64,000 nucleotides of DNA, taken from assembly GCA_010093745.1 (NCBI GenBank), contig MU005971.1, positions 62,001-126,000 of the forward strand. Reading direction: 5' to 3'. Source of the stretch: Piedraia hortae CBS 480.64 (taxonomy: Eukaryota). This document shows positions 1 through 64,000 of the stretch, in pieces; positions within the stretch are counted from its first letter, which is position 1; every line of letters starts with the position of its first letter. The translations under genes and the position numbers were made by a program. The notes below the pieces were generated by a model. The model had not been told where the DNA came from, did no database searches, and saw nothing but the letters and a program-made list of their open reading frames with translations.

Positions 1-3000
1 AGGAAGTATCGCTGACTTGCTATGCAAGTGCCCCACATACGCGCTAGCGGCGATGCTTGAATCCAAAAGTTCTCGTCCGTTCTTGAAATCAAGTAGGTAC
101 GTGATTAGGGTGGCCCTATGAGAGCATTGAAAACTTTGTCATACCTGTACGGACACTCAGCAGTCTAGCCTTCACGGAGTTCCAATCTTTTTTCTCAAGT
201 CAATTCGTCTTGTTCATGACCACGTCCAGATCCGCATCCATATCCACGTCAACGACAGTGTCAGCGGAATGAATCATATTCTTGCTAGTCATCTTGTTCT
301 CCTCGATGGAGCGCTTGACAGCGTCACGGTAATCAGGGATACATGCAAGAGGCTTGATGGTACGACGCATTGCGGGGCGGACCTTTTTATGACGGAAGGC
401 AATATTAGTCTTGCGAGACGGTCTGTGAACAGTCAGCTCTCCATTCCAGATCCCTCGCCTTTTAAAAGGACTTACCCATGATCGAAAACTTCACCATGAA
501 CAAGGGCCTTGTGGCGGCGCAGCATGCTATAAAGCCATTAGCAAAAGCTTTGCGATTATGGCTCGTACATACCGTTCGTTAGGCCAGACGAAAGCCTCGC
601 GTTTGGCGCTGATGGCGGAGGCTGGGCCTTCGGGGCCACCATGGTCACATTTGTCACAGCACAGGCGTGGTGAGGTCTTGGGGACAGAGCCAGTAGACAT
701 GGCGTTGATCGTGGTCGTGGAAGCCATGGATGCTAAAGATGAGTGATATGTGGGTGCGAGACGTTGCTAAATGCTTCAGAAGTGGAGTGACTATGTGTGT
801 TGAAGACTGTTGAGAGCTGGAAGGTTTGGGCCTGCGGCAGCGAGATCGCACAGACGCGTCTATATGCCGCGCTAGGAGGCGTAAACTTCGCGACGCGTGT
901 AGGAGTTTCCAAAATAGGAAGACACTCTGGAATTTGTTCCGCGCACAGTGGATTTTCCTTTGGATGATGGAAGGAATACAGGTATTGAGAAAGAGGGAGG
1001 TGAGGTATGTTGTATATACGCTATTTTTCGCCGATTATTGACGCTAAGCCGAATTGTAATCGGTGTCACCCAATTGGCCCTTTGCAAAATAACCAGATTC
1101 GCATTTATTGCTTCCATCTATCAACTGTTTCACGCCATGAAGTCTGGTAAGGATGGCATAATGGACAACTGATGAAGAGCCAACCGGGCTCAAGACCCGC
1201 TAGGCGAAAGTCCCACAGCGTTCACTGAGTTCAGTTGAGACCAATCATATCTAGGCAACTTCCTATGCTATGTGATTACCCAACATTACTTTCCGGAGGC
1301 TCCAAAGAACAATAAAAATCTTCTACAAAGACCAAATAATCTTCGACAAGACATGAGAACCGATCGCAGCCTGTATTCTATAAAAACATTCTTCGTGATA
1401 CTACGATACTGTGAACGGCTAACTCTTTACCGTAAGTTTGTAGGAAAAAAACGCACAAACAACGTGTGGCGATCACCGTGTGGCGATCACCGTGTTTCTC
1501 TCCACTAACAAGCACTTTTAATTTCGAAGGTATCGTAGTTTCGACGCTTGGTGTGTTTACAAGAAGCATGCGCACATTGCTTTGACCCACTCCTCCAAAA
1601 TCATCTTCCTTGACCCAAACCCACAGTCAAACACAACATCCCAACCCAGATTCATCCATCCAGACACATCATCACACGGAAATTTCCTCGTAATCATTAT
1701 GACCACAATTGCCCAGGCGATTAAGAACCTGGCCACCGCTGACCAGCTCATTGTTGATACCGTGGAGCAGAGCGTCCCGATTCGCGCCCAAGTCTGTGAT
1801 CTCTTTACTGGAAACAAGGCTGGATTTCCATGGGCTGGAATAGAGTTCGTTGAACTCTCATATTCAAAGTATGTGGGGCAAGCTGACATCAGTACTGGGC
1901 CGTGAAGCGCCATATGACCGCCGTCCACAGAGAGGCCCTCCCCCAAATGGCTACTGGGCTCACGGACATGATGATGAGCGATGCCCCCCCCCCGGGACTC
2001 GGGGGTATGGAGTATGGAGTCTTTGAATGAAGCTTTGAATGAGATCCGGCCGTGATGTGTTGCTAGTACATAGCACCTTAATTTTGTTTACCCAAGAGTT
2101 AGGTTCTAACTGTATCCACCATGTCCAATAGACTGTATGAAGAATTATAGCCGTTCAGCAGGATGATGCGCTGGTTTACTATAATATCTCTTGGCATCAG
2201 CTACCACAATATTGATGATTGGCCTAAGGATTTGTTGAAGGCGCCTGGTGAGTTTTAGATTAAGGTTTGATGTATCTCAGGCAGAGAATAGGGTTTACAC
2301 TCAGTTGTTGGCAAAGTTGGTGGATGGTGCAACTGCTTTGTGGTATCCTAGTACGGGAAATTTGTGGTTCAGTATTGTGTATATGGGTGCACAGGCTTTC
2401 TTGAGCGGGCAAACACCTTGCTCATCTTCCCTGCTTTCTTTTAACCAGACCAAGCCCACAGCCTGGATAGCGAGGCTAAATAAGTCACCATTGGTGGAGA
2501 TTCCGTTCATTGTGCCTTACTGCAAGCTTTGTGTGGAATCTGAACCATCTTATTCCACTGCAGAGTTACCAGTGTCGTTACCCGAAGAATTTGGTCAATC
2601 TTGCGCAGATGCTCTCAAAGCAAATCTCATGATACATGTAGCCAAGACCCTGTGGAAGAAAACTCTTGCCATGAACACCATCAATTGTTGACAACACCAT
2701 TGCTTCCATGCAGTGCTGAGCGTAAGCAAGGAGTTGGGCATTCTGTCTGATAGAAACCTCCATACACGATGTGAAATAAATCTTTCGAGATTCTGCCTTG
2801 AGGAGCTGCACGGAGCTGAGCTTGATGGCGAAAGGTTTTCCAGTGTACAAACAGTGCATCATTCGTCCAAACAAAGGCCTTCTCCGTTAGACTGGATTCG
2901 ACCTTGAAGTTGCTGCATCGTGATTCGCGATTTTTGGGTCTTGCTTCAGGAAGGCGGGATCTGTGTGCAACGGTTTAGGTCAGAAGTCGTGGGACACAAG

Positions 3001-3372
3001 TCATGACTTTAGAGTTTAGCTCAAATCCCTGGCAATGGAGCATTTTTTCTAAGACTTCGTTATTGAGACAATCCTTGATAGGAAGGTGCGGAAAGGGTAT
3101 ACAGCCAGGTCTACAGTCACAGGTGAGGGCTTCAAAGCTCTTTGTAGAAGTCAAACATTTGCACACAAATGGCACTCTACTGAGTTCCAGCCAAGAACAA
3201 AGAATAATTGAGCCTCGGCTTCTTCAAGCCCAAATGTAGACGCTTTCGACCCGCCAATGGCAGTCATATCAAGAAGCGAACAGAAAACACACTGAAACAC
3301 AACCTCATAAGACTGAGGAAAGGCACAGAAACAACCTCTAAACGATCTACCTAATCCCACAATCCCACACCC

Positions 3373-5820
3373 TCACAAATCCCTCATAATCTCCCTCAAC
3401 GTAATCGGCTTCCTAACCGCATTTGAATAACCCTCATGATACGTAATCCACACCCTCGGACCATCACCCTTCTTATCACTCTTCCTCGCCCTCCCCTCGT
3501 CACAAGAAACAACAACCGGCCTACCAAAAAAATCCCTCTTAACCGCCTTCCCAACAACTTTTTCCGCAGGTTTAACAGCCCCAATCCGAACGGGGAAGTG
3601 CGAGGCACCTCCACCACGCGCAAGACGAGCAGCCTCATTCTTCCTAGCCTCTTCCTTCTTCCACTCCTGCTCCAGGACCTGACGGACCGCGTAGCGTTGC
3701 TTATTCATCGCGCCGGAGAAAGGTTTCCCGCCTGTTTCGTAGAGGACTAACTCGTCAATGGCGGGGTCCATACGGTATATCCACTGGGAGTTGTTGCTTT
3801 GCCAGCTGAGTCGACCATTAGGATCTTCGTCAGAGGTTACGCGTAAGCGCTCGAAGCGAACGCCGGAGGCGGCCATGGCGGTTATGGATCTTGCGACGAG
3901 CTTTTGTTCGCTGGATTTTCGGACCGAGGCGGTCGAGGGCCCAGTCGAGGATTTGCTGTTGCTGCCGCCTACGACGACAGGATTGATGCTGGGGGAGAGC
4001 ATGCGGATGAGGTATGGGAGAAGGTCGGAGGAGATTATGGAAGGGGAGGTGAAGCTGCGGGCGAGGTGGAGAGGAAGTTTGGATTGGAGAGAGTGGAGGA
4101 GGGATTCGTGGTGTTTGGTCGATTCGTGGGCGGCCCAGGAAGCTTGAGGGCCGAGGAAGGCGTGTTTGGGCTTGCCTTGGCCTGAGTCGTCCACTGCAGT
4201 TGGCTCAGCACGGGCATATTGGGCGCGGGTGGGTGTGGCAAAGAGATGGTGGAAGGCTAGAACAGGACTGCTCAGATAAGGAGCGAGTTCCCACTCGTGG
4301 CTACCATAAACGGCTGATGAGAGATGGTCATGGAAATGAAGCCATTCATACGCCAAGTTGGGCTTTGACAGAAAGGTGTCGTCTTGGAAGGGATGGTCGG
4401 GGTAGGCAGTGAAGCAATCTGTGACGATACGATCTGTGTCGCCATGGGTATCGACGAGTTGACGCAGACGGATCAGGGCAATTCGCTTCCGCCCTTCAGC
4501 AACGCCTCTGGGACCGAAGTGCGGCGAGTCTTGACTTATATCTGATGCTGTTGATTGTGGGAAGCTGGCGCCCTCTCTGAACACACGGTCTACGATATCT
4601 TTCAGATTGCCTCGACCCAGCCCCCGTGCAGCTCCGCCGTCATCAGATAGGTCGTGCAAGACATTCTCCTCGACCCATTTCCTGGTCAAACGTATGTCTT
4701 CGCCGGTGGATTCTCGCATCGCCCGCACTTTGGCTGCAACCCATTCGCCCACAACCATAATCCCCCGTATATCGCCCTCGCCCGCTCCATTGCCACCTCG
4801 GTCTTCTCTCCGACCAGACACGCCCCAGGTCGCTTCACAAAGCCTCCGGACACCATCAGATTCACACGGAACACCCTCCCGAGCGAAGATAGACTGCATT
4901 CTGCTAGCAACGGTCTGAAGAGGCGGCTTCCGCATATGTACAATCTCCGCATGGGAACTTTGGCGTAGGGCTCGGAGAGAGGGATGATAGACATCGTTGA
5001 GGACCAAAATCAGCGGACGTAAAAGGCGGAAGCGGTCGCCCTTTTTCTTTGATGATTTTCCCACTCCTGACGAGTTCTTTTGGTCCAAGACAACGAGATC
5101 AATAAGAGCCTTAATGAAACCGCCCTCACCGGCACCACCGCCTCCAGCCACCACTCCATCCGCTTCATCAATAACTACACAGACAGGTTTACCCGCCTTA
5201 CGCACCTTTCCACTCGCAGTATTTATATTCGCCCCCCTCACGTTCTCCGTGCCCACCATATCCTTGATTCTCCCCTTGACAACCGCCGCCGTTCGCTCGT
5301 CACTTGCGTTAATCTCCTGCACCTCATATCCCGCCTGCTTCGCACACACATGAGCCAAAGTTGTCTTCCCCAGGCCCGGTGGTCCCGCTAGCATCAGAAT
5401 CTTACGAAATGGCTTCTCCTCAATGTCTTCCTTTGTCTTATCCTTGGCCGGCTTTGGACGAGACGAGCCTGGGAAAACGATCGGATCCCACTTCTTCAGC
5501 CATTGCATGACACTCCTGTGCGTGCGCTCATCGCCAATGAGATCAGTAAACTTGCGAGCGCGGTACTTTTCCGTCCATAAGAGGCCGTCGGATTTGTTGC
5601 GTGGGGATGTTCTCTTTTGCTCCGCTGGCGGTGTCGGCAAACTCAGGGATTTGGGTACTCTTTCTTCGGCTTCTGCGTCTCCCAGAAGGCGGTGGATGTC
5701 GATGCCATAGTATTCCCTTTGCGCCGAGACTTTGGTTTTCTTCGTTAATAGACTGGTGCCAAGCTCAACTGGGGCTTTTCGTTTCTTCAGGAGCGTCGGT
5801 GAGGATAGAGGTGATGCCAT
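3373..5820 (-). CDS. CTF18: Chromosome transmission fidelity protein 18 (RFC-like clamp loader large subunit)
   Basis: 815-aa ORF with LWTEKYRA, Walker A GPPGLGKTTLAH, EINASDER and the Ctf18 C-terminal motif VWITYHEGYSNAVRKPITL. Confidence 0.95.
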   Translation of the reverse strand: MASPLSSPTLLKKRKAPVELGTSLLTKKTKVSAQREYYGIDIHRLLGDAEAEERVPKSLSLPTPPAEQKRTSPRNKSDGLLWTEKYRARKFTDLIGDERTHRSVMQWLKKWDPIVFPGSSRPKPAKDKTKEDIEEKPFRKILMLAGPPGLGKTTLAHVCAKQAGYEVQEINASDERTAAVVKGRIKDMVGTENVRGANINTASGKVRKAGKPVCVVIDEADGVVAGGGGAGEGGFIKALIDLVVLDQKNSSGVGKSSKKKGDRFRLLRPLILVLNDVYHPSLRALRQSSHAEIVHMRKPPLQTVASRMQSIFAREGVPCESDGVRRLCEATWGVSGRREDRGGNGAGEGDIRGIMVVGEWVAAKVRAMRESTGEDIRLTRKWVEENVLHDLSDDGGAARGLGRGNLKDIVDRVFREGASFPQSTASDISQDSPHFGPRGVAEGRKRIALIRLRQLVDTHGDTDRIVTDCFTAYPDHPFQDDTFLSKPNLAYEWLHFHDHLSSAVYGSHEWELAPYLSSPVLAFHHLFATPTRAQYARAEPTAVDDSGQGKPKHAFLGPQASWAAHESTKHHESLLHSLQSKLPLHLARSFTSPSIISSDLLPYLIRMLSPSINPVVVGGSNSKSSTGPSTASVRKSSEQKLVARSITAMAASGVRFERLRVTSDEDPNGRLSWQSNNSQWIYRMDPAIDELVLYETGGKPFSGAMNKQRYAVRQVLEQEWKKEEARKNEAARLARGGGASHFPVRIGAVKPAEKVVGKAVKRDFFGRPVVVSCDEGRARKSDKKGDGPRVWITYHEGYSNAVRKPITLREIMRDL

Positions 5821-5835
5821 GGATTAATGAGGGAG

Positions 5836-5853
5836 AACGCGTCGCGACGCGTT
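5836..5853. promoter_or_regulatory. Paired MCB-like (ACGCGT) elements forming an 18-bp perfect palindrome upstream of CTF18
   Basis: AACGCGTCGCGACGCGTT contains two ACGCGT boxes, with more CGCG cores just beyond. MCB boxes are typical of G1/S replication genes. Confidence 0.6.
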
Positions 5854-6247
5854 AATGGCGCGACCGAGACGCGAACGAGACGCCTGCTGAGTCAGCGCTC
5901 GAGCACACCCGTCTCAGATTGAGTCAGAGTCTTGGCAGGGCACAATAATTAAGACTCTCACGCAGCTTTAATCACGTAGCCCTCTTTAGTCTATGTAGAT
6001 CAAGTCCATTAGTGTCCAATAAAATAAACAAATCTGCCATCTACTCGGCCTGTGAGCAATCACCTATAGTATGAAATGCACGCATGATGACAATCCTCAT
6101 CTAAGATCCAACGCGTCATCTACCTACGTCAAAGTGAAAACCTCCCTCTAGTCACTTCGCATCCTACACCAGCCTAACCCATCACAGCCCGGACCCCACC
6201 ACGTTGCACAACCACCAACCCCGTCTAAACCACACCTCCCCACCAAA

Positions 6248-7398
6248 ATGCCAGACTTCAACCCCTCACACTTCCTCTCCACCTGGCCCCAGCAAAACCC
6301 CTACCCAACGAATAACGACTTCCAAACCTTCATAACCAAAATCTTCTCCCTCCCCCAAAACGACACCTACATCTACCTCACCCAAAACACAGGCGTAACC
6401 CTCTCCCAAGTCCAGCAGCACATAAACTACGGCTCGGTCAACGGCCTCTGCACCTGGTACTATGATTCCACCAACTCCCAAGTAAGCCCCGCTCCCCCCT
6501 CCCCAAAAAGAAACAAAACTCCCAGAAAATTAACCCTCCCACAGCGAGCGGTTCCCACCCCCTCCGAAATCGAAGCCTACAACACCATCTTCTTCCCAGG
6601 CACCTCGACCCCCAAATCCCTCAAAAACCTATCCTCAAACGCAAAAAAAGGCTCCCTGCGGGCAGAGATCGGGGAGTATCTAAATGCAAATTACACCCCA
6701 CCCCCCGCAGGGCTAACCGTCCCCAAAACGAAGCACGTTAATCCGTATTTAGATGTGTGGATCTGGACGAATAGGTTTTTGCTGTGGGCGGGCCCTGAGC
6801 CTGGGACGGTGAGGGTTAGACATAGTCACGCCATCCTGCCCGTGCTGTATCACCATTTTGGGTGTGTGTGTCCTTCGTTTGAGGCGTTGGAGGTTATTAG
6901 GGTGCTTGCGCGGGGGAGGAGGGTGATTGATTTGGGTTCGGGGGGTGGGTATTGGAGTTTTATGCTTAGGGAGAGGGGGCTAAATGTTGTTGCTGTGGAT
7001 AGTGGGGAGAGTGAGTGGAGGTTTATGTGGGTGAGTGATACGGTGGTTTGTGAGGGGGAGAGGTGGTTGAAGAGAAATGGAGGGGTGGAGGATGTTTTGT
7101 TGATGGTTTACCCGATTGTTGGACAGGGGTTTACGGAGAGGATGGTTAGGGCGTTTAGTGAGTTTTATGGTGATTTGTGTTTACCTGGAGAAGGACTGAC
7201 GGTGGTATAGGGGGCACGACGATTATAACGGCTGGAACGCAGAATGCATCGGGGTTTACGGGGTTTGGGGAACAGACCATGGCTGAGTGGATGGAAAAAG
7301 AGACGAAGGGATGGAAGAAACTGTTGCAAATTCCGCTGCCGAGTTTTGCGGGCAGAGATGAAGCGTTGTTTGTGTTTGAGAAGGGTGGAAGGGGTTAA
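6248..7398 (+). CDS. Conserved fungal protein with a class I SAM-methyltransferase-like C-terminal domain; 2 predicted introns (6482-6544, 7158-7210)
   Basis: VIDLGSGGGYW glycine-rich motif I and VVAVDSG; GTAAGC..CAG and GTGAGT..CTGAC..TAG introns join ORFs 6248..7210 and 7177..7398. Confidence 0.75.
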
Positions 7399-7399
7399 G

Positions 7400-9424
7400 T
7401 TAGATGGCGTCTGTTGCTTCTTGTAGGTCGACGAAATGAGTCTTCATTTCCTCGGCCAGCTTGCCCTCGGTGTCGTTGATGATTGTGGCGACTAGACTGT
7501 AGTTGTTGTGTAAGAATCTTTCACGTTTTTTAGGCTCTGTGATTCCTTTGCTGAGCTTGACTAGAAAGGCTTCAAATTCTGTACGCAACCGTGAGAGGCT
7601 GCTTGAGACGGGCTCATCGTCACCAGCTTCGGTGCTAAGGTACAAGATGGCCTGGAGGAAGTTTGTGAAGCGTTGGGTCAGAGGATGAGGCGCCGCGTTC
7701 TGCGGCGTGCCCGGCGAAGCCCCAAGGCTCAGGGCGGAACCTGCAGGCTTTCCAGGTAGCGAGGCCGTTGCTCTTCGCACGCTTTCACAATGAGCATCCA
7801 TGATTTGCTGGAAGCGAGGCCAGAGAAGCATGTTTGTCCCGTTGATGTAGCCCTCGACCGATGGGATCTTACGCCGCTGCAACTCGAAAGCAAAGTGCTG
7901 CGTGAGCCGAACACATATCAAGACGCCAATGGCATCCATCGTGCCATCTATGAGATGCTTGGTCAGGTCATAACCGAGCTGGAAAGTGGGAGTCATGATC
8001 TCGTTTGACTTCCTTTGAAGGGCCTGAAAAGGCTGCTTGGAGAAGAACTCAGATAAGAAGCTGTACTCAGCCGATGCATTGTCAACAAGCGCAAGATTGA
8101 ATGCGCGGAATGGAATCTCAAAGTGATGAGTGTTCTTGTCCTCTTCAGCCACTGAGGCTGAAATGGCAGCGTCGTTGGCGTATTGGATCTTATCCCCCCG
8201 ACGTCCAATGCTAAAGGCGTCGTGATGAGATGAACCCGGCCTTGTTTTCTTTGTTGCAGGATCAACACCTAATGCATCGCTTTGATCAAATGTGAACAAG
8301 CTGAGTCTTTCGAGTGCAGTTTTGTAGCGGGTGAAGTTGCTCAGATAATACCAGCGCATCGTGTTGACGTATGCCTGGCTTACCTCTTCCGCAAGTTGCG
8401 GTTGTCTTGACGCCATGAATCCAAAGAGGCTCTTGTACTTAAGCAAAGCCGTCTGTTGGAGCACCTGGGCGTTTACGTTGGCTGTTCTCAGCGTCTTGAT
8501 CTGTGAAACTACATAGTCCCGTATCCGCTCCACAGCTCGGGCTGAGATCTTGTCAATGAGTGGCTGCACATCTTCGGCAGCCTTGATGTTTTTACGTTCC
8601 TTTAGCCGGCTTTCAATTGTCCGTGACCGTCTGTCCAGTTCGTCAAGTGCTCTGACCCAACTATCGTCCACATTGTCTTCCGTCAGCTTGCGGATAATGT
8701 GTGGTGGTGTATGCAGACACTCAATCTCAGGCCCGAGTGCTTTGTCGACTGCTCTCAGATTATCCAGCTTCTGATCAAGGGCAATGGAACGATCCTGGAG
8801 ATGTTCGATTTCTGATGAGACAGCTGCCAGGTCCGTCCTGAAACGGGTTAGATAAGTCTCGACCGCTTTTAGAGCCTCATCACATGACGAAATTGACCGA
8901 TGAAGCTCCTCAAATTTGAATTTCTCTTGCTCAAAGTCGCCATTCAGTTGGCTTCTCGCTACTTCTGGCCCTCCTTCCTCTGAAGCTCCGAGATTCGGTT
9001 CTGAAGCAACAAAATCTTCCAAGCCAAGTCCTTCAAAGTCTATATCCAGGGCGATCGAGTCCAATTCTGCATTGTTGAGCACATACAGTCCATCGCTAGT
9101 CTTGTGCGACTTGGATTTGTATTCTGGTCCCAGAATGCGGTGTAATACGTCCATCGGATCGGGCGCGCTAAGCCCGGGACTACTGCTGATTTCATTTTTC
9201 AGGCTAGTGCCAGCCGGCAGTCGCGTGGCAGGCGGCAAGCTCTCAACCGAGCCAGCCGACAGCCCAGTCAAGGAAGAAGTGCGAGGACCAAGGCCCGGTC
9301 GTCGTGGAAGAGTGCTGGGTCCCAGCTGAGCTGATCGCCTGGGCGCAGGAGAGAGGGTCCTGGGAGCTGGTGCACCTAAAGGAGTAGGCTGACTGGACTG
9401 CCCGGACAAGCGCTCCAACCACAT
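7400..9424 (-). CDS. VPS52: GARP complex subunit Vps52/Sac2
   Basis: 674-aa ORF with AYVNTMRWYY, FNLALVDNASAEYSF, LLWPRFQQIMDAHCES and FLHNNYSLV. Confidence 0.93.
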   Translation of the reverse strand: MWLERLSGQSSQPTPLGAPAPRTLSPAPRRSAQLGPSTLPRRPGLGPRTSSLTGLSAGSVESLPPATRLPAGTSLKNEISSSPGLSAPDPMDVLHRILGPEYKSKSHKTSDGLYVLNNAELDSIALDIDFEGLGLEDFVASEPNLGASEEGGPEVARSQLNGDFEQEKFKFEELHRSISSCDEALKAVETYLTRFRTDLAAVSSEIEHLQDRSIALDQKLDNLRAVDKALGPEIECLHTPPHIIRKLTEDNVDDSWVRALDELDRRSRTIESRLKERKNIKAAEDVQPLIDKISARAVERIRDYVVSQIKTLRTANVNAQVLQQTALLKYKSLFGFMASRQPQLAEEVSQAYVNTMRWYYLSNFTRYKTALERLSLFTFDQSDALGVDPATKKTRPGSSHHDAFSIGRRGDKIQYANDAAISASVAEEDKNTHHFEIPFRAFNLALVDNASAEYSFLSEFFSKQPFQALQRKSNEIMTPTFQLGYDLTKHLIDGTMDAIGVLICVRLTQHFAFELQRRKIPSVEGYINGTNMLLWPRFQQIMDAHCESVRRATASLPGKPAGSALSLGASPGTPQNAAPHPLTQRFTNFLQAILYLSTEAGDDEPVSSSLSRLRTEFEAFLVKLSKGITEPKKRERFLHNNYSLVATIINDTEGKLAEEMKTHFVDLQEATDAI

Positions 9425-9618
9425 GCCTCTCGTGAGGCGTCCTGCGCCAAACGCATGAGGTGCCTTGGCCGGGAAAGGCTTAGCGTCTTCTGATTTGGGA
9501 TTAGGGTGGATCTCCCCGCTCCCCCACTTTGGTCACCAATTTTGCGTTTTGTCCACCATCATCTTTTACTTCCCACAGTCGACTTCTTTCCCCAAAGCGT
9601 TTACTTTGATCTTCAAAA

Positions 9619-10301
9619 ATGGCGGCCAACGACGATGCGCAGGTAAGTAACCGCGCCTTCGCCCTGCATGGCCACGCTTGCATAGTGGCCGGCGCTGTCG
9701 GACCCCGCGTTCACTAACACTCTCACAGCATGAGCTCGAATTCGAGAGCGCCGATGCCGGCGCCTCCACCACGTACCCAATGCAATGCTCAGCTCTGCGT
9801 AAGAACGGATTCGTTGTCATCAAGAACCGCCCCTGCAAGATTGTCGAAATGAGCACCTCCAAGACGGGAAAGCATGGTCACGCAAAGGTGCACTTGGTTG
9901 CCATTGACATCTTCACTGGCAAAAAATTGGAAGATCTTTCGCCATCTACGCACAACATGGATGTCCCCAATGTGCGCCGCCAGGAATACCAACTTGTAAG
10001 TGGGCCTTGGGACTATGGATTTGTAATGATGGTCTGACTTTGCATGAAGCTTGACATCACCGACGACGGATTTTTGTCGCTGATGACTGATTCGGGCGAT
10101 ACGAAAGACGATGTGAAAGTTCCCGAGGGGGACGTTGGGGACAAGATTCACAAGTTGTTTACCGATGAGGGCAAGGACACCAGTAAGTTGACGGGCAGCC
10201 ATGAATGAACAGCTCAAATTAATATCTTTACAGATGTCATTGTCCTTACTGCCATGGGTGAGGAAGCCGCGATTGATGCCAAGGAGGCCCCGAAGGGTTA
10301 G
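9619..10301 (+). CDS. TIF51A: Translation factor eIF5A; 4 exons (introns 9643-9728, 9996-10049, ~10183-10233)
   Basis: Hypusine motif [26 protein letters not shown]-terminal [15 protein letters not shown]. Intron 2 uses an AAG acceptor, which restores YQLLDITDDG. Confidence 0.97.
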
Positions 10302-10688
10302 ATTGAGAGCGGTACACGCTGTGCCGTTGCGATACCCGGAGCTAATGATAAACCAATGAACGCTTCGGCACAGCTAGGTTTGCAGCGCAGCCTTGTAGCA
10401 GCCATAAGAAGGATAATGCGTTGCTGCTTTCTGCAGAGAAACCCCTCATGTAGAAAGTATCTAGCCACTAGACATTTATGACAAAAGTCTGCGTGGTGAA
10501 TATTAAATGTTTGCTTGTTTTTGTTACTCTGATAGTTTGGTATCGTGGCCCTTTTAACAGAAACCATCTTGGTGTTTCTTGCCCTGGGAAATCATGCATT
10601 CAAAGCCTTTGGAATTTCATCAACCTGCGGCCGTGACGCAATTGCTCTCCGCGCTGACATTGACGTCAACGAACAACAAACTGTTTCA

Positions 10689-12427
10689 ATGCCTAAAAAA
10701 CGGCCCTGCAACATTTGCAATTCGAGGAGTTTCAGTACTGGCGATGACGGTTATACATACTGCAGAAATGGGCATCAGCAGGCAGACGTAGGTGATACCA
10801 TATATAGACTTGATAGTAGAAGATGACTTTGTCTAGCTAGGTGCCACCATTGCGGAAGATACTGGAGACTTGGTTCAGCGTGGAAGAACTAGCCGCATAA
10901 AAGCATCCAGCAACGAGCCAAACGGTCAAAGTGCCCTCTCTGTATACCTTCAAGGCTGACGGGGAAACAGTCTATGTTCTTCGAGGTTCCGAGGCTATTG
11001 AGCTCTATCTTCTTTGTATCCAACTCATTTTGCGAAAGCAGTTACGATGGTTGGTTCAAGTACAACAGTTCCCCAAAGAACTGGAAGTTCTTGTGAGAGA
11101 GCTGTGGTCACTGTGCTTACAGAAGTCGTATGCTGGGACCCCTACCCCAGTGGGATCGGATGCTGAGTCCGAATCTCAATCACAGTGCTTCTACTCGCAG
11201 TCCGAAACAGATGCGTCGACTTCACAAAGATCTCGTTCGAAAAATCGAACAGGTATCGATAAGGAGCCCGGGATTCACGACTGTCTTTGTCTATGTTATA
11301 TCGGCCTTCTCCTTCTTCGGGAATCGGTCACACTCGCAGATTTCCACTCTTGGGCAATGAAGGGACAGATATTGTATCATCACGCGGCACTGGAAGTGCC
11401 ATCAGCTATGAAAGAGCGCTTGCCTGCAAGGTATCAGGGTAGGCTCGAACCTCTGGCACTCGACAGACCAGAGAAGCTCCATCAAAATTTGATAGAACTC
11501 TTGACGGGGTTCAGCACGGAGTTGAAGATGGTATGTCCTCCGATCAATCATGCTGCTATTCTCTACGAATGGGTGCACAAACTGGCGTTGCCGGTCGAGA
11601 TATTTGTTGCAACCAATCGACTAGCAAACGCCTTGCACATCAACTTTTCATTCGAATTGGGTCGACGCACTGTAATGACTGACCATCTTCTACGGAATCC
11701 AGAATGCAAGCTCATGGCTTTGCTCGTTGTTTCTGTCAAGCTCCTGTTTCCGTTGGTCGAACAAGAAACTTATGTCACTGCGCACGATGACCTGACCTCG
11801 CTATCCTTGGACTGGTCGGTTTGGGAGGAGGCCCAGAACAGATCTACCGAATCACGAAAGATTATGAGCTACCAACAAGCTCTGGATCTATCCGAAGAGG
11901 AGATTGCAACTGGCAGCCCAGACTTGCTCGATCAATACATGGATATTATCGAACAGAATGTTACAAGCGAGATTATTCGCGAGCACAGGAAGAAAAACCA
12001 AGTCAGTGGACAGACTGAACTCAGGCAAGCATTGTTTCAGATGTTTCCTCTGGAGTCCAAATCTCAATCCAGAACTGTTCCAGACAACGCTGAATTTGAC
12101 GCAGCCCTGGAGGCCGAAAGACAGCGAGTACGCATGGTTCAGCGTTCACGCCAACCGAGGCCTATAGCAAGTGATGCCGGACCCATTGGCAGTAGATATC
12201 GCCGCTATAGAACCCCAAATGACCTGGATGGTGTTGCAAGACGATTTCATGAGAAGGCCGCAGATCTGGCGGCAATGCCACTGGAAATACTACTGAGAGC
12301 AGTACACTCGATCGAGTCGCAATTGAGCGAAGACAAAGTCCGACGGGCAGCCAGAGAAAGGAGCAGGAACACACCAATGAGCGCCGATGAAAGCCGCACG
12401 AGCACACCTGCATCTTTACAAACATAG
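10689..12427 (+). CDS. RRN7: RNA polymerase I core factor subunit Rrn7 (TAF1B); spliced
   Basis: N-terminal Zn ribbon CNIC...DDGYTYCRNGHQQ, then LYLLCIQLILRKQLRWLV..VRELWSL and LCYIGLLLLRESVTLADF; two short introns near 10788 and 10931. Confidence 0.85.
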
Positions 12428-15165
12428 TAAGTCATGCGAACTTGACAGCCAAAATAGACTTCCGTGCAGATGATCGGCTTAACGTATGCAGATTAATAGG
12501 CGGCGCCAAACGCATGGCTTCAATTCCGATAGAACAAAGCGGTCGATATGCAAGGGGTCGGGGTAAGAGGCTGACATTGAGGGACCACAGAGAGCCCCTT
12601 TGAGGCTGCATAGCTTTTCCTCTTCCTCTACCAGCCGGGCCATTATCATCCAGAGAGATATCTTCCCTGCGGCTGAACGCCATTCTCGGCAAAAGGCGGG
12701 TTGCCATAATTCGAAAAATCACGCATTCGAGCCACAACTGAAAGCCTATCCTTTCGCTGGATGTGGTGATTTTATGGCTGCGCCGTCGTGGCGACAAACC
12801 ACCAGACCCCACTGGGTGGGAGGGTACCGGCGGCTGACCCGACTGACGGGTTGCACAGGTGATGGCTAACGGACGTGCATGGACAACGAGGCCACCAAAG
12901 GCCACCAAAGTCTACCAAGTCCACCCAAAGGGGGGGGGGGGGGGGGAAACGCAATGCCCACAAACAGTCGAGTCAAGCAACAGCAAGACGTAGGCAAATC
13001 AACGGCGGTGGCGCCTCAGAGTCTAAATTTGGACTCGGGGATCTTCAAGCCCCTGCTCAAGCGTAGGCGCAGGGTGCAACGACATGTCAAGAGGCGGCTA
13101 CAGCCTTACGGACGCCTAACCTTTTCTGTTTGGCAGTCCCGCGGGCGAATGGCGCGCGGCGCCGTTTGTCAAATGGGCGATATGCAGCGCCCGATTGCGC
13201 AAATGGCAGCAAGGGGTGGCTTCGACAGAGCTCTTTGTGTATCCTGGCGCTGGGAAGCGGCCTTTTCAAGGCTGTTTTTATTGCTCTCTGTGTTGCCCTC
13301 CAAGTTGAAGCCGAAGATGACCGGCTGTGATTCTGCTGGGACAGGCGTACAAGCACACTAATGGGAACCCCCCTCCTCCCCACAATCTCCACCCCCAGGC
13401 CCATCTCTGCTTGATGCCCGTTGCAGCTGCATTCCTACAACGAATCCCCCCTCGGGCTGGCCATGTCCAGTAGTCATGACCAACATTTAAGCTTCGTCAC
13501 GGACGCCGCTCGCGCAAGGATTCTCCAAATGTAGGAATGCACTGCCGCTATGGTCGCCTTGGGCAGTCTGGGGAAAGGGAAGCAGCTCGAACCACCCATA
13601 CGGATCAGTGCGGCGGCGGTTATTCTTGACAGCAGCCAGCTAGGTAAGCAGGCTGCTCTCAACCATGCCGCGTCTATCCTCTTCCTAAGAGCTGCATCGC
13701 TGGCCTCTGGCTGTCTTTCTTTCTTTCTTTCTTTATACCACTCCGGCCCAACTCTCTTCTTTCCCTCGCCCTTTGCTCTCTCCATCGTTGGGCGTCTGGC
13801 GCGTATTTGTCCCACACACACGCCTGCTGACTTGGCAGCCCTTTTGGGCGGTCCACGGCCAGCTGCAACACAGGCTGCCGAGGGGATCGTCGTCTGTCAA
13901 ACCACCTGAGACATCTAAACAGCCAAGCAAGTCGGACCCGCGCTTCTGGTTGTCATTCCAAGCGCGAGTCCACCAACCTGGATATCCATCCGCCACACTG
14001 TCGTGGCGAACCGAATCGGCGCGATTAGCGAACGACTGCTCGGTGCTCTCTATAGCCGTCGCCCGTGGGAAGCAGCCCGGGCTGTCTTTAGCAGCCGCTT
14101 ACGCCACAGACATCCGCCACACCTGTCACCCCTCTCAACAGCGAGCTTGGTCACGAGGAAAGCCACACTGAGACGACATTCCTGGCGTCTGGCGACCATA
14201 GATCTTTTGCCCACTCTGCCTCTAACAGCAAGAGCAGTCCGAAAGTGAAGTGTGGGAGAACCGTCTACTCTTCTTCCTTGCATGCTTTCTCCCTTTGTGC
14301 ACGACGTTAAAAGTTGTCAAAAGCACGGTTCGATTTTTTTTCCATCCTGCTGAGAGAAATACGGGAAACTCGGAAGACGGTGACCATTGCATTGTTTGAC
14401 ACCCGAAGGGATTAGGCGGGAAAATAAAAAAACGCCCGTGCCTACCCTGGTAAGTCGACCGATGGGATGCCATCGAAGACCATGGGCAGCCGGGCTAATG
14501 CAAGTAATTCTAGGCGTTCTGGTTTGCCATTGTCATCTTGACCTGTCGTCTGGACCCCGAGGCTGGCGGATAGGCACAGCGACAAGGGCCCAGCCATCTG
14601 GGTCTTGTGCCTGACAGACCCTGCAATCTCCTGCGAACGCCTGCAAGACCCGCCTGGACGGCAACATTGACAGACGGGGGTCGTCTTGCGGGAAGGGCAC
14701 GAGCCGCTCGGACATCGCATCAAAGAAGGTCTGCCAGATCCTGCATGTCTTGGAACGGGTAACTGCACGTGCTTGGGGCAGCGGTTCGTCTTCAATCCCT
14801 GCCTGGCTTTGCCTTCCTCAGGGAGCCTACTCTTTTGCAAGCCTCCTGCCAGGTGGTACAAGTTCCAGCAGACTGCCTCTGCAGCAACTTCCTTATGCCG
14901 GCAGTGGTTCATCGCAAGCCTGGCATCAAGCATTTGCATACGTCAGGTGCGTTGCCTTTAGTTTCGGTACCCACGTCGATCGTAAGCGGAAGAGCATCAT
15001 TGTTCAGCCTAAAGCGGTGCTGATAACTAATAGGCCCCGAAACGATTAAGCGAGGCTGTTGCCGTGGTTGATGAAGATTGGGGCGACCCGACATCGATAC
15101 TTGGGAGCCATTGGCCTTGCAAAGGGCCTGAGACCCTGCTCGATCTGAGCAGCTATCTCAGTTCG

Positions 15166-17280
15166 ATGTCAGATTTCGATAAGTCACCGGCCTACGATGT
15201 GTACGGTAAGCCGATACCGTGGCGGCCCAGACGACTGACAGATGATCAACTAACGAACGTGCGTTTAGACTACTATCCCACCACGAGACCAGATCACGAG
15301 GAAAGCTTTGCAGACGTCGGGGCACACCCCAATTACCGTGCGCAATATGTGAGCGCACATGCGCCACTATCATCAGGTTTGCCGTCGGCTCCACACTCTC
15401 GCGCGCCATCCGGCCAAGACTATGGTGACGCTGCTTACTACGGCCAGCCCTATGATCCTCCGGCCTATATCGCTACGGGACTTCGGCAAATGCCAGAGGT
15501 AACCGTCTTTTCTCCGCAGCAGGGCGCTCCCGGCACAACTGTAGTCGTCTACTTCAAGTCTGTCTACAACCTCGATGCGCCGCTTGTCAATGTATCCTTG
15601 ATGTTTGGCTCGAACAAATGCCAGAGCACCTTGGTGAAGCGTAGCATCGAGAATGGCCCGGTCTATCTTTACGAGGTCACAGCCGAGGCTCCTCCGTATG
15701 ACTCTACGGCTTTGCCAAACCCGGTGCCGCTGCAGCTCGTTTTCGATAACAGTCTGATTGCCTGGGAGGCACCTTCCATCGATGTTGGGTTGTTCACATA
15801 TGTCGAAATACCTCCTTCGCCGTACTACCCGGCTATTGAGCCACTCCAGCCGAAAAGGAAGCGGAAGCTGTCAACGGGCGCATCTCCTCGTCAGTCTTCA
15901 TCGAAGAAGCCAATGTGGAAACAGGCCATTGGGCCAGCTCCGCCGCAGCCATATGCCCCGTCACCTTTTAGGCAACCAAGCCTTTCGGAGGGATATCCTC
16001 ACGCTCGGAGGCCAAGCAGCCAGGAAGCTGTATATGGCCTACCAAGTCAGCAGTATTATACGCCAAGTTCACCTTGGATCTATTCCCGGAATATGCCAGC
16101 GGAAGCGAGGGCGACTACAAGGTCAAGTCGACCGTCCATGTTGGTACCGTCTCCTGTGGGAGCCAGCGTGCCATCCCTCGTCCGCACTTCAGCGCTACAT
16201 TCTCCGCCTATGCCGCCAGCCGCCTCGTTCAATCCGTACTCCATGTACCCTAATAGCAAGGCACAACTGAACATTGTGGGGGATTTGGGCGCCATGGCTA
16301 CAGACTGGACACAGGCCGAGATTGACACTGGCAGGCGTTTGGTGCAGTTCAGTCGCAGCCAATCAGGCAGCGTGATCACGGCCACGTTTGAAGCTGTAAC
16401 GTTGGAAAACAGGATCGCAAACAATCACTGCATTAGCTGTATCTGGTGGGAGACGAGGCGTGAGTGCTATGTCACCAGCGTGGACACCATTTCGCTGTTA
16501 GAAGCACTTGTTGGCGTTCGGTTCACGGTGGAGGAGAAGAACCGCATTCGGCGGAACCTCGAAGGCTTTCGTCCGGCGACGGTGTCCAAGATGAAATCGG
16601 ACAGCGAGGACTTTTTCAAGCTGATTATGGGATTCCCACATCCAAAGCCACGGAATATTGAAAAAGACGTCAAAGTCTTCCCGTGGCGGATACTGGTCAC
16701 GGCGTTGAAGAAGATTATTGGCAAATATGCAAGTTGGAGTCGCAAACAGTGGAATTTGGCTGACGGATGGCAGTCTGCGAGCTACTCGTCGACAGCTGGG
16801 GTTCTGCCGGCGGTCATCTCCAGACCGAGCGATAGACAACCAGATGCTGTCGATCAGCTACAGCCCCCTAACCAGGCAGTGACATCTCCCGTTGCAAAGT
16901 CCACCAGCCCGGGCAACCAAGCCGATTCCGACGCATACCCGACAGCCAGAGCAACAAAGGAATACCATCACTCACCAGGTCACATGAGCAGCAGAACCAT
17001 GCTCGACGCATCAGCTGGCCCTATACGCATGCCAACAGTCGTAGAATCATGGCCCTCGCCACCGGGAACATATTCAGCCGAAGGGCCGTCGTTGAACCGG
17101 TCGTCATGGGATTATCACAGCTACCTCGGCGCCGCACCATTTGATTTCGCCCACCAGCAACCGCGATATCCTCCTTCTCTAACGAACACGCGCGTCGGAA
17201 TGCTGCCCACCACAGACGGTCGCTTCGTGCCCCTGCAGGATTATGAACCACAATGCAAGTCAACAACATCCGCGCCGTGA
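15166..17280 (+). CDS. medA: Developmental transcription regulator Medusa
   Basis: Conserved MedA domain ISCIWW..ECYVTSVDTI.LLE..FTVEEKNRIRRNLEGFRP..FFKLIMGFPHPKPRNIEKDVKVFPW; predicted introns 15206-15268 and 16729-16773 (GC-AG). Confidence 0.92.
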   Translation: MSDFDKSPAYDVYGKPIPWRPRRLTDDQLTNVRLDYYPTTRPDHEESFADVGAHPNYRAQYVSAHAPLSSGLPSAPHSRAPSGQDYGDAAYYGQPYDPPAYIATGLRQMPEVTVFSPQQGAPGTTVVVYFKSVYNLDAPLVNVSLMFGSNKCQSTLVKRSIENGPVYLYEVTAEAPPYDSTALPNPVPLQLVFDNSLIAWEAPSIDVGLFTYVEIPPSPYYPAIEPLQPKRKRKLSTGASPRQSSSKKPMWKQAIGPAPPQPYAPSPFRQPSLSEGYPHARRPSSQEAVYGLPSQQYYTPSSPWIYSRNMPAEARATTRSSRPSMLVPSPVGASVPSLVRTSALHSPPMPPAASFNPYSMYPNSKAQLNIVGDLGAMATDWTQAEIDTGRRLVQFSRSQSGSVITATFEAVTLENRIANNHCISCIWWETRRECYVTSVDTISLLEALVGVRFTVEEKNRIRRNLEGFRPATVSKMKSDSEDFFKLIMGFPHPKPRNIEKDVKVFPWRILVTALKKIIGKYASWSRKQWNLADGWQSASYSSTAGVLPAVISRPSDRQPDAVDQLQPPNQAVTSPVAKSTSPGNQADSDAYPTARATKEYHHSPGHMSSRTMLDASAGPIRMPTVVESWPSPPGTYSAEGPSLNRSSWDYHSYLGAAPFDFAHQQPRYPPSLTNTRVGMLPTTDGRFVPLQDYEPQCKSTTSAP

Positions 17281-17761
17281 TGAGATATCATCTAGTCATG
17301 TGTGACGCCACTTACAAAACTGTCCCTTGGTGGCATCCCGGTCACATGCTCTCAACCGATGGACATGACAATCTCTGTCCAAAACCCACACTTTTTCGAT
17401 TTTTGTTTGCTTTTAGATAAGCAGGTTCCCTCACGGGACTTTGTTAGAATAGATGGACAAAAAGTAGGGGGGCGCATGGGAGGTTTTTGGGCGTGTTATA
17501 TACCCCATCTGTTTTTATGTTAAAGTATCGTTGATTCATCGTTGTCATTAAACCATCCCGAATGTTGTAATAATAGATTTCCCTTGGTCAGCAAGGTCAC
17601 AGGTGAGCGTTGGCTGACAGGATGTGGTTGGTTGGTTGAACGATGATGATAGGAGGGCGGAGGGGTGTGACTTTGTGCCTGAGGCATCCAACTGCCAAGA
17701 GTCCGCCACTCCACCTCGCCTTTTTTCGACCCGGACAAAGAGAACAGGAAATACCGTTGAG

Positions 17762-18686
<925 letters not shown>

Positions 18687-18841
18687 ATTATCATCATAAC
18701 GAGGGTAAAGGTAGTCGCGGTATTGAGCTGATCGGATTCCTTCGTTAAATCAAAGCAGACTACTAGTCTCCTATAGTCTTCGTCATTGTCAAACCGGCAT
18801 TCTATGAATTAAGTATGATAGGCTGTCTATCCCCCACCCAT

Positions 18842-20074
18842 CTAAAACGTCTCCTCCCCAACACCCCTAACAAAACTCTCACTATCCGACCCATCCACAC
18901 CAGCAGTAAACATCAACTCCTCCACAATCCGTCTGCTGGCCTCCCTCGCCGGGGTTTGCATGACTCTACTCTGCGGAATCGAAAACTGCATCGTCTTGGG
19001 CGGACTCATCCCAAACAACGTATCCTCCCCTTCACTCTCCCCATCTCCTGCTGGCGTACCGAAAACGTTTCCCCTTGTCGTGTTCGTAAAGGTCTTGTCT
19101 TGCGGGCTGAAGAGGCGTCGTCCGGTAGATGTGATCCCCCTGGGGGTCGTACCGGGCGGGATGGTAGCCCCACCACCTGGGAGTGCAGCTCCACCAACCT
19201 TCTTGTATGGTGTAAGTACCGAAACCCCCGGCGTGCGAGGCTGTTTGATTGGAGAGAAGAGATCGCTCCGCAACTGTGGCGCTTCTTCGATGGGAGAGGA
19301 CGACCACAGATCTGTTGTTGTTTGGTTGCGGTGGGGGGTGACCTGGACGCGGTAGTTTTTGTCCAGCACGGAGCGGTGGAGGAGGGGGTCGGTGTTCTTT
19401 TCGGGGGAGGTAGGGTGCGTGGGGTGGGAGGTTTCGTTTTTGGGGTTTACTGTACGTGGGGGGAGGGTCGTTTCACGCTGATGTAGACTCGCTTCGCGAC
19501 GGGGTAGGGATGCTTCGCGCGAAGGAGTACGGGGTCCGTGGCCGAGGGGGTTGGTTCCGGTGTATTTTCTTGGTGAGGGGCCACGCTTCGTGGACTGTTC
19601 TATGGTCGATGGGGGAGCGAGTACGGGTGTGCTCCGTCTTCCGGTCGTTTGGGTGGGGGATTGGAGCTCGCTGTCGCTTTCGGAGAGGGCGGATCGGGTT
19701 GTTTCGTCGGTTTGTCCGGTTTCCGTGGTTTCGTCCCCCGGGGAGACGGGCGGTTGGGGTGTTGCGGTTGGGGTAGCAGAGTCGGATTCAGCCTGTGGCT
19801 GTGACTGTGCCCCCACCTGCTCCCCCGTAACAGGCTCGTCATAGCCTGAGAGGGAGACGTTGGCAGACGACTCGAAAAACTGTTTCCAGAATTTGGAACC
19901 CTCCCAGACTTGTGTGCTATTGTGGGCGTATTGCTCGATTATGGGTAATATGCTTGATGTTACGATCCGGTGGGCAGAATTGAAGTTGCTGTCGATTTCT
20001 TGGAGAGTGAGGGTGATGGATTGTTCGAGACGTTCGAGCTCTTCGGTAAGTGTTAGGGGCCGGGGACGGGACAT
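18842..20074 (-). CDS. ASK1: DASH/Dam1 complex subunit Ask1
   Basis: LTLTEELERLEQSITLTLQEIDSNF..HRIVTSSILP..SKFWKQFFESSANVSLSGY; C-terminal MSPPKTMQF..QTPAREASRRIVEELM. Confidence 0.93.
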   Translation of the reverse strand: MSRPRPLTLTEELERLEQSITLTLQEIDSNFNSAHRIVTSSILPIIEQYAHNSTQVWEGSKFWKQFFESSANVSLSGYDEPVTGEQVGAQSQPQAESDSATPTATPQPPVSPGDETTETGQTDETTRSALSESDSELQSPTQTTGRRSTPVLAPPSTIEQSTKRGPSPRKYTGTNPLGHGPRTPSREASLPRREASLHQRETTLPPRTVNPKNETSHPTHPTSPEKNTDPLLHRSVLDKNYRVQVTPHRNQTTTDLWSSSPIEEAPQLRSDLFSPIKQPRTPGVSVLTPYKKVGGAALPGGGATIPPGTTPRGITSTGRRLFSPQDKTFTNTTRGNVFGTPAGDGESEGEDTLFGMSPPKTMQFSIPQSRVMQTPAREASRRIVEELMFTAGVDGSDSESFVRGVGEETF

Positions 20075-20078
20075 TTTC

Positions 20079-20102
20079 GTTGTTGTTGTTGTTGTTGTTG
20101 TT
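20079..20102. repeat. (GTT)8 microsatellite immediately upstream of ASK1 start
   Basis: Direct reading of gttgttgtt... run. Confidence 0.9.
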
Positions 20103-20228
20103 AATGGTTCTTTGGGGTTTGTGTGTTTTGTGGAAGTGTCTGAGTTTGATGGCTGCATCATTCTCCGGGTTTACTTCGGCATCTTCCAGAAGTTTTGGAA
20201 CGTGGGACGGCATCGGGCAGCGTACACA

Positions 20229-21244
20229 ATGTTTCGTCCTAGGCAGCTTTACCACCGCATATCTCTCAAACGTAATGCTGCCGTACGCTGGCATTCGGTC
20301 ATCGTTACAGGATCCAGTCGCGGAATCGGCAAGGCCATTGCCCTCCGTCTTGCCCGCGATGGCTACAACGTCTGTGTCAACGACGTGAAATTCAACGCCT
20401 CAGACGCAGAATCCGTCGCGGAGGAAATTCGTTCCCTAGGCCGCAAGTCCGTTGTCGCTATTGCAGATGTCACCTCTTTGCCCCAAGTGGAAGATATGAT
20501 CCGCACCTCTGTGCGTTCGCTCGGCGAGTTGAACACAATGTAAGCTTCCCTTTTCCCTTTTTCGTCTTAAAGGTTTCCATACCCTCCTATGTCTTGGTTG
20601 AGGCCGATGTTTCAGGGTAGCGAACGCAGGCATCGCTCAGGTTAAAGCCCTCCTAGAACTGACCCCAGATGATACCCTGGACATGTTTCGTGTCAATGTT
20701 TTGGGAGTGCAAAATTGCTTCCAGGCCGCTGCGAAGCAGATGATTGCGCAGGGAAATGGATCGTCTGAGAAACCAAACAAATTGCTCGCCGCATCGAGCA
20801 TTGCGGGCTTCAGACCTTATCCGCTGCATTCGCATTATTGTGCGTCAAAGGCGGCAGTCAAATCCCTGACTGAAGGTTATGCGCTTGAGTTGGCGGAATA
20901 TCATATTACTGCCAATGCGTATGCCCCGGGGGTGGTGGCTACACCACTTTGGGAGGGAATTGACACTGCTACGGCAGAGAGGAAGGGGTGGGCTAAGGGT
21001 GAGGCTTTGGAGGGCATGAGGAAGAAGGTCAGTGTGATAGGAATCGTTCTTACCTTGGCTTATTCATGGTAGATTGTCCTGGGACGCATCAGTGTGCCGA
21101 ATGATGTTGCGAAACTGGTCAGCTTCCTTGCCTCGAGAGACTCGGACTATATCACTGGGTGAGTTTGGTAATTTCTATACTGTATCATCTCTAATCATCT
21201 TTAGCCAGACGCAAATCGTCGACGGTGGCATAGTCTGGGCTTAA
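20229..21244 (+). CDS. Short-chain dehydrogenase/reductase, acetoin/diacetyl reductase-like; 3 introns
   Basis: IVTGSSRGIGKAIA, VANAGI, YCASK (YxxxK), ITANAYAPG, YITGQTQIVDGG. Confidence 0.9.
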
Positions 21245-21254
21245 GACAATGTAT

Positions 21255-21944
21255 CTAACTCGTATTGGATGTAAACAGCTCGGGGAAAACTCCCCTAAGC
21301 TCGTCTAGTGCTTCAATTTCTGCCTCTCCCACAGGGGCATCCGGCTTCTGAGCCCCCGGCTCGACCAAATGCACAGCTTTCCAGCCATTCTCTTTCGCCC
21401 CAGCAACGTTAATGGCTGAGTCGTCTACAAAGAAACAATCTTTCACATCCTGCACACCGGCTTCCGCCATGGCCTTGGCATACATCTCCGGCCTGGGCTT
21501 GCAAATCAACTTCTCCGCTGCGTAGTCGCAATACGTCAACCCTTCGAACAAATCGTCCACCTCTAGCAGCTTTACAACCCTCCTCCCATGCGTCACGTAT
21601 GCATTTGTAAAGAGCCACAGCTTGACCTTGTCGCGGTCAATATCCTCGAGCAACTTCCTCAACTTGGCGTCTGGCTTTATGATGTCCCCCAGTGGCAGCG
21701 CATCGTCGACCTTTTGATTATAGTCTAAGGGGTCGACTTTGTGGTGTCGCACCAACCCCTCCAACGCAAGGCCGTAGTCTTTGTAATAGCGTTGATGCAA
21801 TTGAAACGCTTCACTTTGGGAAATACCAAGATGGGACTGAAAATACTTGTCGATCAAGCCCGACATAAGATCATGGATGCGATAACTTTTGGGATAGAGA
21901 CAGTTGTCAATATCGAAGAAAAACACTTTTCGCGGCGTTGCCAT
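21255..21944 (-). CDS. SDT1: HAD-family pyrimidine 5'-nucleotidase (Sdt1/Phm8-like)
   Basis: FFFDIDNCLY motif I, YYKDYGLALEGL, LFTNAY, CKP, FVDDS. Confidence 0.9.
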   Translation of the reverse strand: MATPRKVFFFDIDNCLYPKSYRIHDLMSGLIDKYFQSHLGISQSEAFQLHQRYYKDYGLALEGLVRHHKVDPLDYNQKVDDALPLGDIIKPDAKLRKLLEDIDRDKVKLWLFTNAYVTHGRRVVKLLEVDDLFEGLTYCDYAAEKLICKPRPEMYAKAMAEAGVQDVKDCFFVDDSAINVAGAKENGWKAVHLVEPGAQKPDAPVGEAEIEALDELRGVFPELFTSNTS

Positions 21945-22149
21945 TGTAGCAATGATTTACACTGATTCCGAACAGACTGCTTTTAGCCTGCAAACAAACT
22001 ACGTACGGCCATGAGAAAGAAAGAAGGCACAAAGAAGATGCGGTCGTGACGCTACGGGAGCGGCTCGGGCCGCCTGCACGATTGACACTTTGCGAACCTC
22101 AGCACGAACAGAAGGTGGAGTGCTGCATCCAGACTCGTAGAGATAAAAC

Positions 22150-23784
22150 ATGGTCTTGGGCACCAACGCGAAACCGCGCGTGTCGCTCCAAGAGACGGCA
22201 TTGAATCGCCAACTGCTGCGGTTGTTTGACGCCGTCTCCGCCCATAGGCATCCGGTGTTCAAGCTGCAGCAGGCGGCCATTGATGAGCTGAAAAAGTCAC
22301 TGTTGTCGGGTCAGAACGATGGGCAGAAAAAAACAAATGGGCTTGGAGTTGAGCCTCCCAAGCAAAAACTACAAGACGGGGGAAGGACCAATGTCCAATC
22401 TCGTCGCAAGCGTCTGGAAGCTGCCGTTTCGGCTCTGAGCGAAGCGAGCAAGCGTTTTGATGAAGGCCTGACGCCGCTTGATGTAACCTCGATCCTGCGT
22501 GCGGCCCAGTTGAGCGTGCCGCCCATCTCTGGCCTCCCTCCAGAGAGCACCAACCCAAGCGGGGGTCCCACCCCAGTAATATCCACGGAGGCAAGTACCC
22601 CATTTGCCGCTCCTAATAATCGCGTTCGTCCTGCTTCTACCCTCTCTCTAGTCACCACAGCGCGGCCTCGGCCAGAAGCGGAGGATGAAGAATACTCGCC
22701 CCCTGACCCGCTTACTTTTGATAAATCACGCCCTGCGCGGGCGATAGAGGTGTTGAACGAAGCTGCAGAGTCGGATTATGAGCCCGGCGAAGTTGCAGAT
22801 GACGTCTCCAACAGTCACATTGTTGCTCCGCAACCGCAGCGCATGCACCTGCGTGGTGAAACCACCGTCATGACGCTTGAATCCAGAAATCAAAACGATG
22901 TTTCTCGAGCTGGTCCACCCATTGACGCTTCCCGGCCGGTTCAATCTATCGAACAAGACTCCCCAGCCATCAATGGCCGCCAAATGTCTCATGCATATCA
23001 TGGAACAAGAAAACGCAAGAAGCCCCAGTGGGATTCTGTCGATATTCCGCTCAAAAGGGGAAGGCAAGTGATGTATGGTGGAGCTACTTCTCCTCCCCCA
23101 TCTCGAGTGGCGTGGGTCAAGCAGGAACCAACGTCTCCCCGACAAACACAACCTATCGATCTTACGGCGCCAGGCCTGGAGCCTCCACGATCCGCTTGGC
23201 CGCACCATCCTCCTGATCAGACGGTTGGAGGGGCGCCCCGTCAGATGAGTCAAGAGCGGGGTCTTGTGCGTGCCATCTCAGTTGCACACATCGGCGACCC
23301 CAATTCTGCTGCGTCAGCCATACCTCTGCCTCAGGAAGTTGATACTGGTGGGACACGTCATATGCGGCAGGAAACTGCGGTTCCAATCTACCATCAGCCC
23401 TACCCAGTTCCGGCTGCACAACGCATCATTGTTGACCAGTACGGTACGCAGTATCGTGAAGTCCGTCCCATGGAGCAGCGGATGGAGATTCAGTACGTCA
23501 ACCTTCCACCAGCGGCCTACGCTGAGCCTTCCGGGCCCCAATATACACCCGTCTATCAAACACCGCGGCCTGCCTACGAGGAGCCCGCGCCGACTTACCA
23601 GCAGCACGTCCAGTACGTCCAACCAAACGAGGCGCAACCGGCGTTTTATGCGCGTCACGCTTCGGTTGCTCCCGTCCAGTACCTTCCCCGGGCCCCACCT
23701 TCGCTTCCGCCGCCGCGGGCCGTGGCGTACGTGGATCAGTACGGGCGCGAGTTGCATCCCGAACAGATGCGTAGATATGCATGA
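22150..23784 (+). CDS. Hypothetical low-complexity Pro/Gln/Tyr-rich fungal protein
   Basis: 544-aa ATG-initiated ORF; two VDQYG motifs; no recognised domain. Confidence 0.7.
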   Translation: MVLGTNAKPRVSLQETALNRQLLRLFDAVSAHRHPVFKLQQAAIDELKKSLLSGQNDGQKKTNGLGVEPPKQKLQDGGRTNVQSRRKRLEAAVSALSEASKRFDEGLTPLDVTSILRAAQLSVPPISGLPPESTNPSGGPTPVISTEASTPFAAPNNRVRPASTLSLVTTARPRPEAEDEEYSPPDPLTFDKSRPARAIEVLNEAAESDYEPGEVADDVSNSHIVAPQPQRMHLRGETTVMTLESRNQNDVSRAGPPIDASRPVQSIEQDSPAINGRQMSHAYHGTRKRKKPQWDSVDIPLKRGRQVMYGGATSPPPSRVAWVKQEPTSPRQTQPIDLTAPGLEPPRSAWPHHPPDQTVGGAPRQMSQERGLVRAISVAHIGDPNSAASAIPLPQEVDTGGTRHMRQETAVPIYHQPYPVPAAQRIIVDQYGTQYREVRPMEQRMEIQYVNLPPAAYAEPSGPQYTPVYQTPRPAYEEPAPTYQQHVQYVQPNEAQPAFYARHASVAPVQYLPRAPPSLPPPRAVAYVDQYGRELHPEQMRRYA

Positions 23785-24403
23785 GTGAGTGGCTGTAGGA
23801 TTAGATGAGGCGTCTTAATGCGTAGCATGCGACATGCGGCTGGTGGTTTTTCATTCTAGTAGACGTCTGTGTAACATGTATAGCTGCAAGTGGACCCTGC
23901 AATGGAAAACCTTGATCGGAATACCGCCTTGTGAATGTGGCAAGGCGGAGAATTTCTACCATCAGATGAAGCCTCGATTAATTCTCCGGTCGCAAATACC
24001 CTCTTCCTGCCGCAGATCTGCTCTTTCTGTTACAGACGACCAGGTTCTGGACAGTCTAGACCGGCCTCACGTGAGCTCAGGTAAAAAGTCGATGTCACGT
24101 GCGACACCTCCGCTCCCATGCAGGGTGGTCCAAGCACCAAGAGTTCACCGTCTCCACCCTGAAAGCCAACTCTATTCATTCGTTTGGAAAAGGAAAAGGG
24201 ACGACGGAAGCTGCAGACGGGAGCAGTTCGCAAAAGAAAGAGACCGAGACATCGGAGCGACGGGAACTCGAGGAGATCGGGCGATGCGTTTTCTGGACTC
24301 CGCCGAGTGCAGACAGCGGAGAAGTGCGTGACGTCCACTGACGGAGCGGCTGATCTTTACGGGGGCAGGGCAGAGCTTCTCAGAGTATTCTGCATACCAA
24401 ACT

Positions 24404-27400
24404 ATGGAAGTCGAGGCAGATTCGCCCATTGACGGCGAGGAAACGGTGTATCCCTGCAAAGGATGCGGTGAGGTCTTGGAGGAGGGGAAGGCATTCGAGC
24501 TTTGTGAGTTTGACCAGGAGCTTTGGGCTCGGCATCTGCTAACGCAAAAATAGCTGGTAATCGATGGCATATCGAGTGCTTCCGCTGTAATACGTGCGGC
24601 ACTCTGCTGGACGCCGATGCCAGTCTGCTGTTGCTGGGCGATGGCTCCCTCATCTGCAACGACTGTACCTATAGCTGCAATGTCTGCGGCGACAAGATCG
24701 AGGATCTGGCCATCCTGACAGGCGATCTGGCGTTTTGCGCAAACTGCTTCAAGTGCCGCAACTGCAAGCGCAAGATTGAAAACCTCAAGTATGCGCGGAC
24801 AAGCCATGGAATCTTCTGCATGAAATGCCACGAGAGCCTCATGGCCAGTCGACGCAAGCGCGCGCAAAACAAGCAGCCGAACCCGGCCTCCCGAGGGGGC
24901 ACGCCGGGGGTGGAAAAGGCGCTGCCCTCGCTGCCGCCAGAGGCAGTACCGTTGTCAGCGTTCTCGCCCGAAGTGGGATCCGAGTGTTCGGAAACTCCGC
25001 CCGCGCACAAGTCGCCGCGGCCAAGCCTTCCGCGCTCTCGCACAGGCGGGTCGGTAGCCAGCCGATCGCGGGATATTTCGCCGGATAACCGCAAGGAAAC
25101 GCTGCCGGCCAGCACCTACAGCGACAGCCGCAGCTCCCATGCGTCGGATGATACCGAGGACGGGGTTCGCGGCTTCCTACCCCTTGCGTTTGACCCAACG
25201 CCGGCTCCCGGTCCCCCGGCGCCGGGTGTTTCACGTCCCGCCATGTCCCGGCCACGCGCGGCATCTGCACAGAGCCCTGTCACGTCAGAGCCGAAGAAGA
25301 GCAGTACGCACATCCTCCAGCTGGACAAGGGCCGCGGCCTGGGCTCCCCTTCGGCCTCCAGCGAACACTTTCGTCTGCAAGACGCTCCTCGCCGCAAGGA
25401 GCGCAATGGATCACGTCCTCCAGACAGCAGCGGTCGCGTATCGCCCAAGTCGATGGACTCTCGCAGCTCCTCTATCAATCCGTTTGACGATCCACGGCGA
25501 AAGGAGAACAAAGCAGGCGGCATGGCTCCCCCTCCGCCTCGTCACTCTGACCGTCCCAAGCGCGGCGATTCGCTTGCTCTGCGGAACAAGACGGCACCTA
25601 CAGACCGCGGTGGACGGGCAGCTTCTACCTCGTCATCTCATGGAACCCCCAGATCCCGCAACAACAGCAGTTCAACGGTGGATGCAATAACAGTCAGTTC
25701 ACCGCCGCCACGCTCTTCCCACAGGCTGTCGACAGTGCCGAGCAAGACCGGGCTCCATTCGGATTTTAGTGCTGTACCACCGGCCCTGGGCAGCGCTGGA
25801 CTGTCCCGTCACAGTGCCGAAACCCCACTCAGCATGGAGCGTGAAATGCAACGTTTCATGCACAGTGAAAGACAGGTAGAAGCTGGTTCGTCAATGCTTC
25901 GGCGCATGTCAAATGCAGTCAAGCATGGGAGGAGTTTCAGTGACCGCGACATAACGCAGTCTCCGTCACGAACTCTGGAAATATCCTCGCCTTTGACCAT
26001 GGGCAGCCCAACCATTTCCTCTCCAAACGATCCTCTAGCTCAGCTGCGTGCTCAGAACATGCGTCAGCAGAAGCAGATTGCCGAGCAACAAGCGAGTATG
26101 GATGCTCTACGTGAGCAGATCAACAGCTCGGCGCAGATGCGTGCTGCTGTAACCGAGCTGAATGAAAAGCGCAATACCATTACTACTCTCGATGCCCAGC
26201 GCGAGATTGTCCTTGCAGAGCTGAACAGCATCATGTCCCACTTGCAGACGACGAAAGATGGTTCTGATGCTCCGGAAACACTGGCCAGCCGCGTATCTCA
26301 TGATCTGCAGCAGACCGTAAAGACGCTCACGAGCCAGCTTCAGGGAGAGATTGAGCAACTGATGCACCGCCGCAATGAGCTGTCTGAGGAAATTACTGCA
26401 CTCATTCCGCTCAAGGAGCGTGCCCTGCACGAGCTCGAAGAGTTGCGCAGCCGTAATACCCAGCTTCAGGATATGAATAACCAGTTGCTGCAGAATATTC
26501 AAGACGCGCACAAGGGAGGCTCTGGGCTAGGAATCTCAATGGATAGCGCCATACCGGAGGCCCAAACGGACAGGGTAACGGTGGTGAATGCGCCGCAGGT
26601 TGTCAATATCAGAAAGGAGCAGCCCAAGAAGTTCAACTGGCGTCGTGGCGGCGAGAAGGTGGCCAAGAACATCTCAAAGGGAGTGCGTGCCGCCACTCTG
26701 GGACCCGTTCCATCCTCTTCCTCGTCGCAGACCAATGCCGGGGCGAATTCTTTTAATCTGTTTGGACCCAAGGCAAATGTCAAACGAGGAAACGGCGGTC
26801 CGGCCACGATGGCCGTTGACTCAAGCAGTACGTTTAGTAAGGTATCTGAGAGTCGATCTTTGCTAACGAATACAGCCCTGTTTGGCAGCGATCTTGAAGC
26901 TCGCTGCGAGCATGAGCAGCGCATGGTGCCCATCATCGTTACGCGCTGCATCCAAGAAGTCGAGAAGCGCGGGATGGACTTGGAAGGCATCTATCGCAAA
27001 TCAGGCGGCTCATCCCAAGTGAAGATGATCCAGTCCGGTTTCGAGCGCGAAGGAGCCAACTACGACATCTCCGACCCGGATCTGGACATCCACGCTGTGA
27101 CATCTGCATTGAAGCAGTACTTCCGTAAGCTGCCCACTCCGCTCATCACTTACGACGTCTATGAAAACTTTCTCGAAGCGGCGCAATCTCAGGACCGCGA
27201 ACGCCAAATCGCGCACCTCCGTGCCGCCGTCTTTTCTCTACCAGACCACCACCGCAGCTGCCTCGAATACCTCGTCCGCCATCTCGCCCATGTCATGACC
27301 AAGGAAGCGGAAAATCTCATGACTCCGCTCAATCTCGCCGTCGTCTTTGCCCCGACCATCATGCGTCCGTTCTCGATCGAACGCGAAATGTCAGATATGC

Positions 27401-27462
27401 AGGCCCAGCGGGTTGCGGTGCAGGCTCTGTTGGAGTTGTATGAGGGCGTTTTTGCTGAGTGA
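24404..27462 (+). CDS. RGA1: LIM-domain Rho GTPase-activating protein (Rga1/Rga2-like)
   Basis: Exon 1 YPCKGCGEVLEEGKAFEL; intron 24504-24552; LIM WHIECFRCNTC...; coiled coil; RhoGAP EGIYRKSG, LKQYFRKLP, NLMTPLNLAVVFAPT. Confidence 0.92.
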
Positions 27463-28011
27463 TTTTTTTTTTCTTTGCTGTATGCTTCGCTCATGGGGTT
27501 AAAAGGCATGGCGGGAGTCAGATAGCTTTGGGGTTTTTCGAGTGCAAAGATTCTGTGTTGCCCCGACGGTTGGGGTAGACGATACAGTTAGATGTGTATA
27601 ACCGCTTGTCTGTCTGTATGCTATACTCTTTACGTGGCGGTAATTTGAGGTTCTTACAAAGGAAGGAAGGGTTTATGGCTGAGTATGGTGTGATTCGTAC
27701 ATGCAGTTGTGAAGAATCTTCCTCCACCATGACGTGTATAATGTAGCAGTATATACATAGCTATGGGCTCGTTATGTCGAATAGGTAGAACTTCCCCACT
27801 TTTTCCCCTATACAACACCTTTCAGCTCCTCCCAATCCATCCCTCCCTCCACCCTTCCATAAGAATAGAGCAATACAAAAACCCGTAGAATACAACTCCC
27901 ATTCACGAACAATAACTGAATGAATACAAATCTCCCCTAAAATGTATATGTGTACATAGGTGTCCACATCATACTCTCACTCCGCGGAGTTGATGATTGA
28001 CTTTTGAAGTA

Positions 28012-28900
28012 TTAGACGACAGTCCACAAAGGCCTTGGAATATCCCTCCCTTCCCCGATGCGTTTGCCTACATACGCCTCCCTCCGTGCTGGGTCGCCGG
28101 TGGTGATGGACCACGTGGGTAAACCATAATACTCTGCTATGGCGTGGACGAGGTATCTCCTGTACGTTATCAGCATGGGTGGGGNNNNNNNNNNNNNNNN
28201 NNNNNNNNNNNNNNNNNNNNNNNNNNNNNNNNNNNNNNNNNNNNNNNNNNNNNNNNNNNNNNNNNNNNNNNNNNNNNNNNNNNNNNNNNNNNNNNNNNNN
28301 NNNNNNNNNNNNNNNNNNNNNNNNNNNNNNNNNNNNNNNNNNNNNNNNNNNNNNNNNNNNNNNNNNNNNNNNNNNNNNNNNNNNNNNNNNNNNNNNNNNN
28401 NNNNNNNNNNNNNNNNNNNNNNNNNNNNNNNNNNNNNNNNNNNNNNNNNNNNNNNNNNNNNNNNNNNNNNNNNNNNNNNNNNNNNNNNNNNNNNNNNNNN
28501 NNNNNNNNNNNNNNNNNNNNNNNNNNNNNNNNNNNNNNNNNNNNNNNNNNNNNNNNNNNNNNNNNNNNNNNNNNNNNNNNNNNNNNNNNNNNNNNNNNNN
28601 NNNNNNNNNNNNNNNNNNNNNNNNNNNNNNNNNNNNNNNNNNNNNNNNNNNNNNNNNNNNNNNNNNNNNNNNNNNNNNNNNNNNNNNNNNNNNNNNNNNN
28701 NNNNNNNNNNNNNNNNNNNNNNNNNNNNNNNNNNNNNNNNNNNNNNNNNNNNNNNNNNNNNNNNNNNNNNNNNNNNNNNNNNNNNNNNNNNNNNNNNNNN
28801 NNNNNNNNNNNNNNNNNNNNGGGGCGGGGGGGTTTGTTTTTGATAGGAGGGTCGCGGTTTGGGTGATGGTCCATTGCTCCACACGGGAGAGGTGCGGCAT
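28012..28900 (-). CDS. R3H-domain protein (interrupted by assembly gap)
   Basis: C-terminal YRRYLVHAIAEYYGL (RxxxH) after the gap; N-terminal MPHLSRVEQWT before it. The middle is not visible. Confidence 0.7.
28185..28820. other. Assembly gap (636 N)
   Basis: Run of N flanked by G runs on both sides. Confidence 1.
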
Positions 28901-29708
28901 GGTTGTTTTTAGGTGGGAGGGTGTACTTTGGTTGTTGGGTTGGGCCGAGGTTGGAGTAATAGGGTGACTGATTGGGTTTAGCGGGGTTGTTATCGGTTGA
29001 ACAAAGGGTGAAAGACTTCTCATCGTCAGGATCTCAGTCCCACTCCCAGTCACGTGGCGTGGGCACGGCCCGTACAATACTACAACACCAAGACAGTTGC
29101 CCTTTTAGTCCTTACGCGTTGTTCTAGTCTTTTAGGCGATATAGAGTAGCGCACACCGCTTAGCTCCATCATTTGTGCCCTCCGGCCTCTCGGGCCTGCC
29201 ACTCATGTGTGTGATAACATACGTACGTACGTACAACCAAGATGTTTTCTTTTCTCCCTCGAACCTGCCTCATATCTTCCTGCCTTCGGCCCGTTACTAT
29301 CCCTCCAGACATTGTCATACGTCCCACCTGTCACAAATCTCACATGTGGTTTTGGGTGAATGCGATGTATGACGGTCGTTTGTTGGGCTCAAAGGGTTTG
29401 GATTGACGCAGTGGGGAGAGGTTTTATGGTATAGGAATTTTTGTGGGTTCACGACTCTGTTCATGAGTTTTGGGCCAGAGATTGTGGGCTTGCCGCTGCG
29501 ATCTGAAGATCATACGCGTCATGGTCCTCCAACACTCACAAAGCATATCTGCAATGGCACGAAACTGTCCTATCTCAACATCTATCAAGTTTCAAGTCCT
29601 CCATTAGCGAGGAGAGCGTTGCCCCAATCAACAATCTCAAGTATACCTTCCATCCTAACAACCACAAAGGAACCATCCTGCGCCCTCTTCTGGTCAGTAT
29701 TCCCAAAG

Positions 29709-30538
29709 ATGGCAGAGAGCCAAAGCGGCATCGTTACGAAACCACGTCCTTCGAAGACAGAAGGAATGTGGCAGCAGGTACCACAGTTCCAACGCACCGC
29801 CACGCCCGACTTCTTCCCCTAACACGAGGTCCGCTTCCGAGTCATGCATGAAGTAGCATTATCAGCCCCAATTACCCCCCCTACAGAGACGGAGGCAGTC
29901 CGAGTTATCTGCCGTACAGTAACGACTGCAGACGAAACCGGCCTTCTTTGGCGGAAATGGCAACCCAATTGACGTAACGGGCGCGCTTTGTCGATCCAAT
30001 CAGAGCTATCAATAACGGCTCTGCTATTAAATTCACCCTCGAAATTGCGAGTCGAAACTGCGGCACAGTCACTGTGCAGACACGATACCTAAGCGTGGCC
30101 TGCCTCTTCTGGTCAAGAGTTCAGAGTGAGGCTCATCCGCCAGCACGGTAGAGATAGACCTTCATTTCCCGCTGGGACAATCTCCGCGCGCCCGGGATGG
30201 TTTTGGGCGGTGGAGAGAGAACAATTTCCTTCCTTTTCTCTGTGCTGGATGTTACGGAGGGGATGCAAGTTCTCCTGACAACCGTTCATGGGTCTTTTGG
30301 AGGGTGGCTTCGCGCGGGAGGGGCGGTCATGCTCGTGCTGGGGAAAGCTTCGGCGGAGGCCGAGGAACTGGTGCGTTGGAGGAGCGATTACCTGTTGAGG
30401 GTGAGGGTGTATGTCAGAGGGATGGAGTTGAACGGTGCGATGTCGTGGAGATATGGAAGTTTCTTCGAGGAGTACGTCTGGGGGTCTTTCGGGAGGGTGA
30501 AGTCCGGTCTGGAGTTGGTTAAATGGCATTGCTCCTAG
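29709..30538 (+). pseudogene. Possible degenerate gene of unknown family
   Basis: ATG exon MAESQSG..WQQ followed by an intron-like GTACCA..CTAAC..AG, interrupted frames, then a protein-like 113-aa ORF. No family recognised. Confidence 0.25.
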
Positions 30539-31313
30539 ACGTTCACGAGGCGGTACGGACGTGTCCGGCATGCCAGTTAATGACCGCACTTGAACCCATC
30601 CCTCCTTTTGCGTGTTGGGGTATCGACCACACCGGCCCGATTGCCATGCTTGCCTACTTGTTGCGATTGGCTTTGTGAGACTTGTGGATTAGGGAATCAT
30701 GAATGTCATGTTAGGATGTAGTGTTGGTGATATATCTGTCCTTTTTCAGATCGTGAGTTTTTCCCACCGCTCCCTCTTCTCCACTCTGTGCCCTACATTG
30801 CCAATGTTGCGAGTCATCGTGAAGCATTAGTTGAACACCTAGATCAAATCAATTGAGATCCCTTTGGGGAGATGTAATCCTAACGATCGTATACCTTCCA
30901 ACTTTCAAGGTCTTCTCTATGACATATCCAGATGATTTCTACGCAGAAAGTCTGAATTCAATCAACTTGCGGGTTCGGTTGATTCGCATCCATTTCATTT
31001 TAATCTAGTGCACGCAGTGGAAGATACTACTATCACTTCAAGGCAACGTTTATCAAAATACTTTTACGCACTACGAAAAAAGAGGGGTATTTCCATATAT
31101 TCATATTTTCCGTCATAGTCGTCCTAAACATCCTCCTCAAAAAAGCAAACGCAAAACGTCAAGAAGCCAAGAACAAAAAAAAAAAAGGGTATCCTTATGA
31201 AAACTTTGTCAAACAAACCAAAAAGATCACCCCCTTTGCAATCATCTTCGGAAACAATGTTTCCAGAGGGGTATCCTGTTTTTTTTTTTTTCATCGATAG
31301 TGTTTTTTTCTTT

Positions 31314-34275
31314 TCACGATTCCTCGATTTTAGGTGTGACGTTGCCAGTCACGTTGGTTGGACGACTCGGAGCAATACCAAGGCCGGGGAGGATAGGGGC
31401 ATTCAAGGATGTGGTTGAGGCGTTTCCGTTGCGGCCTAGACCGTTTGGAAATAGGGAAGATGACGAGCCACCGCCGAGGGAAGACGTGGAGCTTGTGTGG
31501 GGTCTTGTGCTACGTTGCGTGGTCGCTGAGCCGGAGATAGAGACTGGCTCATCTTCGTCTGCCCAGGGACAGTAGAGATAACCAGAATCACGGCTTTCGG
31601 AGCTCATGATTGATGCTTTGGAAGCGTTTTGCGACGCGTGGATGAACATTGAGCCGGGAGAAGTGGATCCATTCCTCCTGCGTCCGTTGAGAAAAGACGA
31701 CAGCGATGACACACTGCCAGGTCGCCGGAACTTGTCAAAGATTTGCCGCATGGGCCCAGCAATGTCCTCGACAGAAGCAGGAGTTGTCATGGGCGGGAAA
31801 CTGGCACGAGTGGGCGAATCCGTCCCAATAGGTGGCTCAGCACGCTGGAGCAGCTTGGATTCAAAGTACGGCATACTCTCTTGAAATGGATCGGTTTTGG
31901 GCTCGGGAATGTAACCTTTGACACTATTTGCATCCAAGCCGCGGGCAATCAAGGGCAAAAGTACAAAGTCGATTGCGTCTTTGAGCCCGCCTGCATTGTT
32001 GCGCGTGTATTTAAAGACGATCTTCTCCACGCCCGGCGCCTCGTGTTGGGGCTCGACCTTGACCACGTAACATTCTTTTACCTTGCGCGCATGTTCGAAG
32101 AGGAACTCGGGTGAACTGAGATACGAGCGAAGGCTCTCAGATGACGGGAACTCAATCTCATGGCTCTCGCGAACCATTCCGAGGAAAACATCGACGGCTT
32201 GCGGCACTTGATACTCGGGCCCGGAGACGGTTACAATGTCACTCGCCTGCTCTGTTCCGGGAAAGGTGACTTTGCAGTTCCACTTCTTCTCCAACTCCTC
32301 AATCTCGTGTTTGTGGCGCGTGATGAGCTCGCGGTGGTAAAGGCGGTCGACGGGAATGCTCTCCGACGTGAACTCCGCATCGACCTGGGCAACCATGTCC
32401 ATAATCTCCTGCTTCACAAGCTCGAGATTGTCGGCGTTGCGGGCAGGAGTGCGGCAGATGACGTTGTCAACCTTGATGTCATCGTCTTCCTTGCCAATGC
32501 CGCCGCGATCCATGGCGTTAGAGAACTTGACAAAGACCGAATATTTCTTCATGATGCGCTGAATGTGCTGGCCACCGATGCCGATGATGCGCTTGTGGTA
32601 CTGGTCGGGCACGTGGAAGGAGATGGAGGCCGGCATCTCGAGCTCCACCAACTCGAGCCCGTTGCGCGTGGCCTCGTACGTCGAGCCGCACACGTCAATA
32701 TAAAAGTTGTACTCGTTGAAGCCGTCAAAGACAATCTGCACATTGGATTGGCTCATGATCTTGTTGATCTTGCCGTTCTTCTTGCCTGACACAAACTCCT
32801 TATGCTCGTTGGCCAGCTCCAGCTTCACACGCAACGAGCTCTGCGCCTTTTTGAGAAATGGCATCGTGTTGATAATGGACAGAGCCGCCTTGACGGCATC
32901 ATCCGAGCCCGAGACGTGGAAGGCGAGCTGTTCAAAGACGAGCTCGGCGCCCGAATTGATGCATATGTCGGGCAACATGGTGCGCACGTCGGCCGGCGTC
33001 GGCTGGCGCTGGCCGGCATCCAACAGCGTCATCCACCAGGCAGCACTATAGAAGTGGCCGGCAAGGCCCATGATCTCGCGTACGGTGCGCTCGACCGTCA
33101 GCATGTCGGTCGCCTGGACACGCAACAGGCCGGAGCCTTTGCCCAGCGGCGGTAGCAGCACGTATGAGCCGTTGGCATCGACAATCTTGCGGATCATATC
33201 CAGCCGCTCAAGCAGGACATGGTCCGCCTTGAGCGCCGTCAGCTGCACATCCTTGACAAACGGCGTCTTGATGGCCAGCAGCAGTTCGTGCAGCCGTTTC
33301 TTGGCCTGCAGAATGCTGTCGACATCGTCGCCAGTGATGATGATTTCGTCTCGCGTGCGCAGTTGCTCAATGCCGGTCACCGGGCCGCAGAAGACGCCCG
33401 GGAACAGCGGCGGGAAGTAGATGGCGGTATCGGTGGCAGCCTCAATCAGCTTCACGTTCCGCCGGTGCCGGCCGCACACCAGGTTCTGCAGTGTCAGCTC
33501 TATGCGGAAGCTGTCCACATGGCGCATCAGCAGTTGGTCAATGAGAATCAACAGCCGTGTTTTAGCATTCTCTGCGCTGTCGATATCGCCGTAAACCTGC
33601 AGTTGAAGCCGCTTGTCGAGGCTCTGGTCAGGCTCGGGTTCACGGCGGCGTGCTTTGCATTCGAGTAGGAAGATGTCTGCCGTGGTCTTGGCCGCAATGG
33701 TGTCGATCTGATCGAGCATGTCGACGCGGATGCCCCCAAGGCCCTTTGGACAAAGGATGTCGCGGTCGACGTCGACTGTTTCACATCGCTGTCGAGCGAT
33801 TAGCATGTAGGCAATTAGAATGGTCGGCGGGGAGGCCACTCACCAATGTAATGGGCATCTTTTGCAGGATCTTCGCTCGAGTTTCCCGCACAACTTCCTC
33901 GCTGCCAGACAGACACACGTTCGTCACCAGAGCCGTCAGCGGCCCACGCAGCTGCATGCCGGGCACCGGCTTTGGCTTGCTACTGGTGGTCGTAGCCGTC
34001 AAGTTTTCGCCGCTAAGCTCCTGGCACAGGAACCGTAGTCGCTCGACATTGTTTCTGTGCACAGGCAGAGCGTGGGCGGGTTGGTCTTCAGCGCCATCCG
34101 GATGTGTCCAGCGGTGAAAGGCGCCGCGCGAGCTGTACAGCACATCCTCCTTCTCCGGCCCCGCCAGGTTGCTGTTGAAGGGTACGTTGAATGACACGTG
34201 AACGACCCCCGCCGCCGCCGACACTGAGCGGCGGCCAGCGGCCTGTCTGTTGCTGAACGTCATTGACGGCGTCAT
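31314..34275 (-). CDS. Multi-KH-domain RNA-binding protein (Mug60/vigilin-like); intron ~33790-33843
   Basis: KH GxxG loops VSGKKNGKINKIM and HKRIIGIGGQHIQRIM; ORFs 33781..34275 and 31314..33839 joined by a GTGAGT..GCTAAT..CAG intron. Confidence 0.88.
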
Positions 34276-35852
34276 CTTTCACCAGCCATGGCCGGTCTAC
34301 TGGTAATGTTGGAGCTTCGTCTCAATTTCGCCGCTCAAAGCGGCTTAGCTGCGGAGTGGGCCCCATCGCCCGCCGTTTTCTTGGCACCGCACTGCACCTC
34401 GTATACTCAGCTGTTCTGAGGCCCTCACACCTAAAGTTGCATATTCGGCTGGATCATCAGTGTTTACATGTTGTGTAGCCCCTTTTCAACTTTCTACCGA
34501 CTTTTTCTGTCTATGAAAACCCCCGCAATTGCTATGAGACGGTTGAGACGTCATCCCACCGGCCTTGGCACACTTCCGAGAAATGCGGGGAAGAGGTACG
34601 TAACAGGCAAATCCAGTCGAGGGTGCTTGAATTAGCTAGTGAGGAGAACTATGTATTCACAAGGATTTACATTCACATATTTTGTTGACTGGCCACAGCC
34701 TTACCCAATGTATTCGGTACTTCTCATACACTGGGCCGAAGTCCGTATCTGACATGAGGACGAACGGGGGCTGCGTGGGGCGTGGGGAATTTTTCTCGGC
34801 GGAACGTGGCCATTTGGCGTTGGAGGAAGGATTTTCGCTCTCGATATCCCGTTTTCGCTTGTTGCTTTTGCATGTCGACGCTGAAGGTTGAGGTGTCGGC
34901 TTCTGCCTGGCGGTAGGCTTCACTCGAGGTCATCTGTGCCGTTTGGCGCACTTGCGTTGGCCTGGCCCGTGTGCTGCTTCCTCCTGGACCTCTGAACTTG
35001 GTCTTGGCCTGTGTACTGTCTACCTTTCGGGTCTTGTGGTCCCTGATCTTTCTTCCGCCTCGGCTTGTAATATCGCTAATGCGATACGTTCGCGTCCAAC
35101 ATCCCTTATTTGCCAATGAAGGTTCAACAAATCCTTGAGAAGATCATACATGGGCCCTGATGTTGGCTGCCCTAGCAATTCCGTTGCCAGACCGTCGCAA
35201 ACTTCACAGGCAAGTACGTAACTTGTCATCGAGGCCCTTAGAGAAACTGATGTGCTCGGCTTTGGACCGGTCCCACGGCTGCGAGCCGCCACTCTGTGTA
35301 GATGTAGGCTGTACCATTGCGATCAAAAATTGCAGGAGGACTGAAGTATATAAAAATGGACAATATGGGAGGTTGTTGCGTCTAGATGCTTGTAGTCAAA
35401 AGTGAAAGTTGTTGATGAGAACGAAGAGCAAGATACCAGGGTTTTCAAGTGCGGAGTACGATCAAAATACTGGCATACAGCTGTAGTGATGAAGCTGTCT
35501 TGATTCGGATTGTATTGTGTAGCGGTTGAGCAATGGGCCAGTGCGGTGCGCAGACAATGAGACAATGTTATTGTAAGAGAATGTCTCGACTCAAATACCA
35601 AAGACGTTCACCACATTAGATCTCAAAACTGTTACGTCCCACAAACGCTCCAGCGAGCGTCGATTCGACTCTGAATTTGAGCGTGATGTTGAAGTTGGGC
35701 TTACATCGGCCCGCCCCGACGTGACAGGCGCTGCTGCAAAACTTCTTCACTGATGGGGGCCAGAGGGAGGAGGCAGCGGTGCATGTATGCAATATATATA
35801 TTTCATATGGTTATTGAGCAGCGTAATAATGACGATGACCGAGTCTCGGCTT

Positions 35853-36752
35853 CTAATAACTAGATGGCGCCAGGCCGAGTGACCCCCCGTCCACGCCAAC
35901 CACCTGTCCATTCATGTACGCCCCAGCTTTACTAGCCAGGAACAAGAAGACGCCCTGGAAATCTGACTCACATCCGGTCCTATTCGAGGGGGCCAAACGC
36001 TCCATCTTATATGCACCCTCAAAGGCCTCCCCTTTTGGAATCTTCTCCGCATTCTGCATCATTCCACCTGTCATTTCGCTGGGGAACAGTCCGGGAGCAA
36101 TGCAGTTACATCTGATCCTGAACTTTTTTTCGGCAAATGTCGTGCTGAGCATTTTGGTCAAATGAATCGCAGCGGCCTTGCTAGTCGAGTACGCGACACT
36201 CCCTAGTAGGCTTCTATAGTACCCGACCACGGAAGCCGTAATGATGATCTGGCTGTCCATTGCGACATTTTTAGCGGCATTTCCAGCAGCAAGCAGCTCG
36301 AGAAACGCTATGGCGGTGAAGTACGCCCCGGATACGTTGGTTCCCAAAACGTTCGTGAAGTTATCCACGTCATTTTCCCATAGAGCGGCTTGGAAGTCTG
36401 TGATGGATGGATTCTCGCCTTTGGCCGCCAAGGCATGTGAGTCTAGCTTACCAGCTACGCCGGCATTCGCGAAGAGCAGGTTTACATAGCCTTGCTCATT
36501 CTTCACACGTTCGGCCACCTTGCTTAGGCTTTCTTTGGAGGTTACGTCACCGACTATGGGATGGACATTTCCCTTGGGAAAGCCTGAAGCGGCGGACTTA
36601 AGTGCTTCTTCCCGCCGGCCGACTATGTAGACGGCCTTAGCCCCCGACTCAGAAAGCGCGCGGGCGGCAAAAAGGCCTAGTCCACTGCCACCGCCTGTGA
36701 TGACGGCCACGAGACCATTGGTGGCGAATAATTCCGTTGGATTGGAAGACAT
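35853..36752 (-). CDS. Short-chain dehydrogenase/reductase
   Basis: VITGGGSGLG, LFANAG, YSTSK, CIAPGLFPSEMT, MNGQVVGVDGG. Confidence 0.92.
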   Translation of the reverse strand: MSSNPTELFATNGLVAVITGGGSGLGLFAARALSESGAKAVYIVGRREEALKSAASGFPKGNVHPIVGDVTSKESLSKVAERVKNEQGYVNLLFANAGVAGKLDSHALAAKGENPSITDFQAALWENDVDNFTNVLGTNVSGAYFTAIAFLELLAAGNAAKNVAMDSQIIITASVVGYYRSLLGSVAYSTSKAAAIHLTKMLSTTFAEKKFRIRCNCIAPGLFPSEMTGGMMQNAEKIPKGEAFEGAYKMERLAPSNRTGCESDFQGVFLFLASKAGAYMNGQVVGVDGGSLGLAPSSY

Positions 36753-37689
36753 TGTTGCTGTGAAGGGGGAGGGGTAGCTTTCAAGATCTTCAAGGCCAAA
36801 CGGTTGAAGAACCCCCACTTCTGGCCGAACGCGAAATGCCAGTCCATGACATCACCAGACGGCATGCACCCCCTTATCTCCCTTGCGTCCTTTGCCTCCT
36901 CTTGGTATAAAAGTGGCTAGTACGTTCATAGATCATCAAGCTGGACTTACGATCTCAACGACTCTGAACCATGTACACGTGACTTCGGGAATCAGAGACT
37001 CGGTCCAGCAACGTCACCTCGGTAAACGTCATACTGGACGGACCTGCATGCCGAGATTTAAGGTCATTGAACAGGCTAGCGTACAAGACAGAAGGCATTT
37101 GGTCTGCCACAAAGAGCGATGGGAAAAAAACTGAAACTTCAGTGATTGTGGTATAATCTAGCCTAGCAAAAATATAGCAATCACTTGCGGTTCATAATTC
37201 AGGCTTCCATTCGACGTAATTGCCAGCTTGTGGTCCATACTTTGAGTTTTCGGTTCATGTAATGGCGAGACTGTCAAATTATTTGGTAGGCAATGGTGTT
37301 TGAGGGCGCATGTATATGTGGCTATGTGGTTGAGCTGATGTCATGTGGTGAGGTGAAGTTCCGCACTTCACCTCACGCTAACCCAGTTCTAGTCGCATTC
37401 ACCGAGACTACGTTTCCGAACACGCACAGAGCATAAAACGGCACCGTGTCTCGTCCCAGGGAAAACTTCCTCCTATAGAAGAAAAAACCCTGAGAAGCAT
37501 CGACCTCTATCTAAGCTCGCAGTTGCGACCTGGCTGTATACTATATGAGAGGGTTTACCGTCTCACAGAGACCTGGCCACGTAACCTTTCTCTTTCCATG
37601 CGAACGCCTATTCACCGCTGCATGTTTTGCTACGGCGCCGACTCGTGGAAGAATCGTCGCCGCATGCCAAACCTTCCAGAAGGTCGTGT

Positions 37690-38222
37690 CCAGGTACCAG
37701 GTCATGCCGCCATCAAAGGCAATGACAGGGCCGACGTCCTCGCCAAGATGGGAGCATCAGCCACAGTCGACCCGTCAGCCCCGGTCAGGCTGCCAACGTT
37801 AGCTCATATAAAGAGATCAGCATGAGCCTGGAGCGCTGCACCGGCGAGAGGCTGGTGGGCTGAGAATATCCCCCAGCACTACCAGGAGCTGGCCATCGGC
37901 TTTCCTTCCAAGCCGCCAAAGGAACTGCGCCTCCGACGAAATGCCCCTGGACAACTCGTCGCGTGCAAAACGAAGCACGGTGACTTTGCCGAGTACCATC
38001 AAAGGTTCAATCACCGCGATGCAGAGCTCCACTGCTCTTGCGGGAGCTTCAAGACCCCAGTACACTTTTATTTCCGCCCGAAAGGCTCAACTGCCAGCAA
38101 CGTGCTGTGCAAGGGCTCGCCAAGCACCGCATTGAACCAGGTCCTAGGCACAGCGGCTGGGACTAAACTGTTTGCCAAGTATACGGCACAGTCCAGGTTC
38201 TACGAGGACATCTGCCCCAGGC
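37690..38222 (+). mobile_element. 3' remnant of Tad1-like LINE ORF2 (RNase H C-terminus and Cys/His finger)
   Basis: One frame with one internal TGA: VPGHAAIKGNDRADVLAK (RNase H) ... HGDFAEYHQRFNH.DAELHCSCG..KTPVHF ... FYEDICPR. Confidence 0.85.
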
Positions 38223-38430
38223 AGTCGACCAGAAACCAAGATGGCCCAAGTGGCCGGGGAATTGACGCGGAAGAGGTGCGGTCGGAGGGCACCGAAGGAG
38301 AGGACGGGGAGTGAAAGAGTCGGCCCCGCATCGTCTTATGCCCCATTAGGGTCCGGGCATATGCTCATTAGGGGACCGCGACCGCGACGGAGTATCAAAA
38401 CACGCTATCTTCGCGGTCACTATCGTCACG

Positions 38431-38760
38431 ATGAGCACCGACATGGGCGTCCCGATCACGGACGACATCAACGACGTCTCCGCCGAGGCCAGGATCACGA
38501 ACTGGATTATGGACACAAACAGACACATGCGCACTAACCTGTCCAAGGCGACGCTCGTGAAGAGGCTGATGTTCAGGGACGACATGCTAGTCGTAGTCTG
38601 CCCCGGGTGCATGATCGGGAAGATAGCCACAGACATGGACACGACCATGTTCAAGTTCATGGACGCGGCTGCGAGCGTGGAGACGGTTATGAGCAACGCC
38701 GTTGTTGTCAGTGCGTTCTGCGGTCCAAGGACGGACACCTGCGCGCCTGTGAACCTGCAG
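38431..38760 (+). pseudogene. Island ORFan fragment (5' half of ORF 38431..39069)
   Basis: Protein-like, GC3-rich frame that is also open upstream of the ATG. Beyond ~38760 the + frame becomes His/Arg/Asp-rich, as expected of an antisense shadow. Confidence 0.45.
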
Positions 38761-39060
38761 ACGCCAAATGTCCATCGACATGATGAGGACCTCACCTGCG
38801 TGCACAACCATCGACGCAATTGTGTCCAAGATAGTCATGAGCATGCTAGCGTTCATGTCCACGATGCTATGCACATAGATTATGTTCGACATCATTTCGC
38901 TATGCGGCCCCATGCACAGATCCCCGATTATGGTGATCGGCGAGAAGGTGGTCCCGATAACCTCCGACGACTGGTGGACGAACATGAGGTTGACGCACTT
39001 GTCCGTGCAATCGGCGAGGAAGAGAGTCGCCGAACTCGTCCATGGCGAGGCTTGAGATCG
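38760..39060 (-). pseudogene. Island ORFan fragment on opposite strand
   Basis: Globular-looking stretch TLFLADCTDKCVNLMFVHQSSEVIG...VVHAGEVLIMSMDIW within ORF 38587..39351. Confidence 0.4.
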
Positions 39061-39127
39061 TGTCCGTGATCGGCATCGTGAGCGCACGGCGCGCTGTGCG
39101 GTTGCCACAGTCGTTGCGCGGCCCGTC

Positions 39128-40465
39128 ATGGTGTGGGCGAGGAGTCGGGGCATCTCCATGATCCCGCCCAGGTTGAGGGACACGGTGGCAACCTCAAGCG
39201 TAACCGGACGCATGCACGAGATGAAGGCCATGTGCATGGATGCGACTATGAAGTTGGCCAAGCAGCTGCAGACGTTCGTGCACGGGGACAGGTTCGTGTC
39301 CACGATCAGGGGCCTGATGATGTCTGCATACGCGGGGCCAATCAAAGTCATGCGCGTAGGCCTCTACCCATACGAGCAGGACATCCTGCACTCAATCGCC
39401 TCAGCCCTCGCGTACTCCCCCACGATGTGCGGCGGCTCCACGCCCTCCGTCCAGGTCCTCGCTCAGGCCATGGCTGCGATGGTTCACAGGGTCAAGATCA
39501 AAGCCACGAACAAGAAGGGCATGTCGGATGCGTGCATCGTCCCGACCGAGGCCGAGTTGGTAGCGACCTTCAAGATGTTGCTCAGGTGCTCGTACATGTG
39601 CACGGCTGTGGGCGTGGCCTTCGTCAACTGCGTCCCTGTGCCTGTGCCCACGATGGCGAGGAAGATCGCGTGGGCGTCCCTGTTTTCGGAGTGGCTCGGA
39701 GACATGATCGTGATCTACAACAAGTTCGGGTATAAGATGACGATTGTGAGCATGGGTGCACTCGCGTCCGACAGTGTAAAGAGGACGTTCAGCTCGTACA
39801 GGGGCACGAATGAGATGGGGAACCACACCGCCGCTGTGAATCCGGCCGCAATCTCCTACGTGAATGTGCCCAAGCACGTGGCTAGGTTCCCGATCACGCT
39901 GACGATCACGAATATCGAGGAGGAGATCTTCACGATGATGGACTACCACCCGACGTTGGACATTAGCACAAGCTACAAGTGGAATGTGTACCCCAGGGAG
40001 ACTCTGTCCATGTCCATAAATGAGAGCAGGGTCGGGCCTCTAGCCAGGTCCTTGGCTAACCACCGAGTCGAGGGTCTAGTGCCTTTCTTCATCAACATGG
40101 CGAAGGACCTCTTCAACACCGGGAAGATGCTGAACAACACGGCGTCATCCTCGTCCATCGCGCCGCCCGGGGCCCTGCAGCCGATGCCGGAGGAGGCTAT
40201 CCACGACGATCCGAGCGCAACCGGGGGCACGAGTCTGTTCATGAATAAGAACGAGAGTACAACCAGGACCCAGGACGCGCACGGGCCTCCGGCGAACTCC
40301 ATGAACCAGATCTACGTTGGGCGCAACATCATGCTTGCGCAGTTGACCGACGCCACAGGCAAGACCAAGACCCAGCAGACGATTATGGTCGAGAATATGA
40401 TCGGGAAGTTGGACGAGATTTTTCGAGCTGTACAGGACCAGGGACAAGAGGGAGGAGAGGCTTGA
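39128..40465 (+). CDS. Uracil-DNA glycosylase-fold protein with C-terminal extension (likely frameshifted near 40430)
   Basis: VMRVGLYPY (cf. VVILGQDPY), ASALAY, TPSVQVL (PPSL), VGVAFVN (QGVLLLN), IVSMG (FMLWG), NPAA (HPSP), in family-1 UDG order. Confidence 0.7.
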   Translation: MVWARSRGISMIPPRLRDTVATSSVTGRMHEMKAMCMDATMKLAKQLQTFVHGDRFVSTIRGLMMSAYAGPIKVMRVGLYPYEQDILHSIASALAYSPTMCGGSTPSVQVLAQAMAAMVHRVKIKATNKKGMSDACIVPTEAELVATFKMLLRCSYMCTAVGVAFVNCVPVPVPTMARKIAWASLFSEWLGDMIVIYNKFGYKMTIVSMGALASDSVKRTFSSYRGTNEMGNHTAAVNPAAISYVNVPKHVARFPITLTITNIEEEIFTMMDYHPTLDISTSYKWNVYPRETLSMSINESRVGPLARSLANHRVEGLVPFFINMAKDLFNTGKMLNNTASSSSIAPPGALQPMPEEAIHDDPSATGGTSLFMNKNESTTRTQDAHGPPANSMNQIYVGRNIMLAQLTDATGKTKTQQTIMVENMIGKLDEIFRAVQDQGQEGGEA

Positions 40466-40502
40466 GGAGAAGGTCACGTCCATCATCGCCGCTGCTTCGT
40501 AC

Positions 40503-40670
40503 AGGTTGTGGACGCCTGTAGGTTGTCAGAGGTATAGCCGAGGCTACAGGGGGCACGTGGTCAACCCGCGAAGTCGCGGCGAGGAAGCGGAGAACACGGC
40601 TCGCGTCACCCGAACAGCGAGACGTGTTAGATATAGTCTCGCAGTCGGCGACGGCCCCGTTATCGGCGAA
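40503..40670 (+). pseudogene. Frameshifted fragment of a second allele of the island RNA polymerase gene
   Basis: RLWTPVGCQRYSRGYR/GTWSTREVAARKRRTRLASPEQRDVLDIVSQSATAPLS aligns with RLWTPVGCQKYSRDYKGTWLTHEVMTTKLRVRIASPEEQDILNKILSTAAPLS at ~45664-45828. Confidence 0.85.
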
Positions 40671-41310
40671 GGTCGAGGTGGTCATCGGTACCATTACTGA
40701 GACCACCAGTGAATTTACTCGCAAGAAGAATCCTGGCAACAGGTACTGGCGCGCGCCGGTATCGTTCAGGTCGAACAATTTCGAGAGCCTTGTCCTTAAG
40801 CAAGCTAACGTCGCTGTCCCCTACAATAGGGGTAACAATTATGGTACGGACTACATATATGTCAATATGCCCAAGTTTGTAGGCATGCATCTCAAGAAAG
40901 CGGCAGAGCGGCAAGGTCTCGTCGTCCAGATCGATGACGACCGGTTGCACAGCACCGACACCGATTGGTGGAAAACTCTGAACAATTGCACCGACAATTG
41001 CGGTATCATCACCCAGAGCGGTGATTTTGAGCCTCGTGACTTGAACAACATATTCCGTGTCACCAAGAAGGGTGTTGTAGTCAACGTAGACTACTGCGTG
41101 TCGCTTCGTCTTACCAAGACGAATGGCGAAGATCTCAGCAGCACTGACGTGTTTCGTGTCGTTCTGGACTGCAGTCGCGTCGCTCTCAAGAAAGTGAAGG
41201 TGGACGTAGAGGGACCGCCCATGGCTGCCAAGATCCCCACCACCCTCGCAGTCAAGGATGACGTCGCCACAGACGATCTGCTCGTCCAGCTTGAAGCCAT
41301 GGGTATCTAA
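40624..41310 (+). CDS. Island ORFan, beta-rich with acidic tail (possibly ssDNA-binding); native start replaced by the polymerase fragment
   Basis: Open 228-codon frame with strong C/G-ending codon bias and no ATG near its 5' end; function is a guess. Confidence 0.6.
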   Translation: MLDIVSQSATAPLSAKVEVVIGTITETTSEFTRKKNPGNRYWRAPVSFRSNNFESLVLKQANVAVPYNRGNNYGTDYIYVNMPKFVGMHLKKAAERQGLVVQIDDDRLHSTDTDWWKTLNNCTDNCGIITQSGDFEPRDLNNIFRVTKKGVVVNVDYCVSLRLTKTNGEDLSSTDVFRVVLDCSRVALKKVKVDVEGPPMAAKIPTTLAVKDDVATDDLLVQLEAMGI

Positions 41311-42096
41311 GCTACTATAGAGATATCCACTTTTTTAAAAATATTTTCGGCAGCAGATGCTGCGAAATCAACTAGAGTACCATTGTCTGAAACGGAACTT
41401 GCTGGCGAAACAACTCTCATGGATATAGGCATATCGATCGGAATAGTCGCCAAATACCTCGCAGATGGGTACCAAATAGTATCAACTAACAACGATAAGG
41501 TAGCTACCAACGATCGGATTATATGTGTTAACGTCGCAACATGGGAGTCATGTCCCGCGAAAACCGAACTCTGTAATACACTGGCAAAGAGGTTAGATAA
41601 TAAGAAAGGCAATCGTTTTCAGCAACTGAGCGCAGTGGCAATATGTGCCCTTTGCACTCACGGTTATCTTATCAATCATATTTCTGCACCTGGGCTTACT
41701 GCTAAGGATATGGATACTGTGTGGGGGTTTATGGAAACAACGGCTGTGAGTTCCAGCGAAGCGTTATCCAAGTGGCTAAGCGAAACGATAGCAGGTAGAT
41801 CGCTCGACGGATACCGTGCTAGTGCAGTCATTGAGAACAATAGTGGACACTGTTGTAGTGATAATTACCGGCCACGTAACACATTACGTAAACCAGTAGG
41901 GGCAACTGAGTTGGTTGATATTAATGCTGCAGCATCGGAGTATGGGACAGGCGACAGCATTACCAGTCTCGCTATGGCTGACACAGACATGCTATGTTCG
42001 TTGCGTTTTAACAACGGTGAACCGCCGCCCAGAGTAACTGGTCCAACATGGTGTACGCTACAGCACGGCCAACGACTTAACGAACAGCGGCCATGA
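41311..42096 (+). CDS. Island ORFan, apparently 5'-truncated
   Basis: Frame is open directly from the TAA at 41308-41310; AT-richer codons; 3' end overlaps the convergent TBP-like ORF. Confidence 0.5.
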   Translation, partial: ATIEISTFLKIFSAADAAKSTRVPLSETELAGETTLMDIGISIGIVAKYLADGYQIVSTNNDKVATNDRIICVNVATWESCPAKTELCNTLAKRLDNKKGNRFQQLSAVAICALCTHGYLINHISAPGLTAKDMDTVWGFMETTAVSSSEALSKWLSETIAGRSLDGYRASAVIENNSGHCCSDNYRPRNTLRKPVGATELVDINAAASEYGTGDSITSLAMADTDMLCSLRFNNGEPPPRVTGPTWCTLQHGQRLNEQRP

Positions 42097-42894
42097 TCGT
42101 GATGATGCTATAGACAGTATTGCTTGTCTAAAACCCGCTCCAATTACATGCAAGGCATCGGGTTTACCGGTGCATTTGAAGGACCCGTCTGCATATAATA
42201 ACATACATGTGTTCTTGTTCGCTTCTTCGCCGTAGCACGTCGCTGTTGGTCGAGCTGTTATCTTGTAAGCAGATGTCTTGACATCATTTACGAATGCAAT
42301 ATTATCAGGTGCATACGACCTAAGCATCGCCGCAGACTCCCGTGTAATCGTAGCCACATGTGACCCGTCATCGTCCGTACACAAGAATATAAAGCGCGAC
42401 TTCGATATGTTGACAAACGACCACTGACAGGGTACCTCCATATTATCTATCACATACGGGGTTAATCTACCCGATACTTGCACCTTACAATTATGCTTCG
42501 TGACTGTGCAAGCTATAGCTCCCAGTTGTTCACACATAAGATGTGTAGTCATCTCTGCGTCCCGATGCTTAAGTACAGACAAACTTGCCGTTGAACTGCT
42601 CAACTCTGGTTGTACGAAACAACACCTGTATACCGCAGAGGTACCTACGACCCACAGCCCGACAGTATGACATGCCCTGACATTAGCGTTGACAATCGAC
42701 ATACCGTTTGTAAGCCCAGTGACCAGTGGTGTTAGCAGGTCAATCGAGGCTTGTGGTAACTGTACTCCGTAAGTACAGGTGTATACGTCTTCAGAGTTAT
42801 CGTTTGTAGTATGTTTGTATCTCAACGACAATGATAGAAGCTGGCTTTGTGTCCTGTTAGATCTGTTCTTCGATGATCTGAAAAACGATGCCAT
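42058..42894 (-). CDS. Putative divergent TATA-binding-protein-fold protein
   Basis: TCMLLYADGSFKCTG followed by a helix resembles TBP TALIFSSGKMVCTG; weaker first repeat (SIVNANV ... CKVQVSG). Confidence 0.5.
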   Translation of the reverse strand: MASFFRSSKNRSNRTQSQLLSLSLRYKHTTNDNSEDVYTCTYGVQLPQASIDLLTPLVTGLTNGMSIVNANVRACHTVGLWVVGTSAVYRCCFVQPELSSSTASLSVLKHRDAEMTTHLMCEQLGAIACTVTKHNCKVQVSGRLTPYVIDNMEVPCQWSFVNISKSRFIFLCTDDDGSHVATITRESAAMLRSYAPDNIAFVNDVKTSAYKITARPTATCYGEEANKNTCMLLYADGSFKCTGKPDALHVIGAGFRQAILSIASSRSWPLFVKSLAVL

Positions 42895-42895
42895 A

Positions 42896-43540
42896 TCACC
42901 ACCAGCGTAGGCTGCGCAACGATGTTGCTATGCGACACTGTCGCGATGACCGACAATACCATCGACAGAGCGGACGTGGAACAGATAAATGATGTGCTGC
43001 GTTTGTCATACTGGATCTCATTCTACTGACGCTATGCTGGGCGGGGTTACCCATCGCACAGATATGAACCTTTTTACCAGCAATGATCACAGACACTCTT
43101 ACTATATCAACGAGGAATTGTTCCGTTGCCACGCGCTCCCTGTCAGATAGCGGGTCAATAAACGGTGTATACGCACATATATTCATTACCAACACACCCT
43201 GACGGAGGTACTTCCAGCTTTCTTGGAACCAGTCGCGAGCGGTGTTATAATCCATGTCGGTGTGATTATGAATATCTCTGGCAATATAATGGACGGATGG
43301 TGTCACGTTAGTAAGCAAAGGATCATAAGACATGGCTGATGCGACGTACGGGAGGATACGATTACCATAGGGCCGCTCGCCCAATATGATATGCCTGATT
43401 GGCATCGATCGCGGTATTCCCAAAATATACCGGCATAGCGGCCCAGTTATATGATGAGTAGTGTTACGTGTAACGCCTATCTCATCGAGGTAAGCATAGC
43501 ATCTTTCGTAACATAGTTTAACTACTCGTTCGTCACACAT
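42896..43540 (-). CDS. Uracil-DNA glycosylase-like protein (C-terminus possibly replaced)
   Basis: HIILGERPY, ASAMSY, TPSVHYI, QGVLVMN, ICAMGNPAQ match the family-1 UDG motif order; HPSP motif not seen. Confidence 0.8.
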   Translation of the reverse strand: MCDERVVKLCYERCYAYLDEIGVTRNTTHHITGPLCRYILGIPRSMPIRHIILGERPYGNRILPYVASAMSYDPLLTNVTPSVHYIARDIHNHTDMDYNTARDWFQESWKYLRQGVLVMNICAYTPFIDPLSDRERVATEQFLVDIVRVSVIIAGKKVHICAMGNPAQHSVSRMRSSMTNAAHHLSVPRPLCRWYCRSSRQCRIATSLRSLRWW

Positions 43541-43581
43541 GGTGTTTTTAGCAGAGAGCTGCCTGTTTTAACATAGAGCTG

Positions 43582-44490
43582 CTAATCATTGAATAACCTC
43601 ACTACTAACTCTCCACATTCGACGTTAATGGTATCGTTTACATCATGACAGTTGACGCACACACGCCGATGTACAACATGCATAACAGAACAAAAGTAAC
43701 ATTTCTTATACTTGCTAATGGCATTCATGATTTCAGACACTAGCGTGTTAATAGACATGCTTACAGTATCAATATCAATCGATGTTCCTATTCTGGGAGG
43801 ACCGAAGTTAACTGCGACCAAGTTGTCCGTACGTGGGCGCTGGTACATCAATGGCGCTAATCGCGTTCCTTCAGAACCGATCAATGTGGGTACACCGTAT
43901 ATGACGCCGGTACCATTTACCCACATATTGGTACGTTTGTATTGTAATGAGACCGCCAATTCCATACACCTAATGGACCCTATCCACGTTAGCGTGCAAT
44001 CTTCGCTTATCAGTCCCTTTACAACGTCGATTAGCGTACCTCTGTTTACCGTGAATGGACCATTTATACTGCTCACACGTACTAAGTACTCCTTACCATC
44101 ATCGCCAATGGGTACTACTACACATGTAATTCCGGTCATTGAGTCTCTGATATTATCGATTGATTCTACTATATCAACAGCATAGTTTGAATATTCGATA
44201 AAAATTATGACATTGGTTATACCGCGGTACGACGACATCAATAACATCATGGTAGCAAGTACCGATAAATGTTCTTTTTTACAAGAATTAAACACCTTGG
44301 GCGACAAGGAGTACATGTCAGCAGTGTTCACATATGGTACCGTGATACCATCCACGAGAGCATCGATGGCAGCGAATTGATCATTGCGTATGTTGACATG
44401 AGTGCAATTGTCAACTGTGTCTGCAATCCGCTTCAATGATGTAGTGCAGTTAAATGCACATGCGCTGTTCCCGCTGCACCTACCGATCAT
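43582..44490 (-). CDS. Island ORFan with Cys clusters
   Basis: 302-aa intronless ORF; C-terminal CYFC..CVNC possible Zn site; start overlaps the upstream stop (ATGA). Confidence 0.7.
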   Translation of the reverse strand: MIGRCSGNSACAFNCTTSLKRIADTVDNCTHVNIRNDQFAAIDALVDGITVPYVNTADMYSLSPKVFNSCKKEHLSVLATMMLLMSSYRGITNVIIFIEYSNYAVDIVESIDNIRDSMTGITCVVVPIGDDGKEYLVRVSSINGPFTVNRGTLIDVVKGLISEDCTLTWIGSIRCMELAVSLQYKRTNMWVNGTGVIYGVPTLIGSEGTRLAPLMYQRPRTDNLVAVNFGPPRIGTSIDIDTVSMSINTLVSEIMNAISKYKKCYFCSVMHVVHRRVCVNCHDVNDTINVECGELVVRLFND

Positions 44491-45314
44491 TTGATGGAAT
44501 GAACGATATATTTCATGTGGTACCTAGACGTATGTTTCCCGCGCGCAGATTGTAAAGGTTCCAGCACTACCGATACAGTGAAGGTAGCAGTTGCCACTGC
44601 ATCACAGTTTAATCTTTCAGCGAACACCGCGGCTGTAGCGTCACGCCTCCAACCGCGCTCCATAATGTCGCAACATACCAGGTGTCGCGAGAGAGAGATT
44701 CTGACACTGCTATATGACCATGTGTCCTGATATGTAGGCATTACTCTGACTCCAATGCTATGGAGCGAGTCCATTAAAGCGTCTGTCACAATTATTGGTA
44801 CAAACAGTACCGCTGTATATGCCTCTGTATCAACAGTGGTGAAGAACGTGTGATCATACCTGTTTGTCTTAGGTCTAACAAGAACACAGTTAGGTACATC
44901 GAATACGGGAGACTTAACAGCAGGTTGGCATGTACATACAAGCATAACACCTCGAACGTACGGGTCAATGCATTCCGTTAGATAATCATAGTACTTACCT
45001 AGCACATCTAGGCTAAGCGGGATCAGCTCACTGGTTACATCTTCAGTGACGCGCAATCTCAATGGACGTTTGGCCTTCGCGATATCATAACCGTTGTCAG
45101 CCTGCAGTTGCATAAACTTCATATCAAACCATTCGTCTCCATTATTCGGTGGTGATTCGGTCCCTATTAGTGTCCAACCGCGGGTGTACAACCCACTGTT
45201 TATCATATCGTTAACATCATCATCGTATTCGGAAATCGTAGCTTGATCAGCGAAACCTACTGGAGTTGCAGCTGGCCTCGAGGTGCCCGGCGCACCGATG
45301 AGCATACGTGCCAT
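44487..45314 (-). CDS. Island ORFan
   Basis: 275-aa ATG-initiated intronless ORF, divergent from the polymerase gene. Confidence 0.7.
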   Translation of the reverse strand: MARMLIGAPGTSRPAATPVGFADQATISEYDDDVNDMINSGLYTRGWTLIGTESPPNNGDEWFDMKFMQLQADNGYDIAKAKRPLRLRVTEDVTSELIPLSLDVLGKYYDYLTECIDPYVRGVMLVCTCQPAVKSPVFDVPNCVLVRPKTNRYDHTFFTTVDTEAYTAVLFVPIIVTDALMDSLHSIGVRVMPTYQDTWSYSSVRISLSRHLVCCDIMERGWRRDATAAVFAERLNCDAVATATFTVSVVLEPLQSARGKHTSRYHMKYIVHSIK

Positions 45315-45355
45315 GTGGATACAGCAACGCCGTTGCCTACCCTACGTGAATCAGT

Positions 45356-48300
45356 ATGTCGCTATTTAATCTCCGTCAACATGAAGCCTACGCCAATGGC
45401 GTGACATTGAGCAATCATATGACACTACGCAACGCTTGCATAGATTACCGCGACGCGGGAGGTACATCTTGGGTTGACAATGCTGCCCCTGAAATGAGCG
45501 CTGCCGCCTCAGATGATCAAGTCCCCTGTATGAATAAATTCACGAATATAGTTGGACATGCAAGCGACAGCGAGATCATTTGCTTTGGTATACAGGAGTG
45601 TACTAGTGCAATTGGCGTGCTAACTGAAGTTATAGGATCAATGCAGCGCGCCGTCGAGCTGGGCAGATTGTGGACGCCTGTAGGTTGCCAGAAGTACAGT
45701 CGCGACTATAAAGGAACCTGGTTAACACACGAGGTAATGACGACAAAGTTGAGGGTACGGATCGCATCGCCGGAAGAGCAGGACATATTGAACAAGATCT
45801 TGTCAACGGCAGCACCATTGTCAGTAAGCACCGTACACGCTGCAATGGAGGCAAATCATCATACTAACATTTGCGAGTATGGTAATATATTTATGTTTCC
45901 ACACGGTGCAGCACCATCCGCCGGGTTAATAGGATCTTTACATGACAATGAATGCGTAGATATGTGTCCCAACGACAATAAGGATGTTCCAAACAGTGCT
46001 GCCAGATCATTCCTAAGGGAATACAGGGGATTTATATGTGCAGGACACACATCGCATTCGACAGAAGCAGGAAGAGTGCGCCGAGTCACATGCGACGTGC
46101 GCGTCAGATTATTGTCTCGTCGTACCATCGACGACCTACGTGGTATCGAACTCGTGTGGCGCAACATCTATCGTGGCACCGATACGGATTGGACTGTGTT
46201 TTGTATGGGATATCATTCCCGCATAACGCGCGCTGAGATGATATGCTTAGAACGGTTCCGAAACACCATATCAGCCAGACGTCCTTGTAGCTTCAGCGTG
46301 CATACGTACCCTGATCTGAAGTTAGTGATAGTTTCAGTAAGCTCAGGGACGCTAATGAAAAAATGTAGCGTAGGTGGATGGGCGGACAACATTGAAGTTC
46401 ACGTGTCTAGACCTATTGACGATTCACCCCGGCCAGAAATCCATAGCACTGGATATGACCAGCTGAGGGCAAACTTCTCGGCGTTTTTTAATCTTGTACC
46501 ATTCATATCAAGTGACCGAGCACCTAGACCGCTCATCTCGTCTGTACAGACTCCTCAGGCAGTCTGTATTCCATGGTGCCCCGGTACAGCGTCGGTGTCA
46601 CCGTGTTACTCGTTTAACCCGATAGTCACCACACCACTGTACACCAATGTTCTCGCCGATATAAATGATGGCAACGCGAATGTGAGTAGTTACCTTCCCG
46701 GTGAAAATGTAGTAGTGCTGTATCTAAATATGCCGGGCAATTATGAGGATGCCATGATAGTCTCACGCAGATACATTGACAACGGTGGGTTTAGCACTGT
46801 CTCCATATGTTCCTACCTTGTGCAACAAAGCGAATATGTGCCGCCTGTAGGTAGCCGTGTGTGTTCAGTGCTATGTACATGGTGGAAATCACCATGTGAA
46901 CCTGGATGCCTCCATACAACGAGGTATATCGAATCGACTAAGACGTACTGCGTTGGGCACGCACCAACCGGCGTGATCGTCAGCGTCACTAAACAACCCA
47001 CGGGGGACATATCGGTTAGGGTGAAAAGTCACCAGCAATTGCAGCAAGGCGACAAGCTTTCCACTGGTCATGGACAGAAAGGCGTTGCTGTCCTGTGGAA
47101 TCATGAGGACATGCCTGTGGCTCATAGTGCGAAGCATGGTACAATAATACCAGATGTTGTGGTTGCGATGTCGTCACTTGTGACTCGACAAACCAATGGA
47201 CAACTATACGAAGCTGCGTGTGCGTTAACACATATTTCAATGGGATCAAGGCTACCGGTGGCGGTTGACGCAGATGCTGTGTTTGATGTTAACGACGAAT
47301 TCACTGTCACTGATGCTACTACAGGTGAGCCGTACATGACGGCTGTAGTCGGCGATGATGGTGAGATATACATGCAAGAGACGCTGGCCACGTTGGGCAT
47401 TGTGCGTATGTTCAACCAGACACAGATGACCCGCGAGCGGCATCATGTGTCCCACATCTCACACGGCGCTGCGCCATCCGCTGGATTGATAGGCTCCCTG
47501 CACGACAACGAGTGCATAGACATGTGTCCGGGTGACAACAAGGACGTCCCAGACCTCGCGGCTAGGTCCTTTCTGAAGGGTTACAGGGGATTCATATGCG
47601 CGGGTCACACATCGCATTCCACAGAGGCCGGAAGGGTTCGTAGAGTAACGTGCGACGTACGTGTCAGGTTGCTGTCGCAACACACGATCGACGACCTGCT
47701 GGACGTCACAGTTGCGCTGCGCAATATTTCCCGTGGCACTGATACAGACTGGACAGTGTTCTGCATGGGGTACCACGCGCGCATAACACGCGCTGAGATA
47801 ACGTGCCTGGAACGGCTCCGTGACAGTGCGTCAATCAGACGTCCGTGCACCTTCAGTGTGCACATATATCCCGACTCCAAGCTGGTCGTTGTATCGGTGA
47901 GCTCAGGGACGTTGTTAAAGAAGTGCAGCGACGGCAGGTGGGCAGACGACGTTGAAGTCCACGTGTCCGAGCCGGTTGGTGGTTCGTCCCGGCCTAGAGT
48001 GTCGGGCTCGGGGCGCGATCAGCTGAGGGCGAATTTTTCAGCTTTCTTCAGCCTCGTGCCTTTCGTATCGAGTGGCAGGGCCCCTAGGCCACTCATATCC
48101 TCAGTGCAGACACCTCAAGCTGTTTGCATCCCGTGGTGCCCCGGTACCGCGTCAGTGTCGCCGTGTTACTCGTTCGACCCGGTGGTCACGACGCAGCTGT
48201 ACAGCGAAGTGCTCGCTGACATACGTAACGATAGGGCGAATGCGAGCAGCTACCTTCCAGATGAAAACGTAGTGACGTTGTACCTAAATCTGCCAGGCAA

Positions 48301-48445
48301 CTACGACGACGCTATGATAGTTTCGCGCAGGTACGTTGACAATGGTGGGTTTAGCACAGTTTCCGTGTGCTCGTACCTGGTGCAGCAAAATGAGTACGTA
48401 CCACGAGGAGCTGACGGAGGTCAACCCATCCATAGACGAAGATGA
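45356..48445 (+). CDS. Highly divergent DNA-directed RNA polymerase second-largest subunit (Rpb2/beta-like); chimeric, native C-terminus missing
   Basis: GFICAGHTSHSTEAGRVRRV ([20 protein letters not shown]), LVPFISSDRAPRPLISSVQTPQAV, GENVVV..GNYEDAMIVS..IDNGGF, QGDKLSTGHGQKGV..EDMP, IPDVVV..TRQTNGQLYE. Confidence 0.9.
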   Translation: MSLFNLRQHEAYANGVTLSNHMTLRNACIDYRDAGGTSWVDNAAPEMSAAASDDQVPCMNKFTNIVGHASDSEIICFGIQECTSAIGVLTEVIGSMQRAVELGRLWTPVGCQKYSRDYKGTWLTHEVMTTKLRVRIASPEEQDILNKILSTAAPLSVSTVHAAMEANHHTNICEYGNIFMFPHGAAPSAGLIGSLHDNECVDMCPNDNKDVPNSAARSFLREYRGFICAGHTSHSTEAGRVRRVTCDVRVRLLSRRTIDDLRGIELVWRNIYRGTDTDWTVFCMGYHSRITRAEMICLERFRNTISARRPCSFSVHTYPDLKLVIVSVSSGTLMKKCSVGGWADNIEVHVSRPIDDSPRPEIHSTGYDQLRANFSAFFNLVPFISSDRAPRPLISSVQTPQAVCIPWCPGTASVSPCYSFNPIVTTPLYTNVLADINDGNANVSSYLPGENVVVLYLNMPGNYEDAMIVSRRYIDNGGFSTVSICSYLVQQSEYVPPVGSRVCSVLCTWWKSPCEPGCLHTTRYIESTKTYCVGHAPTGVIVSVTKQPTGDISVRVKSHQQLQQGDKLSTGHGQKGVAVLWNHEDMPVAHSAKHGTIIPDVVVAMSSLVTRQTNGQLYEAACALTHISMGSRLPVAVDADAVFDVNDEFTVTDATTGEPYMTAVVGDDGEIYMQETLATLGIVRMFNQTQMTRERHHVSHISHGAAPSAGLIGSLHDNECIDMCPGDNKDVPDLAARSFLKGYRGFICAGHTSHSTEAGRVRRVTCDVRVRLLSQHTIDDLLDVTVALRNISRGTDTDWTVFCMGYHARITRAEITCLERLRDSASIRRPCTFSVHIYPDSKLVVVSVSSGTLLKKCSDGRWADDVEVHVSEPVGGSSRPRVSGSGRDQLRANFSAFFSLVPFVSSGRAPRPLISSVQTPQAVCIPWCPGTASVSPCYSFDPVVTTQLYSEVLADIRNDRANASSYLPDENVVTLYLNLPGNYDDAMIVSRRYVDNGGFSTVSVCSYLVQQNEYVPRGADGGQPIHRRR
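47460..48403 (+). repeat. Diverged, indel-free copy of 45900-46843 (offset 1560 nt)
   Basis: Same offset at both ends; in the first 60 nt there are 14 substitutions but only one amino-acid change. Confidence 0.95.
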
Positions 48446-48758
48446 AAAGCAAACAAACAAACAATGCTTTGCTACGGATGATCTTCAGGCTGATTCACCG
48501 CCGCCGGAATTTGCTACCGCCCGTTCCTCGAAGCTTGGCCTCCATTGAGAGAGAAGGTACTGAGGTTGGATGGAGAGCAGTTCCAAGGCGATATGGAGGA
48601 TTGCACACCCGCTGATTTACCAGATTGCAAGAAGCGCACGGTTCAATGGGATGCTCTCCCTCTTCACCAGGAAACACACTTTTCTTCTTCCCCACCAGAA
48701 TTCATGTGCTAAAACCTCATTTCATACCCATCATTACTGATACAATTACTTCTACCGC

Positions 48759-51700
48759 CTACTGTCCCTTTCCCCTCTTTGCAATGTAATACGTGAGCAG
48801 TCCCAATCTCCCTTCGTCCGTCCCCTTAAACGCATCCCAAAACTCATTCTTCTCCGCAAAGAGCTCAAACAATTCACTCGCAAGCTCCACATCTGCCTTT
48901 CGAACTTCAGCATCAGCGTGACAAAGATTCGCAGCTGCAGTGCTTGTTAGGCGCGTGCGTACGCTCGTCTCGAGCTCTACAGAGGAAGAGCGGGCTTTCG
49001 TCGTCTCGACTAGACGGCGGAGGGTGTAAAGCGCCATTGCAACTGCGCCGTCGCCCTGATCCTGGCCGAGAAAATCCAGGGTTGCGTCGATGCAGACCTC
49101 TGGCTGCGACGTCCTTACAATTTCGTCTGCCGTCTTCTCGACGTCGGTGGCAAAGTAGCCGTTGGATATGGTGGTGCTGTTCTGGCACGCAAAAACTGTG
49201 ACAAGCGCCTTGGCCTGCCATGCTGTGGCGTGCTTGCGTTGCCGCGTGAGCAGCGTGCGCATGAGGATCATGGCTTGAGTCTTGAGTGAGGTGGCCTTGG
49301 GCGGTGTTGGGATGATTGTGTCAAATGTCTGGAGGTAGTCTAGCAGGACGGTCATGAGCTCGTCGTACCTTTTTCCGCCGTCCCAAATGTCCTGTTTGCT
49401 CTTGGCGAGATCCTGCACACGTCGGAAGCCGTGCACGTCTAGAGACTTGTTGCGGATGCGCTCGATGCCGGAGCTGAGGAGCTTCTTGCTACGGTGCAGG
49501 TCTGCGCGTTCTTGTGGAGATGGCTCAACGCCGTTGAGAGGCTGCGGACTGGTACCTGCGCTCTCGCTGGAGTCGCCGTTGTTAATGGGACTGGCTACCC
49601 TCGCGTTCTCGTTTACTTTGATTTCTCCGAGCACCTTACGGTCACCGTTCATCGGTGCTGTACCTGCACCTGTGACAAAAGGATCTTCGTAGATGGGGAT
49701 TTCTTCGGCCTGTGTTGTAACAGCGGATTGAGGCTCGCTGGCTACTTCAGGCATACCGTGCCGTTGCATCGGCGAGTTGCGGTCGAGCTTGTCCCTCGCC
49801 TGGTCGAACATGGCCTTCAACGGAGTCCGAGTAGCAAGAGGAGATTGTGTACGTGGCTGGTGGCTGGTCATGGTGGGCATTACCATGGTGAAGCCATCAT
49901 CGTCTGATGGTGCATGGAGGCTGCTGTCCGCGGACATGGCCTGTTGCAGACCGGGACGCTTGATGCCGAGCCCGTTCTTGCTGCTTGGGATAACCATTGT
50001 AAGATCATCCTCGTTAATCATCGATGCGTCGTCGCTGCGTGGCGCATTGCTGCCCTTGCTAGTCGGCCTGGAGGTCTGAACGTGATCGGTGACTGACCGG
50101 CTAAGGCCTGGCATAGGGCTGCGTCTGCGAGGACTGCCTCGAGGGCTCGCCGTGTGTCGGGGACTGGCCCCCTGTCGGACACCGGTTGATCCCTTGGTGG
50201 CACTCAAACCGGAGGCGGAGGTCTTGGATGGCCTCGGTGAGTCCCCTCCCGGGCTGCCGTTTGCCGGAGTGGCGGGCCTCAGCATGCGTCTGGAGGCATA
50301 AGGGTCAGCAGTCTGCGGACGTGCAATCTCCGGTCTTCTAGGCCGTCTTGCCGGGCCAGACATGAGTGCACTACGCTTGCTGGTGGACGAAGCACGGTTG
50401 TCAGGAGCACCGGCCGAGACATTTGACGTGACTCTATCAGGATGGAGGTGTGAAGGGGCACGAGGAGCGTGGTTGACAGTGGAATAGGACCGAGGCTTTG
50501 CAGGCGACAGCTGGGCCATGGCCGAGTTTGGCCTATCAGGCACTCGTCCATGCGCCTTTGCCTTCCTCTGCTCAGCAATCATGTCCCGCATCGCCTGTCT
50601 GCTGGTAGCAGACCGTAAGCCGGTGGCTCCCGTGGTCGGTAGAGACTTGTGGAGGCCAGCATTGGGATTTCCGGGGTGTTTCTGTAGTGCCGTTTTGGCT
50701 GGGCTGTCGAGGGAGTTTATGAGCTTCTCGGCACGTTCTGGCCAGCTCTTTGCGAACACCCAGTAGGTTGCCCTCATGCCTTCTTTAACAGCCGGCTTTG
50801 CGTCTTCCAGGCCCTTTTTGATCGTCTTTTCGGCCAGTTCTAAACCGCCAGAGATCTCAAAGTGGTGCTGATAGCCAGCCTGGCGGTTCAAGATGGTCTT
50901 GAGCCACTCGGGCACGCATTGGCGGATTTGGACGTTTTTGTCTTGGGAAGCATACCAGATATGCTGCATCATGTTACGGTTGTAGGAGCAATGCTGAAAA
51001 AGGGCGTCACACGTCGTTCGGCCGTTCTGGGCAGCAATCGGTTTCGTGTTGGAGCTCATCTTGATGAAGTTTTGTAGCAAAATTTCGACTGTGGGGTCCA
51101 GCGCCGGGCCCAGCGTCCGTGCCAGTTCCTGCACAAGCTGCGTGCCATTGGTAGACATGGTTGTCCGCAACGAGTTGGCTACCTTTAATATGCCCTCCAG
51201 GAGGCTCTTGATGCCGGCCATGAAGGCTGGATGGTACTGGCTGGGTGCGTTTCCCTTCAATAGCCGCCGCAACATAACGACTGACTTATCCCGAGGAATC
51301 CAGTTCTCTTCATCCTCTTTGCCCTCGAAGAATGGCAGCATATCGCGGAAGATGTCGGTCAGGTCTCGCTCCGAGTAGACGGTGACAGGATCCATCTGGA
51401 CAGGTTCAGGAGTCGGTGGATGGGCCGCTTCGCTGTTTAGGCTGTGAGAAAGTTGATTGCCAGGGGGGAGCAGATTGCCGCCCTCGGCTGCCTCTTGCTC
51501 GCCATCGCCCCTCGTCCTCGGCCTGGCGGGAGGTGCGGCTGTTTCGCTTCCAATCTGAGCGAGTATCTGCGACTGGATAGAGTGGCGAACCGAATGCGCC
51601 TTCAACTGGCGCTTGAGATCCAGCTTTGCGCGATCTGGCGCGTCAGAGAAAAGTTCGATGAGGGCTGTCTTAGCCGTCTCCCGCACGTTGCCCTCGTGGT

Positions 51701-52226
51701 CCTCGAGGCGCGCCACAATAGCCGATACATACGCCTTGAACGGCATCGCACGATCTTTGTGCATGCGCGCAACCCACAGGATGCCGGCTTCCTTTGCGCG
51801 CGCGTGAGAACCGCCGATGGCATCATCGCGGATCAACTGCTCGACGTCGGCAGTCAAGAATGGGTATAAGTCGCTTAGCGCGTGCGATGCGCCGGCCCTC
51901 ATCGGCTCCTTGAGGTCGGCCAACTTCTCGAGCAGTACAGGTAGCAGGCGCGGCGCCAGGTGGACGATCGCGCGGCCGTGTGGGTCCTGTATGCGCAGCC
52001 GCTTCACCAGCGGCGAAAGTGTTGAACAGGCCAACAATGCCAGCGTAGACGACGAGTGCTGTGCAACAGCCAATTTGAGGCATTCAAAGATGGTCGACTG
52101 AACACTCTCCGGCACTTCGCCGTGGCGGATCTCGGCCTTCAATGCGTTCATGGCGTCCATTTTGTGCTGCGACTGCGCTGCCGGCCGCTTCAGCATTGCC
52201 AGCAGTTCCGCTGCTTGAGCCTCCAT
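48759..52226 (-). CDS. STU1: CLASP-family microtubule-associated protein Stu1
   Basis: TOG/HEAT repeats, FEGKEDEENWIPRDKSV, SLRTTMSTNG, RPRRPEIARPQTADPY, C-terminal LLTYYI. Confidence 0.93.
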   Translation of the reverse strand: MEAQAAELLAMLKRPAAQSQHKMDAMNALKAEIRHGEVPESVQSTIFECLKLAVAQHSSSTLALLACSTLSPLVKRLRIQDPHGRAIVHLAPRLLPVLLEKLADLKEPMRAGASHALSDLYPFLTADVEQLIRDDAIGGSHARAKEAGILWVARMHKDRAMPFKAYVSAIVARLEDHEGNVRETAKTALIELFSDAPDRAKLDLKRQLKAHSVRHSIQSQILAQIGSETAAPPARPRTRGDGEQEAAEGGNLLPPGNQLSHSLNSEAAHPPTPEPVQMDPVTVYSERDLTDIFRDMLPFFEGKEDEENWIPRDKSVVMLRRLLKGNAPSQYHPAFMAGIKSLLEGILKVANSLRTTMSTNGTQLVQELARTLGPALDPTVEILLQNFIKMSSNTKPIAAQNGRTTCDALFQHCSYNRNMMQHIWYASQDKNVQIRQCVPEWLKTILNRQAGYQHHFEISGGLELAEKTIKKGLEDAKPAVKEGMRATYWVFAKSWPERAEKLINSLDSPAKTALQKHPGNPNAGLHKSLPTTGATGLRSATSRQAMRDMIAEQRKAKAHGRVPDRPNSAMAQLSPAKPRSYSTVNHAPRAPSHLHPDRVTSNVSAGAPDNRASSTSKRSALMSGPARRPRRPEIARPQTADPYASRRMLRPATPANGSPGGDSPRPSKTSASGLSATKGSTGVRQGASPRHTASPRGSPRRRSPMPGLSRSVTDHVQTSRPTSKGSNAPRSDDASMINEDDLTMVIPSSKNGLGIKRPGLQQAMSADSSLHAPSDDDGFTMVMPTMTSHQPRTQSPLATRTPLKAMFDQARDKLDRNSPMQRHGMPEVASEPQSAVTTQAEEIPIYEDPFVTGAGTAPMNGDRKVLGEIKVNENARVASPINNGDSSESAGTSPQPLNGVEPSPQERADLHRSKKLLSSGIERIRNKSLDVHGFRRVQDLAKSKQDIWDGGKRYDELMTVLLDYLQTFDTIIPTPPKATSLKTQAMILMRTLLTRQRKHATAWQAKALVTVFACQNSTTISNGYFATDVEKTADEIVRTSQPEVCIDATLDFLGQDQGDGAVAMALYTLRRLVETTKARSSSVELETSVRTRLTSTAAANLCHADAEVRKADVELASELFELFAEKNEFWDAFKGTDEGRLGLLTYYIAKRGKGQ

Positions 52227-52616
52227 GTTCGTTGCTGCCGTGGAGTGCTGGATCCGGAGCTTCAGAGTTGTCCGTTGTCACTGGTCCGTGCACATATACA
52301 AACACCGCGTCGTGTTTACGCGTCTTCCCCGCATTGTTTATCGGCACTCCACATGTATGCCGTCATCAGTTCCGTCATCGCGCTTCAACCCCGTCAAAGC
52401 TCTTTCCGCCTTCGACATTCACCCGCACGGACCAATTCTTGGCAAGCCAGTTGAACGATCGCAGTAGATCTACTTCAATAGTTACGAGACGCGACGCTGA
52501 TATAGGGAGGCACTAGTGGAATGGAAAATATTGACAAAGATCTTGACTTGATGCCACATGCGTTGGCTGTCGGCTTGACCGACAGAAGTTCAACACTTGG
52601 CAGGCTAAATGACTCT

Positions 52617-53564
52617 CTACTCTGGCTTATTGGTTTCAGACTCCGCCTTAGATTTCAGTAACTCATATAACAAGAACCAGACGACTTTGGAAGCCATGGC
52701 CTCGACAAATCCGATCCTCATTCCCACAAAGAACCCTCTCCAGCTTGCCGTCCGCCATATATCTTTCGTAATCTTTACTGCACTTCCGCAATCTGCCACC
52801 TGCATTCTACGCCTGATAACCTCGAGCGGATATGCAGTGGTTTGTCGAATGACGCCTGCAAATGCACCTGCTGACAATGACGCCCACCACGTTAGCTTTT
52901 GACTATTCTGCCCCGTAAACCCGTACGATCGCATGAGGTCGCTCGCCGAGTGAAAGGCCAACCATCCTAATCCTGAGTAGGGGATGGAACCCACATGCAT
53001 GGGCCCGATCCCACGACAAAACCCTACAAAATCACCAGAATAAACCGCTTTACAGGTTCTGACGATCATCACACTGCGGCTGGAGGTCCACGCCAACCGC
53101 GCGCGAACGAGATCCAGTGGATAAAAAACTAATGTAGTTGCCGTGCCTGCTATGGCACCTGCGGTGAAACGCGGCTATGCAGACTTTGGCTCCGGACTCG
53201 GAACCAGAAAATCATGGAACAGTTCGTATGCTGCAGAGTGTATAGACCTGCAAAGGAACATTTTTGGTAGCGTAGCGCTGTATCCGAGGAAAAGCCTGAG
53301 TACACCGTCCCGGCGGCATATCGCACCCATGGCTGGTACAACGCCAGACCACGTTTTGGAATGTTTGCGAAAGTCGGGGTTTTCTGTTTGGAACGAAATC
53401 ATGATCCGTTCCAGTGGCGTCACAGCAGTTTTTGCCGTGCATGATGCTATCCCCCCGGCTGCCATGCTAAGGGTCAGCTTGCCGAGAGTGTTGCTATATT
53501 GGTGGAATGATACATTGGACGTTTCACTGGGTGCTTTACCAATTGCAGTCGCCTGAGGGTCCAT
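52617..53564 (-). pseudogene. Mitochondrial carrier (Leu5/CoA-carrier-like) pseudogene, intronless
   Basis: Three carrier repeats (AKTAVTPLERI, YPLDLVRARLA, AYPLEVIRRRMQV) in one frame broken by TAG at 53175-53177; several conserved positions eroded. Confidence 0.8.
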
Positions 53565-56500
53565 TAGATTGTGTACTTAGTCTTAATGAGACCTTGTTGC
53601 GAGGTCTTGTCGCAACCTTCGAGGTGAAGTTTGTTTGAAAGTGTGAAAGTTTGGAGTTGTTTCTAGATTGTAGAAACTTGGGGTATCGGACGCCAAGCTG
53701 TCAAACGTGTCACAATGTGGGGACGTACTACACACCAAAAGTCCTAGTACGTGATATGTTCGCAAACTGACATATGGCTGGTTCGCAAAGTGGAAGATAG
53801 CAGATGCAATGAAGCCAAGTTCTTGGGGCTCTTCCGTCGGCTAGCAAGGCAGTCCTTTCGCCAAACTGACTAGCATCATCACTACTCGTTAAACCCCACA
53901 TGATCTTTGATTGGTCGCGTGATGTTCCAGATTACGAGTCAACGTTCCATATAGCACCGTTCCTCCTAGGTGGCATTCCTCATCAATACATCCTAATCCG
54001 CACGGCTATTCCTGTCTAGCAATTTTGACTGCCATTTTAGTCCGCACCAAGACCAGCTTTGTTCCGTTGACGTAGAGGAAATGGAACCGATATAAGAGAG
54101 AAAAGCCCACGAGGTGATTGCTCACACATTTGCCAACAGACCTACCATATACGGTGGCTCTCGAATGAAATCCGCCACGGTGGCCGCGAGCCGAGCATAC
54201 ATTACAACAAAACCTCACATGATCTTCAACACATTAAGATCAAGCCGGTAAATACAAAAGAGCCGCAGCGCAAAAGGCAGCAAAAGTAGCACCAGCAAGG
54301 ACGATTTAGCTCATATCCTTACGATCATCCTTTAGTCGCCAGCTAACAAACCCATCAACGGCACTGTGGCAAACCGAATTCCCATCGGATCTATTTCGGT
54401 ACACCCAGCACTTCAGCACCCTGATGATGCAGGTTCTGCACTACCAAAAGTTATGCACAACAAAGGAGCTTGAATTTCATCCGATCAAGTAAAGAGTATG
54501 CCTGGAAGGTACACTTACCAATGCAGGTTCACATGAAGCGAAGAGTAAGGATGGAAAGGGCATCTTACTAAGGCACACAACTTCCCCTTTTTCTTCCCCC
54601 TTTCTTCCCTCTTTTCTTCCCTCTTCTTCCCTGTACGCTTCCTTGTTCACTTCACTTCACTCTCCTCTCCTCTCCTCGTTTTATTCTCCATACAACTCTC
54701 CTCGCTGTCTATTTCGACTCAAACTAAGTGCTCCATTTCCATTACCAGCGTTTGCAAGAGGCGACCATGCCAAGATTGAATTATACCCACGCAGCAACAC
54801 TTGCAATCATGTGTCCAATGATTTATCAGTATATGTCCACACGTCCAATGAGTCACGCCCCCGAACAGCAGTCGGATTCAGTCAATTTGTTTGAGATCAT
54901 AAAAGAGAACCAGGCAAGCTATCTGGGAAATTATTGCACCCACCAACACCTTCCTAGTGAAGTTGCAAAACAACCAGCGCAAAGGCCGGATATCTACAAG
55001 TCGCTCGTGGATGTGCCACGGCAAAAAGAAAAGGTCACGAGCGAATCTCACATCTACACGAACAAGTCACACGATGGGGGTGGTACTTCCAAGGATGGCC
55101 AAGTGACGCTTGAAGGAGGGCAGTTGGAGTTGAAGGCTCAAGCAAAGACCGCAAGACGCCAGCAATTGGAAGAAGATTTCTTTTGCGATATTCTTTGGGA
55201 TTTGGATTATTAGTGGAGGGTTTCAAGGAGCTCGTTCAAGTTGATGTCAACCAGGAGCAAGTTCCGATAGGGTTAAGGTCGTTGTTGAGAAGTATCAGTG
55301 CCATACCTCGGCCTGATAACAAAGACTATACAAAGAAAACCCTGTATAGCAAAATGCTCAAAGAGCATAATAAAGAGGACAGTGGGGCAATGGAGTGATA
55401 TCTGAAACTGTTTGAACAAAGAAGCTACTTGCATATAAGCTCGCTGCTGAACATCAGAAACGATAACTTTGTAAAAGCTCGATCTTTAGAACTATTACGC
55501 TACGCAACAATTATCTTCCAACAAAGGTGACCGGCAACCTCAACTCTAGAGTGATGGTAGCAAGGTAATAACAACATCGTCTTTCGCGTCATCTCCCATT
55601 CCTATTCTCACTGGTTCAAGCTTATCCTAATGCTATTATATTAGATATATAATGATCGTAATTTTTATACAAGGGATAGCCGCAGTTGCTTCTCCTTCGA
55701 ACGAGATCTCCATACGTGACTCTCATGTTCAGTAGGCCTTTATTCTACGGTAACGTAGGTATACCAGTATCGTTGCATGCCGTCGTGAGCAGTGTGCACA
55801 TATCATGCTGCAGGATCCACTCAGGATATTGCCTGTTCAACCCTTGAGTATTTCCACGCAATACAGCTATGATAGCGCTCAAGAATTCCTTGATCGTTGC
55901 GACCTCCTTGCCACGTCCCAGAAAGCCACTTCAAGTTTCGAGTAACTTCATTCCAGTACAGTTTTTATGTCGAGTCATATCCCACCAAATATCCTCTGCC
56001 TGTCCAGCCACCCCAACACCTGACACCCAACGCCGCCATTTCGTCCTAACATCAGCGAGCAAATGTGAACAACAATACATACCCTCGACACAACCTCCAG
56101 AAGACCCACAAAAATCTAAGACAAGAATAACACACTCACCTGTAATTGTGCTTGATAACCGGTGCGTTGCTCTGTATGCTGAGGTTGAAACCCCATACAG
56201 ACTTGTCTAGCACCTGCCTAACGACCAGGCAGATGCGGCCCTCCTCACCGGAAACTTCAATTCTCAAGGAAGCCAGAAAATAGTAAGCCAGCCACTATTT
56301 GTCAGAAGACAAGAGCAGGGCCTGGAAAAAAAGAAAGGCCAAGGCGACCCATCGTAATAGCAAGGCCGTTGGCATAATTGATAGAAGCGCATCCCAACCA
56401 GTCTTGGCTGGATGGGACAGGTCTCGCTGCCTGGACGCGGGAGACTGGAGCTGATTGCCGCCTGAAGGTTGAGGAGCAGGCGAGCGCTCAGGTTGTCCTT

Positions 56501-58597
56501 CGTAGGGCAGACTGTGGCCGCCACGTCCTACTTGCCATTATTCTTTAGTGTGATGATACGCAACCGGGGAGTTTAATAAAAGTCCGTCAAGGCTTGGCTT
56601 TGCGCTAGGGCACGTTGTCGCTGCGGTTGTGACTTCGGACTTGTTCGACGCGGGGGATTTGCGTGCAGACAGCTATGGACACGTTAGCAGTGGTTTTTTG
56701 CTCTCATGCTGACGAAGTCGTCGGTGCTGGTGGCCGCTGCTGGTGTGAGTTTGCAATTGGCATTTTAAAGACAACCCTTGGCAAAGTGAGACTAATTCCG
56801 GCGGTTCGGGCCACCTTTCCTGATTGGAAACACACATGACTCGCCAAGAAAATATAACTCGTGAAGAAAGCCACAAGTCTATTGAAACCGAGTCTACACT
56901 ATTCCAAAAAACACCACAGCCTAAATCTGCCACTGATTCGCTAGCGCAATCCCAGACAATTGCCTCCTGAACCCTCAGGCTCTGAGCCATAAACAAGCCA
57001 AGCAAGACCGATCGGCCTCTCGCCCACCAGCTCAGGCTTTTTAGAATTCCATGATCCGGGTACCACTTGCACGGATTACGATAACCGGGGTAACCACCAT
57101 GTCTTAGAAACTAAGTGAGCCGACACTTCCAGTCGCCTGTCCTCTCGGCAGAGCGACCGGTCCCACCCAGTTTACACTGGTTGGGATGCGATCTTTGATA
57201 TAATACACACCTTGGCCCCGCCGCCGTGACGGACCGGCCTTGGTGTGCAGACGGACAAGCAGCCCAAGAGTGAGCAAGGCCCAGCGCCCACCGTCGAGAA
57301 AAGCAGCCGACGCCGTTCCACGAGCCCCTTAATGGATTCTCATCTTCCAGATGCGAGTCAAGACATTGAGAGGCTTTGTCTGCAAACCCATCCTGCGGAA
57401 TTCAAAACCTGGCCTTCGAAGACGCGAACAGCCTTTGCAATCTGATCGCGGCCATGAAAATTATCTGTCAGGTTTTTGGCACCTGTCTTTGGAAGCCGCA
57501 TGAAGGTTGCTTCAGGAACTCGCCGATGAGACGTTCAAGTTTGGAGAGATGGCATGGAGCAGGCTCTCCATCCATGCTTTAGTTCCCCTTGCGGCTCTTC
57601 ATCATCTACAAGTCACTTAAGGAGGCCTATCGATTGTCGGGACTAGCAGAGACGGTTGGCATCGGAAACGGCAAAAAGAAAGTTCAAGATAGACGCCGCT
57701 GGAATCCACAGAGCCGAAAACTCTGGTTGCTCCATTCTCGTGAACGGCAAAGGCGGGAAGTTCCTCCGCGACCACGACCTGCCACCTCTGAGCCTTTCCG
57801 TGAACGGTTCTGAGTGTGCAGCCAAACTTTTGGAGGGTTGCGAAGAGCCGCAGAATCTCGCAGGCTGTCGAAGCTGCCTCGGCGGAGCTCGCAGCGCCAG
57901 CTATCGAGCCGAACGAGCAGCCTGCGCAAGATCAAGTCCAAGCAGCAGCTACGACAATCGATGACCTGCTCGAAAATTTGTCGGGCGAATCGTCGACGAC
58001 AAACGCAGACGTTCCCGATGCAAAACACATGGGATTGGCGGCCTGAGCACTCCTGAAGAGGAAGGCGACGGCAGCCCCATTTTTGGCGACTGTGAACCCG
58101 TGCGGCAAGAACTCGAAGCCAGCTGATGGTTTCTCGTACGTGGCTTTGCCTCCAACGCGACGCATCGGTGGCACGTATCGTAAGTGTGCCTACTGAGGGA
58201 GACGTAGCTGCTAACTTTGCACAGTGCTAGTTTAATTCAACTTGCACCACCGCAATGGCCCCAAGATCAGCTGCAGTAAGTTCCCTGGACCCGGCTTAAA
58301 GCTAGCAACCCAACTCAGTATCTGTAGCTATGAGCATCAGGCTCCATCTCTTCGGGTTCACATTCGACACGCTGGCCCACCCAGATGCAGCCAACGCACT
58401 CCAGATATGCTGGAGGCCTTCTACAAGATAGTGCGAACCACATCGATTGCCTTCTTCGGTCGATACTGGGCTCCCGAAGAAGCTCCGTGCCCTCAGGAGC
58501 TTCCCTAGGCTGGCAGCGCGGAGGAAGATGGCATAAACCAGCTGTTAAATGTGCATATGCCGTGCACCAGTTGCGTGGCCGTGCGCAGGAATGATTT

Positions 58598-59799
58598 GTG
58601 CTTACTGCGTCGATTTGCCCTGTCTTGCTTCAGATATGGAACGCTCTAGAAACACCTCTTTCTGAAGTCTTCGGTGAGAGTGACGAGGTGCGACAAGCAC
58701 AGACACAGTTGCGTATCACTCGCCTCCGTCACCGAACTACGGTATTAGACCTCATTGCCCAGTTGGACTCATTCACGGACCAGCTCAACTGGCCAGCTCA
58801 GGCACGGCACGCCTTCTTCTACCAAGTCGTACGACCGGCGGTTCGCCTGGCCTTGATCCATACTGACACTACGACCTATCAAGCGTTAAAGGAGAACGCT
58901 AAATGGGTCGAAGCCCTTCAAGAACTGGCCAAAGGAAACGCCGATGCACCCTCGCACAAACCTTCCCGACGCGGGTGTAAGCGCAAAGCGGGCCCGGGCA
59001 TGTGCCTAAAGGCTGCTGTGCAAAAGCCACTGCCGAAGGCAAACCCATCACCCGCCACTGCGATGCGGTTGATGATCCTGCTGGGGTCGAGCGCGTACCA
59101 CTTACCATCGTCGGCAACACCTACCAGGCCCTCGTTGACACTGGCGCGGTGGTGAATTGCATTCGAGCCAGCATCGCGCCACCCGATAAGCTTCCCTCTC
59201 GAGTCAATCTGGTGGGACCCACGGGACTGCCTATAGCCACGCATGCCGACCAAGTTCTGATTGAGATCAATATGCGGCCTGTTCTCTGTTACGTTGTGGA
59301 GGGCCTTTCCGAGCACCTCATCCTAGGCCTACCATATATCAAGGATGAAGGATTGCCTAGAATATGCCATATCCATACGACAGGCCCGAGCAAGAACGGG
59401 CGCAACCCACGGCCTCTCCTCTCTGCGGAGCCCGACGCCTTGAAGTCAACCTTGAATGAGGGAATCTCGAAAGGGTTGATCAAGCCATCCAATGCAGGGA
59501 AGGCAGCGAACATTCTGTTCGTGCCTAAGAAAGACAATTCATTGCGCATGTGCATCGATTACAGGAACCTTAACTCTAACACCGTCACGAATGATTACGC
59601 AATTCCCAATCTGGATGACCTCCTCCAACGGGCAGCAGCGTCCCGCCTGTTCTCGCTCATAGATATCCGTAGCGCTTTTCACCGCATCCCTCCGTCGCCA
59701 ATAACGCGTTCAAAGACAGTTTTCAAGTGTGTTGAGGGAACGTTTGAGTACAACGTGATGCCCTTTGGCATCAAAAATGGCCCCGCTACGTTCCAATGA
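58598..59799 (+). mobile_element. Truncated Ty3/Gypsy LTR-retrotransposon remnant (gag, protease, N-terminal RT)
   Basis: Gag-like VFGESDE..LNWP..FFYQ; protease ALVDTGA; RT LFVPKKDNSLRMCIDYRNLN..IDIRSAFHRI..VMPFGIKNGPATFQ*. No YxDD, RNase H, integrase or LTR seen. Confidence 0.92.
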
Positions 59800-60782
59800 G
59801 ACACTGACCGCCTACTGTTCCGCCTCAGATAACATCTGCAGTTTTCCGCGTCTCTCGGCATCTTTCCCTCACCAACAATTATGATCTCCTTGAGATCATC
59901 CACAATGCCGTACAGACCACTGCGACCCCATCCTCTGTTTCTCAGTGGCCCTCCAACGAAGCCCAATCCCCGCAGGAGTATCATAACAAGAATGGCATAT
60001 CAGTAAGTTTGCCGCAATCATTGCGCCATTTCACCAAACTAACATTTAAAGTCCCCTTGACATCTTCCCTATCTCATTCCCAGCGTTCTGGCCACTGCAG
60101 CTGACCCGAATGCGTTTGGTATGGGCCTCCTACATGGTAGTGCAAACCACTCCGGTCGCACCTGAGCTTCCAACCAAGTCCTCCTACCTCAGGCCCTTCC
60201 TTAGGCCGGCGATCCGAGAATGGTATGTCCGCCGCCGTCTTAATAGTATCGGCTGACTAACGAGTACAGGTGTTCATCATCTACTTTCAAATCCCAACAT
60301 GCTGGCGTTCAAGGCCCCCAGCGATAAGAACGATCCCTGCTAGAATTCAGCTCTATGGTCGATGGCTGGAAGAAAGGGGGATGGACTGGGTTGAATCTAT
60401 GCAGGGAAGAAGGACAGCTGATAAGGATCAAGGTGGAACCCGGATTAGGATAGGTCAAGATGGATTAATCTTTGGCTTTGGTTGGGAACGACTGCTTGAA
60501 CCCTTTGAACACCTCCATAGTATCGGATTAACACAGCACCTTTGTCGCTTCTCATACATCGTCAGATGATCATCCACTCTCTAAGGCTCTCTAACCTTCA
60601 ACTTGAAACCGGGACAAAAGAAACGATCTCTACACAATACAGAAACCAACATCCAACCACCTCAACCACTCTTCAACCTAAAACTTTTTCTTACACATCG
60701 AAAAAAACTACCACAAAAGTCAAAACACACTCATCAAACTCTAATCTCAAACATACCCGATATATACCCCATCCTACAAAAA

Positions 60783-63700
60783 CTACCTCCTCCCCACCCT
60801 CTCCCTTCTCGCAAACACACTACCCCGTCTCGGACTCGCTGCGACCGGCCCTCCCAAATCCCCAAAATCCCTAATCCCAAGTCTCGACTCACAAACCCTT
60901 GCCCAAAACCCTTGGACCGCCCTCTGTAAATCAGCCGTCATCTCCCTATTCATCAACCCCAGCACCAGCGGAGCAAACATATCCACAAGTTTCCCAAACT
61001 CCTGTTCCGCGAAGAGACTGAACCCATCCAACACATCAACCACAACAGGCCTCCACGTTACGATATTCCTCTGATGCGTCTCCTCATCAAGTTCAATGTA
61101 CGATTCGAGGATATCTGAACAAAGAGGGATCAAAGCCGCTTCGGTTTCAGGACGGGAGGCGATTCGTTCGGAGGTTGTGTCTGCATACATGCGGAGGAGA
61201 ATTAGGACGTAAACACTCGCGGAGCCGGATTCTTGTTTGAGGAGGTTGGGGGGCTGTTTCATGAAACCTTCACGGAAGAGGCGCGTGCGGAGGTCGCGAT
61301 CTTCGTTGAATCGCTTCGCGAAGTGGTAGGATTTTTTGAGTAGGGACATTAAGCGGAGGAGGAGGTGGGAGGGGATGGAACTGTAGACGGAGTCGTTGTT
61401 GAAGAGCTCGGAGACGGTTTCGATCATGAGGAGTTGAAGTACGCATTTTGTGATGATTTGGTTGAAGTAGCGTCGCTTTGCGGCCGTGACAACTACGGGG
61501 GCCTGTTGTTGTTTCGCCGAGGAGCCGGATTCCGCGAAGTCTTCGAGCTCAGATTTCTTGGTGCGTGGCGAGGGACTTGTTTCGTGGATATCGGAGAGGG
61601 AAGTGATGGTTCTGGTACGGGCTCGGCGTGGGCCGTTGGAGACTTCGTCTGTTGAGCCGTTGGGCTTTGCACCATCGTCTTGGGAGGTGAGTGCGTTGGG
61701 ACCCTTGGGTATGTCCAGTGTTGCGTTCTCAGTTGTTTCGCTCGCTCTTCTAGATCCTCCGGTTGTTGCTGGACTGAACAGTTCCTTGGCCTCGGTCCGC
61801 GCAAAGAGATCGACAAATGCTCGGACAATCATCTCCCAGTGATTCTCTGAGAACCTCATCACGTTCTGCAGAATCAACTGCTGCAGACAGTTGCTTCCGA
61901 TGCGCGCCAATGTGTCGTTTTCCTGACAAATGCACAATGCAAGGAGGTCCAGAAACCTGTCGAGCATGTACTCGAGACTGTCAAAAAAGTGCGTAAAGAG
62001 GCTAATCATGTTGCGAAGGGCCTGGATCAGCGTTGTTGACAGCCAAACGCTGAGCTCCTCGTGGTTTACAGCCTCCTGATTGATAGCTTTGCGGTCCTTG
62101 AGCACAACAAATATAGGATAGAACAGTTGCCGCCACAGCGTGTCCCAGAATTCTCTTGGCCAGCTTCCTCCATAGCGCATAAGCGTGTCAAACAGATAGT
62201 TAAGTGCACGGCTCCGCACTTCGAGATCTTCGCCCGTCATGAGGACATCGTGGAAAGCAAAAAGGACTGGGAACCAAAATTGCTCTTCCTGCGTCTGTCT
62301 GCTGGGCTGCTTGGGTAACCCTTCTGCCTGCGGTGCGTCCTTCTTGGCCTCATCAGTGTTCAAGCTCAGAGAGCACTCTGGAGTCCGCAGCATCTTGGGT
62401 ACTGATGCTTTGAGCGTCTCAATCGCCTGCAGCGACTTCTTCTGGAATCGCTGATTCTTACTAAATTCGGTCAAGCAGACCACAAGGTCCGCAAAGGCAC
62501 CTTGGCTAATGACGACCCCAAACCGTTCATTGTAAACCTGAGTGACATTGTCAAAGGCCAGGTTGACAATACTCTCGTACGGCTCACGCGCAGCTACGGT
62601 AAACACGCCAAACATTGTTCTCCAACCGCTTCGGATCTTGTCGCCCTTGGCTTGGATCATCTGAATGAGGCACCGCAGCACGAGATCCTTTACCGTTGCC
62701 TGGGACGCATTGCCCAGAATGAACTCAAACGGTTTGAGAAAATCTTTTTGGAACTTGAAGCCTGGAAGCTCTTCAATCTCCATGAACCGCATCGACAGCT
62801 GGCGTAAACTGTTCAATGCCAGGTTGACAACTGTTGTATTGTTGTGACAGCCGACATCGATAAAGTGCTGTCCAAGAACCTGCCAAATGCTGGTCCATTC
62901 GAAGCGCACACGCAGCATGTTGTACTCTGACACTTCTACTAATTTGGTCAGACTATAGATACGGGGATCTGCCGACTGGCCGGACGATTGAATCTCCTGC
63001 CAGCTGACTTGCGTAAGAGCGCGCACAAAATGCACAATGGCGTCTCCAGACAGGTTGGCAGTGTTGGTGAAGATGCGGTCCACCCCACGGATCATATCCA
63101 CACTGCGAGACTCTTCGGCAATATCAGAATGGAAAGTGCCCCCAGAGGCACCTCTAATCTGTCCTCTTCGCTGCCCATGTGCGCCTCTTCTCATCGAGCC
63201 GGTGGGGTTTGCCGAGTTGAAAGCTGAATGACGAAGCATGTCCGGCACAGCACCTTCAGAAACTCCAGACGAGATGAGCTGGAAGCGGTCGAGTTGGGAG
63301 ATGCAAGTCAACACCTCTCTCCAGCTTTCTTTCAACAAGTTGCCTTCGGTATAAGCAATGTCTAGCAGCGCCTTGAGAGCATCCATATTCTTGGACTTCA
63401 TCTCGCTCAGGTTGTAAAGGCTCGTGCTCTGAGCCAGGCTGGTGACAAACGCTTGTCTTGGGTCCTCTAGATCGAACAGACATGCTATGCGGATCGCCAA
63501 CTTGAGGCCCTTGATGCACAGGTGGATGGTCTCAATGTTCTGAGATTCCTGCACAGAACCAGAGAGGGCGGTGAGAAAAGACATCCACGTCATTTCAAAC
63601 ATTGGACCAACGTGTCTAGAGTCGCGTGCTGTTATAAACCGCGAGCCCTGCACTTTGGCCGTCGTTGCCGCTCCAATCCGCCTTTGCTGGCGCAAAATGT

Positions 63701-64000
63701 TCTTGAAAAGTAGCTCTGTGCGAGCACTCATCTCGTCACTAGCCGCTACGTACGCCTCCCTCTGTAGGTCCCGTCCGACGTTTGCCAAAGCCGAGACGAG
63801 TCCACCAGGCTGTATCGGCTGGGGCGCAAAGCCTAGGTTTGCAGCTCTCTCCCGTTCCGTGTCGAGGACAATCTCATTGTTCTGGATCTCTTCAAAGATG
63901 CCACGCAGATAATCTTCTGGAAGGTCTGCATTATCGTTGATGCCCCTGTTGTTCTTGATAAAGTCTTCGGGTGCCATCCGCTGTTTAACCTGAGCCGAGT
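60783..64000 (-). CDS. SEC7: Arf guanine-nucleotide exchange factor Sec7/BIG, 3' part (5' end outside window)
   Basis: End of Sec7 domain (FIKNNRGIND..DLP) and HDS domains: SLRQLSMRF, FQKDFLKPF, IRSGW, CICQENDTLARIG, PPNLLKQES. Confidence 0.96.
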   Translation of the reverse strand, partial: SAQVKQRMAPEDFIKNNRGINDNADLPEDYLRGIFEEIQNNEIVLDTERERAANLGFAPQPIQPGGLVSALANVGRDLQREAYVAASDEMSARTELLFKNILRQQRRIGAATTAKVQGSRFITARDSRHVGPMFEMTWMSFLTALSGSVQESQNIETIHLCIKGLKLAIRIACLFDLEDPRQAFVTSLAQSTSLYNLSEMKSKNMDALKALLDIAYTEGNLLKESWREVLTCISQLDRFQLISSGVSEGAVPDMLRHSAFNSANPTGSMRRGAHGQRRGQIRGASGGTFHSDIAEESRSVDMIRGVDRIFTNTANLSGDAIVHFVRALTQVSWQEIQSSGQSADPRIYSLTKLVEVSEYNMLRVRFEWTSIWQVLGQHFIDVGCHNNTTVVNLALNSLRQLSMRFMEIEELPGFKFQKDFLKPFEFILGNASQATVKDLVLRCLIQMIQAKGDKIRSGWRTMFGVFTVAAREPYESIVNLAFDNVTQVYNERFGVVISQGAFADLVVCLTEFSKNQRFQKKSLQAIETLKASVPKMLRTPECSLSLNTDEAKKDAPQAEGLPKQPSRQTQEEQFWFPVLFAFHDVLMTGEDLEVRSRALNYLFDTLMRYGGSWPREFWDTLWRQLFYPIFVVLKDRKAINQEAVNHEELSVWLSTTLIQALRNMISLFTHFFDSLEYMLDRFLDLLALCICQENDTLARIGSNCLQQLILQNVMRFSENHWEMIVRAFVDLFARTEAKELFSPATTGGSRRASETTENATLDIPKGPNALTSQDDGAKPNGSTDEVSNGPRRARTRTITSLSDIHETSPSPRTKKSELEDFAESGSSAKQQQAPVVVTAAKRRYFNQIITKCVLQLLMIETVSELFNNDSVYSSIPSHLLLRLMSLLKKSYHFAKRFNEDRDLRTRLFREGFMKQPPNLLKQESGSASVYVLILLRMYADTTSERIASRPETEAALIPLCSDILESYIELDEETHQRNIVTWRPVVVDVLDGFSLFAEQEFGKLVDMFAPLVLGLMNREMTADLQRAVQGFWARVCESRLGIRDFGDLGGPVAASPRRGSVFARRERVGRR

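Follow-up and report, generated by a model that had tools for sequence, protein, structure and literature searches.

A chromosomal island of Piedraia hortae is very probably a mosaic of integrated pieces of small DNA elements with their own transcription genes

We analysed a stretch of 64 kb of Piedraia hortae CBS 480.64 (assembly GCA_010093745.1, contig MU005971.1, positions 62,001-126,000 of the forward strand; hereafter the window), in which an island of about 10 kb is flanked by genes for an SDR and for CLASP/STU1. Very probably, this island is an integrated, non-autonomous mosaic derived from at least two long-diverged members of a family of small DNA elements of filamentous ascomycetes. 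The island holds nine intronless ORFs, read in the standard code with no introns needed, and Pfam identifies the flanking genes as an adh_short SDR on the left (E 3e-31) and, on the right, an STU1-type CLASP_N protein (E 7e-112). An earlier note, made from the sequence alone, had recognised about nine intronless ORFs between these genes, among them an Rpb2/beta-like polymerase subunit, two UDG-fold proteins and a probable TBP; Pfam, PDB, Foldseek and hhalign comparisons agree with these assignments, with middling scores for the TBP. Of the bounds it proposed (38300..48403), the right one held, as homology ends at 48403/48404. On the left, demonstrable homology to relatives begins only at 39128, and the stretch 38300..39127 gave no Pfam or PHROGs match and, in tblastn with the locus ORFs and the fetched proteins as queries, nothing above chance. 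The repeat further left, at which contigs break, has a depth of 40-92 in the DNA run X1 against 11.3 for the flank; its Pfam RNase_H score (E 0.014) is under the cut-off, it has no match to the NADAR-RNase H protein of the element, and it is probably a retrotransposon fragment. The earlier note had seen no capsid, packaging ATPase or DNA polymerase, and none was found in the window by Pfam, PHROGs or comparison with relatives.

Table 1. Features of the island and its left neighbour, in positions of the window
Feature	Position	Strand	Basis or remark
Multi-copy repeat, left neighbour outside the element	37540..38230	+	Weak RNase H similarity
GC-rich stretch with 212-aa ORF (38431-39069)	38300..39127		GC3 0.65
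445-aa ORF, very divergent UDG-fold protein of the 557-aa family	39128..40465	+	hhalign
Rpb2 pseudogene piece of copy A, residues ~103-156, one frameshift	40502..40650	+	72% nt identity to 45664-45779
291-aa element protein, C-terminal 212 residues, fused in frame to Rpb2 piece	40651..41310	+	Listed ORF 40867-41310; 68% identity to L001 2688-3560, residues 80-291
TTTTAAAA, candidate gene-end signal	41333..41340		Directly after stop of preceding gene; orthologous to L001 3603
225-aa ORF, conserved element protein	41419..42096	+	50% identity to L001 3831-4478, 27% to L003
278-aa ORF, probable TBP-like transcription factor	42058..42894	-	Structure model
UDG-fold N-terminal domain, 227 residues, 557-aa family	42872..43540	-	Listed ORF 42896-43540 (214 aa); 58% identity to L001 6411-8081, residues 1-227
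Palindrome GCAACGATGTTGC	42916..42928		21 nt upstream of TBP-like ORF; orthologous to L001 5367
302-aa ORF, conserved element protein, C-terminal Cys motif	43582..44490	-	38% identity to L001 8111-9016
275-aa ORF, conserved element protein	44487..45314	-	47% identity to L001 9025-9861
Palindrome GCAACGCCGTTGC	45324..45336		Between divergent 275-aa and Rpb2-like genes; orthologous to L001 9943
Rpb2/beta-like copy B, residues 1-~705 of ~817	45356..47470	+	Pfam, identity to relatives
Rpb2-like copy A, residues ~183-496, joined in frame to copy B	47471..48403	+	Direct repeat
Nine ORFs as called	38431-39069, 39128-40465, 40867-41310, 41419-42096	+	ORF call
Nine ORFs as called, continued	42058-42894, 42896-43540, 43582-44490, 44487-45314	-	ORF call
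Nine ORFs as called, continued	45356-48445	+	ORF call

One of the ten ORFs scanned, the Rpb2-like one, matched PF00562 (E 2.3e-21; score 76.8 bits, cut-off 23.4), and all 39 PDB sequence matches of this subunit are second-largest RNA polymerase subunits. It is very divergent: its distances to the archaeal, eukaryotic, bacterial and viral enzymes appear to be much the same, and only about a third of its length aligns with theirs. Copy B, which is 64% identical to P0001, P0002 and L001 over 700 residues, has the GDKLSTGHGQKG motif but neither domain 7 nor the zinc ribbon of the C-terminus; its in-frame join to copy A makes a 1029-aa ORF. The two copies are direct repeats with a spacing of 1560 nt and 73-75% identity. 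Each has the other as its closest relative (aa identity 77.7%, nt identity 71.5%, dN 0.14; next best 66-67% identical), their synonymous sites are saturated (pS 0.775), and GC3 is 0.66 in copy A against 0.46 in copy B. Upstream, the frameshifted piece of copy A matches Rpb2 residues 103-120 and 119-156 when translated in two frames.

The other ORFs were compared with their families and with known structures. The N-terminal domain of the 557-aa family, represented by a profile of 27 members from which the window rows were excluded, aligned with residues 29-246 of the 445-aa ORF (hhalign probability 96.9, E 1.7e-10), and tblastn gave identities of 24.5% with L003 and 26.5% with L004. The family model of the 214-aa ORF had 52 Foldseek PDB matches at E<=1e-3, and all of the matches listed are family-1 UDGs (probability 1.00); the C-terminal ~330 residues of this gene and the adjoining 338-aa gene are deleted here. 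Neither UDG-fold protein has the catalytic Asp, since GLYPY (445-aa ORF) and GERPY (214-aa ORF) stand in place of GQDPYH. Poxvirus UDG (D4/E4) is likewise a family-1 UDG fold encoded beside a viral-type PolB, and E4 is among the weak profile matches of the UDG-fold protein; poxvirus D4 retains the Asp of GQDPYH and works in DNA polymerase processivity, whereas the element protein has this residue replaced and carries a ~330-aa C-terminal extension. The element protein could plausibly act in structure and not in catalysis. The 278-aa ORF has 13 homologs, the best 77% identical, and TBPs are the only long PDB matches of its model (pLDDT 84.5), with middling scores (VIA Z 7.0 over 142 aligned residues; Foldseek E ~2e-3), making it a probable TBP-like factor. 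For the 302-aa ORF, Atlas gave no lead.

Gene for gene, the island is collinear with metagenome contigs of 24-32 kb: seven consecutive genes (40651-47470) have counterparts in L001 that are 38-68% identical and stand in the same order and on the same strands, with one 2.2-kb deletion between. The relatives encode a PolB (PF00136 E 3e-35; best PDB matches archaeal PolB at 4e-26, Pol alpha, and mpox F8 at 7e-14), an Rpb1-like subunit (PF00623 E 7e-13) whose DxDGD motif reads HADFDGDE or HGDYDGDE, a TFIIS-ribbon protein with weakly scoring hints of a methyltransferase and of mRNA_cap_C (capping-enzyme motifs), a NADAR and RNase H protein, a DUF5906-like P-loop NTPase with weak scores, and a nucleotidyltransferase lead that may be a poly(A) polymerase. 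This synteny with contigs bearing PolB, Rpb1-like, capping and RNase H genes bears out the earlier note's reading of the island as what is left of a virus-like DNA element that brought its own genes for transcription. Linked polB, Rpb1, capsid and ATPase genes had been proposed as a check, and the first two were found on the syntenic contigs, while a capsid gene and an A32 ATPase were not seen there. Relatives of the ORFans number in the tens, not in the thousands. Homolog-bearing scaffolds occur in assemblies of Hypoxylon, two Aspergillus species and Ophidiomyces and in a Circinaria MAG, and all these named hosts are Pezizomycotina.

Two short sequences recur around the element genes. The palindrome GCAAC-N3-5-GTTGC stands upstream of them, with nine exact copies in L001 (0.06 expected) and 2-5 in four other loci; in a relaxed form it precedes 32 of 61 genes at a distance of <=70 nt. 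The window has two exact copies (0.26 expected by chance), both of them in the island, between genes and at orthologous positions. In addition, TTTTAAAA has 7 copies in L001 and 10 in L009 (1.72 expected), all of them, by comparison with the ORF tables, at or within ~50 nt of gene ends, and only two in the 64 kb of the window. To judge from their positions, the palindrome and TTTTAAAA may be the element's own expression signals.

Genes are truncated at every fragment edge, and the island is not one insertion: its pieces come from at least two long-diverged copies. Fragment B (~6.8 kb) has a low GC3 and copy A a host-like one, and fragment B may sit inside or against remnants of copy A. About 2,190 aligned codons of fragment B read without stop or frameshift, which fits a recent insertion and also selection on some genes. 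The PolB, Rpb1-like, NTPase and capping genes are absent from the island and its Rpb2-like gene has lost the C-terminus; therefore, the island can neither replicate nor transcribe itself. In run X2 alone, three joints were seen whose ends are GT..AG and whose branch sites are CTAAC-like or TTAAC; they shorten the Rpb2-like ORF to 155 aa and leave 35 aa of the 275-aa ORF; other X2 contigs cover 38227-39666 and 40149-42219 without joints. The joints, the uneven depth and an automated guess of the run type suggest that X2, with its transcript-like contigs, is RNA, and the host seems to transcribe parts of the island and to splice cryptic introns, destroying two ORFs.

That all or some of the island's genes have been domesticated and now serve the host seems unlikely. 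The 445-aa UDG-fold gene would be the best candidate, with a GC3 (0.83) that exceeds those of SDR (0.59) and STU1 (0.66) and ~23% identity to its family against 78% between the Rpb2 copies; all nine ORFs are open, as is the long reading of fragment B, and the joint-free X2 contigs point the same way. However, the truncated genes, the frameshift in copy A, the Rpb2-like ORF without its C-terminus and the splice forms that break two ORFs speak against a host function, and high GC by itself lengthens chance ORFs, and the opposite strand of 38.6-40.7 kb also has ORFs of 103-254 aa.

The earlier note had named a large DNA virus or a virus-like element as the source. With a giant virus of Nucleocytoviricota, the contigs of 20-42 kb would be pieces of much larger genomes; we regard such an origin as improbable, since the source elements look small (contigs <=42 kb). 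All 66 contigs with full-length Rpb2-like homologs are <=41.9 kb, 48 of them of 17-42 kb and many clustering at 20-37 kb, although fragmented short-read assemblies could partly account for these sizes. The same ~20 genes recur across different loci without further neighbours. The gene set does overlap the core of these viruses (PolB, two large RNA polymerase subunits, TFIIS ribbon, capping-type motifs, TBP-like factor, UDG), the NTPase resembles the D5 family (DUF5906 E 1.2e-5, just under the cut-off), and weak BFVD rows of the TBP-like model include giant-virus TFIID proteins and a poxvirus or marseillevirus early transcription factor. Yet the polymerase subunits (beta-like ~800 aa, beta-prime-like ~610-655 aa, in separate genes) are far shorter than the viral homologs of 1,164-1,243 aa in the PDB list, the family profile fits archaeal Rpo2 (6e-27) better than vaccinia (2e-16) or ASFV (5e-14), an IMG/VR scan gave no relative among 76 pattern matches, and no MCP or A32 ATPase was seen. 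Endogenous Nucleocytoviricota of fungi ('fundsalphaviruses', Mycodnaviridae) are similar in being integrated, decayed pieces with PolB, two large RNA polymerase subunits, a D5-type NTPase and a methyltransferase, sometimes with adjoining retrotransposon sequence (PMC7017919). These relics of early-diverging fungi are giant-virus-derived, with genes that BLAST recognises as NCLDV-like, whereas here the polymerase subunits are strongly reduced and divergent. According to PMC13533422, their hosts are 14 species, all non-Dikarya, and Dikarya are described as uninfected.

An origin from a yeast-type cytoplasmic killer/helper plasmid (zymocin-like VLE) is very improbable. VLEs of the pGKL1/2 type are also small fungal DNA replicons with a multisubunit-type RNA polymerase, a capping enzyme and no evident capsid gene, and each of their ORFs is preceded, at 20-40 nt, by a short conserved sequence (PMC6211774); remnants lie in nuclear genomes (PMC6211774 and PMC13348850), the latter reporting VLE-derived toxin clusters in nuclei of Pezizomycotina and, in a chytrid, a VLE-like contig of 26 kb. 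VLEs are described from budding yeasts and, lately, Zoopagomycota and Mucoromycota, and distant Rpb2-like relatives of the present family occur in chytrids. In contrast, VLE polymerases are protein-primed pPolB (PMC13348850), and here PF00136 with archaeal- and Pol-alpha-like best matches was found, L004 having no PF03175 match. The beta-like and beta-prime-like subunits are separate genes, the upstream motif is the above palindrome and not ATNTGA, the GC content of 37-47% contrasts with VLEs of >75% A/T (PMC4431711), and no chitinase or toxin gene was seen among the relatives' genes. Moreover, the contigs measure 20-42 kb against 4-14 kb for VLEs, and the family adds UDG-fold, TBP-like, RNase H and NADAR genes and has Pezizomycotina hosts. 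The shortened subunits recall, by description, baculovirus LEF-8/LEF-9, which keep little beyond active-site motifs, and the TFIIS-like zinc ribbon of LEF-5 has a counterpart too, the element ribbon weakly matching Baculo_LEF5_C (E 8e-4 to 6e-3); baculoviruses differ in being insect viruses with genomes up to 160 kb and nuclear replication (PMC2919709).

The island is chromosomally integrated. Contig 8 of the DNA run (15,673 nt) spans 39637-52500 with no difference, from the island into STU1, and supplies on this side the link to the flanks that the earlier note had asked to see; the depth of this contig is 11.8 against 11.3 for the flank, and a second study of Piedraia hortae contains 78% of the sampled words. 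A free episome or contaminant misjoined by the assembler is hardly credible given this contig and depth, the presence in a second study, and a content that is truncated, deleted, duplicated and frameshifted, unlike that of a working episome, even though relatives are separate small contigs, a run of N lies ~10 kb away in the scaffold, and no contig among those listed bridges the left junction, because of the repeat at 37.5-38.3 kb.

The preferred reading is thus of integrated pieces of at least two small elements. These may be viruses or plasmid-like, as the earlier note also allowed; no capsid or packaging gene was found among the relatives' genes examined, none of which belongs to an element complete end to end. 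The literature searched gave no description of such an element and no record of such DNA viruses or plasmids for this fungal group; with relatives in ascomycete assemblies, this agrees with the suggestion of an undescribed lineage infecting Pezizomycotina, and the kind of element is seemingly undescribed. Complete relatives would replicate with PolB (a family-B DNA polymerase), the P-loop NTPase, RNase H and a UDG-fold protein that lacks the catalytic Asp, and would transcribe with a compact two-barrel RNA polymerase, a TBP-like factor, a TFIIS-ribbon/capping/methyltransferase protein and a nucleotidyltransferase. With a polymerase of their own, such elements would not depend on host Pol II to express their genes and would probably do so outside the nucleus, in what may be a cytoplasmic life in or with filamentous ascomycetes.

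The island between the host SDR gene and STU1 is integrated, dead, and composite, a relic from a lineage of virus-like elements in filamentous ascomycetes; its source appears to have been small (≤42 kb) and not giant. Listing of the ORFs in the standard code gave nine intronless ones at 38.4-48.4 kb (212, 445, 147, 225, 278, 214, 302, 275, and 1029 aa), flanked on the left by a host short-chain dehydrogenase (adh_short E 3e-31) and on the right by a host CLASP/STU1-type protein (CLASP_N E 7e-112), which confirms the layout proposed in the earlier note, an island of about nine intronless ORFs between SDR and STU1. The GC content is 56-60% at 38-41 kb, drops to 44-49% over 41-47 kb, and recovers to 54.5% for 47-48 kb and 52.3% for 48-49 kb. 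Two sequencing runs containing the stretch were used. A single 15,673-nt contig of X1, the probable source DNA run, spans 39637-52500 with 0 differences, and the depth in X1 is 11.8 for the island versus 11.3 for the flank; the island is physically continuous with the host chromosome at host copy number, as is an integrated relic. The left junction is bridged by none of the listed X1 contigs because a repeat stands there: contigs break at 37.5-38.3 kb, with several loose ends at 37565-37637 and 38295-38329. This repeat, which abuts the island, is multi-copy (depth 40-92 versus 11 in X1), resembles RNase H weakly, and is likely to be a piece of a retrotransposon. A run of ~600 N, where GC and skews read 0.000, lies ~10 kb left of the island and is either an assembly gap or a withheld stretch.

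A metagenome scan yielded 16 loci. One of them, L001 (22 kb out of a 27-kb contig), is collinear with the island over seven genes, listed in the table. Relative to L001, the window lacks ~2.2 kb, corresponding to a 338-aa gene and the C-terminal ~330 residues of the 557-aa gene. When 38200-39200 was compared by tblastn with every locus ORF and fetched protein, only chance-level matches were obtained, and a PHROGs search of the ORFs gave nothing beyond weak RNAP-beta matches. The island thus combines synteny with a non-host replicon and the marks of decay of an endogenous relic: a deletion, several truncated genes, one frameshift, and a chimera joined in frame. The seven-gene collinearity, the decay, and the integration bear out the earlier proposal of a virus-like element relic.

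Features of the island, its surroundings, and related loci, with amino-acid identity to L001 for the collinear genes
Feature	Sequence	Coordinates	Strand	Identity to L001
Run of N	window	28200-28800		
Multi-copy repeat	window	37540-38300		
X2 contig without joints	window	38227-39666		
445-aa ORF (UDG-fold)	window	39128..40465	+	
X2 contig without joints	window	40149-42219		
Further piece of copy A	window	40502-40650		
Stretch collinear with L001	window	40651-47470		
291-aa protein, last 212 residues	window			68%
225-aa ORF	window			50%
GCAGC-N4-GCTGC class	window	41340-41420		
278-aa ORF (TBP-like, probable), opposite strand	window	42058..42894	-	58%
557-aa protein, first 227 residues	window			58%
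GCAGC-N4-GCTGC class	window	43541-43581		
302-aa ORF	window			38%
275-aa ORF	window			47%
Rpb2-like gene (copy B)	window	45356..47470		64%
X2 contig without joints	window	46509-48084		
Gene preceded by GCAGC-N4-GCTGC class	L001	6411-8081		
Tandem paralog, 148 aa	L001	14562-15008		
Tandem paralog, 146 aa	L001	15181-15621		
Nucleotidyltransferase-like protein	L001	20285-21628		
257-aa ORF, Zn_ribbon_3CxxC	L003	13980-14750		

Among the 10 ORFs scanned, the 1029-aa ORF alone has a significant Pfam match, to RNA_pol_Rpb2_6 (PF00562, E 2.3e-21; 76.8 bits for a cut-off of 23.4). The domain 6 active-site loop GxKxxxxHGQKG is present as GDKLSTGHGQKG at residue 565. All PDB sequence matches (39/39) are second-largest RNAP subunits, the best being S. 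pombe Rpb2 (E 8e-8), with an alignment confined to residues 540-629. When a profile of 25 family members was used, archaeal Rpo2 came best (6e-27), followed by bacterial beta (1e-21), Pol III (3e-21), Pol II (4e-19), vaccinia rpo132 (2e-16), and ASFV (5e-14), all these alignments covering the last third only. The family consensus includes domain 7 and the C-terminal zinc ribbon (clamp), as GGGVAxGEME and CxxC...CxC; L001 gives a weak PF04560 match (E 0.005), and this domain is annotated in 5 of the 66 Rpb2-like homologs. The window copy is devoid of domain 7 and zinc ribbon, a segment of copy A standing in their place after residue ~705. The Rpb2/beta-like subunit that had been claimed is upheld by PF00562 and the PDB matches; as judged from these motifs and profiles, the product is a genuine, strongly reduced, and divergent beta/Rpb2-like subunit, and no copy of a fungal Rpb2.

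The long ORF contains two diverged copies of this gene, copy B and, downstream, copy A. Residues 694-1016 repeat residues 174-496, with 1560 nt from start to start and 73-75% nucleotide identity. The copies are 77.7% identical in amino acids and 71.5% in DNA, with pS 0.775 (synonymous sites saturated) and dN 0.14. Because synonymous saturation goes with a low dN, the two copies must have diverged mostly under purifying selection as working genes, and not in place. They are each other's closest relatives, the next best among the 66 homologs reaching 66-67%. GC3 is 0.66 in copy A and 0.46 in copy B; a high GC3 is common to copy A, the 291-family piece (0.67), and the 445-aa ORF (0.83), host STU1 and SDR being at 0.66 and 0.59. 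A further piece of copy A (residues ~103-156, with one frameshift) is fused in frame to residue ~79 of the 291-family protein, and the copy A polymerase gene is interrupted by ~6.8 kb of other element DNA. In our reading, related lineages contributed to the island at least twice, and one acquisition was inserted into the other or recombined with it. In the low-GC part, ~2,190 codons align to L001 without a stop or frameshift. Since about 4% of random substitutions in sense codons create stops, this indicates either a recent insertion (at most ~1% neutral divergence) or constraint.

Two UDG-fold proteins and a probable TBP had also been predicted. A profile of the 557-aa family, which is the UDG-fold family, matched only UDGs in the PDB (12/12), with a best E of 0.11. 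Its AlphaFold model was built from 29 sequences, with an N-terminal domain mostly at pLDDT 80-95, and gave 52 Foldseek PDB matches at E≤1e-3; among the matches listed, all were family-1 UDGs (prob 1.00, TM by target 0.41-0.59). The 445-aa ORF aligned with the 557-aa family by hhalign, window rows left out, over residues 29-246 only (prob 96.9, E 1.7e-10). Both UDG-fold proteins are thereby borne out. The Asp of the water-activating GQDPYH loop is catalytic in UDGs. The 557-aa family has GERPY instead (E55 and R56 nearly invariant, P57 and Y58 invariant), with Asp changed to Arg, and the 445-aa ORF has GLYPY. Neither protein has the appearance of a canonical, active glycosylase. Poxvirus D4 provides an analogy for a possible role as a replisome accessory.

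The 278-aa ORF has 13 homologs, and its model reached pLDDT 84.5 and pTM 0.79. Foldseek against the PDB gave no match at E≤1e-3; TBPs filled many of the top rows at E ~2e-3 (TM 0.27-0.38), with archaeal Pyrococcus TBPs at prob 0.93-0.94. In an exhaustive VIA search, Sulfolobus TBP was found at Z 7.0, a range (Z <8) that may reflect a common arrangement (rmsd 3.7, 142/189 residues aligned), yeast TBP at Z 6.5, and human TBP at Z 6.2. TBPs were the only matches spanning both halves, the other rows covering one 60-residue alpha/beta unit. The best BFVD match was an unnamed protein (E 4e-5), and weak rows included giant-virus TFIID, poxvirus and marseillevirus early transcription factor, and herpesvirus UL87. 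The model thus supports a TBP-like product as probable, which is the grade that the earlier note had given it: the two-half matches stand, at middling scores (Z 7.0, E ~2e-3).

Relatives of the Rpb2-like protein are numerous. A word-indexed search found 66 proteins of ~760-835 aa (apart from three shorter fragments) with 28-64% identity, and an exhaustive search gave 322 clusters at E≤1e-3, of which 141 reach E≤1e-10. An IMG/VR scan with the Rpb2-like profile gave 76 pattern matches, 0 of them confirmed. The longest contig among the 66 is 41,881 nt, and 48 of the 66 lie on contigs of 17-42 kb. The earlier claim of a large DNA virus relic holds for the virus-like lineage; the source elements look small and not "large", their contigs being ≤42 kb. 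Where a source is named, it is Hypoxylon sp., Aspergillus hancockii, or A. insuetus; the neighbouring genes also have relatives in Ophidiomyces ophidiicola and a Circinaria calcarea MAG (~23-kb contigs), and in Piedraia hortae itself, on 307- and 407-kb scaffolds, the latter copies being therefore integrated. Distant Rpb2-like members occur in chytrids and in the alga Closterium. In five of the 11 distant relatives scanned (P0113, P0124, P0128, P0129, and P0136), gene models of 961-1678 aa join a PF00136 polymerase to the Rpb2-like part; they are either true fusions or neighbouring genes on one strand that eukaryotic gene callers have run together.

The genes of L001, L003, L004, and L009 are densely packed and intron-free. 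The relatives encode a 719-aa family-B DNA polymerase (PF00136 E 3e-35) whose best PDB matches are archaeal PolB (4e-26), then Pol alpha and mpox F8 (7e-14), and an Rpb1-like protein of 610-655 aa (PF00623 E 7e-13; PDB Rpb1 4e-11), with the metal-binding motif HADFDGDE or HGDYDGDE in L004 and L009. A ~712-aa protein has a TFIIS-type zinc ribbon at its N-terminus and, in the alignment, KPDG and RPDK, which we take to be guanylyltransferase motifs, and the methyltransferase motif GxGxG; its capping matches are weak (mRNA_cap_C E 0.015; PDB capping enzyme E 0.97), and it gave no match against PDB sequences. A NADAR-RNase H protein (E 1.5e-44 and 1.2e-27) and a P-loop NTPase with a near-threshold DUF5906 match are also encoded, the NTPase giving only P-loop noise against PDB sequences. 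There is a hint of an APH-like fold in a 360-381-aa family, and the Atlas model of a 447-aa protein resembles Gad2/PolyA_pol-type nucleotidyltransferases (TM only 0.42), a structural lead to such a function. Atlas look-alike clusters of the nucleotidyltransferase-like protein of L001 have 56-214 members, mostly labelled Basidiomycota and Ascomycota, and genes of the element family may be widespread in Dikarya genomes. For the 302-aa family, Atlas's own model (pLDDT 0.34) gave no usable lead. L001 also carries two tandem paralogs, 41% identical, each with its own upstream palindrome, with no match in other loci, and L003 carries a zinc-ribbon ORF (E 3e-16) absent from other loci. No capsid or packaging gene, including double jelly-roll MCP and A32-type ATPase, was found by Pfam among 44 locus ORFs, which covered parts of each contig, with two families folded and two looked up in Atlas. 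This agrees with the earlier note, which saw no capsid and set a virus beside a plasmid-like element.

The palindrome GCAAC-N3-5-GTTGC was found in the upstream regions of four loci. In L001, nine exact copies were counted versus 0.06 expected (0/100 shuffles reach 9); L009 has five, and L002, L003, and L004 have two each, while it is absent from the other 11 of the 16 loci, which are mostly short. In its relaxed form it lies ≤70 nt upstream of 32/61 genes (L001 11/19, L003 2/15, L004 6/12, L009 13/15), mostly within the 8-14% of bases outside ORFs. Copies of the motif TTTTAAAA number seven in L001 and 10 in L009 (1.72 expected; 0/200 shuffles reach 10), and according to the ORF tables every copy in these two loci is at, or within ~50 nt of, a gene 3' end. 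The 64-kb window has two exact palindromes versus 0.26 expected (2/100 shuffles reach 2), both inside the island: one 21 nt upstream of the TBP-like ORF, at the position of L001 5367, and the other between the divergent 275-aa and Rpb2-like genes, at that of L001 9943. One of its two TTTTAAAA copies comes after the 291-family stop codon, which is also where L001 has it. The element lineage thus has its own promoter-like and terminator-like motifs, and by analogy with the ATNTGA box of VLEs, we infer that the palindrome could be a promoter and TTTTAAAA a terminator. Upstream of some genes, GCAGC-N4-GCTGC or near-palindromes replace GCAAC...GTTGC, in L001 as well as in the window (see table), which hints at more than one promoter class.

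Run X2 belongs to a second study of this organism; it is RNA by the tool's guess, no RNA run being listed for the stretch. Its contig depths range from 0.24 to 2,074 along 18 kb, and one contig has three joints absent from the DNA run, skipping 65, 48, and 58 nt with GT..AG ends (one on the minus strand) and branch-like sites TTAAC, GCTAAC, and ACTAAC. Because of this uneven depth and of joints with splice-like ends and branch sites, X2 is likely RNA. In the spliced forms, 155 aa remain of the Rpb2-like ORF and 35 aa of the 275-aa ORF. Other X2 contigs have no joints (see table). Depth is very low over ~42.3-44.7 kb, from which no evidence of silence was drawn.

The available parts of the literature place large DNA viruses of fungi in zoosporic and other early-diverging fungi only (PMC7017919, PMC13533422): endogenous giant-virus fragments are described there from 14 species, none of them in Dikarya, and their NCLDV genes can be recognised by BLAST (PMC7017919); the Mycodnaviridae paper raises the question of why Dikarya are "not infected" (PMC13533422). 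As far as the accessible text of PMC13348850 goes, yeast-type VLEs have protein-primed polymerases and occur in Saccharomycotina, Zoopagomycota, and Mucoromycota; VLE-related sequences in Pezizomycotina are toxin clusters in nuclei only, and this group has no reported cytoplasmic DNA plasmids that carry an RNA polymerase of their own. In contrast to the pPolB (PF03175) of VLEs, the L004 polymerase matches PF00136 only; one distant relative has a faint PF03175 match (8e-4, no stretch passing alone) beside PF00136 (1.5e-37). Yeast VLEs have an ATNTGA box 20-40 nt upstream of every ORF, according to the portion consulted of PMC6211774, whereas the motif found in the upstream regions here is GCAAC-N3-5-GTTGC. 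Core replication and transcription genes of Nucleocytoviricota are present in the relatives. PDB rankings reveal no particular proximity to pox or ASFV enzymes. The reduced RNAPs of baculoviruses, as presented in the sections seen of PMC2919709, are a functional parallel. No description of elements like these was found in the full text searched, where subscription journals and supplements are poorly covered, and the host table in the supplement of PMC7017919 could bear on this result. The family is thus provisionally undescribed, and the earlier idea of an undescribed lineage in Pezizomycotina is apparently right, given the named hosts.

Taking all of this together, we lean slightly towards one reading as a whole. 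The island would be the chromosomal footprint of an undescribed, still circulating family of 20-42 kb dsDNA replicons of filamentous ascomycetes, with more distant kin in chytrids and a charophyte alga. These replicons would have a minimal giant-virus-style toolkit, with PolB, a much reduced two-subunit RNAP core, a TBP-like factor, a protein that fuses TFIIS, capping, and methyltransferase parts, and an inactivated UDG that serves in the replisome. The palindromic promoters and TTTTAAAA terminators would be their own and be read by them. As DNA virus-like replicons that bring along their transcription machinery, they would be the first known from Pezizomycotina, and either the smallest relatives of nucleocytoplasmic viruses or capsid-less cytoplasmic plasmids independent of the yeast killer plasmids.

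The analysis shows that such elements entered the nuclear genome of Piedraia hortae repeatedly and, with X2 taken as RNA, that the nucleus transcribes element genes, with splicing at cryptic sites. A family of small DNA elements that transcribe themselves, present in Aspergillus, Hypoxylon, Ophidiomyces, lichen fungi, and others, would fill the Pezizomycotina gap. The family would also give a very reduced multisubunit RNAP with simple promoter and terminator motifs for study, and would bear on the relationship between giant viruses and killer plasmids.

Follow-up and report, generated by a model that had tools for sequence, protein, structure and literature searches.

The stretch from 39128 to 48403 of the window (by which we mean the whole 64 kb of DNA that was analysed) is a mosaic of element fragments lying inside fungal nuclear DNA. 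Fungal genes flank it on both sides, among them those for CLASP, Sec7/BIG2, RhoGAP-LIM, Vps52, DASH Ask1, Rrn7 and an SDR. Its parts, which we assign to two element lineages termed A and B, are as follows.

39128..40496, + strand: fragment of an element protein family (residues about 17-480 of about 700-725), GC3 0.83, adjoining B1
40497..40668, + strand: B1, piece of a lineage-B RNA polymerase gene (P0001 residues about 103-157)
40669..47459: block A, 6.8 kb, with the gene order of about 2925-12124 of L001, a locus from a 27-kb metagenome contig (tblastx)
40672..41310, + strand: 291-aa-family gene, C-terminal residues (about 210), in frame with the B1 tail
42896..43540, - strand: N-terminal 214 residues of an element protein of about 557 aa, the remainder lost in a 2.3-kb deletion
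43582..44490, - strand: full-length element gene, 302 aa (L001 counterpart 302 aa), no Pfam match
44487..45314, - strand: full-length element gene, 275 aa (L001 counterpart 279 aa), no Pfam match
45356..47459, + strand: lineage-A RNA polymerase beta/Rpb2-like gene, residues 1-701 of about 815, PF00562 match
45900..46843, + strand: copy 1, lineage-A RNA polymerase residues 183-496
47460..48403, + strand: copy 2 (B2), lineage-B RNA polymerase residues 183-496, fused in frame to A residue 701
48404..48445, + strand: read-through tail of 13 codons and a stop, sequence without match to the element
ending at 48759, - strand: CLASP gene, right neighbour of the element-derived DNA

Element fragments and their boundaries

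B1 and B2 flank block A directly, to its left and right, and share orientation and order; just about 75 nt of B is gone between them. B1 is 71.8% identical in nucleotides to 45664-45779 over 117 nt, with a GC content of 0.62 versus 0.49 in this A counterpart. Every ORF in block A is open. Compared with L001, the block is without about 2.3 kb (L001 5226-7521) between 42790 and 42980, and the first 80 or so residues of the 291-aa-family gene are gone at its left edge, where residues 80-122 of the L001 protein match 40672-40800 at 74%. The product of 42896..43540 shares 65.6% of its amino acids with that of L001 8087-7521. Relative to the free form of the element there are at least five breakpoints, and the junctions are without long homology. 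GC3 at 40708-41310 is 0.65, versus 0.42-0.48 in the other block A genes, such that the mosaic may have more than two sources.

The B-side DNA carries two frameshifts in about 1.5 kb, whereas none was seen in about 6.6 kb of block A ORFs. One lies in B1, where a G run near 40552 has a 1-nt insertion; the other lies near 40420-40430 in the leftmost fragment, of which tblastn places residues 17-461 in frame 1 and residues 455-477 in frame 2. The protein family of this fragment has no Pfam match and 20 homologues of 325-748 aa, many of them on contigs of 15-34 kb, and hhalign identifies homology between its N-terminal domain and the UDG-fold family A4 (probability 95%). For the protein of about 557 aa, structure modelling predicts a uracil-DNA-glycosylase-like fold in the N-terminal domain: the model has a mean pLDDT of 67.7, and the Foldseek matches listed are all UDGs (best E 7.8e-4, TM on target 0.40-0.56). 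The A4 family profile found nothing significant among PDB sequences (best E 0.27), and the UDG-like domain was seen by fold search only.

The right boundary of the element-derived DNA falls at 48403/48404. To the left, 39128 is a provisional limit of the patchwork, the interval 38350-39127 having no match to Pfam or to an element locus. When all 11 element loci were compared by tblastx with the whole window, only noise (at most 28 bits) appeared outside 40687-48403; the left fragments were found by other routes. Further out, the only motif at 37382-37822 is an RNase H tail below the threshold (E 0.036), and the interval has no match to the RNase H genes of the elements; that it is the remnant of a non-LTR retrotransposon is unproven.

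In run X1, 39637-49500 lies on a single Logan contig (15,673 nt) without any difference, at a depth of 11.8 as compared to 10.5 and 11.7 in neighbouring contigs. The assembly was probably made from X1, and hence only X2, from a second sample and study, is independent. The read assembly also displays an alternative path at 39670 and a loose end at 42219, and the two loose-end consensus strings have no match within the window.

A polymerase gene with two diverged copies

A single ORF of 1029 codons (45356-48445, + strand) spans the lineage-A gene, B2 and the read-through tail. Judged by its sequence, the gene appears to encode the beta/Rpb2-like (second-largest) subunit of a multisubunit RNA polymerase in a compact form. 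The ORF matches RNA_pol_Rpb2_6 (PF00562) with E 2.3e-21 and 76.8 bits against a cut-off of 23.4, and its lineage-A portion contains the domain 6 motif GDKLSTGHGQKG (GDK...GHGQKG; hybrid-binding domain). This domain and motif are shared by cellular and viral second-largest subunits (bacterial beta, archaeal Rpo2, eukaryotic Rpb2/RPC2, poxvirus Rpo132). However, those measure 1100-1350 aa and the members of the element family about 800 aa, and the fused ORF in addition lacks the C-terminal domain. For the N-terminal lobe, protrusion and fork there is just a sub-threshold Rpb2_3 match in the ORF (E 0.0017; 18.9 bits against 21). Beta/Rpb2 chains in the PDB match the family profile at positions 530-782 only (E down to 1e-16), and the N-terminal 530 profile positions have no sequence match to any solved chain there. 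The search listed 66 homologues of about 800 aa, none above 64% identity; most lie on contigs of 20-42 kb that come from fungal data.

Following ...RERHHxSHxxPG, 13 aligned homologues run on for about 115 conserved residues that comprise a GEME motif and a cysteine cluster. These are missing from the ORF: lineage A is cut after residue 701, and the C-terminal domain 7 (clamp/anchor, cysteine cluster) is absent, in agreement with the earlier note, which had copy 2 standing in place of the C-terminus of copy 1. PF04560 is precomputed for 5 of the 66 relatives, and L001 matches it weakly (E 0.0048), below the cut-off.

That note, which was made from the letters of the sequence, had seen a repeat at a constant offset of 1560 nt, free of indels and stops, and so it is: 684 of 944 nucleotides (72.5%) are identical between 45900-46843 and 47460-48403, with zero indels, and both copies lie stop-free in the frame of the ORF. 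Identity at 46 other offsets averaged 24.9% and reached 27.9% at most, beyond both repeat ends it immediately drops to background, and a repeat search recovered the same offset. Both copies start with CACACGG, and 14 of their first 60 nt differ while a single amino acid is altered, as had been noted; the change is V to I. The differences were also said to be mostly synonymous, with more C- or G-ending codons in copy 2; indeed, they number 47, 37 and 177 at the first, second and third codon positions (315 sites each), which places 177 of 261 (68%) at third positions, and copy 1 has a GC3 of 0.467, copy 2 one of 0.657. Amino-acid identity between the copies is 79.4%.

The two copies belong to two lineages that were under purifying selection before they were joined. 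The Nei-Gojobori comparison gives pN 0.118 and pS 0.776, the latter saturated. The earlier note expected dN/dS to be far below 1, and a pairwise codon-model maximum-likelihood fit returned an omega of 0.068 (2dlnL against omega=1 of 246), with a likelihood loss of 2.3 units at omega 0.04 and 1.7 at 0.10. Among 35 family-conserved columns, copy 1 departs from the consensus at none and copy 2 at one. In the phylogeny, the copies form sister lineages with support of 100/100 and branch lengths of 0.16 and 0.19, their next relatives being 66-67% identical. The longest of the 66 relatives listed has 835 aa, which leaves no room for an additional 315-residue copy, and 13 relatives aligned residue by residue have no internal repeat. 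Thus, the proposal that the copies had been separate functional genes, constrained by selection and joined later, is borne out by omega, the conserved columns, GC3, the absence of a repeat in relatives and the tree: their differences stem from separate evolution as working genes, each in its own element lineage. They had been called diverged polymerase alleles, of which the divergence into two lineages holds; they are not host alleles, being pieces of DNA virus-like element lineages. The lineages are about 28% apart in nucleotides with silent sites saturated, and the presence of diverged pieces of both at one site indicates that at least two lineages circulated in the ancestry of the host. In this respect the population of related elements that the note had envisaged follows from two diverged copies under constraint.

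The junction at 47460 is real. Contigs of two samples cross it, one from X1 and one from X2; the latter covers 46509-48084 with 0 differences, and another X2 contig crosses 48403. Joining through microhomology, another suggestion of the note, would have involved at most about 3 nt (47457-47459), a figure inferred from homologues.

The fused region appears to be transcribed, with splicing that breaks the frame. We read X2 as RNA from its depths, which range from 0 to 1876, and from its GT..AG joints, the record carrying no RNA label. X2 contigs cover the region of the fused ORF at depths of 73-109 and give little or no cover over 42.5-44.8 kb. They reveal three introns.

45196-45260, - strand: intron of 65 nt, same X2 contig
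45588-45635, + strand: intron of 48 nt, X2 contig joint 45586>45635
45820..45877, + strand: intron of 58 nt, GT..AG with TACTAAC inside, X2 contig joint 45819>45878, depth 73

Removal of the 48-nt and 58-nt introns shifts the frame and leads to a stop at codon 155. The contigs display a single isoform, and unspliced mRNA may exist.

Origin of the fusion

We consider it probable that the locus is an endogenised patchwork of lineages A and B, in which A was inserted into an older resident B, little has changed since, and most likely no polymerase is made. An older, GC-rich patch carrying a fragment of a lineage-B beta-like gene (residues about 103-496) would have been resident in the chromosome. 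A 6.8-kb, AT-richer fragment of lineage A, which begins inside one gene and stops at residue 701 of the beta-like gene of A itself, would then have entered it by illegitimate end joining, and about 75 nt of B would have been lost in the process. The presence of B1 at 40497-40668 suggests that copy 2 is the right half of the older fragment, split by the insertion of block A. At the right seam, A residue 701 would have met B residue 183 in frame by chance, which gave rise to the ORF of 1029 codons with its 1560-nt "repeat". That both block A seams are in frame counts somewhat against this reading, although the chance is about 1/9 and not decisive. The order of B first and then A rests on the arrangement and on the frameshifts (2 versus 0).

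After capture, both copies would have changed very little. In simulations, beyond about 0.03 substitutions per site the 3.1-kb ORF no longer remained open with P>=0.05, which argues for little neutral change since. Splicing out of frame at chance sites and the absence of the C-terminal clamp/zinc region make it most likely that no polymerase is made, and the open frame is probably without functional consequence. The locus is therefore most likely the fossil of an endogenous element and not a functional fusion. The open state of the 1029-codon frame and of all block A ORFs could also mean selection for a host function.

A rather unlikely alternative is that the A-B junction formed outside the chromosome, co-infecting lineages having recombined illegitimately into a defective genome or concatemer that was captured in a single event. 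The joining of two diverged lineages without homology would fit such a history too. However, the two frameshifts in about 1.5 kb of B-side DNA, as compared to none in about 6.6 kb of block A, argue for different chromosomal ages, and the near contiguity of B1 and B2, with 75 nt missing, is the signature of an insertion into resident sequence. It is quite improbable that the chimeric ORF is a domesticated host gene whose fusion or spliced products serve the fungus, e.g., by interfering with the polymerase of incoming elements. Its 1029 open codons, the family-conserved residues kept in both halves and the presence of the region in the X2 contigs read as RNA would be in line with such a role, but in the spliced form as assembled the frame ends at codon 155, the ORF lacks the conserved C-terminal domain and adjoining element genes are truncated or deleted. 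Furthermore, recent capture alone could account for the open frame, and no orthologue of the chimera is found among the 66 relatives listed.

A tandem duplication within one gene, of the element or the host, with copies diverging in place would leave two directly repeated copies in a common frame and at a constant offset, as is observed. Yet copies within one gene share their mutation bias, whereas GC3 here is 0.47 versus 0.66, and none of the relatives listed or aligned has the length or the repeat that a duplicated gene would leave. In addition, saturated synonymous sites together with the low omega would require long constraint on both copies without a C-terminal domain, and a third B-type piece lies 6.8 kb upstream, such that we regard this explanation as close to refuted. 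The least credible possibility is that the junction is an assembly chimera, or that the divergence was made by repeat-induced point mutation (RIP). X1, probably the assembly's own read set, offers no independent support for the junction, and copy 2 has RIP-like composite indices (TpA/ApT 1.05, substrate index 0.93). Against this, the contig of the second sample crosses the junction with 0 differences. At 59 sites copy 1 has T where copy 2 has C, and the base that follows is A at 13, C at 9, G at 24 and T at 13 of them; with G outnumbering A, these changes are not CpA-directed. The excess of differences at third codon positions, without a single stop, likewise speaks against RIP, and the C-to-T spectrum that the earlier note had named as a possible objection is thus unsupported.

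The source elements and comparable systems

We propose, from sequence comparison, that the fragments derive from a family of DNA virus-like elements of about 23-32 kb in filamentous ascomycetes. The element contigs, 23.9-32.3 kb in length and with a G+C content of 0.39-0.47 for L001, encode a family B DNA polymerase, an SF3 helicase, Rpb1-like and beta/Rpb2-like subunits and other genes. Related loci carry DNA_pol_B, Rpb1_2, a TFIIS ribbon, NADAR, RNase H and a helicase P-loop (DUF5906 at 26.4 bits, under the cut-off of 27.6), and in a related element the beta-like (838 aa) and Rpb1-like (655 aa) subunits are separate genes. The DNA polymerase of the L002 locus belongs to PF00136 (E 3e-35), the sole family reported for it; the protein-primed type of DNA polymerase is covered by a separate Pfam family. 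ORFs scanned on the 20-42 kb contigs of relatives match families of replication, of transcription and of nucleic-acid enzymes, and none of the usual cellular genes of a host. With respect to Nucleocytoviricota-type genes, PolB, Rpb1- and Rpb2-like subunits, a TFIIS ribbon and the sub-cut-off helicase P-loop are present, and Pfam detected no capsid or packaging family among 38 ORFs scanned on partial element contigs. A scan of IMG/VR with the polymerase alignment gave 18 pattern matches and 0 relatives.

The literature search returned yeast virus-like elements (VLEs), giant viruses of zoosporic fungi and NCLDV-like fossils, and no description matching the element family; the supplements of PMC7017919 and PMC12297863 could list ascomycete matches. 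The cytoplasmic linear VLEs of budding yeasts (killer and helper plasmids) are described as having over 75% A+T (PMC4431711), with a compact genome of 9-13 kb for the pGKL2 type (PMC13348850, PMC6211774, PMC4431711). They resemble our elements as small fungal DNA elements with their own DNA polymerase, a non-canonical RNA polymerase, capping-type functions and known fragments in nuclear genomes. However, with 39-47% G+C, contigs of 23-32 kb, a PF00136 polymerase and separate beta-like and Rpb1-like genes, the source elements differ from them, and a pGKL2-type VLE was rejected as the source on the grounds of A+T content and size.

The locus has the properties of an endogenous viral element (EVE) or NUPAV, namely homology to elements, continuity with the host chromosome at host copy number, and rearranged junctions without long homology. 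Viral or plasmid elements can be captured as mosaics where chromosomes break, and the NUPAVs of yeasts are reportedly one example (Frank and Wolfe 2009).

As a further example, endogenous NCLDV-like "fundsalphavirus" elements of early-diverging fungi have been described (Gong, Zhang and Han 2020; PMC7017919) in 14 host species of other phyla, and the text of that paper does not mention Ascomycota. NUPAVs and fundsalphavirus elements share with our locus foreign genes that lie between host genes and are truncated, rearranged and partly frameshifted, with several fragments per site and no long homology. Unlike the fundsalphavirus elements, the present patchwork resides in a filamentous-ascomycete-type host, has donors of about 23-32 kb that are not giant viruses, nests one lineage within another and is almost undecayed.

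The fusion itself would be an ordinary outcome of foreign-DNA capture, yet an unusually informative one, in that it preserves almost undecayed pieces of two lineages whose closest relatives found elsewhere do not exceed 67%. In Pezizomycotina-type fungi, it points to a family of elements of 20-40 kb with their own replication and transcription genes, whereas budding yeasts and early-diverging fungi are otherwise the groups with reports of dsDNA viruses and virus-like elements that have an RNA polymerase of their own.

The nested B1-A-B2 arrangement raises the question whether such fragments gather at preferred sites. One could speculate, though we hold it to be a long shot, that the locus is a transcribed "trap" which records successive invasions by an undescribed family of dsDNA virus-like elements of about 25 kb in filamentous ascomycetes. 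Fresh fragments would settle within earlier ones and both strands of the nested cluster would be transcribed, such that antisense or small RNAs, or truncated polymerase pieces, could counter incoming elements. If true, fungi would possess in it an equivalent to the EVE/piRNA clusters of insects.

Two sister copies of a polymerase segment

The stretch 47460-48403 (copy 2) repeats 45900-46843 (copy 1) in a gapless alignment with the offset fixed at 1560 nt, and 684 of the 944 nt are identical (72.5%, against a mean of 24.9% and a maximum of 27.9% at 46 control offsets). Both copies are held in one ORF of 1029 codons (45356-48445) and start with CACACGG. As an earlier note made from the sequence alone had described, their first 60 nt show 14 differences with one amino-acid change, and copy 2 prefers codons ending in C or G (GC3 of 0.657 vs 0.467 in copy 1). 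The copies differ at 47 first, 37 second and 177 third codon positions, with 194 transitions against a transversion-type remainder of 67; amino-acid identity is 79.4%, pN is 0.118 and pS, which is saturated, is 0.776. Their longest run of identity is 14 nt, and nothing points to a recent gene conversion between them.

The earlier note had expected a dN/dS far below 1, and a pairwise codon model (F3x4) fitted to the two copies indeed gave an omega of 0.068; lnL drops by 2.3 at an omega of 0.04 and by 1.7 at 0.10, and 2dlnL vs omega = 1 is 246. A RIP-type spectrum, the competing possibility raised in that note, does not describe the differences: where copy 1 has T and copy 2 has C (59 sites), the next base is G in 24 cases and A in just 13, and no stop codon was created, hence the pattern is not RIP-like.

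The ORF has a match to Pfam RNA_pol_Rpb2_6 (E 2.3e-21) and contains GDKLSTGHGQKG. Judged by its sequence, the gene codes for a beta/Rpb2-like protein, the second-largest subunit of a multisubunit RNA polymerase, and not for a DNA polymerase. Residues 1-701 have 66 relatives (64 of 758-835 aa, two of about 600 aa), the best of which is 64% identical and most of which are carried by contigs of about 20-42 kb; the three with NCBI-named fungal sources (Hypoxylon sp., Aspergillus hancockii and A. insuetus) are each annotated as "hypothetical". Copy 2 does take the place of the C-terminus, as previously claimed: in 13 of 13 aligned relatives, ...RERHHxSHxxPG is followed by about 115 conserved residues with a GEME motif and a cysteine cluster, and at this point the window sequence restarts at residue 183. 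The family profile matches solved beta/Rpb2 chains at positions 530-782 only, which take in the part lost from the window copy. In a maximum likelihood tree of a 315-residue segment from the 66 relatives and both copies, copies 1 and 2 are sisters (support 100/100, branch lengths 0.16 and 0.19), and the relatives nearest to them have 66-67% identity. Of the 35 columns with a conservation of at least 95% across the 66 relatives, copy 1 deviates at none and copy 2 at one, the relatives themselves deviating at 0 to 4.

Logan contigs of two sequencing runs were compared with window positions 39500-49500. X1 is DNA, probably of the source sample; X2 stems from a different sample and study and is taken to be RNA, which the tool gives only as a guess, because its depth spans 0 to 1876 and it has three short joints with GT..AG ends. 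A single X1 contig of 15,673 nt covers 39637-49500 with 0 differences, at a depth of 11.8 (neighbouring contigs, 10.5 and 11.7). Furthermore, an X2 contig of 1576 nt (46509-48084, 0 differences) crosses position 47460, which argues against the assembly chimera that had been considered there.

A probable nested mosaic in host DNA

The window is fungal nuclear DNA, with the following host genes and element pieces:

39128-40496: GC-rich fragment (GC3 0.83), residues ~17-480 of a ~700-725-aa family, with a frameshift near 40425
40497-40668, plus strand: B1, RNA polymerase residues ~103-157, GC 0.62
42896-43540: first 214 residues of a ~557-aa family
48759-52226, minus strand: host gene CLASP
Other host genes in the window: Sec7/BIG2, RhoGAP-LIM, KH protein, Vps52, DASH Ask1, Rrn7, SDR and mitochondrial carrier

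B1 and copy 2 (also B2) belong to the GC-richer lineage B, and block A (40669-47459), which includes copy 1, to the AT-richer lineage A. B1 has 71.8% nt identity to its block A counterpart and a 1-nt insertion. It stops at about residue 157 and B2 starts at residue 183, both on the plus strand and flanking block A. On the simplest reading, a resident lineage-B fragment (residues ~103-496) would have been split by an inserted 6.8-kb lineage-A fragment, at the cost of about 75 nt. There are two frameshifts in ~1.5 kb of B-side DNA, whereas none were seen over about 6.6 kb of ORFs in block A, a contrast that fits lineage-B DNA being older than block A. The block A ORFs agree in length (302, 275 and 219-237) with those of L001 (302, 279 and 216), a related metagenome locus from a 27-kb contig.

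At the seam, the window reads ...CAC ATC TCA / CAC GGC GCT, L001 has CAT ATA TCT CCT GGT (H I S P G) at this position, and the sequence around the start of copy 1 is TTT CCA CAC GGT. If A had TCA CCN GGN and B had CCA CAC GGC, the seam would share about 3 nt (CAC); the microhomology suggested earlier would be of this length, which would suit end joining whether or not microhomology was involved. Most likely, the in-frame A-B seam would be an accident of end joining, without polymerase function. Of the proposed polymerase fusion, the joining of two lineages stands, but probably not a working fused polymerase.

When substitutions alone were simulated, the full ORF remained open with P>=0.05 no further than about 0.03 substitutions per site, and copy 2 by itself no further than about 0.12. 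Because of these limits, and because the sister copies keep the conserved columns, nearly all of their divergence is older than the capture. Together with the low omega, this supports the earlier view that the copies diverged as separate functional genes under purifying selection and were joined later. The object is a recent, nested endogenous-element mosaic.

One block A gene, 40708-41310, has a GC3 of 0.65 (vs 0.42-0.48 in the others) and 68-74% amino-acid similarity to L001 (neighbour gene, 47%), and possibly comes from a third source lineage. At 39577-39670, the X1 assembly graph forks at a 90-nt contig with a depth of 26.8, about twice that of its flanks; on the left there is a diverged alternative (7 differences in 107 nt), on the right a 6.4-kb contig departs with sequence absent from the window, and the loose end is also found in X2. 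The genome probably contains another copy of this element gene at a different place.

The element family and known systems

A metagenome scan gave 11 related loci. Window positions 40672-47459 are collinear in gene order with L001 positions ~2925-12124, except that about 2.3 kb of L001 (5226-7521) have no counterpart between window positions 42790 and 42980. L001 and its relatives encode:

NADAR-RNase H protein
P-loop/SF3-type helicase
Family B DNA polymerase (PF00136, E 3e-35)
Rpb1-like protein of 655 aa
Protein of ~712 aa that has a zinc ribbon of the TFIIS/LEF5 type and weakly matches a methyltransferase
Weakly kinase-like protein

None of the 38 ORFs scanned matched typical host cellular gene families, and no gene for a capsid or for packaging was identified among them. 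L001-L004, L008 and the proteins P0002-P0114 are from contigs of ~23-32 kb in fungal or fungus-rich data, which encode an Rpb2-like besides an Rpb1-like subunit, PolB, the SF3-type helicase, NADAR, RNase H and the TFIIS-ribbon protein, and also carry two UDG-fold paralogue families. For the ~557-aa family, a moderately confident structural model (mean pLDDT 67.7) suggests that the N-terminal domain is uracil-DNA-glycosylase-like in fold, and every Foldseek match listed for it was a UDG (best E 7.8e-4). The N-terminal domain of the ~700-725-aa family is homologous to this UDG-fold family (hhalign probability 95%). The ~700-725-aa family occurs on contigs similar to the element contigs, and its named examples are from Oleoguttula, Saxophila, Circinaria, Fusarium and Zymoseptoria. 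P0114, a "hypothetical protein" of 793 aa on a 307-kb contig of Piedraia hortae, is 69% identical to 31% of an element UDG-fold protein and is probably another endogenised fragment.

Foreign DNA captured as mosaics at chromosomal sites is a known kind of object. NCLDV-like "fundsalphavirus" fossils were described from 14 species of early-diverging phyla, in a paper whose text does not mention Ascomycota (PMC7017919). Yeast virus-like elements and nuclear relics of them have also been reported (10.1101/2024.10.25.620242, PMC13348850); the elements here differ from these in base composition, size, DNA polymerase family match and separate polymerase subunits. Full-text literature searches turned up no account of such elements for Pezizomycotina, which is no proof of absence. 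The value of the A-B fusion is that it reveals two lineages of an apparently undescribed family of fungal DNA elements.

Transcripts and other features of the window

The three joints in X2 are:

45196-45260, minus-strand orientation: 65 nt
45588-45635, plus strand: 48 nt
45820-45877, plus strand: 58 nt, with TACTAAC inside

Splicing of the two plus-strand introns takes conserved coding sequence out of the transcript and changes the frame, which leads to a stop at codon 155, and removal of the minus-strand intron likewise breaks the 275-aa ORF; the X2 contigs are blind to strand, isoform proportions and absence of the unspliced form. Other X2 contigs lie at 40149-42219 and 48116-49286. The former is unspliced, takes in B1 and two genes of block A together with the end of the GC-rich fragment, and stops at 42219 with 26 loose letters absent from the window; its apparent expression (depth 655) is high for a fossil. 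The latter (depth 422, that of CLASP) extends from the 3' end of CLASP over the right insert edge and ~290 nt into copy 2, such that the transcript of CLASP may now terminate within DNA that derives from an element.

In an AT-rich island at 28000-30000 (G+C 0.354), both strands have long ORFs that overlap in several frames (27977-29077), which suggests a low-complexity or repeat-derived sequence. The ORF 37382-37822 has at its end a weak motif of the RNase H C-terminus (E 0.036, below the cut-off) and is unrelated by BLAST to the RNase H genes of the elements. Finally, the ORF 59002-59799 matches an aspartyl protease and a reverse transcriptase (RVT_1), and by these matches is an LTR-retrotransposon fragment.

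Follow-up and report, generated by a model that had tools for sequence, protein, structure and literature searches.

What is a gene for an extremely divergent Rpb2-like RNA polymerase subunit doing in a chromosome of the fungus Piedraia hortae, and does it give rise to a polymerase there? We examined the gene within a 64,000-nucleotide stretch of contig MU005971.1 (positions 62,001 to 126,000, renumbered here from 1 and called the window). A first-pass annotation had described a minimised two-barrel polymerase subunit, lacking the GxRxGEME and clamp region. Our analysis indicates that the open reading frame (ORF) is probably an endogenised and rearranged fragment of the gene for an Rpb2/beta-like subunit of a small DNA element, the locus itself most likely being a relic.

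The Rpb2-like ORF and its breakpoint

The catalytic acidic pair, both lysines of GDKx4HGQKG and the motif order reported in the first-pass annotation are all present, both in the ORF translation and in a HMMER alignment with S. pombe Rpb2 (E 8.2e-8). The acidic pair of PGNYEDAMIV is E464 and D465 (NYED, aa 462-465), and the lysines are kept in GDKLSTGHGQKG. The strongly altered motifs SSDRAPR (aa 384-390; SSDRAPRP, 384-391) and AMSSLVTRQT (aa 603-612) do align with Rpb2, pairing with PDHNQSPR and NPHAIPSRMT, while the other two pair with EDS and GDKFASRHGQKG. In the family alignment (A1) the columns of E464, D465 and R391 are invariant. In a Pfam profile search, RNA_pol_Rpb2_6 scored 76.8 bits (E 2.3e-21), above its cut-off of 23.4, while Rpb2_3 stayed below its own cut-off (E 0.0017). 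As judged from sequence, this agreement of motifs and profiles is far beyond chance.

The predicted fold tells the same story. An AlphaFold (AF2) model of aa 1-704 has a pLDDT of 86.8 and finds archaeal RpoB with Foldseek at E 7e-27; superposition (VIA) places model residues 15-696 on yeast Rpb2 37-1102 (Z 24.3, rmsd 4.8, 563 residues). The whole-chain fold is thus that of Rpb2/RpoB (P. furiosus 8rbo_B and yeast Rpb2, Z ~24 over ~560 residues), with the same order of fork, PR motif, ED and GDKx4HGQKG. Structural superposition gives ~15% identity to solved Rpb2/RpoB chains, which bears out the earlier description of a compact homologue far from Pol I-III. However, Rpb2/RpoB chains have 1100-1250 aa, whereas the element family to which the ORF belongs has ~800 aa, and the N-terminal protrusion/lobe is reduced in that family to ~210 profile positions, compared with ~440 residues. 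The window copy additionally lacks the last ~100 aa. It shares 64.5% identity over aa 10-717 with an 817-aa protein of a related locus, L001.

The gene had been taken to end at 47460, after ~700 aa. The frame in fact runs on to 48445 (1029 aa), and a duplicate begins at 47460-47468 (Table 1). In both the family alignment and the breakpoint alignment, copy 1 stops resembling its relatives precisely at aa 704. A tblastn search with the last 125 aa of seven relatives found no GxRxGEME or clamp (Rpb2_7) sequence anywhere in the 64-kb window: only residues 1-25 or 1-26 match, stopping at 47467-47470. The absence noted in the first-pass annotation therefore stands, but its reading as a minimised design does not, because intact aligned relatives of ~800 aa conserve GRxRGGGxxGEME and a C-terminal clamp Cys cluster, as Rpb2/RpoB does. 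On the sequence evidence, the missing GEME and clamp are a loss at a rearrangement breakpoint.

The two copies form a direct repeat within the ORF, spaced 1560 nt apart with 73-75% nucleotide identity. They are identical at 250 of 318 amino acids; nucleotide differences by codon position number 49, 39 and 181, so that third positions hold 181 of the 269 differences (pS 0.777, pN 0.120), and each copy has seven unique amino-acid changes. This third-position bias, the ratio of pS 0.78 to pN 0.12 and the matching counts of unique changes argue that the divergence took place between functional genes, before the join arose. Repeat-induced point mutation (RIP) was ruled out as the source of the divergence by the third-position differences, the open frames and non-RIP-like dinucleotide indices. 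The 1029-codon frame is uninterrupted through the junction, all seven island ORFs are open too, and copy 2 is altered at just 2 of 42 highly conserved columns; the open frames and near-unchanged copy 2 fit a recent insertion, though selection within the host may also have kept them so.

Table 1. Features of the island and of the Rpb2-like ORF (window coordinates).
Feature	Position	Strand	Remarks
Island of element-derived DNA	38325..48441		between fungal genes; left limit uncertain
445-aa ORF	39128..40465	+	N-terminus distantly related to 525-606-aa core family; GC3 0.83
228-aa ORF	40624..41310	+	matches aa 80-291 of the 291-aa protein of L001; GC3 0.66
237-aa ORF	41383..42096	+	216-aa family of elements
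278-aa ORF	42058..42894	-	284-aa family of elements
Truncated gene	42896..43540	-	only aa 1-227 of the 525-606-aa core protein of elements
Second perfect palindrome, GCAACGATGTTGC	42916..42928		upstream of the ORF at 42058-42894 (-)
302-aa conserved element ORF	43582..44490	-	C-terminal Cys cluster
275-aa ORF	44487..45314	-	divergent from the Rpb2-like ORF; pairing kept in L001, L002 and L004
Intron, 65 nt, GT..AG	45196..45260	-	within the 275-aa ORF; frameshift
Palindrome, GCAACGCCGTTGC	45324..45336		41-nt divergent intergenic region; ends 20 nt before the ATG of the Rpb2-like ORF
Chimeric ORF	45356..48445	+	1029 codons: Rpb2-like aa 1-704, second partial copy, 11 unrelated codons, stop
Rpb2-like copy 1 (aa 1-704)	45356..47467	+	reduced protrusion/lobe, fork, hybrid-binding double-psi barrel; ends just before GEME/anchor-clamp region
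Intron, 48 nt, GT..AG	45587..45634	+	spliced out in an X2 contig; in frame, 16 codons lost
Intron, 58 nt, GT..AG	45820..45877	+	same X2 contig; frameshift, stop after 155 residues
E464-D465 codons (NYED acidic pair)	46745..46750	+	both columns invariant in family alignment A1
GDKLSTGHGQKG codons (aa 565-576)	47048..47083	+	from ORF translation and alignment to Rpb2
Copy 2, partial and diverged (aa 705-1018; corresponds to aa 185-498)	47468..48445	+	in-frame join; G449D and E464D relative to family

A chromosomal island and its transcripts

Judged by its gene content, the window is fungal chromosome. The island lies between an SDR gene (35853-36818) and a CLASP gene (48759-52226), both fungal by Pfam, and the host genes around it are Vps52, Rrn7, Ask1, CLASP and Sec7 (Pfam). 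By tblastn with the ORFs of six related loci, 39.2-48.4 kb is colinear with L001 from 2688 to ~11500; seven island ORFs keep the L001 gene order, minus one ~2-kb deletion, and the 338-aa gene that neighbours the 525-606-aa core gene in L001 is deleted. Three genes in the island are truncated relative to the related loci (tblastn), and the element contigs colinear with it, which come from metagenomes, carry no host genes. In one contig of a DNA sequencing run, X1, position 38324 is followed directly by 48442, so that 10117 bases are left out; the shorter side of this joint has just 23 letters, and it hints weakly at an empty site. The nine island ORFs searched against PHROGs gave nothing above chance level. 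The 275-aa ORF that pairs with the Rpb2-like gene has no Pfam match, and its AF2 model, built from six sequences, reaches a pLDDT of 36.

Contigs of a second study, X2, which carries the same organism label, establish that the island region is transcribed, as an assembled isoform only; unspliced mRNA may exist beside it. X2 cover is next to none from 42374 and none at 43976-44509. The joints visible in these contigs define introns in the Rpb2-like ORF and in the 275-aa ORF, and in both ORFs the frame is broken (Table 1). The annotation had expected a partner subunit with an NADFDGD-like motif. Such a partner exists in related elements, with HGDYDGDE and HADFDGDE (Pfam Rpb1_2, E 7e-13), but not beside the ORF: at E <= 1 the 64-kb window contains no Rpb1-like gene, nor a PolB, TFIIS-ribbon/capping-like, helicase, RNase H, NADAR, NTase-like or kinase-like gene or a GEME piece. 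A working polymerase is unlikely at the locus because the copy is truncated at a rearrangement, lies in an element fragment and has no partner gene in the window. Since the partner is not nearby and splicing breaks the frame, the most likely view is that no active polymerase comes from the Piedraia locus, which is a recent relic of viral or plasmid origin.

Another way to view the island is as DNA that the host has put to use, expressing truncated element genes or their RNAs against incoming related elements, for instance by way of a dominant-negative subunit or of small RNAs made from the island. We regard such exaptation as unlikely. It would agree with the open state of every island ORF, the presence of transcripts, the near-intact conserved columns of copy 2, and the GC3 of the flanking element-derived ORFs, which at 0.64-0.83 is host-like or higher, against 0.42-0.48 in the core. 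However, in both ORFs in which joints were seen, splicing puts the assembled transcripts out of frame, the purifying-selection signature between the copies is accounted for by evolution before insertion, and the possible empty-site joint in X1, weak as it is, would mean a young, polymorphic insertion.

The element family and known systems

The Rpb2-like relatives of the ORF comprise 64 proteins of 602-866 aa, with 29-64% identity. Their contigs are remarkably uniform in size (27.2-29.3 kb, within an overall range of 19-33 kb); inside single protein clusters the sizes are 27620, 27634, 27636 and 27963 in one case, and 27173-27751 plus 28479 and 29320 in another. This uniformity, together with gene density, suggests that they may be complete free genomes. 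The related loci also encode PolB (PF00136 at E 3e-35 and 1e-28), the Rpb1-like protein, a TFIIS-ribbon/capping-like protein, a DUF5906 (D5-like) helicase, RNase H and NADAR, and in L004, L009 and L010 the Rpb2-like and Rpb1-like proteins are separate ORFs. The PolB of one distant relative (n=1) also matches PF03175, weakly. No capsid or packaging ATPase was matched by Pfam in 67 ORFs from partial locus contigs (29 rescanned at E <= 1), and Pfam at E <= 1 on 29 element ORFs without assigned function gave no consistent lead. Among wider searches, an ESM Atlas search with P0002 as query returned generic Rpb2 clusters only (score 0.93), and of 33 pattern matches in an IMG/VR scan none was confirmed as a relative. 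For the 987-aa Fusarium protein P0197, a beta-beta' fusion was considered and rejected, because read-through of low complexity makes up its C-terminal half, which does not resemble the Rpb1-like profile. The family is linked to fungi by the Piedraia window and by three NCBI gene models, from Hypoxylon, Aspergillus and, as a decayed copy, Fusarium.

A palindrome, GCAAC-N3-GTTGC, occurs 19-50 nt upstream of element genes. L001 has 11 copies where 0.5 would be expected and L010 has 9 (0.26 expected), mostly intergenic and upstream of ORFs. The window has only two perfect copies, both inside the island, and the 11-mer core of the one at 42916 recurs at the syntenic L001 position 5368.

Could the ORF be a fragment of an element already known, either inserted Nucleocytoviricota DNA or a cytoplasmic linear plasmid of the zymocin type (VLE)? 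We consider this somewhat less likely again than exaptation. On the viral side, vaccinia Rpo132 (8p0j_B) and the ASFV subunit (8q3b_B) have the same fold (Foldseek E 8e-24; phmmer E ~1e-5), and the companion genes (PolB, D5-like helicase, RNAP subunits, TFIIS ribbon, capping-like enzyme) resemble the nucleocytovirus core set. However, nucleocytovirus Rpb2 is full-size (1150-1250 aa) and resides in genomes of >100 kb with capsid genes, whereas the relatives sit on uniform 19-33 kb contigs whose scanned ORFs gave no capsid or packaging ATPase. Baculovirus LEF-8 and LEF-9 are also compact viral two-barrel subunits, with little recognisable beyond GxKx4HGxKG and DxDGD, from insect viruses with genomes of >80 kb; the window ORF has no match to Pfam LEF-8 (PF04941) at E <= 1.

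On the plasmid side, Sykora et al. (2018, PMC6211774) describe a yeast cytoplasmic VLE RNA polymerase (pGKL2 K2ORF6p/K2ORF7p) whose beta-like part of ~690 aa keeps nearly all conserved regions. The VLE also encodes the capping enzyme with which this polymerase works, and each of its ORFs has a short promoter element 20-40 nt upstream. The likeness is that of a small fungal DNA element with a shortened beta-like part, a capping-type enzyme and a short upstream motif. The same paper presents the fusion of beta and beta' in one protein, which is accompanied by a small subunit, as unique and essential, whereas the subunits here are two genes. In VLEs the DNA polymerase carries a terminal protein and is protein-primed; the element PolB matches PF00136 (E 3e-35) and may be of another type. 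The helicase is of SF3/D5-like type, unlike that of VLEs; the palindrome dominating element upstream regions is unlike the VLE upstream conserved sequence (UCS) ATNTGA; and the elements are about twice VLE size. These distinctions from VLEs and giant viruses rest on contig size, gene layout, Pfam matches and the upstream motif.

Finally, an assembly artefact is highly improbable as the source of the chimeric ORF or of its place in the chromosome. Repeats that have diverged and lie 1560 nt apart might confuse an assembler, but a single X1 contig (X1 may be the source data of the assembly) covers 39637-52500 and X2 contigs bridge 46509-48084 and 48116-49286 with 0 mismatches.

Origin and significance of the locus

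The reading we prefer, a rearranged fragment of an element's Rpb2-like gene, can be set out as follows. In intact elements (~24-32 kb), Rpb2-like proteins of ~800 aa and Rpb1-like proteins of 610-655 aa would form a compact two-barrel catalytic core, which we infer transcribes the element's own genes from the palindrome 19-50 nt upstream of each ORF, accompanied by a PolB/D5-like replication module and a protein resembling capping enzymes. In the fungal chromosome lie some 10 kb of such element DNA. Its Rpb2-like gene is cut at residue 704, short of the GEME/anchor-clamp region that holds the largest subunit, and the cut gene is joined in frame to an aa 185-498 piece of a second, related copy.

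Whether the relatives together form an undescribed lineage is, to our minds, evenly balanced. Its members would be self-transcribing DNA replicons of ~19-33 kb in Dikarya, either viruses or plasmids without a capsid; chytrids and a charophyte alga would harbour more distant relatives. Such replicons would have a compact two-subunit RNA polymerase, their own capping-type enzyme, PolB and a promoter-like GCAAC-N3-GTTGC, and could insert into nuclear chromosomes. No description of the ~27-kb element family was found in the part of PubMed Central searched. The endogenous DNA-virus elements of fungal chromosomes described in PMC10640383 and PMC13533422 are of giant-virus origin and from early-diverging fungi, and according to the former source dsDNA viruses of fungi were known solely as traces of giant viruses. 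Like the endogenous elements in those studies, the Piedraia island is viral-type DNA fixed in a chromosome, but its source is a ~27-kb element and the named gene models are from ascomycetes.

The locus is a genomic fossil, yet one that physically ties a fungal chromosome to small elements with their own minimal multisubunit-type RNA polymerase, and it is this element family, rather than the relic, that is the point of interest. If the lineage is real, it would offer a natural two-barrel polymerase of much reduced size (~800 + 630 aa), which together with its simple candidate promoter would suit biochemistry, and would add a new branch to the debate on the kinship of cytoplasmic plasmids and large eukaryotic DNA viruses. 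It would also provide a marker by which fungal genome projects could recognise such elements, whose genes are annotated there as hypothetical nuclear ones, and would fill a gap stated in the literature, that of free DNA elements of this sort in filamentous ascomycetes.

Rpb2-like identity and the break at residue 704

The Rpb2 motifs claimed in the first-pass annotation, and their order, are present in the ORF, which contains NYED (E464, D465), SSDRAPR and AMSSLVTRQT, as well as GDKLSTGHGQKG at residues 565–576. HMMER paired the motifs with their Rpb2 counterparts (top match S. pombe Rpb2, E 8.2e-8), and Pfam placed Rpb2 domain 6 in the ORF at E 2.3e-21, with domain 3 under its cut-off (E 0.0017). 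In agreement with this, the structure prediction and superposition proposed in that annotation gave, from a 33-sequence alignment, a confident AlphaFold model of residues 1–704 (pLDDT 86.8, pTM 0.87), for which Foldseek returned second-largest subunits: archaeal RpoB (E 7e-27), Pol I, II and III next, and also the vaccinia subunit (E 8e-24). Superposed with VIA-align (Z 24.3, rmsd 4.8, 563 residues aligned), model residues 15–696 cover yeast Rpb2 37–1102, that is, everything before the GEME/anchor-clamp part. The Rpb2-like identity of the ORF stands, far beyond chance.

Features of the Rpb2-like locus and its surroundings
Feature	Coordinates	Strand	Details
SDR gene	35853-36818		left of the island
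Perfect 13-mer palindrome	42916-42928		one of only two in the window
Intron, 65 nt	45196-45260	-	CT..AC; missing from the same X2 contig; frame shifted
Perfect 13-mer palindrome	45324-45336		second of only two; in the 41-nt gap before the Rpb2-like ORF
Rpb2-like ORF	45356-48445	+	1029 aa
Intron	45587-45634		GT..AG; missing from one X2 contig
Intron, 58 nt	45820-45877		GT..AG; missing from the same X2 contig; frame shifted
CLASP gene	48759-52226		right of the island

The ORF starts where it had been placed, at 45356, but runs on past the claimed end at 47460. A repeat search of the window found 45900–46756 again at 47460–48316 (spacing 1560 nt, identity 73–75%), and residues 705–1018 (copy 2) repeat residues 185–498 of copy 1 (residues 1–704), with 250 of 318 residues identical. 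Residue 704 (nt ~47466–47468) is precisely where the window copy departs from the family alignment; there the intact relatives (alignments of 12 and of 33) continue from '...MTRERHHxSH' into GRxRGGGVxxGEME and a C-terminal Cys cluster. With the family profile, this stretch aligns to GEME and clamp sequence in P. furiosus RpoB (E 2.3e-27). When the C-terminal 125 aa of seven relatives served as tblastn queries, no GEME/clamp piece beyond 47467–47470 was found in the 64 kb (E <= 1). Therefore, the loss of GEME and clamp is a truncation by rearrangement and not the minimised design that had been proposed; the earlier observation holds, and its interpretation is supported in part. The ORF is likely an endogenous, chimeric copy of a compact Rpb2-like gene that has been truncated, and it is probably inactive.

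The two copies differ at 269 of 954 aligned nucleotide sites, divided 49/39/181 among codon positions 1, 2 and 3, with pS 0.777 (saturated) and pN 0.120 (Nei-Gojobori). At the 42 columns conserved at 90% or more, copy 1 has no differences and copy 2 has two (G449D, and E464D within the ED pair), and each copy carries seven amino-acid changes of its own when set against the four nearest relatives. A quick maximum-likelihood tree with 71 rows groups the copies as sisters (SH-aLRT 100); GC3 is 0.465 in copy 1 and 0.653 in copy 2. The third-position excess, pS far above pN and nearly unchanged conserved columns thus indicate copies that evolved apart for a long time while functional, with illegitimate recombination joining them only afterwards. 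RIP between the copies was rejected, the dinucleotide indices not being RIP-like.

A family of related elements

We searched a 5.8-billion-protein collection with residues 1–704, obtaining 64 relatives among 8000 scored candidates (29–64% identity; nearly all 758–866 aa, three shorter), including named gene models of Hypoxylon sp. FL1284 and Aspergillus hancockii. Among 1.84 billion representatives, a profile search detected 160 matches at E <= 1e-30; those looked up included chytrid models merging PolB with an Rpb2-like part, integrated copies in Closterium and a decayed Fusarium copy. Four chytrid and Closterium proteins (P0133, P0141, P0143, P0126; 961–1678 aa) combine PolB and Rpb2-like parts in one gene model; these fusions may be genuine, or eukaryotic gene callers may have run neighbouring element ORFs together. 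The cluster of a distant 901-aa Rpb2-like protein (P0144) has 39 members on contigs of 18.9–19.2 kb, and related elements may thus come in a second size class.

A metagenome scan yielded 12 related loci, intron-free and gene-dense. They encode PolB (PF00136, E 3e-35 in L004 and 1e-28 in L009), a DUF5906/D5-like helicase, RNase H, NADAR and an APH-like kinase. A candidate for the partner subunit with an NADFDGD-like motif, which the first-pass annotation proposed looking for, is encoded here as an Rpb1-like protein of 610–655 aa with invariant IRPPSL and HxDxDGDE (Pfam Rpb1_2, E 7e-13; S. pombe Rpb1, E 7.5e-12 in a PDB profile search). A 712–746-aa protein carries a TFIIS-type zinc ribbon, and its KPDGER and DVGxGxGQS can be read as guanylyltransferase and methyltransferase motifs; the signature of a 447-aa protein is likewise read as that of a pol-beta-type nucleotidyltransferase. 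No capsid gene was recognised by Pfam in the 67 ORFs scanned from the loci. Single 90% clusters sit on contigs of very uniform length (27620, 27634, 27636 and 27963 in one; 27173–27751, 28479 and 29320 in another), which we interpret as indicating complete free genomes, ~27–28 kb in size.

Regions upstream of element ORFs share the palindrome GCAAC-N3-GTTGC, a candidate promoter. Its core, CAAC-N3/4-GTTG, occurs 11 times in L001 (0.5 expected), nine in L010 (0.26), five in L004 (0.44) and four in L002 (0.6), and is absent from L011 and four short loci. The majority of matches are intergenic, 19–50 nt upstream of start codons, with matches ahead of the Rpb2-like gene in L001, L003, L004 and L009 and of the Rpb1-like gene in L010. 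In the window, five of six core matches lie inside the island, the element-derived DNA at ~38.3–48.4 kb. In L001, tandem paralogous ORFs of ~147 aa (14562–15005, 15181–15618) each follow a palindromic motif.

The island in its chromosome

The window is fungal chromosome, with Pfam identifying Vps52, Rrn7, DASH Ask1, LIM-RhoGAP, KH, SDR, CLASP and Sec7/BIG genes; in this annotation the ORFs between the SDR and CLASP genes had no Pfam matches. By tblastn of related-locus ORFs, the gene order of L001 is kept across 40.65–47.47 kb, and six neighbouring ORFs have matches at 38–68% identity; compared with L001, one gene is missing, and only the first 227 aa remain of a 557-aa gene. Island composition is bimodal: GC3 is 0.42–0.48 in the block 41383–47467, 0.83 in ORF 39128–40465, 0.66 in ORF 40624–41310 and 0.64 in copy 2 (host genes 0.55–0.71). 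Free elements are uniform in composition, and the two compositions of the island suggest fragments from two related elements.

ORF 39128–40465 (+, 445 aa), covered by contigs of run X2, is similar at its N-terminus alone (around 'GLYPYE...ASALAYSP') to the N-terminal domain found in the elements' 525–606-aa core protein, and could be an element gene of greater age or different origin. A second contig of run X1 is ~91% identical to 39275–39606 (30 differences and one gap in 332 nt), and the genome therefore holds at least one further related insertion. At 37400–38300, a multi-copy repeat where many X1 and X2 contigs pile up at 90–99% identity, a 100-aa ORF (37523–37825) has an RNase H-like 'GNDRADVLAK' stretch; the repeat is probably what is left of a retroelement at the edge of the island. 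Elsewhere, 58598–59799 (+) is an LTR-retrotransposon remnant (aspartyl protease and reverse transcriptase domains; RVT_1, E 4e-16), and a 1.1-kb tract at 27900–29100 has 24% GC and all six frames open, in surroundings of 50–58% GC.

Two sequencing runs match the window, the DNA run X1, possibly the source of the assembly, and X2, from another study. X2 contigs cover 46509–48084 and 48116–49286 without mismatch, spanning the duplication junction and the island/host boundary, and therefore neither is an assembly artefact of one data set. Three intron joints, all with fungal-type branch sites, are seen in X2 and not in X1, from which we infer that X2 holds spliced RNA; the joints come from an assembled contig, and unspliced RNA may exist alongside. 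The 58-nt and 65-nt introns lead to stops after 155 and 35 residues, respectively. One X1 contig joins 38324 to 48442, coinciding with the island limits, though only 23 letters lie on its shorter side.

Relation to known systems

Among working systems, the RNA polymerase of yeast cytoplasmic virus-like elements (VLEs) comes closest: its beta-like part is ~690 aa long with shortened spacers, and it acts together with an element-encoded capping enzyme, from a promoter element 20–40 nt upstream of each ORF (PMC6211774). Set against this description of VLEs, the present family lacks their hallmark beta-beta' fusion and differs in DNA polymerase match, helicase type and motif. With nucleocytoviruses it shares gene repertoire but not size. 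We found no description of the family in the literature searched, and these small self-transcribing DNA elements of fungi are apparently undescribed so far; the value of the locus is as a pointer to them.
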